Position numbers and translations under genes: made by a program
Assembly (NCBI GenBank): GCA_021296095.1
Contig: JAGWBB010000005.1
Coordinates: 2,937-66,936, forward strand
Source: Desulfurellaceae bacterium
GTDB lineage: Bacteria; Desulfobacterota; Binatia; Bin18
Direction of reading: 5' to 3'
Length of the DNA: 64,000 nt
The notes under the pieces: generated by a model
The model's database searches: none
What the model was told of the DNA's origin: nothing
The model's input: the letters and a program-made list of their open reading frames with translations, nothing else
In this document: piece by piece, positions 1 to 64,000 of the stretch
Numbering within the stretch: position 1 is the stretch's first letter
Layout: each line of letters starts with the position of its first letter

Positions 1-49
1 GATTCTTCGTGTATGATAGCCGCTTCGACTGGGTAAGGAGTACAAACCG

Positions 50-364
50 ATGGCAAGCCGTATCCGCAAAAACGACACCGTCCAGGTCATGGCCGGCAAG
101 GACCGGGGCAAGACGGGCGAAATCCTTCAGGTGTTTCCCACACAGAACCGGGTCACGGTCCGGGGTCTCAATATGGTCAAACGCCACATCAAGCCGAACC
201 AGCAACAGCAGCAGGGCGGCATTGTTGAAAAAGAGGCTCCCCTGCACATCTCCAACGTCATGCCGCTTGACCCCGAGGACGGTCGTCCGACCCGGGTCGG
301 ATTCAGGATTGTTGAGGGTAAGAAGGTCCGTGTCAGCAAACGGACCGGCAAGGTGCTCGACTGA
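50..364 (+). CDS. rplX: 50S ribosomal protein L24 (bL24)
   Basis: 104-aa ORF with AAGGAG SD about 9 nt upstream. KOW-like N-terminus ([21 protein letters not shown]) and [15 protein letters not shown]...RVGF block typical of bL24. Confidence 0.95.
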
Positions 365-386
365 GCGGGCTCCCCGCCGACACCAT

Positions 387-421
387 GAAAAAAGGCCGAC
401 AGAGCACGTCGGCCTTTTTTG
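387..421. terminator. bidirectional intrinsic terminator between convergent rplX and rpmG
   Basis: A-run 387-393, stem GGCCGAC 394-400, 7-nt loop, GTCGGCC 408-414, T-run 415-420. The A-run/T-run symmetry allows termination on both strands. Confidence 0.75.
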
Positions 422-439
422 TTGCAGCTTGGAGCGTCG

Positions 440-595
440 CTATTTCAGGCGGGTTTCTTTGTAGATGACGTGTTTACGCGCCACCGGATCGTATTTTTTG
501 AGTTCGAGTTTGTCGGCCATGGTCTTTTTGTTCTTGGTCGCAATGTAAAAGTGGCCGGTTCCGGCTGACGATTCCAGTTTGATCTTTTCGCGCAT
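440..595 (-). CDS. rpmG: 50S ribosomal protein L33 (bL33)
   Basis: Absent from the ORF track because it is under 60 aa. Minus-strand ATG at 593-595, TAG at 440-442. Translation [51 protein letters not shown] is a typical bL33. Confidence 0.9.
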
Positions 596-622
596 CGTTT
601 GTCCTCCCGTTGTCAAGTCGGT

Positions 623-859
623 CTACACTTTGATGCCGCGCTGGCGCATGTCTTTCAACACCCGCTCAATGCCCAGCTTATCAATCGTCCGAATCCCACG
701 CGCGCTCAGACGCAGACGCACCCAGCGTTTTTCGCTCGCCAGCCAGAACTTGTGGGTCTGCATGTTTGGAAGAAAACGCCGTTTTGTTCTGTTGTTGGCG
801 TGGGACACATTGTTCCCGGTGCGTGGGCGTTTGCCAGTGACTGGACACAGTCTCGACAT
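623..859 (-). CDS. rpmB: 50S ribosomal protein L28 (bL28)
   Basis: 78-aa [35 protein letters not shown]... matches the bL28 signature. Lies 27 nt upstream of rpmG, the classical rpmB-rpmG order. Confidence 0.95.
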
Positions 860-903
860 GAAGAAGTCTCCTCGTGTTGTCTTGTCGCCAGATGCGAGCC
901 GTC

Positions 904-933
904 CTTATAGCATAGCCGATGGCGGGAGGCCAA
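904..933 (-). promoter_or_regulatory. candidate sigma70-type promoter of rpmB-rpmG
   Basis: Minus strand TTGGCC (933-928), 18-nt spacer, TATAAG (909-904), about 45 nt upstream of the rpmB ATG. Recognised by eye only. Confidence 0.3.
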
Positions 934-996
934 GGTGGGGGGATCTGCTGATGGACAAGCCGGCATAGACGCTGCTGCCCGCCGGGTGGCGGACTG

Positions 997-1476
997 TCAG
1001 GCTGTCAGCTTTTCACACTCGGCTATGGTCTTCGCACACGCCTCTGCGGTTTCAATACAGATGGCATGGTGGTGATGCTTGCGGCATTCGTCTTCACAGG
1101 CTTTGTAGATGGCACTACAGACCTGGGCGAAGTCGGTCAGCTGGGCTGAACTTGCCGCTGCCAGCGTTGCCAGGGCCTGGCAGGCCGCGATCATCTCCTG
1201 GTTACGCATGGCACACACGGCCAGCGAGGTGTCGCCTGCGGCAAACTGCTGAAAACAGTGCTGGAGGCACATCTGTCCGATGCCGACACATTCGATCGCG
1301 GTCAGGACCAGGGAGCGGTGGCGGGTCGCCGGATTGGCCGCCGGAGCGGCGTGTTCATGAGCGGTGTCGGCAAAGGCTGGGCTGGCCAGCGCGGCCAGAC
1401 CCAGGCTACTTGCTCCCACCAACGCGTCGCGCCGGCTGAGGCGTGGGGGATGATCGGTCGGTCTGTACGGCACCAT
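997..1476 (-). CDS. Tat-exported Cys-rich four-helix-bundle metal-binding protein (DUF326 / copper-storage Csp-like)
   Basis: Twin-arginine leader (LSRRDALVGASSLGLAALASPAFA). The mature part has 11 Cys spaced in helical-repeat patterns (ECVGIGQMCLQHC, VCSAIYKACEDEC, AICIETAEACAKTIAEC) plus an HHHH run. Confidence 0.7.
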   Translation of the reverse strand: MVPYRPTDHPPRLSRRDALVGASSLGLAALASPAFADTAHEHAAPAANPATRHRSLVLTAIECVGIGQMCLQHCFQQFAAGDTSLAVCAMRNQEMIAACQALATLAAASSAQLTDFAQVCSAIYKACEDECRKHHHHAICIETAEACAKTIAECEKLTA

Positions 1477-1510
1477 TTTTTTTCATAGTCGCCTCCTGGT
1501 GCAGCCGTGT

Positions 1511-2641
<1,131 letters not shown>

Positions 2642-2744
2642 CTAGACTGACTCCGATGTTTACCACCCAGGCTTGTCGGGAATCAAGGCGGAAGCGGAGG
2701 GTAGGGGCGCCGACGCCCGGAGTGATGAGCCGGGCGCCGGTCCG

Positions 2745-4070
2745 CTAGGTTCCGCTGAACTGGACGTCTTCGAAGACCAGCGTGGGCGCTTGAACCGGGG
2801 AGTAGGGCCAGGGGTCATTGCCGATTTCGGCCATGTTCTGAAACAGCTGGCGCAGATTGCCTGTGACGTTCATTTCACGGATCGGTCGGCCGATTGTGCC
2901 GTTTTCAATCAGATGGCCCCGCAGCCCAAAGGAAAAATCTCCGCTGGTCGGGTTGGCGTTGCCGCCCAGCCAGGAGGTGATATACACCCCGCTGCCGACA
3001 TCCGGCACAATCCGGTCAAGCCCGCGCTGGCCGAGCCGGACTTCCTGATTGGAGGGGGAGATGGTTGTCGGCGGCAGACCGATTTTGCGTCCGTAATAGG
3101 TGTCAACATACAGCTGACGGACGGTCCCGTTTTCGACCAGGGTGAAGGGTTTGGCCGCGATGCCTTCGGTGTCGTAATAGCGCGAGGCCAGCCCGCGGAC
3201 GCGGAGCGGATTGTCGATGAGCGTGAGTTTGTGGCTGAACTCCTGCTGGCCGAGCAGATCGGCCCAAAACGATTGGCCCTGCTGAACGCTATGGGCGGTG
3301 GCGGCGCTCAGCAGGCGGCTGACCAGCGCTGTTGCCGCGCTGGGGTCAACCACCATGTGTGTCCGTTGGGTCGGCCCTTTGTCGGCCCCAAGGCGCAGGA
3401 CAGCCCGTCCCAGAGCCTGCCGGGCCACCTGTTCGGCATCCGGCAGGTCGGCCAGATGCCGGGTGCCGGCGTAAAAACTGGCCTCGGCCCGACGCTGGGC
3501 CTGATCCCGCAGGGTGACCTGGCTGCCCAGCCAGCACAAGCTGGTGGCGTAGACAGCGCTAAAGCCGTTTGAGCTTGCCGTAGCCTCCTGGCTGTGGACG
3601 TCAGACACCACAGCCGTGGCCGAAATGACGCGGCTGTGGCTGTGGGCGACCGCATCCATGGCCCTACACCAGGCCAGGCGTTGGTCGCGGCTGATAGCTT
3701 GAACGTCGGGGTCAAGCAATTGCAAATCGCGCTCGGTCCGCCCGGCGTACAGTGCGGGCGGGGTGATGGTGCGATGGCGGTCCGACTCCAGGGCGCGGGT
3801 CAGGGCAAGCGCCTGATTCACAAAAGCGGTAACACGGTCGGGATCGAGATCGGTGGTAGTGTGGGACGAATAGCGGCCCTCGACGAACAGCCGCACGCCC
3901 AAGCTGCGCGAGGTGGTGTCTTTGACTTTTTCGAGCTTACCGTCGCGCCAACTGAACTCAACCGTGCGGCTGCGGCCGAGGGTGGCAAAGACATCGTCGG
4001 CCCCGGCCTGCTTGCCGACCTCGACGGTCTGCTGGACGCGCTTGAGCAGTTCAGCCGGCATTGACCCCAC
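2745..4070 (-). CDS. pmbA: PmbA/TldE family metalloprotease subunit (no signal peptide)
   Basis: 441 aa. TldD/PmbA-family C-terminal region (SGDFSFGLRGHLIENG). Overlaps the tldD stop by 20 nt. Confidence 0.85.
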   Translation of the reverse strand: MGSMPAELLKRVQQTVEVGKQAGADDVFATLGRSRTVEFSWRDGKLEKVKDTTSRSLGVRLFVEGRYSSHTTTDLDPDRVTAFVNQALALTRALESDRHRTITPPALYAGRTERDLQLLDPDVQAISRDQRLAWCRAMDAVAHSHSRVISATAVVSDVHSQEATASSNGFSAVYATSLCWLGSQVTLRDQAQRRAEASFYAGTRHLADLPDAEQVARQALGRAVLRLGADKGPTQRTHMVVDPSAATALVSRLLSAATAHSVQQGQSFWADLLGQQEFSHKLTLIDNPLRVRGLASRYYDTEGIAAKPFTLVENGTVRQLYVDTYYGRKIGLPPTTISPSNQEVRLGQRGLDRIVPDVGSGVYITSWLGGNANPTSGDFSFGLRGHLIENGTIGRPIREMNVTGNLRQLFQNMAEIGNDPWPYSPVQAPTLVFEDVQFSGT

Positions 4071-5586
4071 CGACGGTCAGGCTGGAGACCAGAGCGGTCG
4101 GCATACCCTGGGACACCGGCACGCTCTGGCCGTCTTTGCCACACGTCCAGCCGCCGGTATCTAGTCGCCCGTCGTTTGCCACCATGCTGATCCTGGTCAG
4201 TGCCTCGGGCCCGTTGCCGATGATATTACAGTCTTTGATCGGAGCGGTGATGTTCCCGTTTTCGATCAACCAGCCGTTTTTGATGAAAAAGGTAAAATCG
4301 CCCGCCCCGATCCGAACTTGGCCGTTTGCATATGTCTCGGCGATAATGCCGCGCTTGACCGCCCGGATGATCTCCTCCCGGCTGTGGGGGCCGTTCTCCA
4401 TAAAGGTACACGTCATACGCGGCAGCGGTGCGTGCTTGTAGGACTGCCGCCGCCCGGAGCCGGTCGGGGGTGTGTTGTAGTGACGCGCGCTGATCGCGTC
4501 GTGCAGATATGAGTTCAAGATGCCGTTTTCAACCAGCACCGTTCGGCCGCAGGGCTGACCCTCGTCGTCGTAGTTCAGGGCGCCACGTTCGTGGGCCAGG
4601 GTGGCCTGATCGACAACGGTGACGAACGGGGCGGCAACCTGCTGGCCCAACATGTCCGAGTAGATGCTGGCGCCCTTGCGGTTGAAGTCGGCTTCCAGCC
4701 CGTGCCCAATCGCCTCGTGCAGCAGAATTCCGCTCGCCCCGGCGGCCAGAACAACCGGCAGTTCCCCGGCCGGCGGGTGGCCGGCCTCAAACAGAATCAG
4801 GGTGCGTCCGACCGCCTCGGACACCAGCTGTCTGAGGCGCTGCTGGGTATACCAGTCCAGGTCTTGGCGGGCGGCGATATTGGTCCCGCCGGTCTGGATC
4901 TGGCCGTTTTTCCGGGCGGTCAAGTGGAGCGACATGCGGGTCATGGGCCGATGGTCGGTGACGATACTGCCGTCGAGGCGGGCGATCATGATCCGCTCGT
5001 CGGCATCGACCCAATAAATACGCACTTTTTCAACGGCCGGGTCGGCCGCCTTGGCCAGGGCTTCGACCTGACGCAGCAGGGGTAGCTTGTGGTCGATGCC
5101 GACCTCCGACCACGGGACCCGGACGCGGTACAGATCGCCCATGGGTGTATCGTTCAAGGCAATGGGCGCCACGGTACGGGTCTGCCCGGCAATCGCCGCT
5201 GCGGTCTGAGCCGCAGCCAGCATGGACGGCGGGCTGATGTCTTCGGTGAAGGCGTAGCCGGTCTGATCCCCGACCACGCTGCGTAGACCGACGCCCTGCT
5301 GAATATGGGAGCTGGCACGGCTGATGGTGCCGTCTTCGAGCACGACGGTATTCAGGCGTTGATGCTGAAAATAGAGATCGGCTGTATCCGCCCCGCCGCT
5401 TCCCAACTCGCGCAAGACCCGCTCAATCAGAGCTCGGTCAACCCCGAACCAGTCCAGAAAGGGCTGGGCCGGTGTAGGCTGACTCAGGTCGTGGGCAGCC
5501 TTGACTCCGCTGCGCTTCAAGAAATGCGGCATGGACACCAGCGCACCGGCGGCCGCCATCCCGCGGACAAACGTCCGTCGCGTCAT
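4051..5586 (-). CDS. tldD: TldD family metalloprotease with twin-arginine signal
   Basis: 511 aa. N-terminal MTRRTFVRGMAAAGAL Tat motif. HEAIGHGLE metalloprotease motif and GAGDFTFFIKNGWLIENG C-terminal block. Confidence 0.9.
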   Translation of the reverse strand: MTRRTFVRGMAAAGALVSMPHFLKRSGVKAAHDLSQPTPAQPFLDWFGVDRALIERVLRELGSGGADTADLYFQHQRLNTVVLEDGTISRASSHIQQGVGLRSVVGDQTGYAFTEDISPPSMLAAAQTAAAIAGQTRTVAPIALNDTPMGDLYRVRVPWSEVGIDHKLPLLRQVEALAKAADPAVEKVRIYWVDADERIMIARLDGSIVTDHRPMTRMSLHLTARKNGQIQTGGTNIAARQDLDWYTQQRLRQLVSEAVGRTLILFEAGHPPAGELPVVLAAGASGILLHEAIGHGLEADFNRKGASIYSDMLGQQVAAPFVTVVDQATLAHERGALNYDDEGQPCGRTVLVENGILNSYLHDAISARHYNTPPTGSGRRQSYKHAPLPRMTCTFMENGPHSREEIIRAVKRGIIAETYANGQVRIGAGDFTFFIKNGWLIENGNITAPIKDCNIIGNGPEALTRISMVANDGRLDTGGWTCGKDGQSVPVSQGMPTALVSSLTVGGVNAG

Positions 5587-7019
5587 CCCGCTGTCTCCCC
5601 CGCGTCTGCGTCAAGCTCCTGCAAGACCTCGAACAGGATTCGGGTGGCCTGACCCAGGCTGGCCAGCGGAACCCGCTCATTAGGGCCGTGCACCCCGTAG
5701 TTTTCCCCGGCTTGCAGCGCAATGCCCGAAAAACCGTAGCTGACCATGCCTTTTTCACGAAAATAGCGGCTGTCGGTAAAGCCGGCCAGCATGGTCGGCA
5801 GGACCAGCGCCTGGGGATGATGGCGCTCGGCCACGGCGCTGATAGCCCGAAACAGCGGCGTATCGGCCGCTGACGCGACCGGAGGAAAGTTGAGCAGGAC
5901 CAACAGCTCAACCTGGGGATCGTTCACGACCTTGGTCAGGGTGGCGATAAACTGCTGGGGATCCTCACCCGGCAGCAGGCGGCAGTCGAGTTCGGCCGTG
6001 GCCTGAGCGGGCACCGAGTTGGTCTTTTGGCTGCCGCTGAGAACCGTTGGCGCAATCGTGTTGCGGACCAGGGCGTTGTTGTAGGGCTGCTCCATGAATG
6101 CCCGATGAAAATTCGGGTCGGTCAGGGCGCGTTCAAGATCGCGGTAGTGGGCTGCGGTTTCGTCATCTTCACGCTCGGCCAGGGATGAAAAATAGGCTTG
6201 GACGGCCGGTACGATCCTGATTGGAGCGGTGTAGCTCTGGATATTGCTCAGGGCGCGCAGCAGACGGGTGACCGCACTATCGGGTCGCGGCACCGAGCCG
6301 TGGCCGGCTTGGCCCTTGGCCGTCAGGCGGATCCAGCACGGCGACTTTTCGGCCACGCTGACGGTGTAGGAGATTTCTTCTCCGTCATGACGGATCCCGC
6401 CGCCCTCAGTCAACACAAACTCGGCGTCCTGAATGCGGTCGAAATGGGTGTCAAGAAACCAGCCCGCCCCGTGCTGGCCGCCGGTTTCTTCGTCGCCGGT
6501 GCCCAGAAAAATAATGTCGCGTTTGAGCCCGATGGCGTGGCGCTTGAGCAGGGCCAGGGCCAGAAACTGGACGACGGCCGTGCCCTTGCAGTCAAGCGCG
6601 CCGCGGCCGTGGACATGGCCGTCTTTGATCAGGCCGGAGAACGGCTCAAGATCCCAGTGCTCGGCCTCGGCCGGCACCACGTCCATATGGTGGAGCAGAA
6701 TGAGCGCTTTCTTTTCGCCGCTGCCGCTGAGCCGGGCGGACACAATGCCCCGGCCGGGCCGGGACTCGTGTACCTGGGCCTCAATTCCCTCCCGGGCTAA
6801 TTGTTCCTGCCAGAAGCGGGCTGCGGCGACTTCATTGCCCGGTGGATTCGTGGTGTTGATCTGGATATAGCGGCTCAGCAACTGGCCGGCCTCCCGCTCC
6901 ACCGCTCCCCAGTCGGGCTGTCCCGCTGCCGATGAGGGGGAGAGCAGCAGGGCCATAAGCAGCGGGCCGAGAGCGGAGGCGAGCCGAGGACAGCGGAAAA
7001 ACGAGACTGTTGTACGCAC
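5583..7019 (-). CDS. secreted M20-family metallopeptidase (ArgE/DapE/CPG2-like)
   Basis: M20 motifs (LLHHMDVVPAE, GRGALDCKG, GDEETGG). I moved the start to the GTG at 7017-7019, which has GGAGGA upstream and gives a signal peptide (VRTTVSFFRCPRLASALGPLLMALLLSPSSAAG). ATGA overlap with the tldD start. The track ORF extends to 7331, but that extension is low-complexity. Confidence 0.8.
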   Translation of the reverse strand: MRTTVSFFRCPRLASALGPLLMALLLSPSSAAGQPDWGAVEREAGQLLSRYIQINTTNPPGNEVAAARFWQEQLAREGIEAQVHESRPGRGIVSARLSGSGEKKALILLHHMDVVPAEAEHWDLEPFSGLIKDGHVHGRGALDCKGTAVVQFLALALLKRHAIGLKRDIIFLGTGDEETGGQHGAGWFLDTHFDRIQDAEFVLTEGGGIRHDGEEISYTVSVAEKSPCWIRLTAKGQAGHGSVPRPDSAVTRLLRALSNIQSYTAPIRIVPAVQAYFSSLAEREDDETAAHYRDLERALTDPNFHRAFMEQPYNNALVRNTIAPTVLSGSQKTNSVPAQATAELDCRLLPGEDPQQFIATLTKVVNDPQVELLVLLNFPPVASAADTPLFRAISAVAERHHPQALVLPTMLAGFTDSRYFREKGMVSYGFSGIALQAGENYGVHGPNERVPLASLGQATRILFEVLQELDADAGETAG

Positions 7020-7215
7020 ACTTCCTCCGGGCTGGGAGACTGAGGTTCGGCCTGAAACACCAAGCCGCAGGCTAGTCCCGGGAGGCCGAAAAGGCAAGCG
7101 CGTCCCGCGCTGGATTTTTTCCTCATACAAGATATAGTGAGCCGATATATCCTTGGACCCATTCCCTTGCGGATGAACCGGACGGGGGCTTGGGGCGGAC
7201 TGGGGAGGTGGGGGC

Positions 7216-10200
7216 ATGAGGATCAAACAGATCGAACTCCTTGGATTCAAATCCTTCAAAGACAAGACGACACTCACGTTTCCGGCCGGAGTGACGGCTA
7301 TCGTCGGCCCCAACGGGTGCGGCAAATCCAATGTGGTTGACGCCCTGCGCTGGGTCCTGGGTGAGCAGAGTTCGCGTCAACTGCGGGGCGTCGAAATGAG
7401 CGACGTTGTCTTTGCCGGTACCCAGGGCAATGCTCCGCTGGGCATGGCCGAGGTCAAGCTGCTGCTCGAAAATACCGACACCCCGGTTGCCCCGCAGCCT
7501 GAAGTGCCTGGAAATGGCAGCCCCGTCACGGCTCGGGTCGGCAACGGCTGGACCGAGATGATGGTTTCGCGTCGCTACTTCCGGTCGGGTGAGTCCGAGT
7601 ATTTCTTGAACAATATCCCGTGCCGACTGCGGGATATTGTCGAATTCTTCCTCGGCACCGGGGCTGGCAGCAAAGCCTATGCGATCATCGAACAGGGCCG
7701 GGTTGAACATCTCATCAACGCCAAAGCGGACGATATCCGGGTGCTGATCGAAGAAGCCGCAGGCGTCAGCTTATACCGCAGTCGGCGGCTGGCCGCTGAG
7801 CGCAAGCTCGAGCGCACCCAGGATAATCTGGCCCGGGTGGCCGATCTGCTGTCCGAAATGGAGCGGCAGCTGGGCACGCTGCGGCGCCAGGCCAAAAAGG
7901 CTGCCCAATACCAAGCCTTGCAAGAGGAACTGCAAACCCTGGATCTGAGTCTGCTGTGCCACGCCTACCAGACCCTGTTGGATGAACTGGTCGATCTCGA
8001 CCGGCGCCGGACCGCGGTCCTAGCCGAGGAAACCGCCCTCGAAGACCGGATGCAGCAGCTCCAGGCCGAGCGCCTCCAGGCGCAGACGGTCCTGGAAAAC
8101 CAGGAGGCTGCGCTGCACGCCAGTGAGGAGCGGGTTCACGCCATACAGAGCACCCTGCAACAGGGCGAACAGCGCAAGGAGTTTCTCCTCCACCAGGAAC
8201 AGCGGGCCGCCGACCGAGCCGGCGCGGCCCAAACCGAGCTGGCGGCGGTGGAGGAGCGTCGCAGTGCGGTGCAGAACGAGGTCGAGAGTCTGGCCGAACA
8301 AACCCGCCAGAGTCAGATCCAACTGGCCGAGGAAGAAGCGGTGCTCAGCGGCCACGAGCAGGATGGTGGCCGCCTGCAAGACACCCTTTTGAGCCATGAG
8401 GCGGCGGCCGAAGAGTTGAAAACCGAGATCGTCGATGTGCTGACCCAGCACGCCCAGGTACAGAACGGGCTGGCCTACGCCCGGCGCCGGGGGGAGGAAC
8501 TGGCAGACCGCCTCCAGGTCTTGGCGACCGAGGCCGAACAGGCGTCGGCCAGTCTGGCTGAGACTGAGCAGAGTCTGGCTACGACCCACACGCGGGCGGC
8601 CGAACTGGACGAATGCCTGCGGCTCGGCCAGCGTGAGCGGGGCGAGAAGACGGACGGCTTACAGGCGGTGGTGCGCGTCGGGGAACAGCTGGAACAAGAG
8701 CTGGCCGGGGCCTGGGCCAAGCAGGCCGAGTTGCGAACCCGGCTGTCTACCCTCAAAGAGATGGAGCAGGGCTATGAGCGCTATGCGCCCGGGGTGCAGT
8801 CCATCATGGCTGAGGCTGAATCGCTGACCCGGGTGGTCGGTGTGGTTGCCCAGATGCTTGAGGTACCGCATAGCTATGAACGGGCGGTCGCTGCGGTCCT
8901 GCGCGAGAAACTCGAATATGTCGTGGTTGCCGAGGTTGGTGACGGACTGACCGCAGTCGAGTACTTGCACCAGGCCGAGGCCGGCCACGGCAGCTTTATC
9001 CCGCTCCAACCCCGGATCGGTCCCCAGCCCGCGTCCCAACACAACGGCCATGCGCTGACCGTCGGCCAGGGGCTTGCGGTGGTCATGCCCGCGCCCAGCG
9101 AGCCGGACGGCTTGACTCCCCTGCTCAGCCTGCTGTCGGTTGCGCCCCAGGGCCGTGAAGTGGTTGAGTCACTGCTGGCCGATACTTTTCTGGTCCCTGA
9201 CCTGCGGACCGGCCTGGAGTGCTGGCAGCGTGACCATCAGCCGCGGACTTTTGTGACGCCAAGCGGTGAGGTACTGACCGCCCAGGGGGTAGTCAGCGGC
9301 GGCAGTCAGGGCATCGTCCAAGAGGGCTTGCTGGAGCGGCGCCGGGAAATCCGCGACCTGCACGACCAGGTCGAGCAGCACGACAGTGTGGTGGCCGACT
9401 TGATACGACGACGCCAGGAAGCCAAACGCAGCCGTCAGGAGCTGGAGGGTGAATTGGCCCGCTTAGAGGCCCAGGCCCGTGCCTGGGGCGAAGAAAGACA
9501 AGCCCTGCACGCTCGGGCTGCCCAACTGGAGGGCGAACAGCGCCGTCTGCTGGATAAGAAAGAGAGTATCGGCTACGAACGCCAGACTCTGGAGGAGGAG
9601 CAGAGCGGACTCGGGAGCGAAATTGCCGGCCTGGCCACCAGAGAGTCTGAGCTGGACGACCAGCGTCAAGAACGAGAAGCCCGGCTGGCCGAACGGCAGG
9701 AGCAGGTCGCCCAGGCCAAACTTGCCCTCGAACACCAGCGAGAGGTGTGTGACGAGCTGCGGGTGCGGGTAGCCGAGCGTCGTGAGCGTCAGGAGGGGTT
9801 GCGCACCCAGCGCTCGCGGCTGCAAGAGCAGCAGACTGAGCTGGCCGAGCGCGCTGCAACCTGCCAGGCCGAACACCGCGCCGCCCAGGCCGAGGCAGAC
9901 CAGATTCAGACTGAGCTGACAGAGCAGGCCACCCGTACCGCCCAGCACCAGACCGAACTGGCCAGCGTGGGCCAGGAACACGAGCGCCAGCAAGATGCCT
10001 GCACCCGGCTGCGCGCGAGTTGTCGTGCGTATGAAGAGGAACTTGAGCAGTGCCGGGCCAGCCTGATCGAATTCCAGGAAGAGAAGACTCGGCTTGAGGT
10101 CAAGAGCGCTGAAAAACGGGTCAGCTGCGATCACATCAATACGGCCGGATACGAGCGCTATGAGATTGCCATTCCTGGCGTGCTGGCCCAGTATGCGAGC

Positions 10201-10857
10201 GCCTGGCTTGAGACTGAGACAGCCGAAGCGCGGCGCCAAGAGCTGCGTGACAAGATCGGCCGGCTCGGCGAGGTCAACCCCGGTGCGGCGGTTGAACTGG
10301 TCGCGGTCGAGCAGCGTCACATGTCGCTGAAGGAACAGGAGGCCGACTTGCAGGCCTCGATTGCCGACTTGCAGAGAACGATTGCCAAGCTCAACCGCGA
10401 GTCGCGCGACCGCTTCAGGGAGACGTTTGGATTGGTTGACGCGAAATTCCGTCATGTCTATGAACGTCTGGTCGAGGGCGGTAGCGCCCAGATCAGCCTG
10501 ACGGATGAAAACGATCCCACTCACAGCGGGGTAGAAATCTCGGTCCAGCCGCCCGGTAAACGCCTGCGTTCCCTGCAACTGCTGTCCGGCGGCGAGCGGG
10601 CGCTGGCCGCGCTGAGTTTTACCTTCGCCCTGTTTCTGATCCGCCCCAGTCCGTTTTGTGTGCTGGACGAGGTCGATGCCCCGCTCGACGATGCCAATGT
10701 GGGGCGCTTTAACCAGTTGGTCAGAGAAATCAGCCAAACAACCCAGGTGATCTTAATCACTCATAACAAACGGACCATGGAAGCTGCTTCGACCCTGTAC
10801 GGCGTGACCATGCAGGAGCCGGGCATCTCAACCGTGGTCTCGGTGAGTCTGTCCTGA
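7216..10857 (+). CDS. smc: chromosome segregation protein SMC
   Basis: 1213 aa. Walker A GPNGCGKSN, long coiled coils, hinge, and C-terminal LSGGERALAALSFTFAL...LDEVDAPLD signature and Walker B. Confidence 0.95.
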   Translation: MRIKQIELLGFKSFKDKTTLTFPAGVTAIVGPNGCGKSNVVDALRWVLGEQSSRQLRGVEMSDVVFAGTQGNAPLGMAEVKLLLENTDTPVAPQPEVPGNGSPVTARVGNGWTEMMVSRRYFRSGESEYFLNNIPCRLRDIVEFFLGTGAGSKAYAIIEQGRVEHLINAKADDIRVLIEEAAGVSLYRSRRLAAERKLERTQDNLARVADLLSEMERQLGTLRRQAKKAAQYQALQEELQTLDLSLLCHAYQTLLDELVDLDRRRTAVLAEETALEDRMQQLQAERLQAQTVLENQEAALHASEERVHAIQSTLQQGEQRKEFLLHQEQRAADRAGAAQTELAAVEERRSAVQNEVESLAEQTRQSQIQLAEEEAVLSGHEQDGGRLQDTLLSHEAAAEELKTEIVDVLTQHAQVQNGLAYARRRGEELADRLQVLATEAEQASASLAETEQSLATTHTRAAELDECLRLGQRERGEKTDGLQAVVRVGEQLEQELAGAWAKQAELRTRLSTLKEMEQGYERYAPGVQSIMAEAESLTRVVGVVAQMLEVPHSYERAVAAVLREKLEYVVVAEVGDGLTAVEYLHQAEAGHGSFIPLQPRIGPQPASQHNGHALTVGQGLAVVMPAPSEPDGLTPLLSLLSVAPQGREVVESLLADTFLVPDLRTGLECWQRDHQPRTFVTPSGEVLTAQGVVSGGSQGIVQEGLLERRREIRDLHDQVEQHDSVVADLIRRRQEAKRSRQELEGELARLEAQARAWGEERQALHARAAQLEGEQRRLLDKKESIGYERQTLEEEQSGLGSEIAGLATRESELDDQRQEREARLAERQEQVAQAKLALEHQREVCDELRVRVAERRERQEGLRTQRSRLQEQQTELAERAATCQAEHRAAQAEADQIQTELTEQATRTAQHQTELASVGQEHERQQDACTRLRASCRAYEEELEQCRASLIEFQEEKTRLEVKSAEKRVSCDHINTAGYERYEIAIPGVLAQYASAWLETETAEARRQELRDKIGRLGEVNPGAAVELVAVEQRHMSLKEQEADLQASIADLQRTIAKLNRESRDRFRETFGLVDAKFRHVYERLVEGGSAQISLTDENDPTHSGVEISVQPPGKRLRSLQLLSGGERALAALSFTFALFLIRPSPFCVLDEVDAPLDDANVGRFNQLVREISQTTQVILITHNKRTMEAASTLYGVTMQEPGISTVVSVSLS

Positions 10858-11807
10858 TGGCTCTGTCGTGGCGAAAAAAAACTTCTCCAGAGCAGAAACA
10901 GTCGGTGTGGCGACGCGGTTTGTCCCGTCTGCGCCAGGCTCTGCGTGTACCCCTGGATCGAATCCTGCGCGGTCGGCCGATTGACGACGCGCTTTTTGAC
11001 GACTTGGAAGAGGTCTTGCTTGGCGCGGATGTCGGGGTGCAGGAGACTCTGCTCCTGATTGAGCGGCTGCGAGAACGCTGCCGGCGCGAGCGTCTGGCCG
11101 ACGGGGAGGAGTTGAAGGGCTACCTGAAAGACGAGATGCTCCGGCTTCTGCCGACCGCCGCCCCTCCGCCGATTGGCCAAGCCCGGCCCTGGGTGATCCT
11201 GATGGTCGGTGTCAATGGGGTGGGCAAGACGACCACCCTGGCCAAGCTGGCGGCCCGCTTTGGGCAGGAGGGCCAGACGGTTTTACTGGTGGCCGGGGAT
11301 ACTTTCCGGGCTGCAGCCATTGAGCAGCTCGAAGTCTGGGCCGACCGGCTGGGCGTGGAGGTGATTAAACATCAGACCGGAGCCTCCCCCGCAGCGGTGG
11401 CCTTTGACGGGATTCGAGCCGGTATCGCCCGTAAGGTTGATGTGGTGCTGATTGACACCGCCGGACGGCTGCATACCCGAACGCCGCTCATGGAAGAACT
11501 CAGAAAGGTACACCGGGTGATCGCCAAGGAACTCCAGGGGGCGCCTCACGAGGTGCTGTTGGTCCTTGACGCGGCCACCGGCCAGAACGCACTGAGCCAG
11601 GCGCGGACCTTTCAGGCCGCATTTCCGCTCAGCGGTGTCATTCTGACCAAGATGGACGGCTCGGGAAAAGGCGGAGTGGTGCTATCCGTTACCGAGCAAC
11701 TCGGCGTCCCGATTCGGGGCATTGGCCTGGGCGAGGGCGCCGAAGACCTGCACGACTTTGAGGCGACCGCATTTGTCGAGGCGCTTTTTTCTGCTGAGGA
11801 CTCCTGA
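10857..11807 (+). CDS. ftsY: signal recognition particle receptor FtsY
   Basis: 316 aa. SRP-GTPase motifs GVNGVGKTTT, DTAGR, TKMDG. ATGA overlap with the smc stop. Confidence 0.95.
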   Translation: MALSWRKKTSPEQKQSVWRRGLSRLRQALRVPLDRILRGRPIDDALFDDLEEVLLGADVGVQETLLLIERLRERCRRERLADGEELKGYLKDEMLRLLPTAAPPPIGQARPWVILMVGVNGVGKTTTLAKLAARFGQEGQTVLLVAGDTFRAAAIEQLEVWADRLGVEVIKHQTGASPAAVAFDGIRAGIARKVDVVLIDTAGRLHTRTPLMEELRKVHRVIAKELQGAPHEVLLVLDAATGQNALSQARTFQAAFPLSGVILTKMDGSGKGGVVLSVTEQLGVPIRGIGLGEGAEDLHDFEATAFVEALFSAEDS

Positions 11808-11875
11808 TGTTCCCTTGACTCACAGCGTGAAGAGCCATACACTCGGCTTGAACTTTTCCTTTACTTTTGGGTGAT

Positions 11876-12139
11876 ATGGCTATACCAAGCCTCAAACTTC
11901 TTGAGGAAAAGCTTGATGGAATGCTGGAGCGCCACGCGCGGATTTGCCGGGAGAAGGCGGTGCTGAACCAACGCCTGAGCGAGCAACAGGAGGCGAACGG
12001 TCGCCTGCGCGAACAGCTTCAGCAGTACGAACAGGAACGAGAGGAAATTCGGACTAAACTGGAACGGATTCTGGGTCAGTTCGACGGGCTCGGAATAGCG
12101 CTGAGCGATGAGGGGGGAGGCGATGAAAGCCTTGGTTGA
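11876..12139 (+). CDS. ZapB-like coiled-coil protein
   Basis: Small heptad-rich ORF (LKLLEEKLDGMLERH...REQLQQYEQEREEIRTKLERIL) immediately upstream of and overlapping zapA. ATG at 11876 chosen over the track's TTG at 11867. No strong SD. Confidence 0.5.
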   Translation: MAIPSLKLLEEKLDGMLERHARICREKAVLNQRLSEQQEANGRLREQLQQYEQEREEIRTKLERILGQFDGLGIALSDEGGGDESLG

Positions 12140-12437
12140 GGTCGAGATTTTTGGCCAGACCTTCACGGTGGCCGGTGAAGAGCAAGCCGACTATGTGAAG
12201 CAGCTGGCCGATTCTGTTGACCAGCGTATGCGCCAGATCGCGGCCAATACCAAAACTGTCGTTCCCCTGCGGGTTGCCATTATGGCGGCTCTGAGCATTG
12301 CAGATGAGTGGCACAAAGCCAGTCAACGAGAACAAGAACTCCAAGAAGAAACGGAACGCCTGTCTACGGTTTTGCTTAAACGGATCGAGCAGAGTGAACA
12401 GAACGAAGACGTGAGCAATGGCCGTGTTGTCTCGTAA
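12123..12437 (+). CDS. zapA: cell division protein ZapA
   Basis: MKALVEVEIFGQTFTVAGEEQADYVKQLADSVDQRMRQI... is a typical ZapA N-terminal fold followed by a coiled coil. GGGGGAGG SD before the ATG at 12123. Confidence 0.85.
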   Translation: MKALVEVEIFGQTFTVAGEEQADYVKQLADSVDQRMRQIAANTKTVVPLRVAIMAALSIADEWHKASQREQELQEETERLSTVLLKRIEQSEQNEDVSNGRVVS

Positions 12438-12496
12438 TACGCTGTGTCTTCCTCATCGCAGGTCTCCACGTCCGCTCAGCGGGATTTGCCAAACGG

Positions 12497-12683
12497 CTGA
12501 CCCCGACTGAGACGCTCCCCCAGTCCTCCGGGCCGATTTCCTCCTCCATGAGGGCCTTGTGGAAGCTTCTTCCGCCAGGCAGTTTGAGGGAGGGCGAAAA
12601 CCCCCCTCATGCAGCTGACAACTCGCTGGGAGGTGGTTTTCACATGTAAAGGCCCTCCGACCCTGGGGATGGAAGGAGGTCAG
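12497..12683 (+). ncRNA. ssrS: candidate 6S RNA
   Basis: 252-nt gap directly after zapA, the classical ssrS position. Closing helix CTGACC (12497-12502) with GGTCAG (12678-12683); CCCCAG (12518-12523) with CTGGGG (12663-12668); GGGCC (12530-12534) with GGCCC (12651-12655); apical CATGAGGG (12548-12555) with CCCTCATG (12604-12611). About 187 nt. The segment CCAGTCCTCCGGGCCGATTTC resembles, from memory, the E. coli 6S 5' arm CCAGUCCCCUGAGCCGAUAUUUC. Confidence 0.55.
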
Positions 12684-12689
12684 TGACAG

Positions 12690-14252
12690 ATGAGGTCAGT
12701 ACTCTATTGGTTCATCGGAGTGGTGTGTGGCGGTGCGGGGGCGTGGGCGCTCGGGCTGCTGCGCCAACGCTGGCAGCACGAGAAGATCGTCAAGGCCGAG
12801 GAAACGGCGAAGCTTATTGTGGAGGAGGCCCATAAAGAATCGTCCGTCATCAAGAAGGAAGCCGAGGTCCAGGCCAAGGACGTGCTCTTGCAGTCAAAAA
12901 CGGAGTTTGAGAAGGAACAGCGCGAACGAAGAAAGGAAATTCAGCAGAGCGAGCGGCGTTTACAGAGCCGTGAGGAAACTATCGAGAAGCGAGCGGTGAC
13001 CCTGGACAACCGGGAAACCGAGCTGTCGCATCGGGAGCAGGGGTTCAAGACCAAAGAAGAGGTGATCGACAAGAAGGCCCAGGAGTACCAGGGCTTGATC
13101 GAAGAGACCCGCCAGCAGCTTGAGCAGATTGCGGGCATGAACCGCGAGGAGGCCAAAAACGTGCTGCTGGAAAAAATGATGAGCGACGCCCGTACTGAGG
13201 CGGCGCGCCAGATCATGACGGTCGAAGAAGAGGCCCGTGAGGAGGCCGAGCGGCGAGCCAGGAAGATCATCAGCGTTGCGGTTGAGCGGCTGGCCGGTGA
13301 GTTTGTGTCGGAACGCACGACTGCGGTGATTCCCCTGCCCAGCGACGATATGAAGGGCCGGATCATTGGCCGCGAGGGGCGCAACATCCGCGCCATTGAA
13401 GCGGCCACCGGTGTGGACCTGATCGTTGACGATACGCCGGAAGCGGTGCTGATTTCGAGCCATAGCCCCATCCGCCGGGAAATTGCCCGGGTCGGGCTCG
13501 GACGGCTGATCTCAGACGGTCGGATACACCCAGGCCGGATTGAAGAAGTGGTCAAAAAGGCCGAAGAAGAGGTCGAGGAGGCGGTCCGCGAGGCTGGTCA
13601 ACGGGCCGTCCTGGAGCTGGGTATCCACGGTGTGCACCCGGAGATTATCAAGCTCATCGGTATGCTGAAATATCGCTACTCCTACGGCCAGAATGTACTG
13701 ATGCACTCGATTGAAACCGCCTATGTGTGCGGGATCATGGCCGCTGAGCTGGGCCTGAATGAAAAACAGGCCCGGCGAGCCGCGCTGTTGCACGACATTG
13801 GCAAAGCGGTATCGCACGAAATTGAGGGCTCACACGCCATCATTGGCGGCGATGTGGCTCGCAAATACGGGGAGTCGGCAAAGATCGTCAACGCCATTGC
13901 CGCTCACCACGAAGAGGTCAAGGCCGAGACCGTGCTGGCTCCACTGGTCGATGCGGCGGATGCGCTGTCCGGAGCCCGACCCGGAGCGCGACGGGAAGTG
14001 CTCGAAAGCTATGTCCGTCGTCTGGAGGATCTGGAGCGGATCGGGCGGTCTTTCATCGGAGTCGAAAAGTCGTTCGCGGTGCAGGCCGGACGCGAGGTCC
14101 GGGTCATTGTCAGTCCCGGTTCGGTGACCGACGGCGAGGCTGCGGTCCTGGCCCGCGAGGTGGCCCACAGGATCGAAGACGAGATGACCTATCCGGGCCA
14201 GATCAAGATCACCGTGATTCGGGAGATGCGGGCCACCGAGTTTGCCCGCTGA
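12690..14252 (+). CDS. rny: ribonuclease Y
   Basis: 520 aa. N-terminal TM helix, long charged coiled coil, KH domain ([15 protein letters not shown]), HD domain (LLHDIGKA...HHE). Confidence 0.95.
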
Positions 14253-14281
14253 GTGGCAAAGAAGGAAAGAGTGAAGACGAC

Positions 14282-15484
14282 ATGGCGCTGTCGGTTACGG
14301 ACCAGTTGCGGGAAATTCAGCGCGGCACGGTTGATATCATTCCGCTTGAGGAACTGAAACGGAAGCTGGAGACGGGTCGTCGGCTGCGGATCAAGCTCGG
14401 GGTTGATCCGACTTCCCCGGACCTGCACCTCGGACACACCGTGGTGGTCAATAAGCTGCGCCAGTTTCAGGAGCTGGGGCATGTGGTGATTTTTCTGATC
14501 GGCGATTTCACCGGCATGATCGGCGATCCGACCGGCCGCTCAGAGACCCGCAAGGCGCTCACCCGCGAGCAAGTCCTGGACAACGCTGAAACCTATACCA
14601 AGCAGGTTTTCAAGATCCTGGATCGAGACAAAACCGAGCTGCGTTTCAACTCCGAATGGATGGACGGTTTCAGCCCACCCGACTTTATCCGTCTGTGCGG
14701 CCAGTACACGGTCGCCCGTCTTTTGGAACGGGACGATTTCTCGAAACGCTACAAGGATGGCGTTCCCATCCACGTCCATGAACTCCTGTATCCGCTTGTT
14801 CAGGGCTACGACTCGGTTGCGCTCCAGGCCGATGTCGAGGTCGGGGGGACGGATCAGCGCTTCAACCTGCTGGTCGGGCGTGAACTCCAGCGCGGTCACG
14901 GCCAGGAGCCGCAGGTGATTCTGACCCTGCCCCTGCTCGAAGGCACCGATGGGGTGCAGAAGATGAGCAAATCGCTCGGCAACGCCATTGGCATCACCGA
15001 TCCTCCCACCGAGATGTACGGTAAAATCATGTCGATCTCGGACGCTATGATGGGCAGATACTACGAGTTGTTGAGCACGGTCGATAGCGACCGGCTTGAG
15101 GCCATTCAGCGCGCTGAGGTCCATCCGATGGAGGCCAAAAAGCAGCTGGCTGCCGAGCTGATCAGCCGCTTTCATGACAGCCCCGCTGCGGAACGGGCGG
15201 CGGCCGACTTCGCCCAACGCTTCCAGCGCCGCGAGCTGCCCAGCGAGCTGCAAGAGATCGCCTGGGCCGACCCCGCGCCCGAGGTCTGGATCTGTCATCT
15301 GCTGCGCGAGACCGGTCTGACAAAATCGGCCAGCGAGGCGCGGCGGATGATTCAACAGGGAGCGGTGCGCATCAACGGCCAGCGGCTGGACAACCCGGAT
15401 CTGAAAATCCCGACCCGGGGCGCGACGGTGGTCCAGGTCGGACGCCGGCGGATTGCCAAGGTGGTCTTTGGCGCTTCGGCCTAG
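14282..15484 (+). CDS. tyrS: tyrosine--tRNA ligase
   Basis: 400 aa. Class I HIGH-type motif (DLHLGH), KMSKS motif, C-terminal S4-like domain. Confidence 0.95.
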
Positions 15485-15520
15485 TCTGTCCTGTTCTGCC
15501 CAAACCGGAGGAGCTGTCCC

Positions 15521-16453
15521 GTGAGTGACACCGCTGCCCCTGGCCAGTACCGGTGCGGTTTTATTGCCCTGATCGGCCGTCCCAATGTCGGCAAGTCGAC
15601 GCTGCTGAATACCCTGATTGGGGAAAAGCTGGCCATTGTCACGCCCAAACCGCAGACGACCCGGACCCGGCTGCTGGGGGTCAAGACGCTCTCCCAGGCC
15701 CAGCTGATCTTTGTTGACACGCCGGGCATCCACACGCACGCCGGCTCCCTCCTCAACCGCAACATGGTCGAGTTGGCCTTGGGCGCGCTGCAAGAGACCG
15801 ACATGGTGCTGTTCCTGGCCGATGCCCAGCGCGGGATTGTGGACGGCGACGAAAAGATCGCCGCCCGTCTCAGCGGCCTGTCTACGCCGGTCATCGGGGT
15901 GGTCAACAAGATCGATCTGCTCCCGCGTCCGGCCCTGCTGCCGGTGCTGGACCGCCTGGCCGGCCTGTTGCCCGGCCGAGAAGTCGTTCCGGTCAGCGCC
16001 TTGCGCGACACCAATACCGCCGAACTGCTGTCCACCCTGATCCAGCTCTTACCGGTCGGGCCGGCCCTGTATCCGAGCGATGAACTGACCGATCAGAGCG
16101 AACGGACGCTGGCCCAGGAGATGATCCGCGAGCAGCTCTTTTTCAACACCCAGCAGGAAATCCCGTATGCGACAGCGGCGATTGTCGAAGAGTTCACCGA
16201 GCGACCCGACAAGTCGTTGCTCGTTATTCGGGCCGCGATCCACGTCGAACGCGCCTCGCAGAAGCCGATTGTGATCGGCCGGGGCGGCGCCCGGCTCAAG
16301 AAAATCGGTCAGGCCGCCCGACGCCGATTGGAAGCCTTTTTCGGCTGCAAGGTCTTTCTGGAGCTGTTTGTCAAAGTCTCCAAGGGCTGGACCAACCGGC
16401 CGGGCTTGCTGCACGAGCTGGGCCTGTCCGTGGCGCCCACCCGCCGCGCTTAG
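15521..16453 (+). CDS. era: GTPase Era
   Basis: 310 aa. G1 GRPNVGKST, G3 DTPG, G4 NKID, C-terminal KH domain (IVIGRGGARLKKIG). Confidence 0.95.
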   Translation: MSDTAAPGQYRCGFIALIGRPNVGKSTLLNTLIGEKLAIVTPKPQTTRTRLLGVKTLSQAQLIFVDTPGIHTHAGSLLNRNMVELALGALQETDMVLFLADAQRGIVDGDEKIAARLSGLSTPVIGVVNKIDLLPRPALLPVLDRLAGLLPGREVVPVSALRDTNTAELLSTLIQLLPVGPALYPSDELTDQSERTLAQEMIREQLFFNTQQEIPYATAAIVEEFTERPDKSLLVIRAAIHVERASQKPIVIGRGGARLKKIGQAARRRLEAFFGCKVFLELFVKVSKGWTNRPGLLHELGLSVAPTRRA

Positions 16454-16511
16454 CCGCGCCGTGCGGCCCAGCGTCAAGGATTCCGGAAGTCAGGAGGGAA
16501 GGGGAGGGAGT

Positions 16512-17882
16512 ATGGGAATGCTGGCACGGGCCGGATTGGCCTTGACCCGCTGGACGGAGCGCTGGATTCCCGACTCATGGGTGATTGCGGTCATGCTGAG
16601 CCTGTGCGTCGCCGGCCTGGCGATGACGGTTGGGGGCGCCTCTCCGGCGGCCGCCCTGCAGGCCTGGGGCCAGGGTTTGTGGGCCTTGCTCAGCCTGGCC
16701 ATGCAGTTCACCCTGATGATGGTCTTGGCGTATGCCTGTGCGGTCTCTCCGCCGCTGAAACGCGCCTTCGTGTGGATGGCCGCCCAGCCCGATCCGGCTC
16801 GACCCCGTCAGGCGATTGTCCTGATGGCGTGTTTTTCCACCCTCACCGCCTGGCTCAACTGGGCCTTCAGCCTGGTGGTGACCGCCGCCTTTCTGCCCTT
16901 TGTGGTCAGAGCCAACCCCCGCGTCGATTTCCGTTTGCTGGTCACCTGTGCCTACCTGGGGGTCGGCACGGTGTGGCATACCGGCCTGTCCGGCTCGGCC
17001 CCGCTCATTCTTGCCACACCGGATAATTTTCTGATCCAGGCCGGTGTGCTGACCGAGACCGTGCCCATCACCCAGACCCTGTTTGCGCCGTTCAATCTCG
17101 GCTACGCGCTGCTGGCCGGACTGGCCGGCATCCTGATTGTCGCCGCCCTGGTGCCCCCGGCGACCGAGGCGGTCAGCGTCTCTGAGGCCCAGGCCCGGCG
17201 GCTGGACTCGGGCCATGTGGCCCAGACCCGCCCGTCCAGCCTGATTCCAGCCCAACGTCTGGAGTGGTGGCCGGGCTGGTCGCTGATCGCCAGCGCAGCC
17301 ATGCTGCTGTATCTGGCCTCGCAGATCGCTAGCCTGGGGTTTGGCCGAGCCTGGACGATTGATAATTACAACCTGTTGTTCATGGCCCTGGGCCTGTTGC
17401 TGCACTGGTATCCCAAGTCGTTTTTGGCCGCGTGTGAGGACGGGATCAAAAATACCTGGGGGATTGTGATCCAGTATCCTCTGTACGCCGGCATCTTCGG
17501 TCTGATGGCGTATACCGACCTGGGCCAGGCGCTGACCGGCTTGTTTGTCAGCGCCAGCTCACCGCGCGCCTTTCCGCTGATCGTGTATGTCTACTCGGCG
17601 GTGCTGAACTACTTTATTCCGTCCGGCGGCTCAAAGTGGATTGTCGAGGCGTCCTACCTCCTGCCAGCCGGGCACGCCCTGGGGCTGTCGATTCCAACAG
17701 TGACGCTGAGCTATGCCTACGGCGATATGACGACCAACCTCATCCAGCCGTTCTGGGCGATTCCCATCCTGACCGTCACCGGCCTACGCTTTGGCGACAT
17801 CATGGGCTACTGCTTTCTCATTGCCGGCCTGATGCTGGTGTTCAACGTCCTGGCCCTGCTGCTGATTCCGCTCCAGCTGTAG
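16512..17882 (+). CDS. short-chain fatty acid transporter (AtoE family)
   Basis: Polytopic membrane protein. N-terminus MGMLARAGLALTRWTERWIPDSWVIAVMLS resembles AtoE. Start moved to the ATG at 16512 (GGAAGGGGAGGGAG upstream), because the track ORF from 16368 overlaps era. Confidence 0.8.
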   Translation: MGMLARAGLALTRWTERWIPDSWVIAVMLSLCVAGLAMTVGGASPAAALQAWGQGLWALLSLAMQFTLMMVLAYACAVSPPLKRAFVWMAAQPDPARPRQAIVLMACFSTLTAWLNWAFSLVVTAAFLPFVVRANPRVDFRLLVTCAYLGVGTVWHTGLSGSAPLILATPDNFLIQAGVLTETVPITQTLFAPFNLGYALLAGLAGILIVAALVPPATEAVSVSEAQARRLDSGHVAQTRPSSLIPAQRLEWWPGWSLIASAAMLLYLASQIASLGFGRAWTIDNYNLLFMALGLLLHWYPKSFLAACEDGIKNTWGIVIQYPLYAGIFGLMAYTDLGQALTGLFVSASSPRAFPLIVYVYSAVLNYFIPSGGSKWIVEASYLLPAGHALGLSIPTVTLSYAYGDMTTNLIQPFWAIPILTVTGLRFGDIMGYCFLIAGLMLVFNVLALLLIPLQL

Positions 17883-17883
17883 C

Positions 17884-18672
17884 CTAACGTCCCTGAAACA
17901 CCGGCTTGCGTTTCTCGACAAAGGCCCGGGCGGCTTCTTTGGCGTCCTGGCTGCCGGACAGCTCGTGGGTCATGTTCTGCTCAAACCGATAGCCGTCGCG
18001 CAGGTCCATGAATTCGATGCTGTTCATGGCGTGTTTGGCCAGGCGGATCGCCAATGGGCTTTTGGCGGCGATCTCCTGCGCCAGGGTCTGGGCTGCGGGC
18101 AGGAGCTGCTCGGGGGGCACCACGGCCTCCACAATGCCCCGCCGGTACAGTTCCTGAGCGCCGATCCGCTCGCCGGTGTACATCATCTTGCGCGCCTTAT
18201 ACACCCCGAACAGGCGCTGGGTGTGGCGTCCGCCGCCGAGCAGGCCGACATCGATCTCGGGCAGGCCGACCAGGGCTTTGTCTGAGGCGATGAGCATGTC
18301 GCACGAGGCCAGCAGGGCTAATCCACCGCCCAGCGCCGGGCCGTTGATCGCCCCGATCACCGGCACCGAGCACTCCAGGATGGCGTGAAATGCCTCCCGG
18401 GCCGCCCGTGAGTGTGCCCACATCGCCCCGGGCCGGGGTTTCTGCTGACCCTCGAGTGAGGATGAGCGGGCTTTCATGTCGGCGCCGGCACAAAAGCACT
18501 TGCCGGCGCCGGTGAACACCGCAGCCCGCACCTCGGCGCGATTGTTCAAGGCGTCGAACGCGGCCTGAATTTCGTCGAACATCTGGCGGTTCATGGCGTT
18601 GACCGGCGGGCGGTCAATGGTGACGGTAGCGACAAAATCGCTGACTTCGGTCTTGATGATTTCCATATCCAT
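17884..18672 (-). CDS. enoyl-CoA hydratase/isomerase family protein
   Basis: 262 aa. Crotonase fold motifs (FCAGADMK, INGPALGGGLALLASCD). Confidence 0.9.
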   Translation of the reverse strand: MDMEIIKTEVSDFVATVTIDRPPVNAMNRQMFDEIQAAFDALNNRAEVRAAVFTGAGKCFCAGADMKARSSSLEGQQKPRPGAMWAHSRAAREAFHAILECSVPVIGAINGPALGGGLALLASCDMLIASDKALVGLPEIDVGLLGGGRHTQRLFGVYKARKMMYTGERIGAQELYRRGIVEAVVPPEQLLPAAQTLAQEIAAKSPLAIRLAKHAMNSIEFMDLRDGYRFEQNMTHELSGSQDAKEAARAFVEKRKPVFQGR

Positions 18673-18693
18673 GGTGGGCTCCTGGGGCGAGGC

Positions 18694-19857
18694 TTATCTG
18701 AATAAGGACCGCGCAATGACCATCCGGTGGACTTCCGAGGGACCCTCGCCAATCCGTCGTACCCGGGCTTCCCGATACCACCGCTCCAGGGGAAACTCCT
18801 TGGTCACCCCGTAGCCGCCGTGGATCTGGACCGCACTGTCGATCACCCGGCCCAGGACCTCGCTCGAGTACAGCTTGGCAATCGAGGCCTCAAGACGGGC
18901 GTCTTCTCCGCGGTCGGCTTTCCAGGCGCCCTCCCAGATCAGCCAGCGGGTGGCGCGCAGCTCGACCTCGGCATCGGCCAGCATCCACTGGACGGCTTGG
19001 CGCTGACTCAGCGCTTGCCCGAAGGTTTCGCGTTGTTTGGCATGTGCTACGGCCATCCGATGGGCGGCGATCGCCACGCCAAGGTTGGCGGCCGAATACG
19101 GAAAGCGGGCCTTGGTCAGCAGATCGAAACACAGAAACAGGCCCTGGCCTTCTTCCCCGATCATCTTGTCGGCCGGCACCCGACAGTCCTCAAACGAAAC
19201 CTCGTTGGGGACCGAAACCGTGCGGATGGTCTTGAACGGGCGCGGGGTGAAGCCCGGCGTGTCTTTGTCGATAATAAAACAGCTGATGCCCTTGCGGCCT
19301 TTGTCTGGGTCGGTCCGCACGAAGACCACCCCCCACTCGGCCAGATGGGCGTTGGAGATAAAAATCTTGGTGCCGTTAATGACCCACGAGTCGCCGTCTC
19401 TGACGGCCCGACACTGAATGGCCCCGGCCGGGTCCGAGCCGCCGCTGGGTTCGGTGATGGCGAAAAAGGTCTTGAGGCCGTCCCGCAGGGTCGGGATGGC
19501 GTAGCGCTGGATCTGCTCCGGGGTGCCGGCGTAGATCGGCGCCGGTGGATAGCGGCCAAAGGTTCCGCAGCCCGGGTTGTACAGCCCCATGCGGTGTTGG
19601 GCCATTTCTTCCAGCACCACCGACATGCCAAAAGTATTGACCCCCCCGCCCCCGAACTGCTCGGGCGCGGCCAGGCACCACAGGCCGGCCGCCTTGTTCT
19701 TGGCCATCAGGCGCTGATAGTCGGCCTCGGGCAGATCCGGGGCGTCCGGGTCGAGCTGCTGTTCGAGCGGAATGATTTCTTCGCGGATAAAGCGCCGAAC
19801 CTGATCCCGGAGCAGGCTCAACTCGGGGGGGAGGCTGAAGCCCTGGAATGCTTCCAT
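18694..19857 (-). CDS. acyl-CoA dehydrogenase
   Basis: 387 aa. Typical ACAD layout with ITEPSGGSD, a C-terminal IHGGYG block and the catalytic-base region. Confidence 0.9.
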   Translation of the reverse strand: MEAFQGFSLPPELSLLRDQVRRFIREEIIPLEQQLDPDAPDLPEADYQRLMAKNKAAGLWCLAAPEQFGGGGVNTFGMSVVLEEMAQHRMGLYNPGCGTFGRYPPAPIYAGTPEQIQRYAIPTLRDGLKTFFAITEPSGGSDPAGAIQCRAVRDGDSWVINGTKIFISNAHLAEWGVVFVRTDPDKGRKGISCFIIDKDTPGFTPRPFKTIRTVSVPNEVSFEDCRVPADKMIGEEGQGLFLCFDLLTKARFPYSAANLGVAIAAHRMAVAHAKQRETFGQALSQRQAVQWMLADAEVELRATRWLIWEGAWKADRGEDARLEASIAKLYSSEVLGRVIDSAVQIHGGYGVTKEFPLERWYREARVRRIGEGPSEVHRMVIARSLFR

Positions 19858-19889
19858 GTCGCTACCTCGGAGGAGCGGTCGCCCGACCG

Positions 19890-20315
19890 CTAGTCTGCGC
19901 GCTTGAACTTGGGCATGGTCACCTCTGGGGTGACCTCGTCGAAAACGACCTCGACCGGTAAATCCAGCCTGAGATCGTCGGGCTCGACATCGGTCAGCCA
20001 GCTGACCAGCCGCACGCCTTCTTCCATCTCAATCACCACCGGACTGTAGGGCACCATATCGGCGAACTGGGACAGCATCGGCTGGACTGCGGTAGTCCAC
20101 GAGAAGACCTTGCCCCTGCCGCTGGACTGGGCCCACTCCCAGTTGAAAGACCCGCACTTGGCACACATGTCGCGCGGCAGGTGACGCCAGGCGCGACAGT
20201 CGGTGCAGCGCTGAAAGCGCAGCTGGTGTTGCTTACAGTAGTCGTAGAACTCGATCGCCATGCTGTTGCGCAGTTTGGGCAGCGGGCGTGGGTAGGCGTT
20301 CGTGTCTTGTGCCAT
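19890..20315 (-). CDS. Zn-ribbon/OB-fold protein (DUF35), thiolase partner
   Basis: 141 aa from the ATG at 20315 (GGAGG SD). CxxC...CxxC ribbon (CTDCRAWRHLPRDMCAKCGS) followed by an OB-fold. The track ORF to 20564 is an implausible Arg/Pro-rich extension. Confidence 0.8.
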   Translation of the reverse strand: MAQDTNAYPRPLPKLRNSMAIEFYDYCKQHQLRFQRCTDCRAWRHLPRDMCAKCGSFNWEWAQSSGRGKVFSWTTAVQPMLSQFADMVPYSPVVIEMEEGVRLVSWLTDVEPDDLRLDLPVEVVFDEVTPEVTMPKFKRAD

Positions 20316-20317
20316 GT

Positions 20318-21496
20318 CTACCTCCGTAAGATAGCCAGGCTGCCATCCCCAAAGTCTCCCCAGCCGGTCACCAGACCCAGCTCGGCGTCCTCGACCTGGC
20401 GCTCGCCGGCCTCGCGGCGCAGCTGGCGGGTGGCCTCGGTGATGTGGTTCATGCCCCACACGTGGGCTTCCGAGTGTAGTCCGCCGTGGGTGTTGATGGG
20501 CAGCTCCCCGCCGAGTTCCAGACGGCCGCCCTGGACAAAATCGCCGACCTCGCCACGCTGACAAAAACCCAGGGCTTCGAGCTGGAGCAGGACGACGTAG
20601 GAGAAACAGTCGTAGATTTCGATGAAGTCGATATCCTTGTGCTCAACGCCGGCCATCCGAAAGGCGTTTGGCGCGGCAAAACTCAGGCCGATGGTGAACG
20701 GGTCGGGCCGCGACGGAATATCGTCGGCCGGGTAGGGGTGCCCCTCGGCCACGCCTGCAATATAGACCGGATCGTGCTTGAGATCTCTGGCCCGTTCCGG
20801 CGAGGAGAGGACCACCGCGCACGCTCCGTCGGTTTCCAGGCAGCAGTCGAACAGCCGGAACGGCTTGGCCACCCAGCGGGCGTTCAAATAGTCGTCCATG
20901 CTGAGCGGGCGGCCGCACATATAGGCTTTGTCGTTCAGCTGGGCGTGCTTGCGCGAGGCGAGCGCCACCGAGCCCATGGCCTCGTCCGGCGTGCCGTACA
21001 GCTCTTTGTGACGGGTAGCCAGCCAGGCGTACCACTGGACGGGCACCGAGGCGCCGTAGGGCAGGTAGTATTCGCCGATCGTGGTGGCCATGACCCCCGG
21101 CGCTCCGCTGCCGCTGCCACCATCGGGACGCCCCAGATTGCGGACCCGCATGGCCGAGTAGCCGTTCCAGCCGAGCGGAATCAGGACGTTATTGGCCACC
21201 CCGCAGGCCACGGCCAGGGCCGCGCTCTGTAGAGAGGTGACCGGGCTGGCGCCGCCCATGTGGACGGTGACCGAGTAGCGCAGGTCCTCAATGCCCAGAT
21301 TGGCCGCAAAATGTTCGGCGGTGGACGGCAGGGGAGGCGGGATAATGCCGTCAATATCGTGCGGGCTGAGGCCGGCGTCGCTGATGGCCCGCATTGAGGC
21401 TTCGAGCATGAGCGACAGGTCGGTCCGGCCCGAGCCTCGGGTAAAGTCGGTTTCGCCGACCCCCACAATACAGGCTTGATCTTTCAGTGCGTGCAT
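20318..21496 (-). CDS. thiolase-like lipid-transfer (SCP-x type) protein
   Basis: [22 protein letters not shown]... N-terminus and C-terminal [17 protein letters not shown] typical of non-acetoacetyl SCP-x-type thiolases. Start at 21496 with AAGGAGGAG SD. The pairing with DUF35 is canonical. Confidence 0.85.
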
Positions 21497-21576
21497 AGCT
21501 CCTCCTTCAGCAGGGTTCCCGGGCCGGATGGTACACCGGACGGGGACGGATTGTAAAGCCAAAGCGGCGAACGGTA

Positions 21577-21594
21577 CTGTCCTAATTAGGACAG
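21577..21594. promoter_or_regulatory. perfect 18-bp palindrome, candidate operator
   Basis: CTGTCCTAATTAGGACAG in the divergent intergenic region between the thiolase operon (start 21496) and metF (start 21632). Confidence 0.4.
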
Positions 21595-21631
21595 GAGCCT
21601 CGCTTTCGGGACCGGGCGCTTTGGGCTATCT

Positions 21632-22534
21632 TTGGGCAGCATGAAAATTCGCCGCCTCTTTGAGACCCAAGATCAAACGTTTTCCTTTGAGTTTTTTCCG
21701 CCCAAAAACCCGGCCGATGTTGAGCAGTTGTTTGTCCGTGCCGGTGAGCTGAAACCGCTCGGACCGAGCTTTGTTTCGGTGACGTACGGAGCGGGCGGTT
21801 CGACCCGCAAAAATACGATTGATCTGGTGGGCCGCTTTCAGGATGAACTCGGACTTGTCGGCATGGCTCACCTGACCTGCGTGGGGCATACGCAGGCCGA
21901 GCTGCGGGCCATTCTCCAGGAATTTCAGGCCCGGGGGATAGAGAACGTGATGTGTCTGCGGGGCGACCCGCCCCGTGGGCAAGCCAGCTTCGAGCCGGTG
22001 CCCGGCGGCTTCTCCCACGCTAATGAACTGGTCTCGCTCACCCGTGCCAACGGGGACTTCTGTATCGGTGTTGCCGGCTACCCGGAGCCCCACCCTGAGA
22101 GCGAAAGCCGGGATCTCGATCTGTTGCGTCTCCAGTACAAGGTGGACTGTGGCGCAGATTTCGTTATCACCCAGCTCTTTTACGACAACCGGGAGTATTT
22201 CGACTTTGTGGACCGCGCCGGTCGGCTCGGCATTCCGTGCCGAATTATCCCGGGCATCATGCCGATTGTGAACTATCGCCAGATTGTCCGCATCACGCGC
22301 CTGTGTGGAGCAACGATTCCGACCGAACTGAGTAGCCGCCTAGAACCGGTTGCCGACGATCCTGAAGCGTCCCTCGAAATCGGGATTGAGTGGGCGCGGC
22401 GGCAGTGTGAAGAACTGCTCGAAAACGGCGCCCCCGGTATCCACTTCTATACGCTGAACCGCTCTGATGCGACCAGGCGCATCTTTGAGCAGCTGCGCCA
22501 CAGCCCGGTCAAAACCCTGCTGCCGTTTGCGTAG
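21632..22534 (+). CDS. metF: 5,10-methylenetetrahydrofolate reductase
   Basis: 300 aa. FSFEFFPPK, VTYGAGGSTR and GADFVITQLFYD motifs. The start could instead be the ATG at 21641. Confidence 0.9.
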   Translation: MGSMKIRRLFETQDQTFSFEFFPPKNPADVEQLFVRAGELKPLGPSFVSVTYGAGGSTRKNTIDLVGRFQDELGLVGMAHLTCVGHTQAELRAILQEFQARGIENVMCLRGDPPRGQASFEPVPGGFSHANELVSLTRANGDFCIGVAGYPEPHPESESRDLDLLRLQYKVDCGADFVITQLFYDNREYFDFVDRAGRLGIPCRIIPGIMPIVNYRQIVRITRLCGATIPTELSSRLEPVADDPEASLEIGIEWARRQCEELLENGAPGIHFYTLNRSDATRRIFEQLRHSPVKTLLPFA

Positions 22535-22617
22535 GGCAGGCACGGGGGCCTGCCCCTACCTGACATTGACCGGGCCGCCCCCGGCAGGTTATGGTCCGCC
22601 TAACAGGAGGCCCGCGT

Positions 22618-23676
22618 ATGGCACACAACGCCCCCCCAGCGGTCAGCCCGAACGAAGCCAACGCCTTTCTTGACGGCCTGTCACGGTTCAATGTCGGCCC
22701 GTTATGGAAGGTACTGGGCCAGATCCTGACTCCTGAGCCGCGCACCCAGGCCGTTCCCCACCTGTGGCGGTGGCAAGAGCTGCGCCCCCAGCTCTTGCGC
22801 TCAGGCGAGGTGGTGACGGCCGCCGAGGCCGAGCGGCGGGTGTTGATGCTCCTCAACCCGGGTTTGGAGGGCCGCGTGGCCACGACCACGACCCTATACG
22901 GCGGCTTGCAGCTCATCCTGCCCGGAGAAATCGCCCGCACCCACCGTCATACGCCCAACGCCCTGCGTTTCATTATGGAAGGCGAGGGCGCCTATACGGT
23001 CGTTGACGGCGATAAAATGACCATGGCCCCGGGTGACTTTGTCCTCACCCCCAACTGGACCTGGCACGATCACGGCAGCCAGGGTGACCAGCCCGTGGTG
23101 TGGCTGGACGGCTTGGACATCCCGCTGGCCTCTCTGCTGGAAAATATCTTCACCCAGCCGTTCTCCCAGGAAGCCCAGCCTGTCACCAAACCGCTCAACA
23201 CTTCTGTGGCCGTGTACGGTAAGGGCGGGCTGCTGCCGAGTTGGCAGCGGTCGGCCGATCATGGCCGATCCGGGCTGTTGAAATACGCCTGGACCGACGC
23301 CCATGAGATGCTGATGAGTCTGGGCAAGGATGAAGAAAGTCCGTTTGACGGCAGCCTGCTCGAATATGTGAATCCAGTCAGTGGCGGGCCGTCGCTGCCG
23401 ACCATGGCCAGCTTTTTACAACGCCTCAGGCCCGGCCAAAAAACCCAGGCGCATCGCCACAGTGCCAGCGTGGTATATCTGGCCGTGCAGGGCCACGGCC
23501 GAACAGTCATCGACGGCCGTGTCTATGACTGGGCTCCGGGCGACGTGTTTGCCCTGCCTCTGTGGGCGGCCCATTGTCATGAAAACGTGTCGGCCAGCCA
23601 GGATGCCATCCTGTTTTCGTTTACCGATGCGCCGGTGATGCGGGCGCTGGACTGGTATCGGGAGCAGGAGCTGTAG
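22618..23676 (+). CDS. bicupin dioxygenase, gentisate 1,2-dioxygenase-like
   Basis: Two cupin modules, each with an HRH metal motif (THRHTPNALRFIMEGEG... and AHRHSASVVYLAVQGHG...). Start at the ATG at 22618 after AGGAGG. Confidence 0.8.
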   Translation: MAHNAPPAVSPNEANAFLDGLSRFNVGPLWKVLGQILTPEPRTQAVPHLWRWQELRPQLLRSGEVVTAAEAERRVLMLLNPGLEGRVATTTTLYGGLQLILPGEIARTHRHTPNALRFIMEGEGAYTVVDGDKMTMAPGDFVLTPNWTWHDHGSQGDQPVVWLDGLDIPLASLLENIFTQPFSQEAQPVTKPLNTSVAVYGKGGLLPSWQRSADHGRSGLLKYAWTDAHEMLMSLGKDEESPFDGSLLEYVNPVSGGPSLPTMASFLQRLRPGQKTQAHRHSASVVYLAVQGHGRTVIDGRVYDWAPGDVFALPLWAAHCHENVSASQDAILFSFTDAPVMRALDWYREQEL

Positions 23677-23687
23677 AGGAGCCCAGC

Positions 23688-24713
23688 ATGCTGCAAACCA
23701 TGATTGTCGGCAGCCTGCCGCGCCCGACCTGGCTCGTGCCGCCCCACCGCATGTATGTGTCCTGGCAGCTCGATGAGGCGCAGCGGGCCGAGGGCTGCGA
23801 CGACGCGGTTGTGCTGGCGGTTGCCGATCAGGAGTCGGCCGGACTGCATATCCTGACCGATGGCGAGCAGCGTCGCCGGCATTACATCTGGGGTTTTTGT
23901 GAGGGGCTGAGCGGTCTCGATTTCGAGCGTCTGGCCAAGATCGAGACCCGTGGTAATCGTTACGGGATCCAGGTCGATGCGGCCCGGGTGGTGGGACCGC
24001 TCCGCCGGCCCAAGCCCATTCTTGTTGACGCTCTGCGCTTTCTCAAACGCCAGACCGGCAAGCCGGTCAAGGTAACTCTCCCCGGCCCTATGACCACGGC
24101 CGACACCCTGGCCGACGAGCACTACGGGGACCGCCAGACCCTGGCCGCCGAGATCGCCAGGGTGCTCAACGAGGAGGCGTTGGAGTTGGCCGAAAACGGC
24201 TGCGATATCGTCCAGTTCGATGAACCGTGTTTTAATATCTATCTCGACGCGGTTGAAGACTGGGGCATCCGCAGCCTGGAGGCTGCGGCCCAGGGGGTCA
24301 GGGCTAAAATCGCGGTCCATATCTGTTATGGCTACGGCATTCCTCAGGTGGTCGAGTGGAAGAGCCATAACACGGACTGGAGTCATTACGGACGGACGCT
24401 GCCCCTGCTGCAGACCAGCGCCATTGACATGATCTCGGTCGAGTGCGCCGCTTCGGGGGTCGACCCCTCGGTCCTGGCCCTGGCTCGGGGCAAGGACCTG
24501 ATGGTTGGGGTGATTGATGTTGGGACCGAAGAGATCGAAACCCCGCAGACCGTCGCGTCCCGCATTCGCACCGCCCTGCAATATGTCGAGCCACAGCACC
24601 TCTATCCGTGTACCGACTGCGGAATGATTCCGCGCTCGCGGATTGCAGCCCGGGGAAAGATGAAGGCTCTGGCAGACGGGGCGTGGCTGGTCCGCTCGGA
24701 ACTGAGCGGCTAG
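23688..24713 (+). CDS. half-size cobalamin-independent methionine-synthase family protein (MetE C-terminal domain-like, core-MetE type)
   Basis: 341 aa. N-terminal GSLPRP motif and candidate Zn ligands HxC (AVHICYGYG), E (SVECAASG) and C (PCTDCGM). Confidence 0.75.
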   Translation: MLQTMIVGSLPRPTWLVPPHRMYVSWQLDEAQRAEGCDDAVVLAVADQESAGLHILTDGEQRRRHYIWGFCEGLSGLDFERLAKIETRGNRYGIQVDAARVVGPLRRPKPILVDALRFLKRQTGKPVKVTLPGPMTTADTLADEHYGDRQTLAAEIARVLNEEALELAENGCDIVQFDEPCFNIYLDAVEDWGIRSLEAAAQGVRAKIAVHICYGYGIPQVVEWKSHNTDWSHYGRTLPLLQTSAIDMISVECAASGVDPSVLALARGKDLMVGVIDVGTEEIETPQTVASRIRTALQYVEPQHLYPCTDCGMIPRSRIAARGKMKALADGAWLVRSELSG

Positions 24714-24732
24714 AGGGCAGGCGAGGGAAACA

Positions 24733-24843
24733 GTGGGCTATTTACGTGAACTTTTCGGCAGCAGCCCGTTGCTGATGGGCGCGGTTCTCGGCGTCGTCAT
24801 TGCCGCAATGATTATTTTCTTTGCCGAGCGGGGGCGCTCCTAG
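24733..24843 (+). CDS. possible 36-aa hydrophobic peptide
   Basis: GTG start with GAGGGA upstream. Translation VGYLRELFGSSPLLMGAVLGVVIAAMIIFFAERGRS has one TM-like helix. No homology recognised. Confidence 0.25.
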   Translation: MGYLRELFGSSPLLMGAVLGVVIAAMIIFFAERGRS

Positions 24844-24895
24844 GCCAGACCGTTGGCACGGCCCCTCCCCCCGGCCGGGAAGAGGGACACGGGCA

Positions 24896-25450
24896 TCAGT
24901 CTTCAATGCCGAGCCGTTGCTTGCCCTCGGCCGAGATCATCTCCGGTCCCCAGGCCGGCTCCCAAACGACCTGCACGTCGGCCTCTTCGACCCCTGGCAG
25001 ACCCTCAATCCGGTGCTGGGCATCCATGGCAATGGCCGGGCCCATGCCACAGCCAGGCGCGGTCAGCGTCATCTTGACCTCGACCTTGTTCTCGCCACTG
25101 GGCAGCGGTTGCAGCTGCATGTCGTACACCAGCCCTAGGTCCACAATATTGACCGGAATCTCCGGATCGTAGACATTCTTGAGGGCAGCCCAGACCTGCT
25201 CTTCGCTGAGCGTGCCGTCACCCGCCTCTTGACTGGTTTCTGTTTTGGCGTTGGGCTGTTTGCCGATCGCGTCGGCATCCGCGTCAGACACCCGGTATAA
25301 GCCGCCCAGGGTCGGCAGCTGCAGGGTATAGGTGTCGCCCAGGGCCTGGGTAATCACGCCCGGCGTCCCCTTGGGGATGATGACGGTCGTTCCCTGAGGG
25401 ATCTGTACGACTTCACATTCTCTCTGAAACTCGATTTCTTCGTAGCTCAT
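24896..25450 (-). CDS. sufT: Fe-S cluster assembly protein SufT (DUF59/MIP18 domain)
   Basis: 184 aa. C-terminal DUF59 block (VYDPEIPVNIVDLGLVY...LTAPGCGMGP) preceded by the SufT-type N-terminal domain. Confidence 0.8.
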   Translation of the reverse strand: MSYEEIEFQRECEVVQIPQGTTVIIPKGTPGVITQALGDTYTLQLPTLGGLYRVSDADADAIGKQPNAKTETSQEAGDGTLSEEQVWAALKNVYDPEIPVNIVDLGLVYDMQLQPLPSGENKVEVKMTLTAPGCGMGPAIAMDAQHRIEGLPGVEEADVQVVWEPAWGPEMISAEGKQRLGIED

Positions 25451-25474
25451 CGGCTCTTCCTTTCGTCTGCAGGT

Positions 25475-25489
25475 TGTCTAATCTAGACA
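25475..25489. promoter_or_regulatory. inverted repeat upstream of sufT, candidate operator
   Basis: TGTCTA-ATC-TAGACA lies 25 nt upstream of the sufT start codon. Confidence 0.3.
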
Positions 25490-25617
25490 GGTAAGGTCTA
25501 TGATGTCAATTCAGACGGCTCAGGTGCATCTGGGGTCTGCTCTGGCTATGGAAGCTTAAGCCGACGCGTCGGGCAGAGTCGGCGGCAGATTTCTCTCTTT
25601 TCCACGGCGAAGGCGGC

Positions 25618-25800
25618 TCAGGCTGTGATTTGGACGTGGTGCTTCGGCACCTGGTCGAGCCTATCGGCCAGGCGATCCTGTTCCCTCTCCAGATCGTACT
25701 GGCTCTGAAGTCCCATCCAGAACTCTGCCGAGTTGTCAAAGAAACGTGAGAACAGCAGGGCCGTCTCCGCGGTGATGGATCGCTGGCCGTGAACGATCGC
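25618..25800 (-). pseudogene. higA: N-terminally truncated HigA-type (XRE HTH) antitoxin remnant
   Basis: Minus-strand frame not listed in the track reads ...IVHGQRSITAETALLFSRFFDNSAEFWMGLQSQYDLEREQDRLADRLDQVPKHHVQITA*. This is the C-terminal half of HigA/VapI antitoxins. Upstream, the frame has no start and no first HTH helices, and hits a stop at 25846-25848 next to vapC. Confidence 0.6.
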
Positions 25801-25849
25801 ACGAGGTCTGGGGCGTGTCCGTGCTGTCAGTAGGAAACGCAGGACTTAC

Positions 25850-26257
25850 TCACGGAACAACCTCACAGCGTATCTGCCGGAAGTGATGGTCCAGCGTCAA
25901 TGCGCGCCGAATACACAACTCTCGCATCACTGCAAAGCTACAGCAGTCGGTGAAGGAGAAGTTTTTGTCCCGATACCGGAAGAAGAGCGTTCGCGCCCGC
26001 TCTCTTCGCGGCTCGTTAATGGACTCAATCCGCAGGCGGGTCGATCCGTTGATTTGCAGCCACCATGCTTCAGCCGCATCAAGTCCGAGGCGAAACCGGA
26101 TGGTGGTCAGCGTCTCGTCAATCACGTAGTCGGTCGTTGTCAGCACGCCTCCCGACAACAGCCATTGGTCCCGCGCTTCCCGGACAGCCGAACCTGCAGT
26201 ATCGCGGCTATCCGCAGCCGCAACCCACGCGGCCGTGTCCACGAACATTTGTCTCAC
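25850..26257 (-). CDS. vapC: PIN-domain toxin VapC
   Basis: 135 aa. PIN acidic residues in context (FVDT, IDETL, FTDC, LDHHF). GTGA overlap with the upstream antitoxin. An alternative ATG start lies at 26248. Confidence 0.85.
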   Translation of the reverse strand: MRQMFVDTAAWVAAADSRDTAGSAVREARDQWLLSGGVLTTTDYVIDETLTTIRFRLGLDAAEAWWLQINGSTRLRIESINEPRRERARTLFFRYRDKNFSFTDCCSFAVMRELCIRRALTLDHHFRQIRCEVVP

Positions 26258-26499
26258 CGGTACAGCACCTCGTCATGCCGGGTAGCGGCGTCTCCCGATT
26301 CAGACGCGCCAACAGCCGGAGCCTGGTACAGCGGGTCCGATTCCAGAGGTGTGCTGTCAAGCGAGGGATTGCCAACCGGTACGATGTCGAAGGCCGGGCG
26401 ACTGCGGTACAACACGGTGAAGCGCTCCCCCTGTCGCACTTTTTTGACAACGTCCTGCAAGCGCCCTCGGAGCTGTTTGGCACTGATCATTTCAGGCAT
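26254..26499 (-). CDS. Phd/YefM-family antitoxin
   Basis: 81 aa. N-terminal ISAKQLRGRLQDVVKKVRQGERFTVLYRSRPAFDIVPV matches the Phd/YefM fold pattern. Translationally coupled to vapC. Confidence 0.8.
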   Translation of the reverse strand: MPEMISAKQLRGRLQDVVKKVRQGERFTVLYRSRPAFDIVPVGNPSLDSTPLESDPLYQAPAVGASESGDAATRHDEVLYR

Positions 26500-26632
26500 A
26501 GTCAGGCCCCCTTCAAGTTTGACTCAAGATGATCTTTACCTGAGTGCGATACAAGTGTCCAGGAATTGCCAGCTGGTCCTCATGCTGGAGAAGTCACGGT
26601 GCAGTTACGGTACTTGCCGGCGGTAATGGCCG

Positions 26633-26821
26633 GCTTCAATGAGGCCCAGGCGTGTCCGCCTGGGATATATGGGCCGAGCCGTGCATAGACTTCTTCGCGG
26701 TCGACCTCCCCGCTTCAATGAGGCCGGAGCGCAGCTGCCCCGGAAACAGCCAGGATGGCAAACAAGGCCAACTGCTGTTCATGGGGCTTCAATGAGGCCG
26801 GAGCGCCAGCGCCCCGGAAAT
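26633..26821 (-). CRISPR. three-repeat CRISPR-like array (2 spacers), no cas genes in the window
   Basis: 36-nt units at 26633-26668, 26712-26747 and 26786-26821. Spacers are 43 and 38 nt. The minus-strand consensus is GTTTCCGGGGCAGCTGCGCTCCGGCCTCATTGAAGC, with an internal hairpin and an ATTGAAGC 3' tail. The copy at 26633 is degenerate. Confidence 0.55.
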
Positions 26822-26938
26822 AGCCGCTGTAGATGTCCTTGTCCAGTTCGGATTCTCTCAGTATTCTGCGAGTGGTACCGGCAAAATTGCCTTTACCAGA
26901 GCGCTCGCAATGATCGAAATGTCTGAACTGGAGAGGTT

Positions 26939-29900
26939 TCAATTACGTGGCTCTGGCTCCTGCGACGGCTGTGACAAGCCGCGGGCTTTCCACACGTAGT
27001 ACACGACCGGGTAGACGAGCAGGGTGACCAGGCCGGAGGTGACGATGCCGCCGACCAGCGGCGTTGCAATCCGCTTCATGACATCAGCTCCCGCGCCAGC
27101 ACTCCACATGATGGGCAGAAGCCCGATCACATCGGTCGCTATTGTCATCAGAATCGGTCGAACCCGTTTCACCGCTCCGTCCGTGATGGCTTCGACAAGA
27201 GCACTGCGGTCGGTGAGCAAGCCGCGCTTGCGGTAGTCTGTGTAGGAAAGGTCCAGGTACAGCAGCAGTACGATGGCGGTCTCGGCGTGGAGCCCGGCCA
27301 GGGCGATGACGCCAACCCACACGGCGATGCTGAGGTTGTAATCGAGGATGTACAGCAGCCAGATTGCCCCGGTCAGGGCGAACGGCACGCCGAACAGCAC
27401 GAAGAGCGTTTCGGTGGCGGAGTTGGTGTTGAGGTAGATGAGAATGAAGATCAGCAGCAGGGTCAGCGGAATGACATAGCCGAGGCGCTGCTGGGCGCGC
27501 TGCATGTACTCGTACTGTCCGCTCCAGGCCAGAGTGTAGCCGACAGGCAGCGCTATGCGGTCGGCAACGGCGTGCCGGGCGGCCGTGACGTAGCTCCCGA
27601 CATCGGTATTGCGGATGTCGATGTAGACCCAGGCGTTCGGCCTGGCGCCCTCAGTCTTGATACTCGGCGGGCCGACAGTGTAGCGCAGGCTGGCCAGGCG
27701 TCCCAGCGGAATCTGCGGACCGGCCGGGGTCGGAACCAAAACTGAGCGCAGAGCCGGCAGGTCATCCCGCAGCTCTCGGCTGTAGCGCAAATTGACCGGA
27801 TAGCGCTCGAGCCCTTCGACGGTGGTCGTAATATTCATACCGCCGATGGCGGTCTGGATCACCTGCTGCACGTCATCGACCGTCAGACCGTAGCGGGCGA
27901 TGGCCCCGCGGTCGATCTTGAAGTCGAGATAGTTGCCACCCATCACCCGCTCGGCGTACACGCTGCGTGTTCCGGGCAGCTCCCGGATGACGGCCTCAAT
28001 CTCCTGGCCCAGCCGCTCCAGCTCGGCCAGGTCAGGACCGGCGATCTTGATCCCGACCGGCGTCTTGATGCCGGTCGAGAGCATGTCGATTCGGGCCTCA
28101 ATCGGCATTGTCCAGGCGTTCGTCAGCCCGGGGACCTGGATCGCGGCATTCAACTCCTGGGTGAGTTTTTCGGGAGTCATGCCGGCCCGCCACTCGCTCT
28201 GCGGCTTGAGCATGATCGTGGTTTCGATCATCGACAGCGGCGCGGGATCGGTTGCCGAGTCGGCCCGGCCCACCTTGCCGAAGACCTTGTCCACCTCGGG
28301 GAAGGTTTTGATGATGCGGTCGGTCTGCTGCAAGAGTTCGCGGGCCTTGGTGATCGAGATGCTCGGCAGCGTCGTTGGCATGTAGAGCAGGTCGCCTTCC
28401 CACAGCCGGGGCATGAACTCTGAACCAAGTCGGGAGAAGGGCACAAAGCTCACCGCCAAGGCCACAAATGCGACAGCCAGGGCGGAGGACTTGAAACGTA
28501 AGACGAAGCTCAGGACCGGCCGGTATACGTAGATGAGCAAGCGGCTGATCGGGTTTAGGTCCTGAGGCAGAATCCTGCCCCGCACGCAGTAGCCGACCAG
28601 AACAGGAACCAGGGTCACCGACAGCAGGGCCGCAGCCGCCATGGCGTAGGTCTTGGTGAAGGCGAGCGGCTTGAACAGCCGTCCTTCCTGAGCCTCCAGG
28701 GTGAACACGGGCATGAAGGAGACCGTGATCACGAGTAGGGCAAAGAACAGCGAGGGACCGACTTCCTTGGCCGAGGCGGCAATAATCTGCCAGTGAGGGC
28801 GTCGCTCCCGGTCTCGTGCCAAGTGGGCGTGGGCATTCTCGACCATCACGATACCGGCGTCGACCATGGTGCCGATCGCAACGGCGATGCCGCCGAGCGA
28901 CATGATGTTGACGCTGAGCCCCTGGAAGAAGATCGCGATGAAAGCGATCAGGATGCCGACCGGCAGGCTGATGATGGCGACAAGTCCGCTCCGCATGTGG
29001 AACAGAAAGAGCAGGCACACCAGACCGACGATCAGGAACTGCTGGCTGAGGCTGGTCCGCAGGCTGGCGACCGCGCGGTCAATCAGCGCCGTGCGGTCAT
29101 AGGCGACCGCAATCTCAACGCCCTGGGGCAGACCGGCTTTGAGCTGCTCCAGCTTGGCCTTGACGGCGCGGATGACCCGCAGGGTGCTTGCCCCGTAACG
29201 CACGACGATAATGCCGCCCACGGTCTCGCCCTCGCCGTTCCATTCGGCCAGCCCGCGGCGCGTCTCCGGGCCCACACCGACCCGCGCCACATCTTGCAGC
29301 AGGATCGGCGTTCCGCTGCGGTCCACACCCAGGGCGATTTTGCGCAGGTCGTCCTGAGACTCAAGGTAGCCGAGGCCGCGGATCATGAACTCCTTCTCCG
29401 CTACTTCGAGCAAGCGTCCTCCCACGTCGCTGTTGCTGTGTTGCACCGCGGTCCGAATCGTGGAGATGGAGATGTCGTAGGCCCGAAGCCGGTTCGGATC
29501 GACGCTGATCTGGTACTGCCGGACAAATCCTCCGACGCTGGCGACCTCTGAGACGCCCGGGACGCTGGTCAACTCATACTTGAGGAACCAGTCCTGGATC
29601 GAACGCAGCTCGCTCAGGTCGTGACGGTCAGACTTCAAGGCATACATGAAGGCCCAGCCGGCACCCGTGGCGTCGGGACCGAGCCGTGGCGCGACTCCCG
29701 GCGGCAGCTGCCCGGAGACGGAATTCAGGTATTCGAGGACGCGGCTCCTGGCCCAGTACAGGTCGGTCCCGTCCTCAAAGATGATGTAGACAAAGGAAAA
29801 GCCGAAGAACGAATAGCCCCGCACGACTTTGGCGAACGGCGCGGCGAGCATCTGCGTCGTCAGTGGATAGGTGACCTGATCTTCGACAATGCGCGGCGCC

Positions 29901-30067
29901 TGGCCCGGGTACTCGGTGTAGATGATGACCTGGACGTCGGACAGGTCGGGCAGGGCGTCGAGCGGCGTTCGTAACAGCGCAGAGACGCCGGCCGCCGCGA
30001 CAAGCAGACCGAGGAGCACCACCAGGAAGCGGTTGGTGATTGACCAGTCAATGATGCGCCCACACAT
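26939..30067 (-). CDS. cusA: heavy-metal efflux RND pump, CusA/CzcA family
   Basis: 1042 aa, 12-TM RND architecture. N-terminus IIDWSITNRFLVVLLGLL...YTEYPGQAPRIVEDQVTYPLT is typical of HME-RND CusA. Confidence 0.95.
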   Translation of the reverse strand: MCGRIIDWSITNRFLVVLLGLLVAAAGVSALLRTPLDALPDLSDVQVIIYTEYPGQAPRIVEDQVTYPLTTQMLAAPFAKVVRGYSFFGFSFVYIIFEDGTDLYWARSRVLEYLNSVSGQLPPGVAPRLGPDATGAGWAFMYALKSDRHDLSELRSIQDWFLKYELTSVPGVSEVASVGGFVRQYQISVDPNRLRAYDISISTIRTAVQHSNSDVGGRLLEVAEKEFMIRGLGYLESQDDLRKIALGVDRSGTPILLQDVARVGVGPETRRGLAEWNGEGETVGGIIVVRYGASTLRVIRAVKAKLEQLKAGLPQGVEIAVAYDRTALIDRAVASLRTSLSQQFLIVGLVCLLFLFHMRSGLVAIISLPVGILIAFIAIFFQGLSVNIMSLGGIAVAIGTMVDAGIVMVENAHAHLARDRERRPHWQIIAASAKEVGPSLFFALLVITVSFMPVFTLEAQEGRLFKPLAFTKTYAMAAAALLSVTLVPVLVGYCVRGRILPQDLNPISRLLIYVYRPVLSFVLRFKSSALAVAFVALAVSFVPFSRLGSEFMPRLWEGDLLYMPTTLPSISITKARELLQQTDRIIKTFPEVDKVFGKVGRADSATDPAPLSMIETTIMLKPQSEWRAGMTPEKLTQELNAAIQVPGLTNAWTMPIEARIDMLSTGIKTPVGIKIAGPDLAELERLGQEIEAVIRELPGTRSVYAERVMGGNYLDFKIDRGAIARYGLTVDDVQQVIQTAIGGMNITTTVEGLERYPVNLRYSRELRDDLPALRSVLVPTPAGPQIPLGRLASLRYTVGPPSIKTEGARPNAWVYIDIRNTDVGSYVTAARHAVADRIALPVGYTLAWSGQYEYMQRAQQRLGYVIPLTLLLIFILIYLNTNSATETLFVLFGVPFALTGAIWLLYILDYNLSIAVWVGVIALAGLHAETAIVLLLYLDLSYTDYRKRGLLTDRSALVEAITDGAVKRVRPILMTIATDVIGLLPIMWSAGAGADVMKRIATPLVGGIVTSGLVTLLVYPVVYYVWKARGLSQPSQEPEPRN

Positions 30068-30078
30068 CGCCCACCTCC

Positions 30079-31401
30079 TCAGTGATGATGCTGAGTCGGC
30101 GCCGAAGCCGGTGCGGACTGCTCGGGGGCGCCGTCGTTCAGCAGCTGTGAGATAGCGGCCTTAAGATTGCTGTCGGAGTCAATCAGAAACTGTGAGGAGA
30201 CCACGACCGCCTCGCCGGGGGAGAGCCCGGCGGTGACCTCCTGCATGTCACCGCCCGCCATGCCCAGCTTGACCTCACGGGGCTCAAACACGCCGCCACC
30301 CTTGGCGACGATGACGACCGCTCGTTCCCCGCTGTGCAGGACAGACTCGGCCGGCGCTATCACCGCCCGGGCCGACCCGGCCGCCTGGGCGGAGACCGTG
30401 ACGTACATCATCGGCCTCAGGCGGAGGCCCGGGTTGGCAACCTCGACAAAGGCGGTCAGGGTCCGCGTGTGCTGGTTGACGGCCGGACGAAAGAAGAGAA
30501 TCGTGCCGTCCCAGCGCCGCCCCGGAAACGCGTCGACCTCGATCAGCACCCGCTGGCCTTCACGCACATGGCGTACATCGTTTTCGTAGAACTCGGCTTT
30601 GGCCCACAGCGTAGCGTGGTCGGCAATCTTGAGGACGGTCATGCCCGGGCTGAGTTTCATGCCCTCCAGGGAATCGCCCATCTTGTCGACAATAAACCCG
30701 GAAGAGGGTGAGAAGAAGCGGACCGTGCGGGTAACCGCTCTCGAAGCTCCGAGCGTGTCGATCTGCTCCTCGGTGATATCCCAGTAGCGCAGGCGTTCCC
30801 GGGCCGCTTCGAGCAGAGACTCGGCGCGGGCGACGGCCTCAGGGTAGGCCCTGTTTTGCCGCAGCCGCTCGACATAGTCCATGGCCGCCAGGTACTCACG
30901 CTGCGTCGTGAGCAACTGCGGGCTGTAGATCTCGAACAGCAGGTCGCCTTTCTCGACCAGTTCACCGACGTTGTTGACGCGCGCTTTCTCGATCCAGCCC
31001 TCGAATTTCGTGTTGACGGACACGAGCTTTTCTTCGTTGTGGGCCAGGACGCCGACGGTGCGAATCGAGACCGGCAGCGCACCGGTCGTGACCGGTGTCG
31101 TCCGCACCGCAAAGTTCTGCAAGAAGCCCCGGCTGACCCGAACCCCACCATTTTGTGGGGCTTGGTCTTCATAGACCGGAACGAGGTCCATGCCCATGGG
31201 TGACTTGCCCGGTTGGTCGGAGGTGTAGTTCGGGTCCATCGGGGCGCGCCAATACAGAATCTTCCGCTCGCCTGGGGCCGGTGCGGTGTGAGGGGGCGCA
31301 CCCCGCAGCGCGTCAAGCCGCTCCCAGCCGAGCAGGGCCGACGCGCCGACTCCGAGGCCAACACCAACGAGCAGCAATACAAAACCGCTAAGCCTTGTCA
31401 T
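30079..31401 (-). CDS. cusB: efflux RND periplasmic adaptor, CusB family
   Basis: 440 aa. The YWRAPMDPNYTSDQPGKSPMGMDLVPVY motif is typical of CusB-type MFPs. C-terminal HHH. Confidence 0.9.
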   Translation of the reverse strand: MTRLSGFVLLLVGVGLGVGASALLGWERLDALRGAPPHTAPAPGERKILYWRAPMDPNYTSDQPGKSPMGMDLVPVYEDQAPQNGGVRVSRGFLQNFAVRTTPVTTGALPVSIRTVGVLAHNEEKLVSVNTKFEGWIEKARVNNVGELVEKGDLLFEIYSPQLLTTQREYLAAMDYVERLRQNRAYPEAVARAESLLEAARERLRYWDITEEQIDTLGASRAVTRTVRFFSPSSGFIVDKMGDSLEGMKLSPGMTVLKIADHATLWAKAEFYENDVRHVREGQRVLIEVDAFPGRRWDGTILFFRPAVNQHTRTLTAFVEVANPGLRLRPMMYVTVSAQAAGSARAVIAPAESVLHSGERAVVIVAKGGGVFEPREVKLGMAGGDMQEVTAGLSPGEAVVVSSQFLIDSDSNLKAAISQLLNDGAPEQSAPASAPTQHHH

Positions 31402-32702
31402 GGTCTTTCCTCCGGGAAGGCCGACCCGATGGCACGTTCCATCTCGGCCAGGGCCTGCATGTAATCGGTTTCCAGACGCGCCAAGCCGAGCCGAACCTCA
31501 AGCAGGACCTCCTCGCTGTCCAGCAGTTCGAGCACCCCGGTCGTTCCGGTGGCATACGCCTCCTCGGTCGAGCGCAAAGCCTGTTCGGCCTGGGGCAGCA
31601 AGGCTCTCTCAAAGAGGGCGATCTGTTCATCGGTCATGCGCAGCCGGACCCCAACCGAACGGACAGCGGCGTCAACCGTGTTGACCACGTTGTGGTAGAC
31701 GGCCTTTGCCGCCGCAACCCGCTCGCTTGCCTCCTGCACTCCTGCGTCGTACTTCGAGCGGAAGAGGGGAAGGGTGAGGCTGAGGCTCAGGCTGTACACG
31801 TCTTTGCCGTTGCCGGGGGGTCGATTCAGTCCCGCTCTGGGCCGGCTGCGAACGTTTCCCCAACTGGCGCCCAGGGTGAAGTCGGGCCAGTACTGGCGTC
31901 GGGCCAGCTGCACGCCGCTCTGCCTGCTCTCGATCCGCAGCACGGCCTCCCTCACTTCGGGTCTGTTGGCGCGTCCGATTGCAGACAGCCGGTCGCTGTC
32001 GATGTGCACGACTGGCCGGTCAACGGGGCGGCCGGTTGGAATCGAGGTGTGGACCGGTCGGTCGCACAGCGCATTCAGCCCAGCCTCAAGCTCAACTCGT
32101 TGGCGCAGAAGTTCCTGCCGACGGTTCAGAACCTGGGTGATTTCAGCCTGGAGCTTGACGACCGCCTGCTGCAGGCCGACCCCCTGAGCGTAGCGTGCCT
32201 GAGCCAGGGTTTCATAATGGCGCAGGAGCTGCTCTTGTTCGGCAGTGATGCCGAGCGCTTGATCAATATAGCCGAGGTCGTAGTAGGCCAGTTTGATCTG
32301 GCGGACCAACTCGGCCCTGTTTTGCTGGTAGAGCGTATCACGGACGCCGGCCTGCTTGGCAGCAATCTTGCCCCGGTCCGACAGCTTGCCGAACCAGGGG
32401 AACTTCTGGCTTAGCGCGACGACTGTTGTCTGCGGACCGACCCGGGTCTCCGGGGACCGCGCGTGTTGCGTGACCGCCAGGCTCGGATCCGGCAGGGCGG
32501 TGACCTGGGCAACGCGCAACTGGGCGGCCTGAGCGTCCAGCAAGGCTTGGCGGAGCTGCGGATTGCTCTCAAGCGCTTGCTCGACCAGAGCGGCCAGCGT
32601 CGGATCGTTATTGGTCGCATAGGCCGGCGTGTCAGCCCGCGCCAGGCCGAGCGCCGGCAGGAACAGCCACGTGCAAAAGTAGAGCAGCACTCCCTTCTTC
32701 AT
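31398..32702 (-). CDS. cusC: TolC-family outer membrane factor (CusC/CzcC-like)
   Basis: 434 aa with signal peptide and two TolC repeats. 4-nt overlap with the cusB start. Confidence 0.85.
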   Translation of the reverse strand: MKKGVLLYFCTWLFLPALGLARADTPAYATNNDPTLAALVEQALESNPQLRQALLDAQAAQLRVAQVTALPDPSLAVTQHARSPETRVGPQTTVVALSQKFPWFGKLSDRGKIAAKQAGVRDTLYQQNRAELVRQIKLAYYDLGYIDQALGITAEQEQLLRHYETLAQARYAQGVGLQQAVVKLQAEITQVLNRRQELLRQRVELEAGLNALCDRPVHTSIPTGRPVDRPVVHIDSDRLSAIGRANRPEVREAVLRIESRQSGVQLARRQYWPDFTLGASWGNVRSRPRAGLNRPPGNGKDVYSLSLSLTLPLFRSKYDAGVQEASERVAAAKAVYHNVVNTVDAAVRSVGVRLRMTDEQIALFERALLPQAEQALRSTEEAYATGTTGVLELLDSEEVLLEVRLGLARLETDYMQALAEMERAIGSAFPEERP

Positions 32703-32836
32703 TCCCTTCCTCCAGTGTGGAACGGACTCGCCCGGGTCCCTGGGGACTCCGAGCGTGGCCTGAAAGTGGGCAGGCGTACTCGAACCGCAGGTGGACGAAG
32801 TCTGGGTGGTTCGAGCCGACTCAGATGAAGGGCGGC

Positions 32837-33199
32837 CTAGATGAGGAAAGTTTGGTGTCGGACGTACAGGGGCGGGCTGCGGTCAGGCCAGCGCGCAAGC
32901 GCGAGAAGGCCGACTCCCGGTCCGTCGCTGGCAGGTGGGTCGGCGACGGCTGACGGGGAGGGGGAGACGAGTTGGTAGTGCTGAACGGCAGGCTGCTGGG
33001 AAAGCGTGGCCGGGGTGCCGGTCAAGACACACAGCAGGTCGCACAGCGTTGTATGATTCCTGGCGTGGGTGCGCGAATCGTCACAGCAGTCGTGGGCTTC
33101 CTCGGCCTGCGCACCGAGCGTGATGGGCGCACAGGGGACGGCGCCCACAAGCAGGGCGAGTGAGACAACTACGATCCTGATGGCAATCCGTGTCTTCAC
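32837..33199 (-). CDS. small secreted His/Cys protein, CzcI-like
   Basis: GTG start and signal peptide (KTRIAIRIVVVSLALLVGAVPCAP). Contains HDCCDD...H..H..LCDLLC and a C-terminal WPDRSPP motif reminiscent of CzcI (RPDR). Sits directly upstream of the efflux operon. Confidence 0.5.
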   Translation of the reverse strand: MKTRIAIRIVVVSLALLVGAVPCAPITLGAQAEEAHDCCDDSRTHARNHTTLCDLLCVLTGTPATLSQQPAVQHYQLVSPSPSAVADPPASDGPGVGLLALARWPDRSPPLYVRHQTFLI

Positions 33200-33219
33200 C
33201 AGTAGTCTGCCGCTCCGGT

Positions 33220-33237
33220 TTCTTAGGATACTAAGAA
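33220..33237. promoter_or_regulatory. inverted repeat upstream of the czcI-like gene
   Basis: TTCTTAG-gata-CTAAGAA, 7-bp arms, 21-38 nt upstream of the GTG at 33199. Confidence 0.25.
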
Positions 33238-33267
33238 GCCTAGCACCATGCCGATTCCGGGCGCAAG

Positions 33268-34191
33268 TCAGCTCTTGTCCCGAAATTCCTTGAAGGCCAC
33301 CCGGACCAGATCGGGACGGTCTTCCTGAACATAGTGGCCGCTGCGCAGAATGACCGAGATGTCCGAATTGGGGATGTCTTCGTCGAGCTGGCGGCCGACC
33401 TCAAGCGGGACGATGGCGTCGTGTGGCCCCCAGACCAGCAGGGTGGGGACGGTCATTTGAGACAGTTGAGGGGTGATTTCTCCTTCGAGGACCGACTCGG
33501 CGTCAAACTCCCGGATAAACTTTCGCAGGCTGAGCCGCGCTCCGGGATCGTCCTGATAGGGCGCCAGATAGGGTCTGAGGGCGATATCGCTCATCTTTTC
33601 CTGAGCCTCCACCCCGGCCCGGAAGAGACGTTTGAGAAACCAGTCGCCGGTCAACAGCTGGCCGAGCCCGGGCAAGCCCAGCAGACGGACGTTGAGCGTC
33701 GGGCTGGCGTCGTACAGCGGGGCGCCGACCAGAATCAGCTTGCGGACTGCCCCCGGGTTGCGGACCGCGTGCAGGGCGACGATCAGGGCTCCGGCTCCCT
33801 GACCCCCAAGGATGGGATTCTCCAGGTTGAGTTCTTGCAGAAAGGCGTCGAGCTGGGAGACATAGGTCTCGATATCGTAGCGCCGATCCTGGGGCTTTTC
33901 CGAATAGCCGAAGCCCATCAGGTCGAGGGTATAGACGGTCGTACCATAGGTCAGGCCCGGGATGATATTGCGCCACACGTAGGACGAGGCGCCAAGCCCG
34001 TGTAACAAGACCATCGGTCGGCCTAAGCCCTGTTGATCGTAGTGCAGGGCTACCCCGTCGATGTCGATGTATTTTTTGTCCGGGTATTTATCCTGGAGCG
34101 CCGCGCCGGATAAGCTGGGCTGCGAGCCGCAGGCCGACAGCAGCACGGTCACGGTTAACAGCCCCGCCTTCAGCCACATGAACTCTTGCAT
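33268..34191 (-). CDS. haloalkane-dehalogenase-like alpha/beta-fold lipoprotein lacking the nucleophile
   Basis: Lipobox LLSAC after the ATG at 34191. HLD-type motifs SSYVWRNIIPGL, DLMGFGYSEKP and GHYVQEDRPDLV. The nucleophile elbow reads GGQGAG, with Gly at the nucleophile position. Confidence 0.75.
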   Translation of the reverse strand: MQEFMWLKAGLLTVTVLLSACGSQPSLSGAALQDKYPDKKYIDIDGVALHYDQQGLGRPMVLLHGLGASSYVWRNIIPGLTYGTTVYTLDLMGFGYSEKPQDRRYDIETYVSQLDAFLQELNLENPILGGQGAGALIVALHAVRNPGAVRKLILVGAPLYDASPTLNVRLLGLPGLGQLLTGDWFLKRLFRAGVEAQEKMSDIALRPYLAPYQDDPGARLSLRKFIREFDAESVLEGEITPQLSQMTVPTLLVWGPHDAIVPLEVGRQLDEDIPNSDISVILRSGHYVQEDRPDLVRVAFKEFRDKS

Positions 34192-34343
34192 ACGTCTACT
34201 CACTTTCTCGGTCGCTTCCTCAAAACCGGCAGTAGTCCCGAAGTTTGACACGCCCGAACCGGACGCGCACAATGACGCCGGTCGAGTTTCACGCACTGTA
34301 GCCGTGCGCAGGGATTTCGACAAGACTGATTAAGGAGGAAAAC

Positions 34344-34997
34344 ATGGCCCAACACGAGCTGTTTGACATGATGGCCTCGACCCGCAGCATGCGCCGTCTG
34401 AAACCCGATCCGGTTCCCGACGCGCTCATTTACCAAATCCTGGACGCCGGGATTCGGGCGCCGAGCGGCACCAATACCCAGAACTGGCGTTTCGTGGTGG
34501 TCAAAGACCCGGACATCAAAAAACAGGTGGCCGCAGTCTACCAGAAAGGCTGGGCTCAGGTTGAGGACATGTACGCGGACCGGCCCGGACCCGAACACAT
34601 GGAAGACACAAAATTTCGGCGGCTGATCAGCGCCGCCGCCTATCTGGCCCAGAACATGGCCGAGGTGCCGGTCCTGCTGTTCGCCTGTCTCAAAGAACGA
34701 CCCATGCCGCCGGAGTTGGCGGCCAGACTGGCCCGCCTGTCCGGTTCGAGTATCTATCCTGCCGTCCAGAACATGTTGCTGGCGTGTCGGGCCCTGGGAC
34801 TCGGTGCCACCCTGACGACAGTTGCCTCGCTCCACGAAGAAGAAATCAGGACCGTCTTGAAGCTGCCCGAGGACATTTCGACCTATGCCCTGCTGCCGAT
34901 CGGCTATCCCATGGGCCGATTTGGGCCGGTGACGCGTGTGCCGGCTGAGGAGGTGACCTGTGTCGATCAGTGGGGCACGCCCCTCAAAAAGGGCTGA
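34344..34997 (+). CDS. nitroreductase family protein
   Basis: 217 aa. RSMRRLKPDPVP...APSGTNTQNWRFVVV is a typical nitroreductase N-terminus. AAGGAGG SD. Confidence 0.85.
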   Translation: MAQHELFDMMASTRSMRRLKPDPVPDALIYQILDAGIRAPSGTNTQNWRFVVVKDPDIKKQVAAVYQKGWAQVEDMYADRPGPEHMEDTKFRRLISAAAYLAQNMAEVPVLLFACLKERPMPPELAARLARLSGSSIYPAVQNMLLACRALGLGATLTTVASLHEEEIRTVLKLPEDISTYALLPIGYPMGRFGPVTRVPAEEVTCVDQWGTPLKKG

Positions 34998-35035
34998 GGA
35001 GGGGTTGGCCGGGCCGGTAACGGTTAGCCGTTTTA

Positions 35036-35536
35036 TCAGTCGTCTTGGTTGTTCCGGCTCAGCAGGGTGGTAATCGCCCACTCATAGCCGTCGGTTAGCG
35101 CCATCCAGGCCGAGGCGAGCAGGTCGCGCGACGTGCGCATGGTGCTCCACCGCTGTTGCCCGTCGCTGAATTTCATGATCGACACCACCTCGGCGGCGGT
35201 GCCCTGTCCACCCCGATGGGTGTACAACTCAACGAGCTGTACACCCTTGATCATCGGAAAATAGTGGAGCAAGACCCGACGCAGCGCCGAGTCCAGGGCC
35301 TGGACGCCGCCCACGCCCTGAGCGGCTTCAATCTTCTCCTGGCCGTTCACCTCGATAACAACCACCGCGTCTATGGCCCGGCGCCCTTCCCATTCCTCGT
35401 CAACCACGCGCCAGCGGACGATTTCAAACGGTGGACGGTAGTGCGGATCCTGCCGCCAGCGGGCCACGTCCTGCGAGGCCTGGGGGGCCGTGGCGGCGTC
35501 AAAAAAGTCTTCAGCTGGTTCTTGTTTTTGTGCCAT
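35036..35536 (-). CDS. stand-alone LeuA/CimA allosteric (LeuA_dimer-like) domain protein
   Basis: 166 aa. GVGGVQALDSALRRVL...VQLVELYTHRGGQGTAAEVVSIMKFSDGQQRWSTMRTSRDLLASAWMALTDGYEWAI resembles the C-terminal regulatory domain of isopropylmalate/citramalate synthases. No catalytic TIM barrel. Confidence 0.65.
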   Translation of the reverse strand: MAQKQEPAEDFFDAATAPQASQDVARWRQDPHYRPPFEIVRWRVVDEEWEGRRAIDAVVVIEVNGQEKIEAAQGVGGVQALDSALRRVLLHYFPMIKGVQLVELYTHRGGQGTAAEVVSIMKFSDGQQRWSTMRTSRDLLASAWMALTDGYEWAITTLLSRNNQDD

Positions 35537-35586
35537 GCAGACTTTCTGTATGTTTGTGGTAGGAGATACTTACCATACAAGGAGTG

Positions 35587-35826
35587 TTAGACCTCGCCCA
35601 GGGTGTCCCAGTGAATTTCCCAGAATTGGGGCAGGGGCGGGGAAAATTCGAAGTGCCCGCCAAAGCACGCAAAGCTGGGTTGGTGGGATAAGCGCTCGCG
35701 CAGCAGGTGGAGATAGTCCTCGAGCTCCTGCTCGGTCGGGTCCCCTGCTGCGTTGCTGACGGGGGGGGACCCGATATCCATGCGCCTGCGCTGGCCACAC
35801 TTTTGACAACTGATATCCACGTGCAT
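35587..35826 (-). CDS. hypothetical 79-aa protein
   Basis: ORF with a CxxC near the N-terminus (SCQKCG), 50 nt upstream of the LeuA_dimer-like gene on the same strand. No family recognised. Confidence 0.45.
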   Translation of the reverse strand: MHVDISCQKCGQRRRMDIGSPPVSNAAGDPTEQELEDYLHLLRERLSHQPSFACFGGHFEFSPPLPQFWEIHWDTLGEV

Positions 35827-35901
35827 AGGCTCCCCTGGATTTGCTGGCCTGAACCAGATACATAGTACTGCCTACATGACTCCAAAGGAGGCTGCAAGCG
35901 C

Positions 35902-36255
35902 ATGCCGTTGGTCACATTTGTGAAGCAAGAGCTGAGTATCGAGGTGCCCGAAGGGGCGAACCTGCGGGACGTCGCGCTGGAGAACAAGATTGACCTGTAC
36001 GCGTTCCCGGATAGCCTGCTCAACTGCCGCGGGCGCGGCCTGTGCGGCACCTGCCGGGTACAGGTCGACGACCATCGGGCTCTGTCCGAACGCACCATAA
36101 CGGATGAAAAAAAGAACGGCTGGGAGGGGAAAACCTATCGCCTGGCCTGCCAGTCGCAAGTGCTCGACGATGTGTCGGTTGTCACCAGTCCGCGTCGCAT
36201 TCGGGGCTGGATGGACCATTCGACCTACGCCACAATGAAGAAACAAGGCGCCTGA
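35902..36255 (+). CDS. 2Fe-2S ferredoxin
   Basis: 117 aa. Cluster motif CRGRGLCGTCRV ... LAC (Cx5Cx2C...C, as in NqrF-type 2Fe-2S domains). Confidence 0.8.
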   Translation: MPLVTFVKQELSIEVPEGANLRDVALENKIDLYAFPDSLLNCRGRGLCGTCRVQVDDHRALSERTITDEKKNGWEGKTYRLACQSQVLDDVSVVTSPRRIRGWMDHSTYATMKKQGA

Positions 36256-36300
36256 GTGCTCAAGCCCCAACCACTACATCTTGTGGGCTGGTCGGTTCCC

Positions 36301-36329
36301 TTGTCAAAGGGATAGCGCTTTGATATGAA
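36301..36329 (+). promoter_or_regulatory. candidate promoter in the fdx-guaB spacer
   Basis: TTGTCA (36301-36306), 17 nt, TATGAA (36324-36329). Recognised by eye only. Confidence 0.3.
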
Positions 36330-36365
36330 AAGCCATGCTCGTAGCGGCAAGCCTAGTCAGAACCG

Positions 36366-37900
<1,535 letters not shown>

Positions 37901-37927
37901 GGGCGGATAGCGGCCCTCCAGCGTCAT

Positions 37928-39454
37928 ATGATTCTTATTCTTGACTTTGGCAGCCAATACACCCAGCTGATCGCCCGCCGCGTACGGGAAGCCCAGGTGT
38001 ATTGCGAAATTCATCCCTACTCTGCGGCGGCCGAGGCCATCCGCCGGCTGCAACCCCAGGGCATTATCCTGTCGGGTGGGCCGGCCAGCGTGTATGAGGC
38101 CGACGCGCCCCGGCTGGCGGCGGCGGTGGTTGATACGCCGGTACCTTTTCTGGGCATCTGCTACGGCATGGGCGTCCTGCACCAGCTGGCCGGGGCCGAG
38201 ATGGTCAGGGCTGAGCGGCGGGAGTTCGGGGCGGCTCGGCTGTTTGTCGATGATACGCGTGACCTGTTTGCCGGATTCTCCAGCACCGACTCCAGCCAGG
38301 TCTGGATGAGCCACGGCGATAAGTCCGAGCGCCTGCCGGCCGGCTGGTCGGTGCTGGCCCATTCGCCAAACTCGCCGATCGCAGCCTGCCGCGATACCTC
38401 GGGCCGCCTGTTCGGGGTGCAGTTTCATCCCGAGGTGGTGCATACCGAGCGTGGCCGCGAGGTCTTGCACAATTTCCTGTTTCGGGTGTGTGGCTGTCGG
38501 CCCGACTGGACCATGGAAGGCTTTGTGGAGCACGAGATTGCGCGCATCCGCCAGCAGGTCGGCGACGGTCGGGTAGTGTGCGGGCTGAGCGGCGGGGTCG
38601 ATTCCGCAGTCGTAGCCGCCCTGCTCAGCCGGGCGATCGGTGAGCGCCTGACGTGTATCTTTGTTGATAACGGTCTGCTGCGCCAGGGCGAGGCCGAGCA
38701 GGTCGAGCAGACCTTCTCCGGTCTCGGAATCCGGCTGCGGTGTGTCAATGCGGCCGAGCGCTTTCTCAAGAACCTGGCCGGAGTTGAAGACCCGGAGCGC
38801 AAGCGCCGGATTATCGGTCACACCTTCATCGATGTCTTTGAGGAAGCCGCCCGCCCGCTGCGAGCCGACTTTCTGGCCCAGGGCACCCTGTACCCGGACG
38901 TGATCGAGTCGGTGTCGTTCAAGGGCCCGTCGGCCACCATCAAAAGCCACCACAACGTCGGCGGCCTGCCCGAGCGTATGCGGCTGGCCCTGGTCGAGCC
39001 CCTGCGCGAGCTGTTCAAAGATGAGGTCCGGGTGCTGGGGCGTATCCTGGAGCTGTCCGAGGAGATTGTTGGTCGTCAGCCTTTTCCCGGACCGGGCCTG
39101 GCCATTCGTATACTCGGGGCAGTCGAGGAATCGCAGCTGGCGCTCCTGCGCCGGGCCGACGCCATCGTCGATCAGGAAATCCGGGTGGCGGATTTCTACC
39201 ACAAGATGTGGCAGACCTTTGCCGTCCTGCTGCCGGTCAAAAGCGTCGGGGTGATGGGCGATGCGCGAACCTATGAGAACGTGGTCGCCATCCGGGCGGT
39301 CGAGAGCGTAGACGGCATGACCGCCGACTGGGCCCGGCTGCCGCACGAGCTGCTGAATACCATAGCGAACCGCATCATCAACGAAGTCCGAGGCATCAAC
39401 CGGGTGGTGCTGGATATTTCGTCCAAGCCGCCGGCAACCATCGAGTGGGAATGA
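37928..39454 (+). CDS. guaA: GMP synthase (glutamine-hydrolysing)
   Basis: 508 aa. GATase domain ([25 protein letters not shown]), ATP-PPase SGGVDS motif, C-terminal dimerisation domain ending PPATIEWE. Confidence 0.95.
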
Positions 39455-39513
39455 GGAACCGCCGAGTGACGTCTGTCGAGCGACGCCCGAGCGGTGACGG
39501 AGGGGAAGTCGGA

Positions 39514-42981
<3,468 letters not shown>

Positions 42982-43002
42982 ACCGCTGAACTGGTCCGGG
43001 CT

Positions 43003-44379
43003 ATGGCGCGCATCCGCAACGCTGACCGTCGTCAACACCGGGCTGTGGCCGGGCCCGAGCGCGCCGTGCTGGTCGGTGTTGAAGCGGGGACGAGCGCGCC
43101 CGGCGGCACCCTTCGACTCGACGAGTCCTTGGACGAACTGACCCGGTTGAGTCATACGGCCGGCCTGGAGGTGGCCGGTCAGGTGCGCCAGGTGCTGCGC
43201 AACGGTGTGCAGCCGGCCTCGTATATCGGCAGCGGCAAGCTGGCCGAGGTCCAGCAGCTGAGCGTCGCCACGAACGCCACTGTCGTCATTTTTGACGACG
43301 ACCTGTCCCCGGCCCAGCAGCGTAATCTCGAAAAAATCTTGCGTCTCAAGGTTGTGGACCGCAGCCAGCTGATTCTGGATATCTTTGCCCAGCGCGCCCA
43401 GAGCCAGGCCGGGAAGTTGCAGGTCGAACTCGCCCAGCTCGAGTATCTGCGCCCACGCCTCACCCGCCAGTGGACGCACCTCTCGCGACTCGGTGGCGGG
43501 CTGGGCAGCCGGGGGCCGGGAGAAGCCCAACTCGAGGTTGACCGGCGGCGGATTCGAGAGCGCATTGCCACCCTGCGCCGGCGTCTGCGGGAGGTCGAGC
43601 GGACGCGCGGTCTCCACCGTCACGAGCGTGCCCGTGTGCCCTTTCCGTGTCTCGCCCTCGTCGGCTATACCAACGCCGGAAAATCGACCCTGATGAACGC
43701 CCTGACCCGGGCGCAGGTATTGGTCGAAGACAAACTCTTCGCCACCCTGGACCCGACCAGTCGCCGCCTCGACCTGCCCGGCGGGCAGACCGTGCTGGTG
43801 ACGGATACGGTTGGCTTTATCAACAAGCTGCCCCACCAGCTCATTGACGCGTTCACGGCCACCCTCGAAGAAGTGCGGACGGCCGACCTCCTGTTGCACG
43901 TGATTGACGCCAGCCACCCGCGCTGCCTGGAGCAAAAGACGGTCGCCGAGCGGGTGCTGGAAGAGATCGGGGTGGCCCACATCCCGACCTTGACCGTCTG
44001 GAATAAGCTGGACCGGCTGCCGGCCGAGCCCCCCGAAGACGTGGTGTGGCCCGGGTTTGGAGCGACTCAGGCGCCGACGGCCAGTGGCGTCGGAGGCGAG
44101 ACCTGCTTTGGCATCTCGGCCCTGAGGGGAGCCGGTACTGCGGCGCTGCTCGGGGCTATCGCGCGCCGTCTGGAACGGAAGCGGCGCGTGCTGCGGCTGG
44201 AGCTGCCCCTGGACGCTGGACAGCTCCTGGATTTTCTGCACACAAATGGCACGGTGGTGGAACAAACGTATACGAACACGAGCGTCCGGCTGACCGTCCG
44301 GGTGTCGGCCAAGGTGGCCGGACAGCTCCGCAAGAGGCTGGCCGCAACCGGGCTGGCCGGACAGAAGCTGAACGCGTGA
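43003..44379 (+). CDS. hflX: GTPase HflX
   Basis: 458 aa. HflX N-domain ([20 protein letters not shown]) and G-domain ([21 protein letters not shown]). Confidence 0.9.
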
Positions 44380-44969
44380 ATACAAGCTCGTCCTTCTCCA
44401 TAGAGCTGCGCCACCCTCGGGTCTTGCCCAATCTGATCACCGCCCTGCGTGTCCTGGCCATTCCCGTGCTGCTGTTTTTGCTGATCCGCGAGCGCTACGC
44501 GGCCGCGCTGAGCACCTTTGTCTTTGCCGGCCTGACCGACTGGCTGGACGGACAAGTCGCGCGCTATGTGGGTAGTGACGCTGAAGAATTCGGCAAGCGC
44601 TTTGACGCCCTGGCCGATAAAGCCCTGGCCGGCAGCAGCCTGGTCATGCTCACGCTGGTCGGCGGCGTACCGATGTGGCTGACCTGTCTGGTGGTGGGCC
44701 GGGATGTGGCCCTGGTCGGCGGCTTTGGCCTCATCTTTCTGTGGACGGGCCGAACGATTCGCACCAAGCCGAGCCGGGTTGGCAAGTGGGGGACGTTTTT
44801 CGTGCTGGTGACGGTCAGCATGGCGCTGGTTGAACTGTTGTCGCCGCACTGGCTGCCTGGCCTGCTGGTCTGGACGGTCTGGGGGCTGGCCGGAGGGGCG
44901 ACTGTTGTCTCGGGCGTGCAGTACGGCTGGCGGACTGTCGCCTGGCTGTGGGGCCGGGAGGAGGACTGA
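44376..44969 (+). CDS. pgsA: CDP-alcohol phosphatidyltransferase (PgsA-like)
   Basis: GTG at 44376 overlaps the hflX stop (GTGA). Motif DWLDGQVAR...[10 protein letters not shown] equals D(x)2DG(x)2AR...G(x)3D(x)3D. Multiple TM helices. Confidence 0.8.
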
Positions 44970-44970
44970 G

Positions 44971-45087
44971 ATGGGTTGCGGCGCCTCCACGGCTGCGCAT
45001 GCTTGTACGCCAGCCTCAGGATTGCTATATGGGGGCTGCCCTACGGTCTGTAACGAGTTGGGACTGACCGGGTCGGATGAGGGATAG
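44971..45087 (+). CDS. possible 38-aa Cys/Ser/Thr-rich peptide
   Basis: ATG lies 1 nt after the pgsA stop, with GGGAGGAGGA directly upstream. Translation MGCGASTAAHACTPASGLLYGGCPTVCNELGLTGSDEG. Its stop is 9 nt before the di-iron gene. Third-position GC looks lower than in neighbouring genes, so coding status is uncertain. Confidence 0.3.
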   Translation: MGCGASTAAHACTPASGLLYGGCPTVCNELGLTGSDEG

Positions 45088-45096
45088 GGGGAGATC

Positions 45097-45861
45097 GTGA
45101 TTCGGGTGTTTCCGTGTGTTGAGAATACCAAACTCATGGAACTCTTCCGCAAGGGGGTAGAGGGCCAGTGGTCGGCGTCGGTGATCGACTGGGACCAGCC
45201 GCTGGGCCTCGACAAGGCTGAGCAGCGCGCTTTCGCCCACGTGTTGACCCCCGTCTACCTGGGCGAGCAGACGGCGATGGTCGGAGCGAGTTCGGTCATC
45301 CCGCAATTCTTCGCCACCCATCAAACCGAGGCTCAGCTCTATCTTTCGACTTTTCTGCTTGACGAAGCGCGCCACTTCGAGACGATCACCCGTTTTTACA
45401 ACAAGATGGGCCTCCGTCCGCTGGAGGTTCGCGATCTGAAAGTCATGTTTCGCTATCAGGCCCGGCTGTTTCAGTCGCGTGACAAGGTTGAGTGGCTGTG
45501 GGGCATTTTATTGAGCGATATCCTGGCCCGTCATTTTTACAGCATTCTGGTCAAAGCCCATCCGACCTCCTTGTTCGCCGAGTTTGCCAGGCGCATTATC
45601 ATTGACGAAGCCCGCCACCTGGCCTTTGCCGAGCTGTACCTGGGCGAGGAACTCAAGCGCAAACCCGAGCTCAAGTCCGACTTTCTCAAGATGCGGGATG
45701 AGCTGATTGGACTGATGCGGGCCATCCACGCCGGCTTGAAAGACGAGGCCGACTTTATCGGCCTTGACGAAAAGCTGCTCTTTGACGCGGTGGTCTATGA
45801 TGTGGAGAAGAAGGTCCGGCGCATGCAGCTCCACGAGCCGCCGCAGGACGAGCCGGCGTGA
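45097..45861 (+). CDS. ferritin-like di-iron carboxylate protein (AurF/desaturase-like oxygenase fold)
   Basis: 254 aa. Two DEARH motifs (FLLDEARHFE and IIIDEARHLA), each preceded by a Glu-containing helix, the E...DExRH x2 di-iron signature. GTG start after GGGGGAG. Confidence 0.7.
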   Translation: MIRVFPCVENTKLMELFRKGVEGQWSASVIDWDQPLGLDKAEQRAFAHVLTPVYLGEQTAMVGASSVIPQFFATHQTEAQLYLSTFLLDEARHFETITRFYNKMGLRPLEVRDLKVMFRYQARLFQSRDKVEWLWGILLSDILARHFYSILVKAHPTSLFAEFARRIIIDEARHLAFAELYLGEELKRKPELKSDFLKMRDELIGLMRAIHAGLKDEADFIGLDEKLLFDAVVYDVEKKVRRMQLHEPPQDEPA

Positions 45862-47150
45862 AAGCACGCCCCGCCCGCGCTCAGCCCGGCCTGCGCTGGC
45901 CACGGGCCAATCGCCCCCCCACCATTCAGTACCGACAAGACCAGTTGCGAGCCCTGGCCCACTGGGAGGCCGACCACCACCATGTGCTGAGCTGGCCGGT
46001 CCCGGAGGCTGTACTGGGCCGTTTTCAGGAGTGTCTGAGCGGCCATATGGTGCTGCCCGTCGGAGTGGTCGGTCCGCTAGCCGTAAACCTGGGCGACTAC
46101 AGGCTGGATGAGACGGGTTGCGTTCGGGAGTCGGGACGAACGGGTGAAGACGTGTTTGTTCCCCTGGCCCATACCGAGGGCGGCCTGTCCGCCTCGGTCC
46201 AGCGCGGCGTGCGCGCCGCAGGGCTGGCCGGCGGCATCCGCACCCATGTGTTGGCTGATCGCATGACCCGAGACTCGTGTTTTGTCTTTGGCTCGACCCG
46301 GGAGGCGCTGCGCCTGGCCGACTGGCTGGCCGGCCGGCAAACGGAGATGGCCGACTGGCTGCGGCAGGCTCGGCACGCCCCGCCCGCCGCCGCCCTTCCG
46401 CCTGTCAGCTCGCACGCCGTCCTGCGCGGGCTGGAGACGCATGTGGTCGGGCCCATGTGTCACGTGCTGTATCGGTTTACAACCGGTGACGCCTGCGGCC
46501 CGAACATGATGACGCGCAACGCCTACGCCCTGAATCAGGGCTTTATCCGCGAGCGTTTTGCGCGCCAGACCGGTCTCGAACCGCTGCACGTCTTTGTCGA
46601 AACGAATATGGGTGGCGATAAGAAGCCCAGCCACGCCTTTTTCCAGTTCCCCGGCCACGGCAAGCTGGTCATGGCCGAGGCCACGCTGCCCGAGGCTGTG
46701 TTGCGGCGGGTCTTGCGCGTGCGGGCCGACGACGTGCTGGCCCTGGAACACGCCGGGCTGCACGGCTCGCACGCCAGCGGCATGCAGTCCTTCGCCTTCA
46801 CGCCGGCCTCGGCCGTGGCGGCCGTCTTTGCCGCCACCGGCCAGGATTTGGGTATGGTTGGCACGAGCAGCATGGCCCACGATTCGGTCTCCCGGACCGA
46901 AGACGGCATCCACATCACGATCCGTCTGTCCGGCCTGGAAGTCGGGACGGTTGGAGGCGGAACGAGTCTGCCCCACGCCCAGGCGTATCTCCGTCTGATG
47001 GACTGCTTGGGACCGGGCAAAGTCTACCGTTTTGCCCAGCTCATTGCCGCTACTGCCCTGTGCCTGGAGATTTCAGCCACCGCCAGCATGGCCTCGGCCG
47101 GCAGTCAGAACTTTGTGCAGGCCCATTCTGAGCGGGGTGGCGAAAGATGA
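45858..47150 (+). CDS. divergent HMG-CoA reductase-fold oxidoreductase
   Basis: 430 aa. HMGR catalytic-domain motifs PVGVVGPL, PLAHTEGGLSASVQRG (cf. TEGCLVAS), GDACGPNMM (cf. DAMGxNM), GGDKKPS (cf. DKKPAA), GTVGGGT, and a C-terminal His (QAHSE). GTGA overlap with the di-iron gene. Confidence 0.75.
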   Translation: MKARPARAQPGLRWPRANRPPTIQYRQDQLRALAHWEADHHHVLSWPVPEAVLGRFQECLSGHMVLPVGVVGPLAVNLGDYRLDETGCVRESGRTGEDVFVPLAHTEGGLSASVQRGVRAAGLAGGIRTHVLADRMTRDSCFVFGSTREALRLADWLAGRQTEMADWLRQARHAPPAAALPPVSSHAVLRGLETHVVGPMCHVLYRFTTGDACGPNMMTRNAYALNQGFIRERFARQTGLEPLHVFVETNMGGDKKPSHAFFQFPGHGKLVMAEATLPEAVLRRVLRVRADDVLALEHAGLHGSHASGMQSFAFTPASAVAAVFAATGQDLGMVGTSSMAHDSVSRTEDGIHITIRLSGLEVGTVGGGTSLPHAQAYLRLMDCLGPGKVYRFAQLIAATALCLEISATASMASAGSQNFVQAHSERGGER

Positions 47151-47201
47151 GCAAACCAGAGCCGCCGGGGCGGGCAAGCTTGCCGCCGGCAGTCCGGGGC
47201 A

Positions 47202-48107
47202 ATGGCAGCCATCCGGCTCATTGTTAATCCCAGCTCCGGCCGGGGGCGGGGGAGGGCGGTGGCGAAGCAGGCCGCCCAGCTGCTGGCCGGCCATGGAGTA
47301 ACCCACGAGGTCTGCTACAGCGTCTCGCCCCACGAGCCTACCCGACTGGCCCGCCAGGCGCTCGTCGACGGGGCGGCTGCGGTGGTCGGTATCGGCGGCG
47401 ACGGGTTGGTGAGTCAGGTCGCCGCCGAGTTGGTCGGAACCCGGACGCCGCTGGGCATCATTCCGGCCGGCCGGGGCAACGATTTTGCGCGGGGCTTAGG
47501 CATCCCGCTCGATATCCCGACCGCCTGCGCCACGCTCGCCGCCGGCCGGCAGCGGCGGATCGATGTCGGCCAAGCCAACGGACGCTACTTTTTCTCAATG
47601 GCGGTCATGGGCCTTGCCGCCGAGATCAATCGCCGGGCCAACGCCCTGACCCGTCTGCGGACGAATGGGGTGTATACGCTGCTCACGCTTGCCACGGTTT
47701 TCCGCTCTCAGCCCCAATTCTTCAGCCTGGAGTACGAAGGCGGTCGTCGCCGCTGCTACAGCTGGCTGATCGCGGTCGGCAATACCTGGAGCAGTGGCCG
47801 GGGGATGGCTCTGGTGCCGGCCGCCCGGCCGGACGACGGCCAGCTGGACGCGTGTGTGGTGAACGGCGTGGGCAGGCTTGAGCTGCTGTCCGTGTTCCCC
47901 CGCGTATTCAAGGGCCGGCACGTCTACCACACCGGGGTGGAGACGTTGTGTGGCCGCGCCATGACGATTCATGCCGATCAGCCCGGCGATATCTACGCCG
48001 ACGGGGAACGGATCGGCCCCCTGCCGGCCAGACTGGAGACGATTCCGCAGGCGCTGAGTGTCTTCGTGCCAGCCGCGCCTCAGCGCGGGCAGGGGGAAGG
48101 CTGCTAG
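47202..48107 (+). CDS. diacylglycerol-kinase-family lipid kinase (YegS/LCB5-like)
   Basis: 301 aa. RLIVNPSSGRGRG N-terminus and GGDGLVSQV catalytic motif. Confidence 0.85.
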   Translation: MAAIRLIVNPSSGRGRGRAVAKQAAQLLAGHGVTHEVCYSVSPHEPTRLARQALVDGAAAVVGIGGDGLVSQVAAELVGTRTPLGIIPAGRGNDFARGLGIPLDIPTACATLAAGRQRRIDVGQANGRYFFSMAVMGLAAEINRRANALTRLRTNGVYTLLTLATVFRSQPQFFSLEYEGGRRRCYSWLIAVGNTWSSGRGMALVPAARPDDGQLDACVVNGVGRLELLSVFPRVFKGRHVYHTGVETLCGRAMTIHADQPGDIYADGERIGPLPARLETIPQALSVFVPAAPQRGQGEGC

Positions 48108-48175
48108 GCTCGCCGGCATATCCCCCTTGCAGTCCGGCAGCGATGTGGTACACGGGGGCCTGAAACGAGAGAGCC

Positions 48176-48955
48176 ATGTCTTATCAGGAACAACGACTGA
48201 CGGTTCGGGGCACAAGCATTCAGCTGCTCAGCGGCGGCAGCGGCGAGCCCCTGCTGTATTTGCACAGTGCCGGCGGCGAGGTCAGCTGGCTGCCCTTTTT
48301 TGAACAGCTGGCCCGGCACTACCGCGTGTACGTTCCGGCCCACCCCGGCTTTGGCCAGTCTGAGGGCCTGGACAAGATCGACGGCATGGAAGATCTGGTG
48401 TTTCACTACACCGATCTCATGGACGAGCTTGAACTGGTCCAGCCCTACGTGGTGGGGCTGTCGCTGGGCGCCTGGCTGGCCGCCGAGCTGGCAGTCCGCT
48501 ATTCCCAGCGTGTGCGCAAACTGGCGCTGGTCAGCGCGGTCGGCCTGCGGGTGCCCGGCCATCCCATTGCCGATATTTTTGCCGCCAATCCGGCCGAAAC
48601 CCGTCGTCTGCTGTTTGCCGACCCGGACTCCAGTCTGGCCAAGACTTTTATTCCTGAAAATCCTAGCCCCGAGGTCTTGTCTGATGTCCTCAAAGCCCGG
48701 GCGGCCACCGCTCGGGTCGGCTGGAATCCTTATCTGTGCAATCCAAAGCTCCGCGAGCGTCTGTATCGGGTACAGGTGCCGACGTTGATCGTGTGGGGCG
48801 AGGCCGACCGTCTCGTCCCCCGGGCACACGGCGACGCCTATCGCGACGGTATCGCCGGCTCGCAGTTGGTGCCCATCCCCGACTGTGGTCACGCCCCGCC
48901 GTTTGAGAAGCCGCAGGAGACCACGGCCGCGCTGGTACAGTTTTTCGAGCAGTGA
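48176..48955 (+). CDS. alpha/beta hydrolase
   Basis: 259 aa. Oxyanion HS/HG region (LLYLHSAGG), nucleophile elbow GLSLGA, C-terminal DCGHAPPFEKP His. Confidence 0.85.
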   Translation: MSYQEQRLTVRGTSIQLLSGGSGEPLLYLHSAGGEVSWLPFFEQLARHYRVYVPAHPGFGQSEGLDKIDGMEDLVFHYTDLMDELELVQPYVVGLSLGAWLAAELAVRYSQRVRKLALVSAVGLRVPGHPIADIFAANPAETRRLLFADPDSSLAKTFIPENPSPEVLSDVLKARAATARVGWNPYLCNPKLRERLYRVQVPTLIVWGEADRLVPRAHGDAYRDGIAGSQLVPIPDCGHAPPFEKPQETTAALVQFFEQ

Positions 48956-48967
48956 GGGAGGACCGCC

Positions 48968-49609
48968 GTGGACTACCCCGAGCCGTTTAAGGCCGAGATG
49001 TTTGATCGGATCGACGAAACCGAGGATGAGCGCTTCTACCAGATGGCGCGCAAGGTCGTCCATATTGACGAGCCGGCGATTGCGGCGGTGGGCGATTTCA
49101 TCCAGACCGCGTTTGCGCCAAACGGCGTCTTGCTCGACCTGATGAGCAGCTGGCGTTCGCATCTGCCCCAGGGCTTTGCCAAGCAACGCCTGGTGGGCCT
49201 GGGCCTGAATATGGAGGAAATGGCCGATAACCCGGACCTGGACGACTATGTCGTGCATAACCTGAACACCGATCCCAGCCTGCCGTTTGAAGACGAGACG
49301 TTTCACGGCGCGCTGGTCACGGTTTCCATCCAGTACATGGTCAAACCGCTCGAAGTGTTCGCCGAGGTGGGGCGGGTGCTCAAACCGGGCGCGCCGTTCG
49401 CCGTCTTCTTCTCCAACCGCATGTTCCCGACCAAGGCGGTCCGTATCTGGCAAACGATCCGCGACGCGGGCAGACGCGAGCTGGTCGAGAAGTATTTTCA
49501 GCTCACCGATGGTTTTGAGGCGCCGCTGTTCTACGACCTGAGTCCCAACCCCGGCCAGTCCGATCCGCTGTACGTGGTGTGCGCCCGCACGAAATCTGCA
49601 GCCGACTGA
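48968..49609 (+). CDS. methyltransferase-fold protein with atypical motif I
   Basis: 213 aa. VLLDLMSSWRSHLP replaces the usual glycine-rich SAM motif. Later motifs FHGALVTVSIQYM and VLKPGAPF fit class I MTase topology. Confidence 0.65.
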   Translation: MDYPEPFKAEMFDRIDETEDERFYQMARKVVHIDEPAIAAVGDFIQTAFAPNGVLLDLMSSWRSHLPQGFAKQRLVGLGLNMEEMADNPDLDDYVVHNLNTDPSLPFEDETFHGALVTVSIQYMVKPLEVFAEVGRVLKPGAPFAVFFSNRMFPTKAVRIWQTIRDAGRRELVEKYFQLTDGFEAPLFYDLSPNPGQSDPLYVVCARTKSAAD

Positions 49610-49623
49610 GACCAGATCGAGCC

Positions 49624-50268
49624 ATGGCTCCTGGTACGCGCCGGGTGCGCCCGACCCTCAGCCAGGAGCGTCGGCTGTGGCAACAGGGGTTTTGGGCGGT
49701 TGCCGGGGTTGACGAGGTCGGCATCGGGCCTCTGGCCGGCCCGGTTGTGGCCGCGGCGGTGATGTTCCCCGCCCAGCAGCCCGCCTCAGATATCGACATT
49801 CCGGCCGCCTGGCCTCAAGGCGTACGGGACTCCAAGACCCTCACCGCCACAGCCCGCCAGCGCCTGGACGCTGATATTCGTCGGGTCGCCCGCGCCATCG
49901 GGCTGGGGCTGGTCGAGGTCGAGGAGATTGACCGCATCAATATCTATCAGACTGGCCTCAAAGCCATGCGGCTGGCGGTCGAGGGGCTGGACCTCGCGCC
50001 CCAGCAGGTCTTGGTTGACGGCCGTCAGGTCCCGGGGCTGGCCTGCCCCCAGACCGCTTTCATCAAGGGCGACCGTGACATTTTCAGCATTGCCGCCGCC
50101 TCGATTATCGCCAAGGTCCACCGCGACCGGCTGATGATTGAGCTTGACGCCCGCTATCCGCACTACGGTTTCGCCCGGCATAAGGGCTATGCCACGGCCG
50201 CCCACCGAGCCGCCCTGCGCGAGTTCGGCCCGTGTCCGGTCCACCGCCGGTCGTTTCGTCTGGTGTGA
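49624..50268 (+). CDS. rnhB: ribonuclease HII
   Basis: AGVDEVGIGPLAGPVVAAAV (DEVG catalytic motif), DSKTLT, ASIIAKV. Start at the ATG at 49624, downstream of the previous stop. Confidence 0.9.
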   Translation: MAPGTRRVRPTLSQERRLWQQGFWAVAGVDEVGIGPLAGPVVAAAVMFPAQQPASDIDIPAAWPQGVRDSKTLTATARQRLDADIRRVARAIGLGLVEVEEIDRINIYQTGLKAMRLAVEGLDLAPQQVLVDGRQVPGLACPQTAFIKGDRDIFSIAAASIIAKVHRDRLMIELDARYPHYGFARHKGYATAAHRAALREFGPCPVHRRSFRLV

Positions 50269-50398
50269 CCTACCCTTCACCCGGTGTCTGAAGAGCGATA
50301 TACTGCGTGCGGGAAGGCGCCGACGCTGGAAAGGCGGATAATGCTCTCTTCTTGCCCAGGGGGTCATCATCGCCCAGCGTGCTGGAGAGGAGGAGTGC

Positions 50399-51719
50399 AT
50401 GGCCATCGACGTGTGTATGCCCCGTCTCAGTGATACCATGGAGGAGGGCCGGATTCTCAAGTGGCTCAAGCAGCCTGGGGACCGGATTGAGATCGGCGAC
50501 ATCATCGCCGAGGTCGAAACCGACAAGGCCGATATGGAGATGGAAGCCCTCGACGAGGGCGTCCTGATCGAGATTCTCGTTCCCGAGGGCGGGATGGTCC
50601 CGGTCGGTGGGGTAATGGCCCGCCTCGGTGCTGCCGACGAAATCGTCGCCGCCGACAGCGCCGCACCGGAACCGCCCGCAGAAAACGGGATCGCCGAAAC
50701 GCCGTCCCCGGAACCGCGCGCCCGCCCGCCCCCCCAAGGTCCGTGAGCTGCGGGAGATCCGTGCCCAGCGTGAACCGACACCGGCCGAAGAGACCGGACG
50801 GCTGCTCGCCTCGCCGGTGGTCAGACGCATGGCCCAGGAACTGAGTCTCGATCTCAGTCAGGTGCCGGGCAGCGGCCCGGGCGGCCGGATTGTCAAGCGC
50901 GATCTCGAAGCCTATACCGCAGCCCAGGCTCCGCTTGATGCCACAGCCAAGTCCCGAACAGAACTCCAAGCCGAGTCCCAAGCAGAACCCCAAATTGAGC
51001 CCCAGGCTGCGGCGCGGGCTTCTGCCGGCCCGGCAACGGCCACCAGAGAGCCATTTTCACGTATGCGGGCGACCATCGCCAAGCGTATGTCGGAGAGCAT
51101 GCGCGAAGCGCCCCATTTTTACCTCACGGCCGAGATCAATATGTCCGAGGCGGTCCGGTTACGCACCGCGCTCAAGGCCAGCAACCGGGTGACCGAGGAT
51201 GTGACCTACACCCATCTGCTGATGAAGGCGGTTGCCGTCGCCCTGGCTCGCCATCCGCGTCTCAACGCCAGTTTTGGCGGCGATGCCCGCGAGTATCAGG
51301 AGCACATCAATATCGGTCTGGCCGTCTCGCTCGACGACGGTTTGATCGTGCCGGTCTTGCACGACTGCGACAGCCTGTCGCTGCTCGAGATTGCGGCCCA
51401 GGCCACGGCGCTGGTCGAGCGCGCCCGCAGCGGCAAGCCCCGAGCCGAGGATTTGAGCGGCGGGACGTTTACGATTTCCAACCTCGGCATGCTGCCGATT
51501 GAACATTTTACGGCCATCATCAACCAGCCCCAGGCGGCCATCCTGGCCGTTGGGGCGATTAAGGAGCGGCCGGTGGTGCGGGACGGTCAGGTCACGATTG
51601 CGTCGATCATGATGGTGACCCTGTCGTGCGACCACCGCATCCTTGACGGCATGACTGGCGGACAGTTTTTGCAAGAGCTGAAGAGCCTGCTGGAAAATCC
51701 GGTGGGCCTGATGGTGTAG
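50399..51719 (+). pseudogene. dihydrolipoamide acyltransferase (2-oxo acid dehydrogenase E2) split by a +1 frameshift
   Basis: Lipoyl domain ([13 protein letters not shown]) in the 50399-50746 frame. Peripheral-subunit-binding domain (ASPVVRRMAQELSLDLSQVPGSGPGGRIVKRD) and catalytic domain (DHRILDG) in the 50628-51719 frame. The frames meet at a C7 run (50729-50735). Confidence 0.8.
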
Positions 51720-51734
51720 AGAAAGAGAGATGAC

Positions 51735-53126
51735 GTGGAACGCTACGATCTGGTTGTGATAGGCGCCGGTCCGGGCGGCTATGTGGCCGCTATTCGGGCC
51801 GCCCAACTTGGGCTGACGGTTGCGGTTGTGGAAAAAGAACACGCCGGCGGGGTGTGTCTGAACTGGGGCTGTATTCCGTCCAAGGCCATCCTGACCTCGG
51901 CCGAGATGTATGAGGACCTCAAGGAGAGCGAACACTTTGGTATCAAGGTCCAGGGTTTGTCGTGCGACTACGGCCAGGTCATCAAACGCTCCCGAACGGT
52001 CGCCGGCCGCCTGGCCAAAGGGGTCGAGTTTCTGCTCAAGAAGAACAAGATTCCGCTGCTGCAAGGCGCCGGGCGTCTGGAGAGCCCGCACCGGGTGTCG
52101 GTCCGCGCCGACGGCCAGGCCGAGCAGCAGGTCGAGGCCGAACGGGTGCTGATCGCAACCGGCTCGAAGGAGCGCAGTCTGCCCGGCCTGGAGATCGACG
52201 CCGGCCAGGTCATCACCAGCTATGAGGCGCTGACCGACAGTGAAATCCCGGAGTCGGTGCTGATTGTCGGGGGCGGAGCGATTGGCTGCGAGTTCGCCTA
52301 TATCTACAGCGTCTTCGGCAGCCGGGTGACGGTGGTGGAGATGGAGCCACAGCTGTTGCCTGGGGTTGATGCCGAGATTGCCCAGGAGTTGGAGAAGAGC
52401 TTTAAGAAAAAGGGCATTGAGGTGCTGACCGGCACCAAATTCGCCGGCATCGAAAAATTCCCGGCCCGTCTCGATGTCCAGCTCGACAATCAGGGGGAAG
52501 TGAAAGAACGCACCGCCAACAAGGTCCTGGTTGCGGTCGGCCGCGCGCCGCTGAGCGCCGACCTGGGTCTGGAAGCCCTGGGGGTGGAATTCGACCGGGG
52601 CTATATCAAGGTCAACGAACAGTTTCAAACCAGCTGTGAGTCGGTCTACGCAATCGGGGATGTCATCGGCCAGCCCCTGCTGGCCCACGCCGCCTCAGAG
52701 GAGGGCGTGGCTGCGGTCGAGTGCATGCGCGGCGTGCGGGAAAAGGGTGTCGATCAGCTGCGGATTCCGGCCTGCATCTACTGCCAGCCCCAGATTGCGG
52801 TCATCGGCCTCAGCGAACAGCAGGCCAGAGACCAGGGCTATGAGGTCTCGATCGGCAAATTCCCCTTCCTGGCCTCCGGCAAAGCCCTGGCCGCCGGCCA
52901 CGACGAGGGCTTGGTGAAGCTGGTAGTGGATAAGCAGTACGGCGAAATCCTGGGTTGCCATATCATCGGCCGGGGAGCCACGGATCTGATAGCCGAGGTC
53001 GGTCTGGCGCGCACTCTGGAAGCGACCACCGCCGAGTTGACCGGCACGGTCCACGCCCATCCGACCCTGTCCGAAGCCATTATGGAAGCAGCCTTAAGCG
53101 CCGAGGGACGACCGATCAACTTTTAG
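51735..53126 (+). CDS. lpdA: dihydrolipoyl dehydrogenase (E3)
   Basis: 463 aa. GAGPGGY FAD motif, redox disulfide GGVCLNWGCIPSK, C-terminal HAHPTLSE. Confidence 0.95.
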   Translation: MERYDLVVIGAGPGGYVAAIRAAQLGLTVAVVEKEHAGGVCLNWGCIPSKAILTSAEMYEDLKESEHFGIKVQGLSCDYGQVIKRSRTVAGRLAKGVEFLLKKNKIPLLQGAGRLESPHRVSVRADGQAEQQVEAERVLIATGSKERSLPGLEIDAGQVITSYEALTDSEIPESVLIVGGGAIGCEFAYIYSVFGSRVTVVEMEPQLLPGVDAEIAQELEKSFKKKGIEVLTGTKFAGIEKFPARLDVQLDNQGEVKERTANKVLVAVGRAPLSADLGLEALGVEFDRGYIKVNEQFQTSCESVYAIGDVIGQPLLAHAASEEGVAAVECMRGVREKGVDQLRIPACIYCQPQIAVIGLSEQQARDQGYEVSIGKFPFLASGKALAAGHDEGLVKLVVDKQYGEILGCHIIGRGATDLIAEVGLARTLEATTAELTGTVHAHPTLSEAIMEAALSAEGRPINF

Positions 53127-53140
53127 GAGAGCGGGTACAC

Positions 53141-53833
53141 ATGCGGCTGCGGTGTTGCGATCTGGGTCTGGTCGAATATGGGCGCGCCCTGGCGCTGCAA
53201 GAGGCGTGTGTCGAGCAGCGGCGTGGGGGAGACGGCCAGGACACGCTGCTGCTGCTCGAACATCCGCCCGTGTACACCCTGGGGCGCGGGGCGGACGAGC
53301 GCTTTGTGCTGAACCCCGGCCAAGTGCCGGTCCGGCGGGTCAGCCGGGGCGGGCAGGTGACCTTTCACGGACCGGGCCAGCTCGTCGGCTATCCGATCCT
53401 GGCCCTGTCCGGTCGGCGTCGGGATGTCCACGCCTATATCCGCCGTCTCGAAGACGTGTTGATGCAGACTCTGGCCAGCTACGGTCTGCCGGCCCGGCGG
53501 CGTGAGGGCCTGACCGGCGTGTGGTGTGGTGAGGACAAGATCGCCTCAATCGGCATCGGTATCCGCCGCTGGGTGACGTTTCACGGCTTTGCCCTCAACG
53601 TCGATCCCGATCTGTCGTATTTTGACAAGATCATTCCGTGTGGCTTGGCCGACGTGCGGATGACCTCAATGGCGCGTGCGCTCGGTCGTCCGATGACTGT
53701 CCAGGCGGTCAAGAGCCGGCTGGCTGAAATCTTTGCCGCCACCTTTGGGTATCAAGCCGGGACGCTCTCGGAGGAAACGCTATGGAATATGCGCGGCCTG
53801 ACGGCCGACAGTCCGAACAGCCTCAGCCGCTGA
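53141..53833 (+). CDS. lipB: octanoyltransferase LipB
   Basis: LLLLEHPPVYTLG, RGGQVTFHGPGQLVGYP, and GIGIRRWVTFHGFALNV with the catalytic-region PCG. Start at the ATG at 53141 after AGGAGA. The track ORF from 52955 overlaps lpdA. Confidence 0.9.
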   Translation: MRLRCCDLGLVEYGRALALQEACVEQRRGGDGQDTLLLLEHPPVYTLGRGADERFVLNPGQVPVRRVSRGGQVTFHGPGQLVGYPILALSGRRRDVHAYIRRLEDVLMQTLASYGLPARRREGLTGVWCGEDKIASIGIGIRRWVTFHGFALNVDPDLSYFDKIIPCGLADVRMTSMARALGRPMTVQAVKSRLAEIFAATFGYQAGTLSEETLWNMRGLTADSPNSLSR

Positions 53834-54678
53834 GGCGTCGCCACCCCGCGTGGATCAAGGTGCGGATGCCCGGCGGACCGGGCTACACCAGGACCAAGGG
53901 GATCGTGTCGAGCCTCAAGCTCAACACGGTGTGCGAGGAAGCCCACTGTCCCAATATCGGTGAATGTTGGGGCCACGGCACGGCCACGTTCATGTTGATG
54001 GGGGACGTGTGTACCCGCAACTGTCGTTTCTGCGCGGTCAAGCACGGGCATATGGCCAGGCTTGACCCGGACGAGCCGAGGCGCGTGGCCGACGCCGCGC
54101 TGAAGATGGGCCTGTCTCACATCGTCGTCACGTCGGTGAATCGGGACGATTTGCCCGACGGCGGAGCCGCCCATTTTGCCGAGACGGTCCGCCAGCTGAA
54201 GCGAGCCAACCCGGGCAGCACGATTGAAGTGCTGACGCCCGACTTCCAGGGCAACGAAGCTGCGGTAACCACCGTTGCCGAGGCTCCCCTGGACATCTAC
54301 AACCACAACACCGAAACGGTGCCCCGGCTGTATAAGAAAGTCCGGCCCGGCGCCAAATACGAGCGCTCGCTGCGCGTCTTACAGCGGGTCAAAGAGGTCC
54401 GCCCGGAGCTGCGGACCAAGACCGGCCTGATGCTTGGCCTAGGCGAGACCTACGAGGAGTTGATGGCCGTGTTTGGCGATTTGCGCGCGGTCGGGTGCGA
54501 CATCCTGACCCTCGGCCAGTATCTGCGACCGTCCAAGGAGCAGCTGCCGGTCGAACGCTACGTCCACCCCGACGAATTTACGGCACTGGGCCAGCAGGCC
54601 CGGGAGATTGGTTTTCGGCACGTTGAGTCGGGTCCCCTGGTGCGCAGCTCCTACCACGCCTGGAAGCACGTCGAGTGA
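53782..54678 (+). CDS. lipA: lipoyl synthase LipA
   Basis: 298 aa. CEEAHCPNIGEC auxiliary cluster motif and radical-SAM CTRNCRFC. Confidence 0.95.
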   Translation: MEYARPDGRQSEQPQPLRRRHPAWIKVRMPGGPGYTRTKGIVSSLKLNTVCEEAHCPNIGECWGHGTATFMLMGDVCTRNCRFCAVKHGHMARLDPDEPRRVADAALKMGLSHIVVTSVNRDDLPDGGAAHFAETVRQLKRANPGSTIEVLTPDFQGNEAAVTTVAEAPLDIYNHNTETVPRLYKKVRPGAKYERSLRVLQRVKEVRPELRTKTGLMLGLGETYEELMAVFGDLRAVGCDILTLGQYLRPSKEQLPVERYVHPDEFTALGQQAREIGFRHVESGPLVRSSYHAWKHVE

Positions 54679-54759
54679 GCGGGATCGACCGGTCTCTCTC
54701 TTCCTGGGTGTCACGAGCAGCCGTGTCCAACTTGCGCTTTTCCTGATGGATCGTCCTGC

Positions 54760-55242
54760 TCAGTATGGGGTGCCGTCTTTGTGGACAAACTGCCACTGTC
54801 CGTCTTTGTCAAGGACCGCTTGTATATCGTCGTCAGGATAGGAAACGCCATCGTCCGCGCTGCGGTCGCCGATTTCGAGGTACACGACATCCTCGTCCGT
54901 GCGGTTGATGAGGTGATGCCCGTTGCCTGTACCAGCTTTGAATCCGGCGCACATGCCGGGAGACAGCGAGGTCTCGCCGTCGTCTGTCATCAACAGCGGA
55001 TGGCCCGTCAAGATATAAATGAACTCGTCTTGACGCGAGTGGGCATGGCGCAGCGCAGAGACCGCGCCTGGAGCGAGCCGGGTGAGATTCACGCCAAAGT
55101 TTGACAGCCCAAACACACTGCCCAGCGGGCGTTTCTGCCGACCTGCCATCCGCGATGCAAAGGGCTCAGGATAATTCGACGCTTTGGCCCGCAGCGGGGC
55201 TTCTGCGGCCACAATGGCGACTGGGAATTTGTCATCACTCAT
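54760..55242 (-). CDS. cupin domain protein
   Basis: 160 aa. Single cupin with LRHAHSRQDEFIYILTG ... GHHLIN motifs. Confidence 0.75.
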   Translation of the reverse strand: MSDDKFPVAIVAAEAPLRAKASNYPEPFASRMAGRQKRPLGSVFGLSNFGVNLTRLAPGAVSALRHAHSRQDEFIYILTGHPLLMTDDGETSLSPGMCAGFKAGTGNGHHLINRTDEDVVYLEIGDRSADDGVSYPDDDIQAVLDKDGQWQFVHKDGTPY

Positions 55243-55308
55243 GGGTACTCCTGTTTCTCCGCTTGCGTCTCAGTATAGGCGCCCCCTGCTGCCCGTGCCA
55301 CTGATGCC

Positions 55309-55407
55309 TGAAAGAACAACTCCTCGGGGTCGTATCGTACAGCTTGGAGACAGCCTCCTTGGCCGCCTGATGGGAGTGGGTAATCATCAACCGATCGTGG
55401 GCGCGTC
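55309..55407 (-). pseudogene. remnant of an acyl-CoA-dehydrogenase-fold gene 3' end
   Basis: About 90% nucleotide identity by eye to 56044-56066 plus 56196-56270 of the intact gene, with the intervening 129 bp missing. Encodes ...DRLMITHSHQAAKEAVSKLYD... and DPEELFF in shifted frames. Confidence 0.6.
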
Positions 55408-56013
55408 GGGCGCAGGATTCATTGGGATATGGCCTGGCTGACTGGCTACCCGAGTCAGCCAAGCACCGACCGCAGGATAGTCCGTCAGGTCGAATCCTCC
55501 CTCTTCCGCCATGTGCGTGTACGCGTAAAGCGAGAAATCAGCGATGGTCATCGCCTCTCCGCCGAACCAGTCCGATTCGCTGAGATGACCCTCCATGACT
55601 GCGAGCGCGGCACGACCGCCTGTCTGCTTGGCCGGAAGTTGGGCGCGTTGGGCCTCCGTCATTTCGGTGTGCTGAATCCAGTGGCGGGCGACGGCGATGT
55701 AGGGCTCGTGGCTATATTGCTCGAAGAACATCCACTGCAAAGTGAAGGCACGGGCTAACGGATCGGACGGAAGAAAGCACGAGCCCTCCGCCAGATAGCA
55801 GAGGATCGCGTTCGACTCGGCAAGACAGGTTCCGTCCTCAAGCTCCAGAACCGGGATTCGGCCGTTGGGGTTTGTGGCCAGAAATTCCGGGGTCCGGGTT
55901 TCTCCCTTCAGGATATCGATTTCGATACGCTCGTAGGTCCGACCCAGATGGGCGAGCAACAGACGCGGCTTGTAGCCATTACCAGACAGACGGTTGTCAT
56001 ACAGACGAAGCAT
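55387..56013 (-). CDS. glutathione S-transferase
   Basis: MLRLYDNRLSGNGYKPRLLLAHLG..., IPVLELEDGTCLAESNAILCYLAE (thioredoxin-like N-domain), helical C-domain. Start at the ATG at 56013 after AAGGAGGGG. Confidence 0.85.
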   Translation of the reverse strand: MLRLYDNRLSGNGYKPRLLLAHLGRTYERIEIDILKGETRTPEFLATNPNGRIPVLELEDGTCLAESNAILCYLAEGSCFLPSDPLARAFTLQWMFFEQYSHEPYIAVARHWIQHTEMTEAQRAQLPAKQTGGRAALAVMEGHLSESDWFGGEAMTIADFSLYAYTHMAEEGGFDLTDYPAVGAWLTRVASQPGHIPMNPAPDAPTIG

Positions 56014-56041
56014 GAGCCCCTCCTTGAAGCCAGCATCCTTC

Positions 56042-57208
56042 CTAAAAGAACAACTCCTCGGGGTCGAGTCCCAGCAGCAGGCGGCCCGCCGGCCGGTACA
56101 TCTTGAGATGCACAACGCGGTGCTGGCAGGCGGTCAGAATATCGCGCATATGGCGGTCGAGAGGGCTGGTCCGAAAAATCGCGCTGGTGGCGGCCGTATC
56201 GTACAGCTTTGAGACAATGTCCTTGGCTGCCTGATGGGAGTGGGTGATCATTAACCGATAGTGGGCGCGCTGCCGGGGCGACAGCCTGTCACCCCGGCAC
56301 AGCGTTTGCCATAGGTCTTCCAGCGTGGCGTAGACGTAGCTGCGGGCCGCGCCCAGGCTGGCCTCTGCCCAGGCCACGGTTTCCTGGACCTGGCTGTCCT
56401 CGCGCAGCAAGCGGCGGCTGGGCAGCATTTCCTTCTGAGCGCTCAGCTCCTGGACAAAATCCAGCGCACCACGCGCGATACCCAGCGGTACCCCGGCATG
56501 AGAGACCAGAAACAGGGCAGGGAAGGCGTACAGCGGGCTCGGACACTGCGGCGGTTCGGCCATGTTCGGGCTCTCGTCGAACGGCACAAAGGCGTCCTCG
56601 ATGCTGAAGTCGTGACTGCCGGTGCCACGCATGCCGGTGGTGTGCCAGGTGTCGCTGATCGTGGCGGCCGAAACCGGGACCAGCATCACCCGCGTTTCCG
56701 GCTGCCCGTTGGCCAGGCGGCGGGGCTGGCCGTTTTCATGGACCATCGACCCGCACACCAGCACGCTGGCGTGTCGGCAGCCGCTGGCAAAACGCCACGT
56801 GCCGCTCACCCGGTAGCCGTTGTCAACAAGGTCGGCGCGCTGGGGCGGTCGGAGCTGGCCGGCCGCAACGCTGGACGTGTGGCCGAACAGGCGTTGGGCA
56901 ACGGGCGGAGTCAGAAAGGCGGCCAGAAAGCTGGCCGCCGTGGCGATCATCGACAGCCAGCCGACCGAACCGTTGAGACGCGACAGCTCTTCCACGACCC
57001 GGACCTGGGCCATCGGGTCAAGCTGCCCGCCGCCATACGCCCGGGGCGCGCCCATGCGGAAGACGCCGGCTTGCATCAAGGCCTGGGCCAGGGCGTGTGG
57101 CAGGCGTCGCTCGGACTCCATGGTGTCGATAGCAGCCTCGATTTGCGGGGCCAGGGCGTGTACGGCACGCAGGATTTGGTCGAGGTCGGCACTGTCCTGG
57201 GTTGGCAT
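56042..57208 (-). CDS. acyl-CoA dehydrogenase-fold protein (possibly a flavin-dependent monooxygenase of the DszC/HsaA/C2-HpaH type)
   Basis: 388 aa. ACAD three-domain layout, but the N-terminus and the GYRVSGTWRFASGCRHA block resemble the ACAD-like monooxygenase group. The subfamily call is tentative. Confidence 0.75.
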   Translation of the reverse strand: MPTQDSADLDQILRAVHALAPQIEAAIDTMESERRLPHALAQALMQAGVFRMGAPRAYGGGQLDPMAQVRVVEELSRLNGSVGWLSMIATAASFLAAFLTPPVAQRLFGHTSSVAAGQLRPPQRADLVDNGYRVSGTWRFASGCRHASVLVCGSMVHENGQPRRLANGQPETRVMLVPVSAATISDTWHTTGMRGTGSHDFSIEDAFVPFDESPNMAEPPQCPSPLYAFPALFLVSHAGVPLGIARGALDFVQELSAQKEMLPSRRLLREDSQVQETVAWAEASLGAARSYVYATLEDLWQTLCRGDRLSPRQRAHYRLMITHSHQAAKDIVSKLYDTAATSAIFRTSPLDRHMRDILTACQHRVVHLKMYRPAGRLLLGLDPEELFF

Positions 57209-57219
57209 GAGGCGGCTCC

Positions 57220-58809
57220 TTATCCTGAGGCGAACCAGTTCTCGTCCCGCAGCTGAGCCCAGATTTTTTGCACAACGGCTCCGCCGCGTTTTTGGACCTG
57301 CTCGGCATCGTCACACACCAGGCGACCCTGAAAAACCTGGAAGCGGCCGTCGGTCATCACATGCTGGACGCTCAGCCCGTGGGCGTACAGCAGGTTGTTG
57401 AGCGGCTCGGGGGGCACGGCTCCGACCCCGCTCAGGAAGCCGCTGACATCGACCGTGCACAGGTCGGCTTTGGCCCCCGGCGCAATACGGCCGATGTCGT
57501 CCCGGCCCAGTCCTTTGGCCGCGCCCAGGGTGGCGCCCTCCACCGCATCCCAGACTGTGGGCAGGTGCAGAGGCACCGGGCTGCTGGGCTGTAACAGACG
57601 GGCTCGGGCACGGCCGTACAGAACCGCCAGTTTGAGGTTTTCGATGTAGTCGTTTGAATGGGTGTCAATGCCAATCGTCGTTCTGACACCGGCGGCCAGC
57701 GCCTCGGGGTAGGGCTGGGTTCCGCTGCTGCCCCCGGCCCCGCCCCCGGACGGACAGTGGGCGTAGGTCAGATTTTTCTTGGCCAGAAACGGCAGGTCGC
57801 GGGCCAGGTCAATCCCGGTGAAGTGGGCGCCAAAAACGGGCTGGGTATAAAAGCCCAGATCGTCCAGCCACACGGCTGGACGTTTGCCCCACAGGCGCTC
57901 GACCGTATGGGTTTCCTGGGCGCTCTGGGACAGATGGATGTGAATACCGTTGCCGATTTCCTTGGCTGCGGTCAGGATGGCAGCCATGGTCTTGGGGGTG
58001 TGCGTGTCTGTGGCGTGGGGAGCCATTTGAGGGCGAATACGACCGTCCTCAGCCCCGTTGTGAGCCAGACTAAAGCGGCGGTTGGCCTCAATCTCGTCCA
58101 GGGTGAGCTGTTCCGAGTCGGTCAAGACCTGGTCGGCCTGGCGAAACCAGATCGGAAACAGCCGGCCAATACCGGGAATCATGCCGCCCGGATAGCCCCG
58201 CACGCCCCAGCGCCCGGCAATACGCACATAGGACTCGGCCTGGCGCAGGCTGAGGCTCATCTCGACCTGGGTCGTACAGCCCGAGCGAAGCAGCTCGGCC
58301 AGGTTGGAGGCGGTCAGGGCGTCCAGATCCTCCGTACTCAGCAGCTCGACCAGTTCGAGCGGGCGGGCGTAGGAGCGGCCGCCCTCAATAATTCCCCGGG
58401 TCGGGGTCGCCGAACAGGTGTGGGTATGGCCGGAAATCAGACCCGGCAGCAGGAGCTGGCCGGTAGCGCGGATGCGGGGCGTGTCGCCCGGCATCCGACC
58501 GCTGGTGACGGCTTCGATACGGTCGCGGCGCACCCGAACCGCACACTCGGGCAGCAGGCTGAGACGGCCGTTCTGAAAAACCAGCCCCCATGGGGCTTCG
58601 ATGATACAGTCGCGGTCGGGCGGCGTGTCTTGGCGCGGTGGGGCAGCGGCGGACTGCGGGGCAGGCGTGGCCGCTCCAAAAGCCGCCCCGGCCAGCGCGC
58701 CTTGGACCAGAAGCTGCCGGCGGGTCAGGCTCGGCTCTCCAGGCTCTGCCGGATGACACACAAAGCAGGCGCCCTGGAGGTCTGGGTATGGCTGGGGGAG
58801 CGTCATCAT
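57220..58809 (-). CDS. amidohydrolase-superfamily protein with Tat-type signal
   Basis: 529 aa. LTRRQLLVQGALAGAAFGAA leader, metal-binding HxH (LISGHTHT) and later His/Asp motifs. Confidence 0.8.
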   Translation of the reverse strand: MMTLPQPYPDLQGACFVCHPAEPGEPSLTRRQLLVQGALAGAAFGAATPAPQSAAAPPRQDTPPDRDCIIEAPWGLVFQNGRLSLLPECAVRVRRDRIEAVTSGRMPGDTPRIRATGQLLLPGLISGHTHTCSATPTRGIIEGGRSYARPLELVELLSTEDLDALTASNLAELLRSGCTTQVEMSLSLRQAESYVRIAGRWGVRGYPGGMIPGIGRLFPIWFRQADQVLTDSEQLTLDEIEANRRFSLAHNGAEDGRIRPQMAPHATDTHTPKTMAAILTAAKEIGNGIHIHLSQSAQETHTVERLWGKRPAVWLDDLGFYTQPVFGAHFTGIDLARDLPFLAKKNLTYAHCPSGGGAGGSSGTQPYPEALAAGVRTTIGIDTHSNDYIENLKLAVLYGRARARLLQPSSPVPLHLPTVWDAVEGATLGAAKGLGRDDIGRIAPGAKADLCTVDVSGFLSGVGAVPPEPLNNLLYAHGLSVQHVMTDGRFQVFQGRLVCDDAEQVQKRGGAVVQKIWAQLRDENWFASG

Positions 58810-58836
58810 TGCTGTTCTCCGTGTCTGCGGTGCGGC

Positions 58837-59994
58837 TCAGAGCAGGGCGCGTTTGACCCGTTCGCCAACCCCGCGCAGCCGCTCAACCGGTTCGTTGGCA
58901 AACACAAAGCGTACATAGTTCTTGCTATTGGCGCTGCCCCAATTGACCATCGGCGTCGCCGCGATCTTGCCCGAGGCGAGCAGACGCTGTGAGGCCGTGA
59001 CGCCATCCAGGCCCAGGGGCGAGACATCCAGCAGAAACGACCAGCCACCGTGCGGCGGGATGACCACGAAGTCGCGTAGCTCGTCCAGCAACACAGCCCG
59101 GCGGTGCTGCCACTCCTCAACACAGGTCGCAATGCCGTCGTCGGGAGCATTGATGGCGGTGGCAACGGCTCCCATCGCCAGGCCGGTCTGGCACACCACG
59201 TTGCTGATGCTGACCCTGGCGACATCGGCCACAATGTCAGCCGGGCCAACCACCCAGCCCACCCGCCAGCCGATCATACGATACTCTTTGGACGCCGAGC
59301 CGACGCTGATGACTCTCTCACGCATGCCGGGGAAGGCGGCGGGATGAACGACCGGGCGGCCGTCGTACACAATCCGCTCCATTGCTGCGTCGTTGATAAG
59401 CCAGCACTCGGCCTGCTGACAAAAGGCGATCAGCGCCGACCACTCTTCCCGTGTGAAGACCGCCCCGGTGGGCATGGAGGGGCTCATCAGCAGGGCTGCT
59501 TTGATCGGATGGGGATCAAGGCTGGCCAGCGCCGCCACATCCAGGCGCCAGCCTTGGGCCGAGGGGAGCAGGGGAACAAAACGCGGCACTCCGCCCGCCA
59601 GACGGACCCGATTCACCAGGCCGACATAGATCGGATCGGTCAGCACGACCTCGTCGCCGGGTTCCAGAGTTGCCAGCAGGACATTCAGGATGCCCGACAG
59701 CCCGCCGGCACTGATCAGGCATTCGGTCTTCCAGTCATACGCCTGGCCCGACTGTCGCGCGACCAGACGCGCGGCCGCCTGGCGGACGCTATCGAGCCCG
59801 AAAAAGGGCAGATAACTGTTGGCCGCGTCGTCATCAACCGCCCGTTTGGTGAAGGCGAGGGCGCTGGCTGGCGGGCGCAGGTCGGTATCGAGATTTTCCA
59901 GCCGCAACACCTCGGGGTCTTCGAGGCTGTCCGCCAGCGCGCCCATCTGTTCGACGCCGATCTGGGTGATATGCGTCAGGCGTGAGACGGACAT
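58837..59994 (-). CDS. PLP-dependent aminotransferase (class I/II)
   Basis: 385 aa. Fold-type I layout with SASKEY (Lys for PLP) and NPxNPTG-like MSPSMPTG. Confidence 0.85.
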   Translation of the reverse strand: MSVSRLTHITQIGVEQMGALADSLEDPEVLRLENLDTDLRPPASALAFTKRAVDDDAANSYLPFFGLDSVRQAAARLVARQSGQAYDWKTECLISAGGLSGILNVLLATLEPGDEVVLTDPIYVGLVNRVRLAGGVPRFVPLLPSAQGWRLDVAALASLDPHPIKAALLMSPSMPTGAVFTREEWSALIAFCQQAECWLINDAAMERIVYDGRPVVHPAAFPGMRERVISVGSASKEYRMIGWRVGWVVGPADIVADVARVSISNVVCQTGLAMGAVATAINAPDDGIATCVEEWQHRRAVLLDELRDFVVIPPHGGWSFLLDVSPLGLDGVTASQRLLASGKIAATPMVNWGSANSKNYVRFVFANEPVERLRGVGERVKRALL

Positions 59995-60029
59995 GGGTCC
60001 TCCCGGCTGGCAGCAGAAAGTCCGGCCCG

Positions 60030-61163
60030 CTAAATGCCGTACACCTGAGCCGCGCTGTCGCCCAGCAGGTTGCGGCGGGCCGTCTCCGACAGCGGCGCAA
60101 CCAGCTCCTGCAACTCGTCCATGTAGTTTCCGGGGTGGTCAAAGTGGGGATAGTCGGTCGCCCAGAAAAACCGGTCCTGGCCTACATAGTCGATGATGTG
60201 GGCCAGCGCCCGCTCGTCCGGGTCGCCCGAAATCCAGCACTGACGCTTGAAATAAAAGCTGGGCTTTTCCTTGAGCGGTACGCTATCGCCCAGGCTGGTC
60301 TCATAGGTCGTGTCCATGCGGTCCAGGGCCGCCCCGATCCAGCCCGCCCCGGACTCCAGCACGACCGCCTTGATCTTTGGGAAGCGGTCAAACAAGCCCC
60401 ACTGGAACAGGCCGTAAAACGCCTGCTGAGGGCCCTGCATGCCCAGCGCGTTCTGCATCCAGCGCGCCTTGCCCATGCCGTCAAAGCGCTGATAGGTCCG
60501 AATCTTGGGATGTTCGGCCATGGGGTGGATGGCGACCGGGACATCCAGGTCCTGGGCTGTGGCCCAGAAGGTGTCGTGGTCGGGGTGGGCGTGGGGGATG
60601 CGGGTCAGCGTATAGGGCGCCACAAACGCGCCTCTGGCACCGGCTCGCACCGAGCGTTCCAACTCGGCTGCGGCTTTGACCGGATCGGCCAGCGAAATAT
60701 GGGCAATGGCAATCAGGCGGCCGTCCGAGTCGGCGCAGAAGTCGCACAGCCAGCGGTTATAGGCCTGGGCGTAGGCCAGGGACAGCTCGGCGTCCTCCAG
60801 CTCGCACTCCCAGGTCAGACCCAGGCTCGGATACAGGATGGCTTTGGCAATACCCTCCCGGTCGAGCAGGGCGACGCGTTCTTTGGGGTCCATGGAGCCG
60901 AACGGCGCGTTGCCCGGGTAGGACTGCTCCATCAGCTCCGCTATCTCCTGGCTGCTTTTGCCCATTGCCCCCAGCCCGGTCAGCGTCTGGATATTAAAGA
61001 AGCGCGAGGGCTTACCGTCCAGCTCCAGCACCTCTCTGCCGTCGTGGCGGCGGATGCGCAGCGCCCGGTCACGGTAGGCCGGGTCGATGTATTTCTCCCA
61101 GGCGTCGAGGGGTTCGAGGATATGTCCATCGGCGTCGATGATATTGCCATAGTCGAGTGCCAT
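60030..61163 (-). CDS. amidohydrolase_2 (ACMSD-like) family hydrolase/decarboxylase
   Basis: 377 aa. N-terminal IIDADGHILEP, and later WATDYPHFDH typical of PF04909-type enzymes. Confidence 0.85.
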   Translation of the reverse strand: MALDYGNIIDADGHILEPLDAWEKYIDPAYRDRALRIRRHDGREVLELDGKPSRFFNIQTLTGLGAMGKSSQEIAELMEQSYPGNAPFGSMDPKERVALLDREGIAKAILYPSLGLTWECELEDAELSLAYAQAYNRWLCDFCADSDGRLIAIAHISLADPVKAAAELERSVRAGARGAFVAPYTLTRIPHAHPDHDTFWATAQDLDVPVAIHPMAEHPKIRTYQRFDGMGKARWMQNALGMQGPQQAFYGLFQWGLFDRFPKIKAVVLESGAGWIGAALDRMDTTYETSLGDSVPLKEKPSFYFKRQCWISGDPDERALAHIIDYVGQDRFFWATDYPHFDHPGNYMDELQELVAPLSETARRNLLGDSAAQVYGI

Positions 61164-61320
61164 GCTGTTGTCTTCCTTTCACGGGTCTGACGAGTGGATT
61201 CCTTCGGCCGATTCTAACCGATTCCGGTCGAGACGGCCATGGGTATCCTGCTGTCGTCAAGCGTGACCTGCCGGCAGACTCGCGGGCCGGATGCGGTTTC
61301 CAGAGACGTGATCGGGGGCG

Positions 61321-62019
61321 CTACACCCCGCGTTTAGCCCCCCACAGGGCGACGTGGAGGCGATAGCTGAGTCGGTAGCCGTACTGTATACAGGCTTCGA
61401 CCAAGTCCCGGGCCAGAGCGTTCAGCCGCCCGGCCTCGGTCGCTTCGGGCATCAGCATAACCCGCTCGGACGGCAGATCGAAGCGCGCTATCAGGTCTGA
61501 CACCTCGGCAAGGTCCGAAGCTGCGGTGAGGACAAATTTGAAAGAGGCGTTCGGCAGGGCCGCAAAGGCCCGCAGGGCTTCGGGCCGTAGCCGCTTGTCG
61601 GTCGGATTGCCCGAGTTGTCCAGCTTGGGCGAGACGTTCCAGCGGGTGGTGATGGCGGTCAGCCGCGCATCGGGCACGAGGGTGCCGGCGGTCTCGACCT
61701 CGCTGGTCCAGCCCTCCAGCCGTCTCAGCAGGCTGACAAGAGCCGGCTGTTGCAGCAGCGGTTCCCCACCGGTCACGACCAGGTTCCTCGGCCGCAGACG
61801 CTGAAGCGCGTCTACGGTTTGATCGAGGCTGTATTCACGGACCTCTTTGCGGATGTCGTAGGCGTGCCAGTCCCAGGTATATTTGGTGTCGCACCAGCCA
61901 CAGCGCAGGTTACAGTGGGCCAGGCGCAGAAAGACGGACGGCACGCCCAAAGAGACGCCCTCACCCTGGACGCTCTCGAATATCTCGGACACGAGCAGCC
62001 GGTCGGGTGGTGTCGTCAT
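61321..62019 (-). CDS. queE: 7-carboxy-7-deazaguanine synthase (radical SAM)
   Basis: 232 aa. EIFESVQGEGVSLGVPSVFLRLAHCNLRCGWCDTKYTW is the QueE Cx14CxxC-type radical-SAM N-terminus. Confidence 0.85.
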   Translation of the reverse strand: MTTPPDRLLVSEIFESVQGEGVSLGVPSVFLRLAHCNLRCGWCDTKYTWDWHAYDIRKEVREYSLDQTVDALQRLRPRNLVVTGGEPLLQQPALVSLLRRLEGWTSEVETAGTLVPDARLTAITTRWNVSPKLDNSGNPTDKRLRPEALRAFAALPNASFKFVLTAASDLAEVSDLIARFDLPSERVMLMPEATEAGRLNALARDLVEACIQYGYRLSYRLHVALWGAKRGV

Positions 62020-62021
62020 GT

Positions 62022-63995
62022 TTATTCCTGCGGCAGGCCGAGCTGACGCTGTTCGGCGGCCTCGACATAGGCTGCGGCGTCTTCGTCCAGCAGTAGACCC
62101 TGGGCGACGAGCCGTTGGGCCGCAGCCCTGACTGCCTGGACGTAGCGGCCTTGGGTGACGTAGCGTTCCTCAAGAGACAGACGGGGGTCGCCGCTGGTCA
62201 GCCGCTCGGCCTTGGTCGTGGCGAACGGAATAAAAGAGCCCATTGCCGAGCATTCGTCCTTGGGCGTATTGGCCAGCAGGTTCCAGCCCGTATAGGTGCC
62301 GAGGGGAACCGCCATATCCGGCAGCTGAATGCCCGCCACGTCGATCCCGTCCGGCGTGACCCTGGGTACCAGGGTCGGATAGGCGCGACCGGTCTCGCGC
62401 GGGGGCAGGCTGCTGATGATGCCGCGGTCGAACTCGGGACCGTAGTCGTACAGCTCACGGATGCTGGTCACTCCGGTATACGCCACCCCCGGAATCTGGG
62501 GAAAACCAAGGCTGGATTGCGGCTGGGGTGGGACGAGCGTGCCGTCGCTCAACCGTGGCACCTGGCTGGACGGCGGCTCTTTGTCGGTCGTCACCCAGTC
62601 GGTCAGCGCGGCCAGCAGCGCCCGCAGAGCCGGGCCGGGACTGATCGGGTTCTGGAGCTGTTGGCAGCTGCCGCGTCCGGACGCCACCCCGTGGGCGATG
62701 CTCGACAGCAGGTAAAAACGTACATTGGGGGGGTCGGCCAGGTCGGCGCTGCCGTCCGGCGTGGTGATGGCCAGCGACGCGCTCTTGAACCAGTAGCTGT
62801 TGGAGTCGTTGACCTCCATGATCTTGGGGCTTGTGGCCGAGGCTTCGCTACGGGCCAGGACACTATCGGTTTTGCCCGTCAGCGGATCGCACAGGGGGGA
62901 GTAGGCAAACGGAAAAACCTGCTCCGGGTAGACGTGGCTCCAACGCTGAAAGGCGGTTCGATTCGGCTGGGCAAAGCGGTAGTTGAAAAACCCGCCGCCC
63001 GCCCCGTTGATATACGGCAGCATGCCGTCGAACACCCGACGGCCGTCCTCGTCCTGGTTGCAGCCCAGATACAGAAACGGTCGATGGAAGCGGCCCGACT
63101 GCGACAGCCCGGTGGCGAGAGACCAGCTGAGCGTGTCGGCCAGAGGGTTGGGCGTGGCGTGTGTGTCGGTCTGAGCGTGGCGCACAAAGGCCACAAAATC
63201 GCGTACTGCGGCAAAGCCGATACCGGCCACGATAGGGTCGGTGGCCGGATACACAAACTGATAGATCTGACCGCTCTCGAACGGCCGCTCGTCCTGCGGC
63301 AGCAGCCCGATTGTCGACGCGTCGAGGTAGTGCCAGTCGGTCGGCGGAATAAGCCGGGGCTCATCGCTGCGGTACTCGCGCACCGTCAGACTGGCCTGAG
63401 ACGTGTCGAGGCTGGCGGCCGGATAGGTCAGCGGATAGCGGTACACGGCCTGGCCGGGCACGGCGGTCTGGACGTTATCGGCCATGATCTCTTCGAGTGC
63501 AGGACCAATAATCGGCCGGCCGTTCTCGCGGGCAACCGGAACCGTGGTGGTCAGCCGGTCGTTGCCGGCCGGGGCGGTGGCGTCCCACCCGGTCCAGACA
63601 ATGGTATAGCCCTGGCGCATGAGGTAGCCGGTCCCGGCGTCCTGGGCCGTGCACGGGTCGTTAATCGGCGGGAACTCGGGCGGCGCCCGGAACGGAAAGT
63701 TCAGCGGCAGGTAGGTGATCTTGTTGCCCCGGTTGGTGACATCGAACAGCAGGACCTTATTGCCCCGGGCCGGGTCGCACGGCTTCAGGATGTAAAAGTC
63801 GGTGGAATACTCAACCCGACCGCGGGCGTTGCGGGGCGCCAGAGCAATGTCGGTGATGACCGCGTTGAGCGGGCTGTTTGGGTCAAGCTCGCCATAGGCG
63901 CGGCCGACCAGTTTTTCATACTGGCCGACCTGACCGAAGGACAGGCCGTCAAAGGTCGGAGACTGGACGCTGTCGATAACAATCCGTGTAAGCAT
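62022..63995 (-). CDS. uncharacterised 657-aa protein, possibly alpha/beta-hydrolase-domain containing
   Basis: Long ORF with GC-rich third positions. Contains a GLSQSGR element that could be a nucleophile elbow. No confident family assignment. Its stop is 2 nt from the queE start. Confidence 0.7.
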   Translation of the reverse strand: MLTRIVIDSVQSPTFDGLSFGQVGQYEKLVGRAYGELDPNSPLNAVITDIALAPRNARGRVEYSTDFYILKPCDPARGNKVLLFDVTNRGNKITYLPLNFPFRAPPEFPPINDPCTAQDAGTGYLMRQGYTIVWTGWDATAPAGNDRLTTTVPVARENGRPIIGPALEEIMADNVQTAVPGQAVYRYPLTYPAASLDTSQASLTVREYRSDEPRLIPPTDWHYLDASTIGLLPQDERPFESGQIYQFVYPATDPIVAGIGFAAVRDFVAFVRHAQTDTHATPNPLADTLSWSLATGLSQSGRFHRPFLYLGCNQDEDGRRVFDGMLPYINGAGGGFFNYRFAQPNRTAFQRWSHVYPEQVFPFAYSPLCDPLTGKTDSVLARSEASATSPKIMEVNDSNSYWFKSASLAITTPDGSADLADPPNVRFYLLSSIAHGVASGRGSCQQLQNPISPGPALRALLAALTDWVTTDKEPPSSQVPRLSDGTLVPPQPQSSLGFPQIPGVAYTGVTSIRELYDYGPEFDRGIISSLPPRETGRAYPTLVPRVTPDGIDVAGIQLPDMAVPLGTYTGWNLLANTPKDECSAMGSFIPFATTKAERLTSGDPRLSLEERYVTQGRYVQAVRAAAQRLVAQGLLLDEDAAAYVEAAEQRQLGLPQE

Positions 63996-64000
63996 AGCTT

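Follow-up and report, generated by a model that had tools for sequence, protein, structure and literature searches.

The enzyme HMG-CoA reductase (HMGR) is among the most studied, and its fold is taken to indicate the mevalonate pathway; degradative HMGRs excepted, we know of no member of the fold with another physiological reaction. Here we describe an HMGR-like protein of 430 residues (ORF430), encoded together with a ferritin-like protein of 254 residues (ORF254), that resembles several described systems without matching any of them. Similar to the class I HMGRs (EC 1.1.1.34; human, and Methanothermococcus thermolithotrophicus, PDB ID 6HR7), ORF430 has the fold, the full Pfam domain, the catalytic residues, the DKK cis-loop and the DAxGxNM and GTVGGGT nucleotide motifs; however, it belongs to a separate clade with fixed substitutions, has a ferritin-like partner, and is adjoined by no mevalonate gene, either in the window (the whole 64 kb stretch of DNA analysed) or among the annotated neighbours elsewhere. 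The best profile and structural match of ORF254 is the R2-like ligand-binding oxidase (R2lox; Geobacillus kaustophilus, PDB ID 4HR0; M. tuberculosis Rv0233, PDB ID 3EE4), with which it shares a ferritin-like helical bundle and a six-residue carboxylate/His metal site, although at ~17% identity it is ~60 residues shorter, scores far under the NCBIfam cut-offs, has the cross-link Tyr replaced by Trp or Phe, and apparently uses Asp141 rather than Glu as its helix-3 ligand. Crystals of R2lox contain a long-chain fatty acid bound at the metal site, and R2lox and aldehyde-deformylating oxygenase (ADO) are both lipid-binding. In the cyanobacterial system of acyl-ACP reductase (AAR) and ADO, as in the pair proposed here, an NAD(P)H thioester reductase stands beside a di-iron enzyme of ferritin fold that acts on the lipid product, but the reductase of our pair has the HMGR fold and is unrelated to AAR, the similarity to ADO extends over half of the protein, and the pair is accompanied by a lipid kinase and an acyltransferase that would be superfluous for an alkane pathway. 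Finally, the fatty acyl-CoA reductases (Marinobacter FAR with WS/DGAT, and the myxobacterial ElbD reductase-acyltransferase) carry out the four-electron conversion of a thioester to an alcohol entering lipids that we propose for ORF430, and acyltransferase neighbours are common to these wax-ester/ether-lipid systems and to our loci, yet the Marinobacter FAR and ElbD reductases are Rossmann-fold SDR-type proteins. To our knowledge, neither a ferritin-like oxidase nor a DAGK-family kinase partners any wax-ester or ether-lipid fatty acyl-CoA reductase. A literature search returned no match for such a pairing, and in the full-text literature we found no paper describing an HMGR-like and ferritin-like/R2lox pair.

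Both ORFs were found on the + strand at the positions given by the first-pass annotation of this DNA (Table 1), and the GTGA overlap that it had described was likewise seen, with the TGA stop codon of ORF254 (45859-45861) overlapping the GTG start codon of ORF430 (45858-45860). This 4-nt overlap is retained in 40 of 48 Binatia-type loci. ORF254 itself begins with GTG at 45097, and GGGGGAGAT lies just before it. Further upstream, the GTG start of a PgsA-like gene overlaps the hflX stop; this gene is 5' of the pair in one Binatia sub-group only, and whether it belongs with the pair is uncertain.

Table 1. Features of the ORF254/ORF430 locus, with positions in the window.
Feature	Position	Strand	Basis
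PgsA-like CDP-alcohol phosphatidyltransferase	44376..44969	+	PF01066 96 bits; pgsA TIGR00560 76 bits, below cut-off 109
ORF254, predicted ferritin-fold di-metal carboxylate protein, R2lox/ADO-like	45097..45861	+	ORF call, fold match, profile match
GTGA stop/start overlap of ORF254 with ORF430 (translational coupling)	45858..45861	+	
ORF430, divergent class-I-fold HMG-CoA-reductase-like protein, predicted NAD(P)H-dependent thioester reductase	45858..47150	+	Pfam, residue mapping, tree, model
DAGK/YegS-family lipid kinase	47202..48107	+	51 nt past ORF430; DAGK_cat and YegS_C; TIGR00147 150 bits, above cut-off 118.65

Homologues of the two ORFs lie side by side in 133 of 138 testable loci (48/48 testable Binatia-type loci, 26/31 other genome loci and 59/59 testable metagenome loci), which is far beyond chance. 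In the other direction, five loci have the ferritin-like gene without an HMGR-like gene within 10 kb, which counts against a module. The pair occurs in at least four phyla, its hosts being Binatia (the source of the window), Sulfobacillus and other Bacillota, Chloroflexota and Actinomycetota, and depending on the lineage it is co-directional with the 4-nt overlap, convergent, or in reversed order. One actinobacterial lineage even has a very divergent ferritin-like protein as partner (hhalign E 2e-5) and still retains the adjacency. The first-pass annotation had named absence of the pairing from related genomes as grounds for abandoning it; instead, we observe a neighbourhood that is both conserved across phyla and rearranged into several gene orders. 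A plasmid collection was uninformative: besides two ordinary HMGRs it contained only a ferritin-like gene of 27% identity, located in a Streptomyces aryl-acid/NRPS-type cluster.

ORF430 matches the Pfam HMG-CoA_red profile (PF00368) with 263 bits over positions 2-365 of 368, and its model (pLDDT 87.5) superimposes on the class I HMGRs 6HR7 and 1DQ8 with TM scores of 0.74-0.84 (Foldseek). All of the HMGR landmarks that had been claimed for it are present (HTEGG, TGDACGPNMM, GGDKKPS, GTVGGGT and the C-terminal His, H423), but the catalytic Asp had been misplaced in GDACGPNMM; that Asp is part of the nucleotide-binding motif, and the catalytic one is D330 in ATGQDLG. The catalytic residues E107, K255, D330 and H423, equivalent to human E559, K691, D767 and H866, are conserved in the HMGR-like family sequences examined with the exception of a degenerate outlier (P0271). 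A loss of H866, suggested by the alignment of the canonical GHL with GSxNF, was considered and rejected, as numbering anchored on D690 places H866 at the second His (KSH), which is the conserved H423. Also retained in the family are R590, D690 and K692 (human numbering), which contact the polar HMG moiety in human HMGR. The family nevertheless stands apart from canonical HMGRs: it scores 336-522 bits vs ≤190 for all other HMGRs, forms its own clade with 96% neighbour-joining bootstrap, and has a median identity of 31% to canonical enzymes vs 37% among these. ORF430 itself reaches 182.1 bits with TIGR00533, below the equivalog cut-off of 441.8. The clustering with bona fide HMGRs that the first-pass annotation had listed among its refuting conditions is not seen. 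Clade members carry the automated label 'HMG-CoA reductase (NADPH)'. At the human N755 position, Ser is found in 18 of 19 family sequences, and in further lineages as well, vs Asn in 27/27 canonical ones. Other changes fixed in the family are T557H, R702H, A769G, E773T, Q814A, R871G, H752T and L853A (human numbering), and the family-specific residues of ORF430 are H105, H267, T315, S318, G332, T336, A374 and A407. The smaller pocket residues (H752T, N755S and L853A) together with the new histidines (T557H and R702H) would be consistent with a substrate acyl group different from HMG.

The two DEARH motifs reported for ORF254 are indeed there, at residues 89-93 and 170-174 (nt 45361-45375 and 45604-45618), and do not vary across 54 homologues; in the 54-sequence alignment the predicted metal ligands E57, E90, H93, D141, E171 and H174 are invariant, with the helix-3 ligand Asp141 assigned by alignment only. 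The AF2 model (pLDDT 90.7) gives TM scores of 0.73-0.79 to R2lox and target-normalised scores of 0.72-0.75 to ADO (Foldseek), and the family profile searched against the PDB finds R2lox with an E-value of 1e-8 over the full length and ADO with 6e-7, confined to the C-terminal half (positions 135-247). The Pfam AurF profile (PF11583) scores 28.8 bits on ORF254, just short of its cut-off of 29.6, and in precomputed data it is above threshold in many homologues; the family profile picked up no AurF or CmlI chain in the PDB at E up to 1. The earlier proposal of a ferritin-like di-iron oxygenase is upheld as far as the match to di-metal families goes, with the correction that R2lox and ADO are nearer than AurF or the soluble desaturases. 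Judged by profile and model, ORF254 is a predicted ferritin-fold di-metal protein with R2lox and ADO as nearest relatives. It is no ordinary R2lox, since NF006200 gives 35.9 bits, below the cut-off of 194, and Tyr162 of R2lox, which forms the Tyr-Val ether cross-link, aligns with Trp135 of ORF254, a position that is Trp or Phe family-wide. A tyrosyl-radical (R2-type) role was rejected, as four residues past H93 there is Leu or Ile and not Tyr.

The first-pass annotation suggested a two-enzyme module acting on some acyl-thioester other than HMG-CoA. Our data support such a module but not its limit to two genes, as the kinase gene that begins just outside the coordinates it considered (Table 1) recurs with the pair in three arrangements (45 of 49 Binatia-type loci, 31 of 80 metagenome loci). 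This recurrence suggests that the module is larger than two genes, with the kinase as its probable third member; it must be weighed against the finding that none of the 31 Bacillota and 'Actinomycetes' genome loci has the kinase, which counts against a lipid module. A PlsC-type acyltransferase adjoins the kinase in 12 loci (two arrangements), a membrane FA_desaturase is near the pair in 24, one group of loci has a FAAL-like AMP ligase together with a B12 radical-SAM enzyme, an MbcS-like acyl-CoA synthetase is immediately 5' in 13 Sulfobacillus-type loci, a 4HBT thioesterase is 3' of the reductase in three, and patatin, WS/DGAT and an LpxL-like acyltransferase are each neighbours in a single locus. 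The sister HMGR-like clade adjoins a PlsC/DAGAT acyltransferase, a patatin and an MMPL transporter. From this lipid context we infer that the 'other' acyl-thioester is probably a lipid.

A diverged HMGR relative beside a di-metal partner and usually a lipid kinase, with no mevalonate gene in the window or among the annotated neighbours, gives the impression of a lipid pathway's core that has not been described so far. We lean, at somewhat better than even confidence, towards a conserved and uncharacterised lipid module in which an oxidised fatty acyl thioester is reduced to an alcohol or diol and then phosphorylated. ORF430 would be a neofunctionalised paralogue of class-I-fold HMGR that uses NAD(P)H to reduce a CoA thioester, by way of an aldehyde that stays bound, to the primary alcohol. 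ORF254 would be an O2-activating di-metal enzyme that oxidises this acyl chain close to the carboxyl group, alpha- or beta-hydroxylation being the simplest case, and together the two would make a fatty alcohol or long-chain diol from an activated fatty acid. The DAGK-family kinase may then phosphorylate this alcohol, and in some lineages the PlsC-type acyltransferase may acylate the phosphorylated product. The folds, the retained catalytic residues, the separate clade and the conserved yet rearranged neighbourhood are established by the comparisons above, but substrate class, reaction direction, regiochemistry of the oxidation, a physical complex and enzyme activity are all inferred, there being no biochemistry for either family.

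A more specific version, in which the module makes membrane lipids that have a long-chain diol in place of glycerol as their backbone, is possible but at present unlikely. Long-chain 1,2-diol lipids are chemically known from Thermomicrobium (Chloroflexota) and from Thermus/Meiothermus, and we know of no genes assigned to their biosynthesis. Here the di-metal enzyme would introduce a hydroxyl group at C2 (or C3) of a fatty acid or acyl-CoA, and reduction of the hydroxyacyl-CoA by the HMGR-like enzyme would yield a 1,2- (or 1,3-) diol. The kinase would phosphorylate the primary hydroxyl of this diol and the PlsC-type acyltransferase esterify the secondary one to give a phosphatidic acid analogue, and a CDP-alcohol transferase, for example the PgsA-like neighbour, could add the head group.

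The substrate might instead be a small polar or branched short-chain acyl-CoA, HMG-like or derived from leucine/isovalerate, such as a branched C5-C6 acyl-CoA that is hydroxylated and reduced to a diol. With D690, K692 and R590 retained, the pocket suits a small polar substrate no less well than a long acyl chain, and in 13 Sulfobacillus-type loci the acyl-CoA synthetase immediately 5' of the pair resembles the short-chain enzymes MbcS and acetate-CoA ligase, which counts against a long-chain lipid. The lipid reading also sits poorly with the branched-chain amino-acid genes near the pair in one hot-spring locus, and a short-chain substrate would suit the flanks of locus L083 (acyl-CoA dehydrogenase, CoA transferase and class IV aminotransferase) and the arginase-family neighbours in L079 and L089. 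We consider it quite unlikely all the same, since the oxidase has proteins with long aliphatic ligands as its nearest relatives, the kinase is of the DAG/sphingosine/ceramide kinase family, and the PlsC, FA_desaturase, FAAL-like ligase, patatin and WS/DGAT neighbours indicate lipids.

Still more doubtful is a hydrocarbon module of the cyanobacterial AAR/ADO kind, in which the reductase would stop at or leak the aldehyde and the ADO-like partner would deformylate it to a one-carbon-shorter product and formate. Besides the profile and structural matches to ADO given above, some ORF254 homologues bear the NCBI name 'long-chain fatty aldehyde decarbonylase' and a distant one has a weak match to PF11266 (ADO), a thioester reductase beside a ferritin-like oxidase follows AAR/ADO logic, the tight coupling of the genes suggests a complex, and N755S could conceivably alter the second hydride transfer. 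However, the Pfam scan gave no PF11266 match on ORF254 itself, R2lox is the better and full-length match, the recurrent lipid kinase and acyltransferase suit an alcohol product and not an alkane, and all four residues for the full four-electron reduction are retained.

We see little chance that ORF430 is a genuine HMGR supplying mevalonate for isoprenoids, with ORF254 accessory or unrelated, although it has the full fold, the catalytic tetrad and the HMG-contacting residues, and its gene is located among housekeeping genes. Against this stand the score far under the equivalog cut-off, the family-wide replacement of the otherwise invariant N755, the separate clade, and conserved partners that are lipid enzymes. 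Bacterial mevalonate genes are usually clustered. The absence of mevalonate and isoprenoid genes noted for the 64 kb held true for about 56 ORFs in our Pfam scan, with no HMG-CoA synthase (HMGS) or GHMP kinase beside the gene, and mevalonate genes were likewise absent from the annotated neighbours of the pair at other loci, eight of which have IspH of the MEP pathway adjoining the module. A cluster at 17.9-21.6 kb with thiolase, DUF35-like, acyl-CoA dehydrogenase and enoyl-CoA hydratase genes was considered as a hidden HMG-CoA synthase complex and rejected, as it has no HMGS domain. In favour of a genuine HMGR, Binatota produce carotenoids and hence require IPP (PMC8262859). The Binatota genome paper and its supplements make no mention of mevalonate, MEP or HMGR, and the supplement of a 2026 review does not list Binatota or Sulfobacillus genera. 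That the pair is not part of the mevalonate pathway is the best explanation of these observations, which cover the window and annotated neighbours and not whole genomes.

The clade is sizeable and phylogenetically coherent, combining altered active-site residues with a conserved, predicted O2-activating partner and lipid-gene surroundings, and its hosts range from Binatia, abundant in soil, to Chloroflexota, Actinomycetota and acidophilic Bacillota. Were it neofunctionalised as we propose, genome-based calls of a mevalonate pathway would be wrong in these phyla, a new way of making fatty alcohols, diols or hydrocarbons would be open to study and biotechnology, and a relative of R2lox, whose physiological role has been open since 2009, would gain a testable metabolic context. 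It may also point to genes for unusual bacterial membrane lipids used as environmental biomarkers. Cultured hosts are available, for example Sulfobacillus harzensis DSM 109850 (locus L071).

That the adjacency is mere inherited synteny can hardly be maintained: a long block of unrelated housekeeping genes is likewise syntenic within Binatia, but the adjacency outlasts changes of orientation, order and surroundings in at least four phyla, and the divergent actinobacterial partner is adjacent nonetheless. Since the Binatia block includes the housekeeping genes for RNase HII, PDH E2/E3 and LipB/LipA, some neighbours of the pair may be passengers. A link to lipoate metabolism, suggested by LipB/LipA and E2/E3 3' of the pair in Binatia and by LplA, GcvH-like and Hdr-like genes near the Sulfobacillus pair, does not recur elsewhere and was set aside as coincidental synteny.

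Our comparisons of sequence, predicted structure and gene order suggest that ORF254, the gene for a ferritin-fold di-metal protein, and ORF430, the gene for an HMGR-like reductase, form a lipid module and do not serve mevalonate synthesis, a reading that we moderately favour in the absence of any biochemistry for either family. It rests on two intact folds, a remodelled reductase clade, oxidase relatives that bind lipids, an adjacency that withstands rearrangement, and the recurrence of lipid genes nearby. In this scheme a thioester would be formed from a fatty acid by activation, the di-metal enzyme would oxidise the acyl chain near its carboxyl end, the HMGR-like enzyme would carry out a four-electron reduction to the primary alcohol, a DAGK-family kinase would phosphorylate that alcohol, with acylation by an acyltransferase to follow in some lineages. 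That this product is a long-chain diol serving as a glycerol-free lipid backbone is conceivable but doubtful, with no direct evidence for a diol; the idea comes from a gene set that matches the need (hydroxylase, hydroxyacyl-CoA reductase, kinase, acyltransferase and CDP-alcohol transferase). The folds are known, and the module is undescribed and widely distributed: a full-text literature search found no description of the pairing, and public names are 'hydroxymethylglutaryl-CoA reductase (NADPH)' for the reductase and 'ferritin-like domain-containing protein', 'hypothetical protein' or 'long-chain fatty aldehyde decarbonylase' for the oxidase.

ORF430 covers nearly the entire Pfam HMG-CoA_red profile (263 bits), and its AlphaFold model (pLDDT 87.5) fits archaeal and human class I HMGR structures with TM 0.74-0.84. 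However, although its fold and catalytic residues qualify it, it fails three tests of a mevalonate-forming HMGR, namely the curated threshold (182 vs 441.8 bits for the NCBI equivalog), N755 and phylogenetic placement, and we therefore call it HMGR-like, not HMGR. When 1.84 billion representative proteins were searched, the family of ORF430 scored 336-522 bits and all other HMGRs at most 190; a neighbour-joining tree that included 27 canonical sequences placed the family in a clade of its own (96% bootstrap), and a small sister group resembling the library protein P0244 branched between it and the canonical HMGRs. Median identity is 54% inside the family, 37% among canonical HMGRs and 31% between the two. 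The first-pass annotation had seen a strongly diverged HMGR-fold enzyme, which the full Pfam domain, sub-threshold score and separate clade bear out; clustering with bona fide HMGRs was not observed. All the motifs it named are present in the two ORFs and the overlapping stop and start codons were confirmed, but it misplaced the catalytic Asp in GDACGPNMM, this residue being D330 in ATGQDLG by human HMGR numbering. We anchored that numbering on the DKK cis-loop (D690, K691, K692) and cross-checked it at N755, D767, L853 and the S872 position. Compared column by column, the family differs at canonically conserved positions by T557H, R702H, N755S, A769G, E773T, Q814A and R871G, and further by H752T and L853A, three of its substitutions being to a smaller residue; E559, R590, D690, K691, K692, D767 and H866 (the invariant catalytic H423 of ORF430) are kept. 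The same signature is found in Binatia reductases and in sequences labelled by their source as Bacillota, Chloroflexota and Gaiellaceae. With E559, K691, D767, H866 and others retained and the signature positions changed, we predict from the alignment alone that thioester-reduction chemistry is probably kept and that the acyl-group pocket is altered, the catalytic and pocket roles being those of the matching residues in human HMGR. P0271, a degenerate 378-aa protein of the representative library that falls inside the clade, has T752 and S755, carries Q-H-G in place of the D690-K691-K692 loop, and may be a pseudo-enzyme. Conservation of D690, K692 and R590 would also suit a short, polar or branched acyl-CoA as substrate, as would the short-chain-type synthetase (MbcS/acetate-CoA-ligase-like) directly upstream in 13 Sulfobacillus-type loci; we consider such a substrate unlikely.

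The ferritin-like di-iron assignment previously given to ORF254 stood as regards a di-metal site and matches to R2lox (R2-like ligand-binding oxidase) and ADO (aldehyde-deformylating oxygenase), but the AurF gathering threshold was narrowly missed (28.8 vs 29.6 bits). R2lox models scored weakly and below threshold, and the ADO match was only partial. Structural neighbours of the ORF254 model (pLDDT 90.7) were, in order, R2lox (TM 0.73-0.79), Chlamydia-type R2 proteins and ADO, and a 54-member family profile matched R2lox (E 1e-8, positions 10-205) and, in its C-terminal half, ADO (E 6e-7), with no match to an AurF/CmlI chain. E57, E90, H93, D141, E171 and H174 are invariant in the family and are predicted to make a complete two-metal site, while the R2lox cross-link Tyr is not conserved and the radical-site Tyr is absent. 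From this combination we infer, as far as sequence can tell, a new branch of di-metal carboxylate proteins; among characterised proteins R2lox and ADO stand nearest to it, and each of these two binds long aliphatic ligands at its metal site. The ADO similarity would fit a hydrocarbon-forming pair like ADO and cyanobacterial acyl-ACP reductase, but a kinase and an acyltransferase do not, and we regard that reading as quite unlikely.

Returning to the lipid module, 45 of 49 Binatia-type loci have the DAGK/YegS kinase gene after the pair, and in the metagenome set this gene takes three arrangements: directly downstream as in the window, divergently upstream, or divergently upstream but separated from the pair by a membrane FA_desaturase-family gene. 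A PlsC-type acyltransferase stands beside the kinase in 12 loci and two arrangements. In one group the same divergent operon also includes a B12-binding radical-SAM enzyme and a FAAL-like AMP ligase. In three actinobacterial-type loci the gene after the reductase encodes a 4HBT hotdog thioesterase, and a patatin, a WS/DGAT, an LpxL-like acyltransferase and a FabH-like enzyme each neighbour the pair in single loci. The reductase sister clade that keeps N755 and has no ferritin partner is flanked by PlsC/DAGAT acyltransferase, patatin and MMPL transporter genes. No mevalonate-pathway enzyme was found among annotated neighbours of the pair, and Pfam scans of the ~56 ORFs of the whole window detected no HMG-CoA synthase, GHMP kinase, prenyltransferase or MEP gene, upholding the reported absence of mevalonate and isoprenoid genes across 64 kb. 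Eight loci have IspH as the gene that diverges from the ferritin-like gene; since IspH catalyses the final step of the MEP pathway, the other route to IPP, at least part of that route is present in those organisms. That ORF430 is a genuine HMGR cannot be excluded without whole-genome mevalonate/MEP data, but is very unlikely given N755S throughout the family, a clade separate from the canonical enzymes, the gene context and the adjacent IspH. Two other neighbourhoods were observed: lipoate and Hdr-like genes adjoin the pair in six Sulfobacillus-type loci, a signature of the sulfur-oxidising sHdr/LbpA system, and a distant ferritin-like homologue (27% identity) lies in what is probably an aryl-acid natural-product cluster on a Streptomyces plasmid.

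The source organism of the window belongs to Candidatus Binatia (Binatota), and the closest genome loci are L001 and L002 (93% protein identity). Searching with the ferritin-like protein gave 80 genome loci and searching with a Chloroflexota-type homologue gave 80 metagenome loci, to which exact-protein look-ups added a few; MAG-contig taxonomy was kept as labelled by the source (some labels, 'Enterobacteriaceae' and 'Klebsiella', are clearly wrong). Counting testable loci only, an HMGR-like gene with Ser at 755 lay within 3 kb of the ferritin-like gene in 48/48 Binatia-type genomes, 26/31 other genomes and 59/59 metagenome contigs, and the pairing was also recovered when the search started from the HMGR-like protein; conservation in related genomes is thus observed, and the pairing is real. 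Ferritin-like genes without an HMGR-like neighbour in the region examined were those of Sulfoacidibacillus-like genomes and two Bacillota MAG loci (L072, L075). The 4-nt overlap is kept in 40 of the 48 Binatia loci, at protein identities down to ~64%; Sulfobacillus and related Bacillota have a convergent pair with 0-20 nt between the stop codons, and in several hot-spring lineages the HMGR-like gene comes first. The reductase of an actinobacterial-type lineage has as its upstream partner a ferritin-like protein that is very divergent (hhalign E 2e-5); a relative of this lineage has an ABM-type monooxygenase after the reductase instead. At the actinobacterial-type locus L094 a small ABM-family monooxygenase occupies the expected partner position and may have replaced the oxygenase without being homologous to it. 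Adjacency survives rearrangement in at least four phyla, and these changes of gene order make pure synteny without a functional link barely credible.

Coordinates of the gene pair, its neighbours and other features
Record	Position	Strand	Feature	Remark
Window	45097-45861	+	ORF254	GTG start, with GGGGGAGAT before it; TGA stop
Window	45858-47150	+	ORF430	GTG start shared with TGA of ORF254 in GTGA
Window	47202-48107		DAGK/YegS-family lipid kinase	51 nt downstream of pair
Window	44376-44379		Second GTGA overlap	hflX stop / GTG start of PgsA-like CDP-alcohol phosphatidyltransferase
Window	50399-51719		Split PDH-type E2 gene	Lipoyl domain 50399-50746; E3-binding and catalytic 50628-51719; different frames
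Window	17884-21562	-	Enoyl-CoA hydratase, acyl-CoA dehydrogenase, DUF35/ChsH2-type OB-fold protein, SCP-x-type thiolase
Window	25850-26499	-	PIN-domain protein and small upstream ORF	25850-26257 and 26254-26499; stop of small ORF overlaps PIN-gene start
Window	26939-32702	-	Three-gene RND efflux system	AcrB-family pump, HMBD (heavy-metal-binding) membrane-fusion protein, outer-membrane factor
Window	35036-36255		166-aa LeuA-domain ORF, then 2Fe-2S ferredoxin	Ferredoxin ORF 35902-36255
L094	9185-9959		4HBT thioesterase
L092	10264-10743		4HBT thioesterase
L079	about 12290-12510		4HBT thioesterase
L057 (Sulfobacillus MAG)	13631-18622		Lipoate-protein ligase, GcvH-like, HdrC/HdrB-like (4Fe-4S and CCG domains)	Adjoin pair
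L175 (Streptomyces sp. NBC_00536 plasmid NZ_CP107820.1)	51852-52979		Distant ferritin-like homologue	Cluster: three adenylating enzymes, two carrier proteins, PaaI thioesterase, acyl-CoA dehydrogenase, DAHP synthase, anthranilate synthase

Elsewhere in the window, the PgsA-like protein falls under the pgsA equivalog cut-off (76 vs 109 bits). The thiolase-containing cluster probably serves beta-oxidation or the degradation of side chains; its thiolase-DUF35 pair is similar to the archaeal thiolase/HMGS scaffold, but HMG-CoA synthase is absent from the window. The PIN-domain gene and its small partner look like a VapBC-type toxin-antitoxin, and the RND system is probably a Cus/Czc-type metal exporter. 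The LeuA dimerisation domain stands without a catalytic HMGL-like domain, and could be either a remnant or a free-standing regulatory domain. The E2 gene is intact as a single gene in L001 and in a further locus, L085, and relative to L001 its Pro/Ala-rich linker carries indels of +6, -3 and -2 nt. The split reflects a genuine frameshift or else faulty assembly of a GC-rich, low-complexity stretch.
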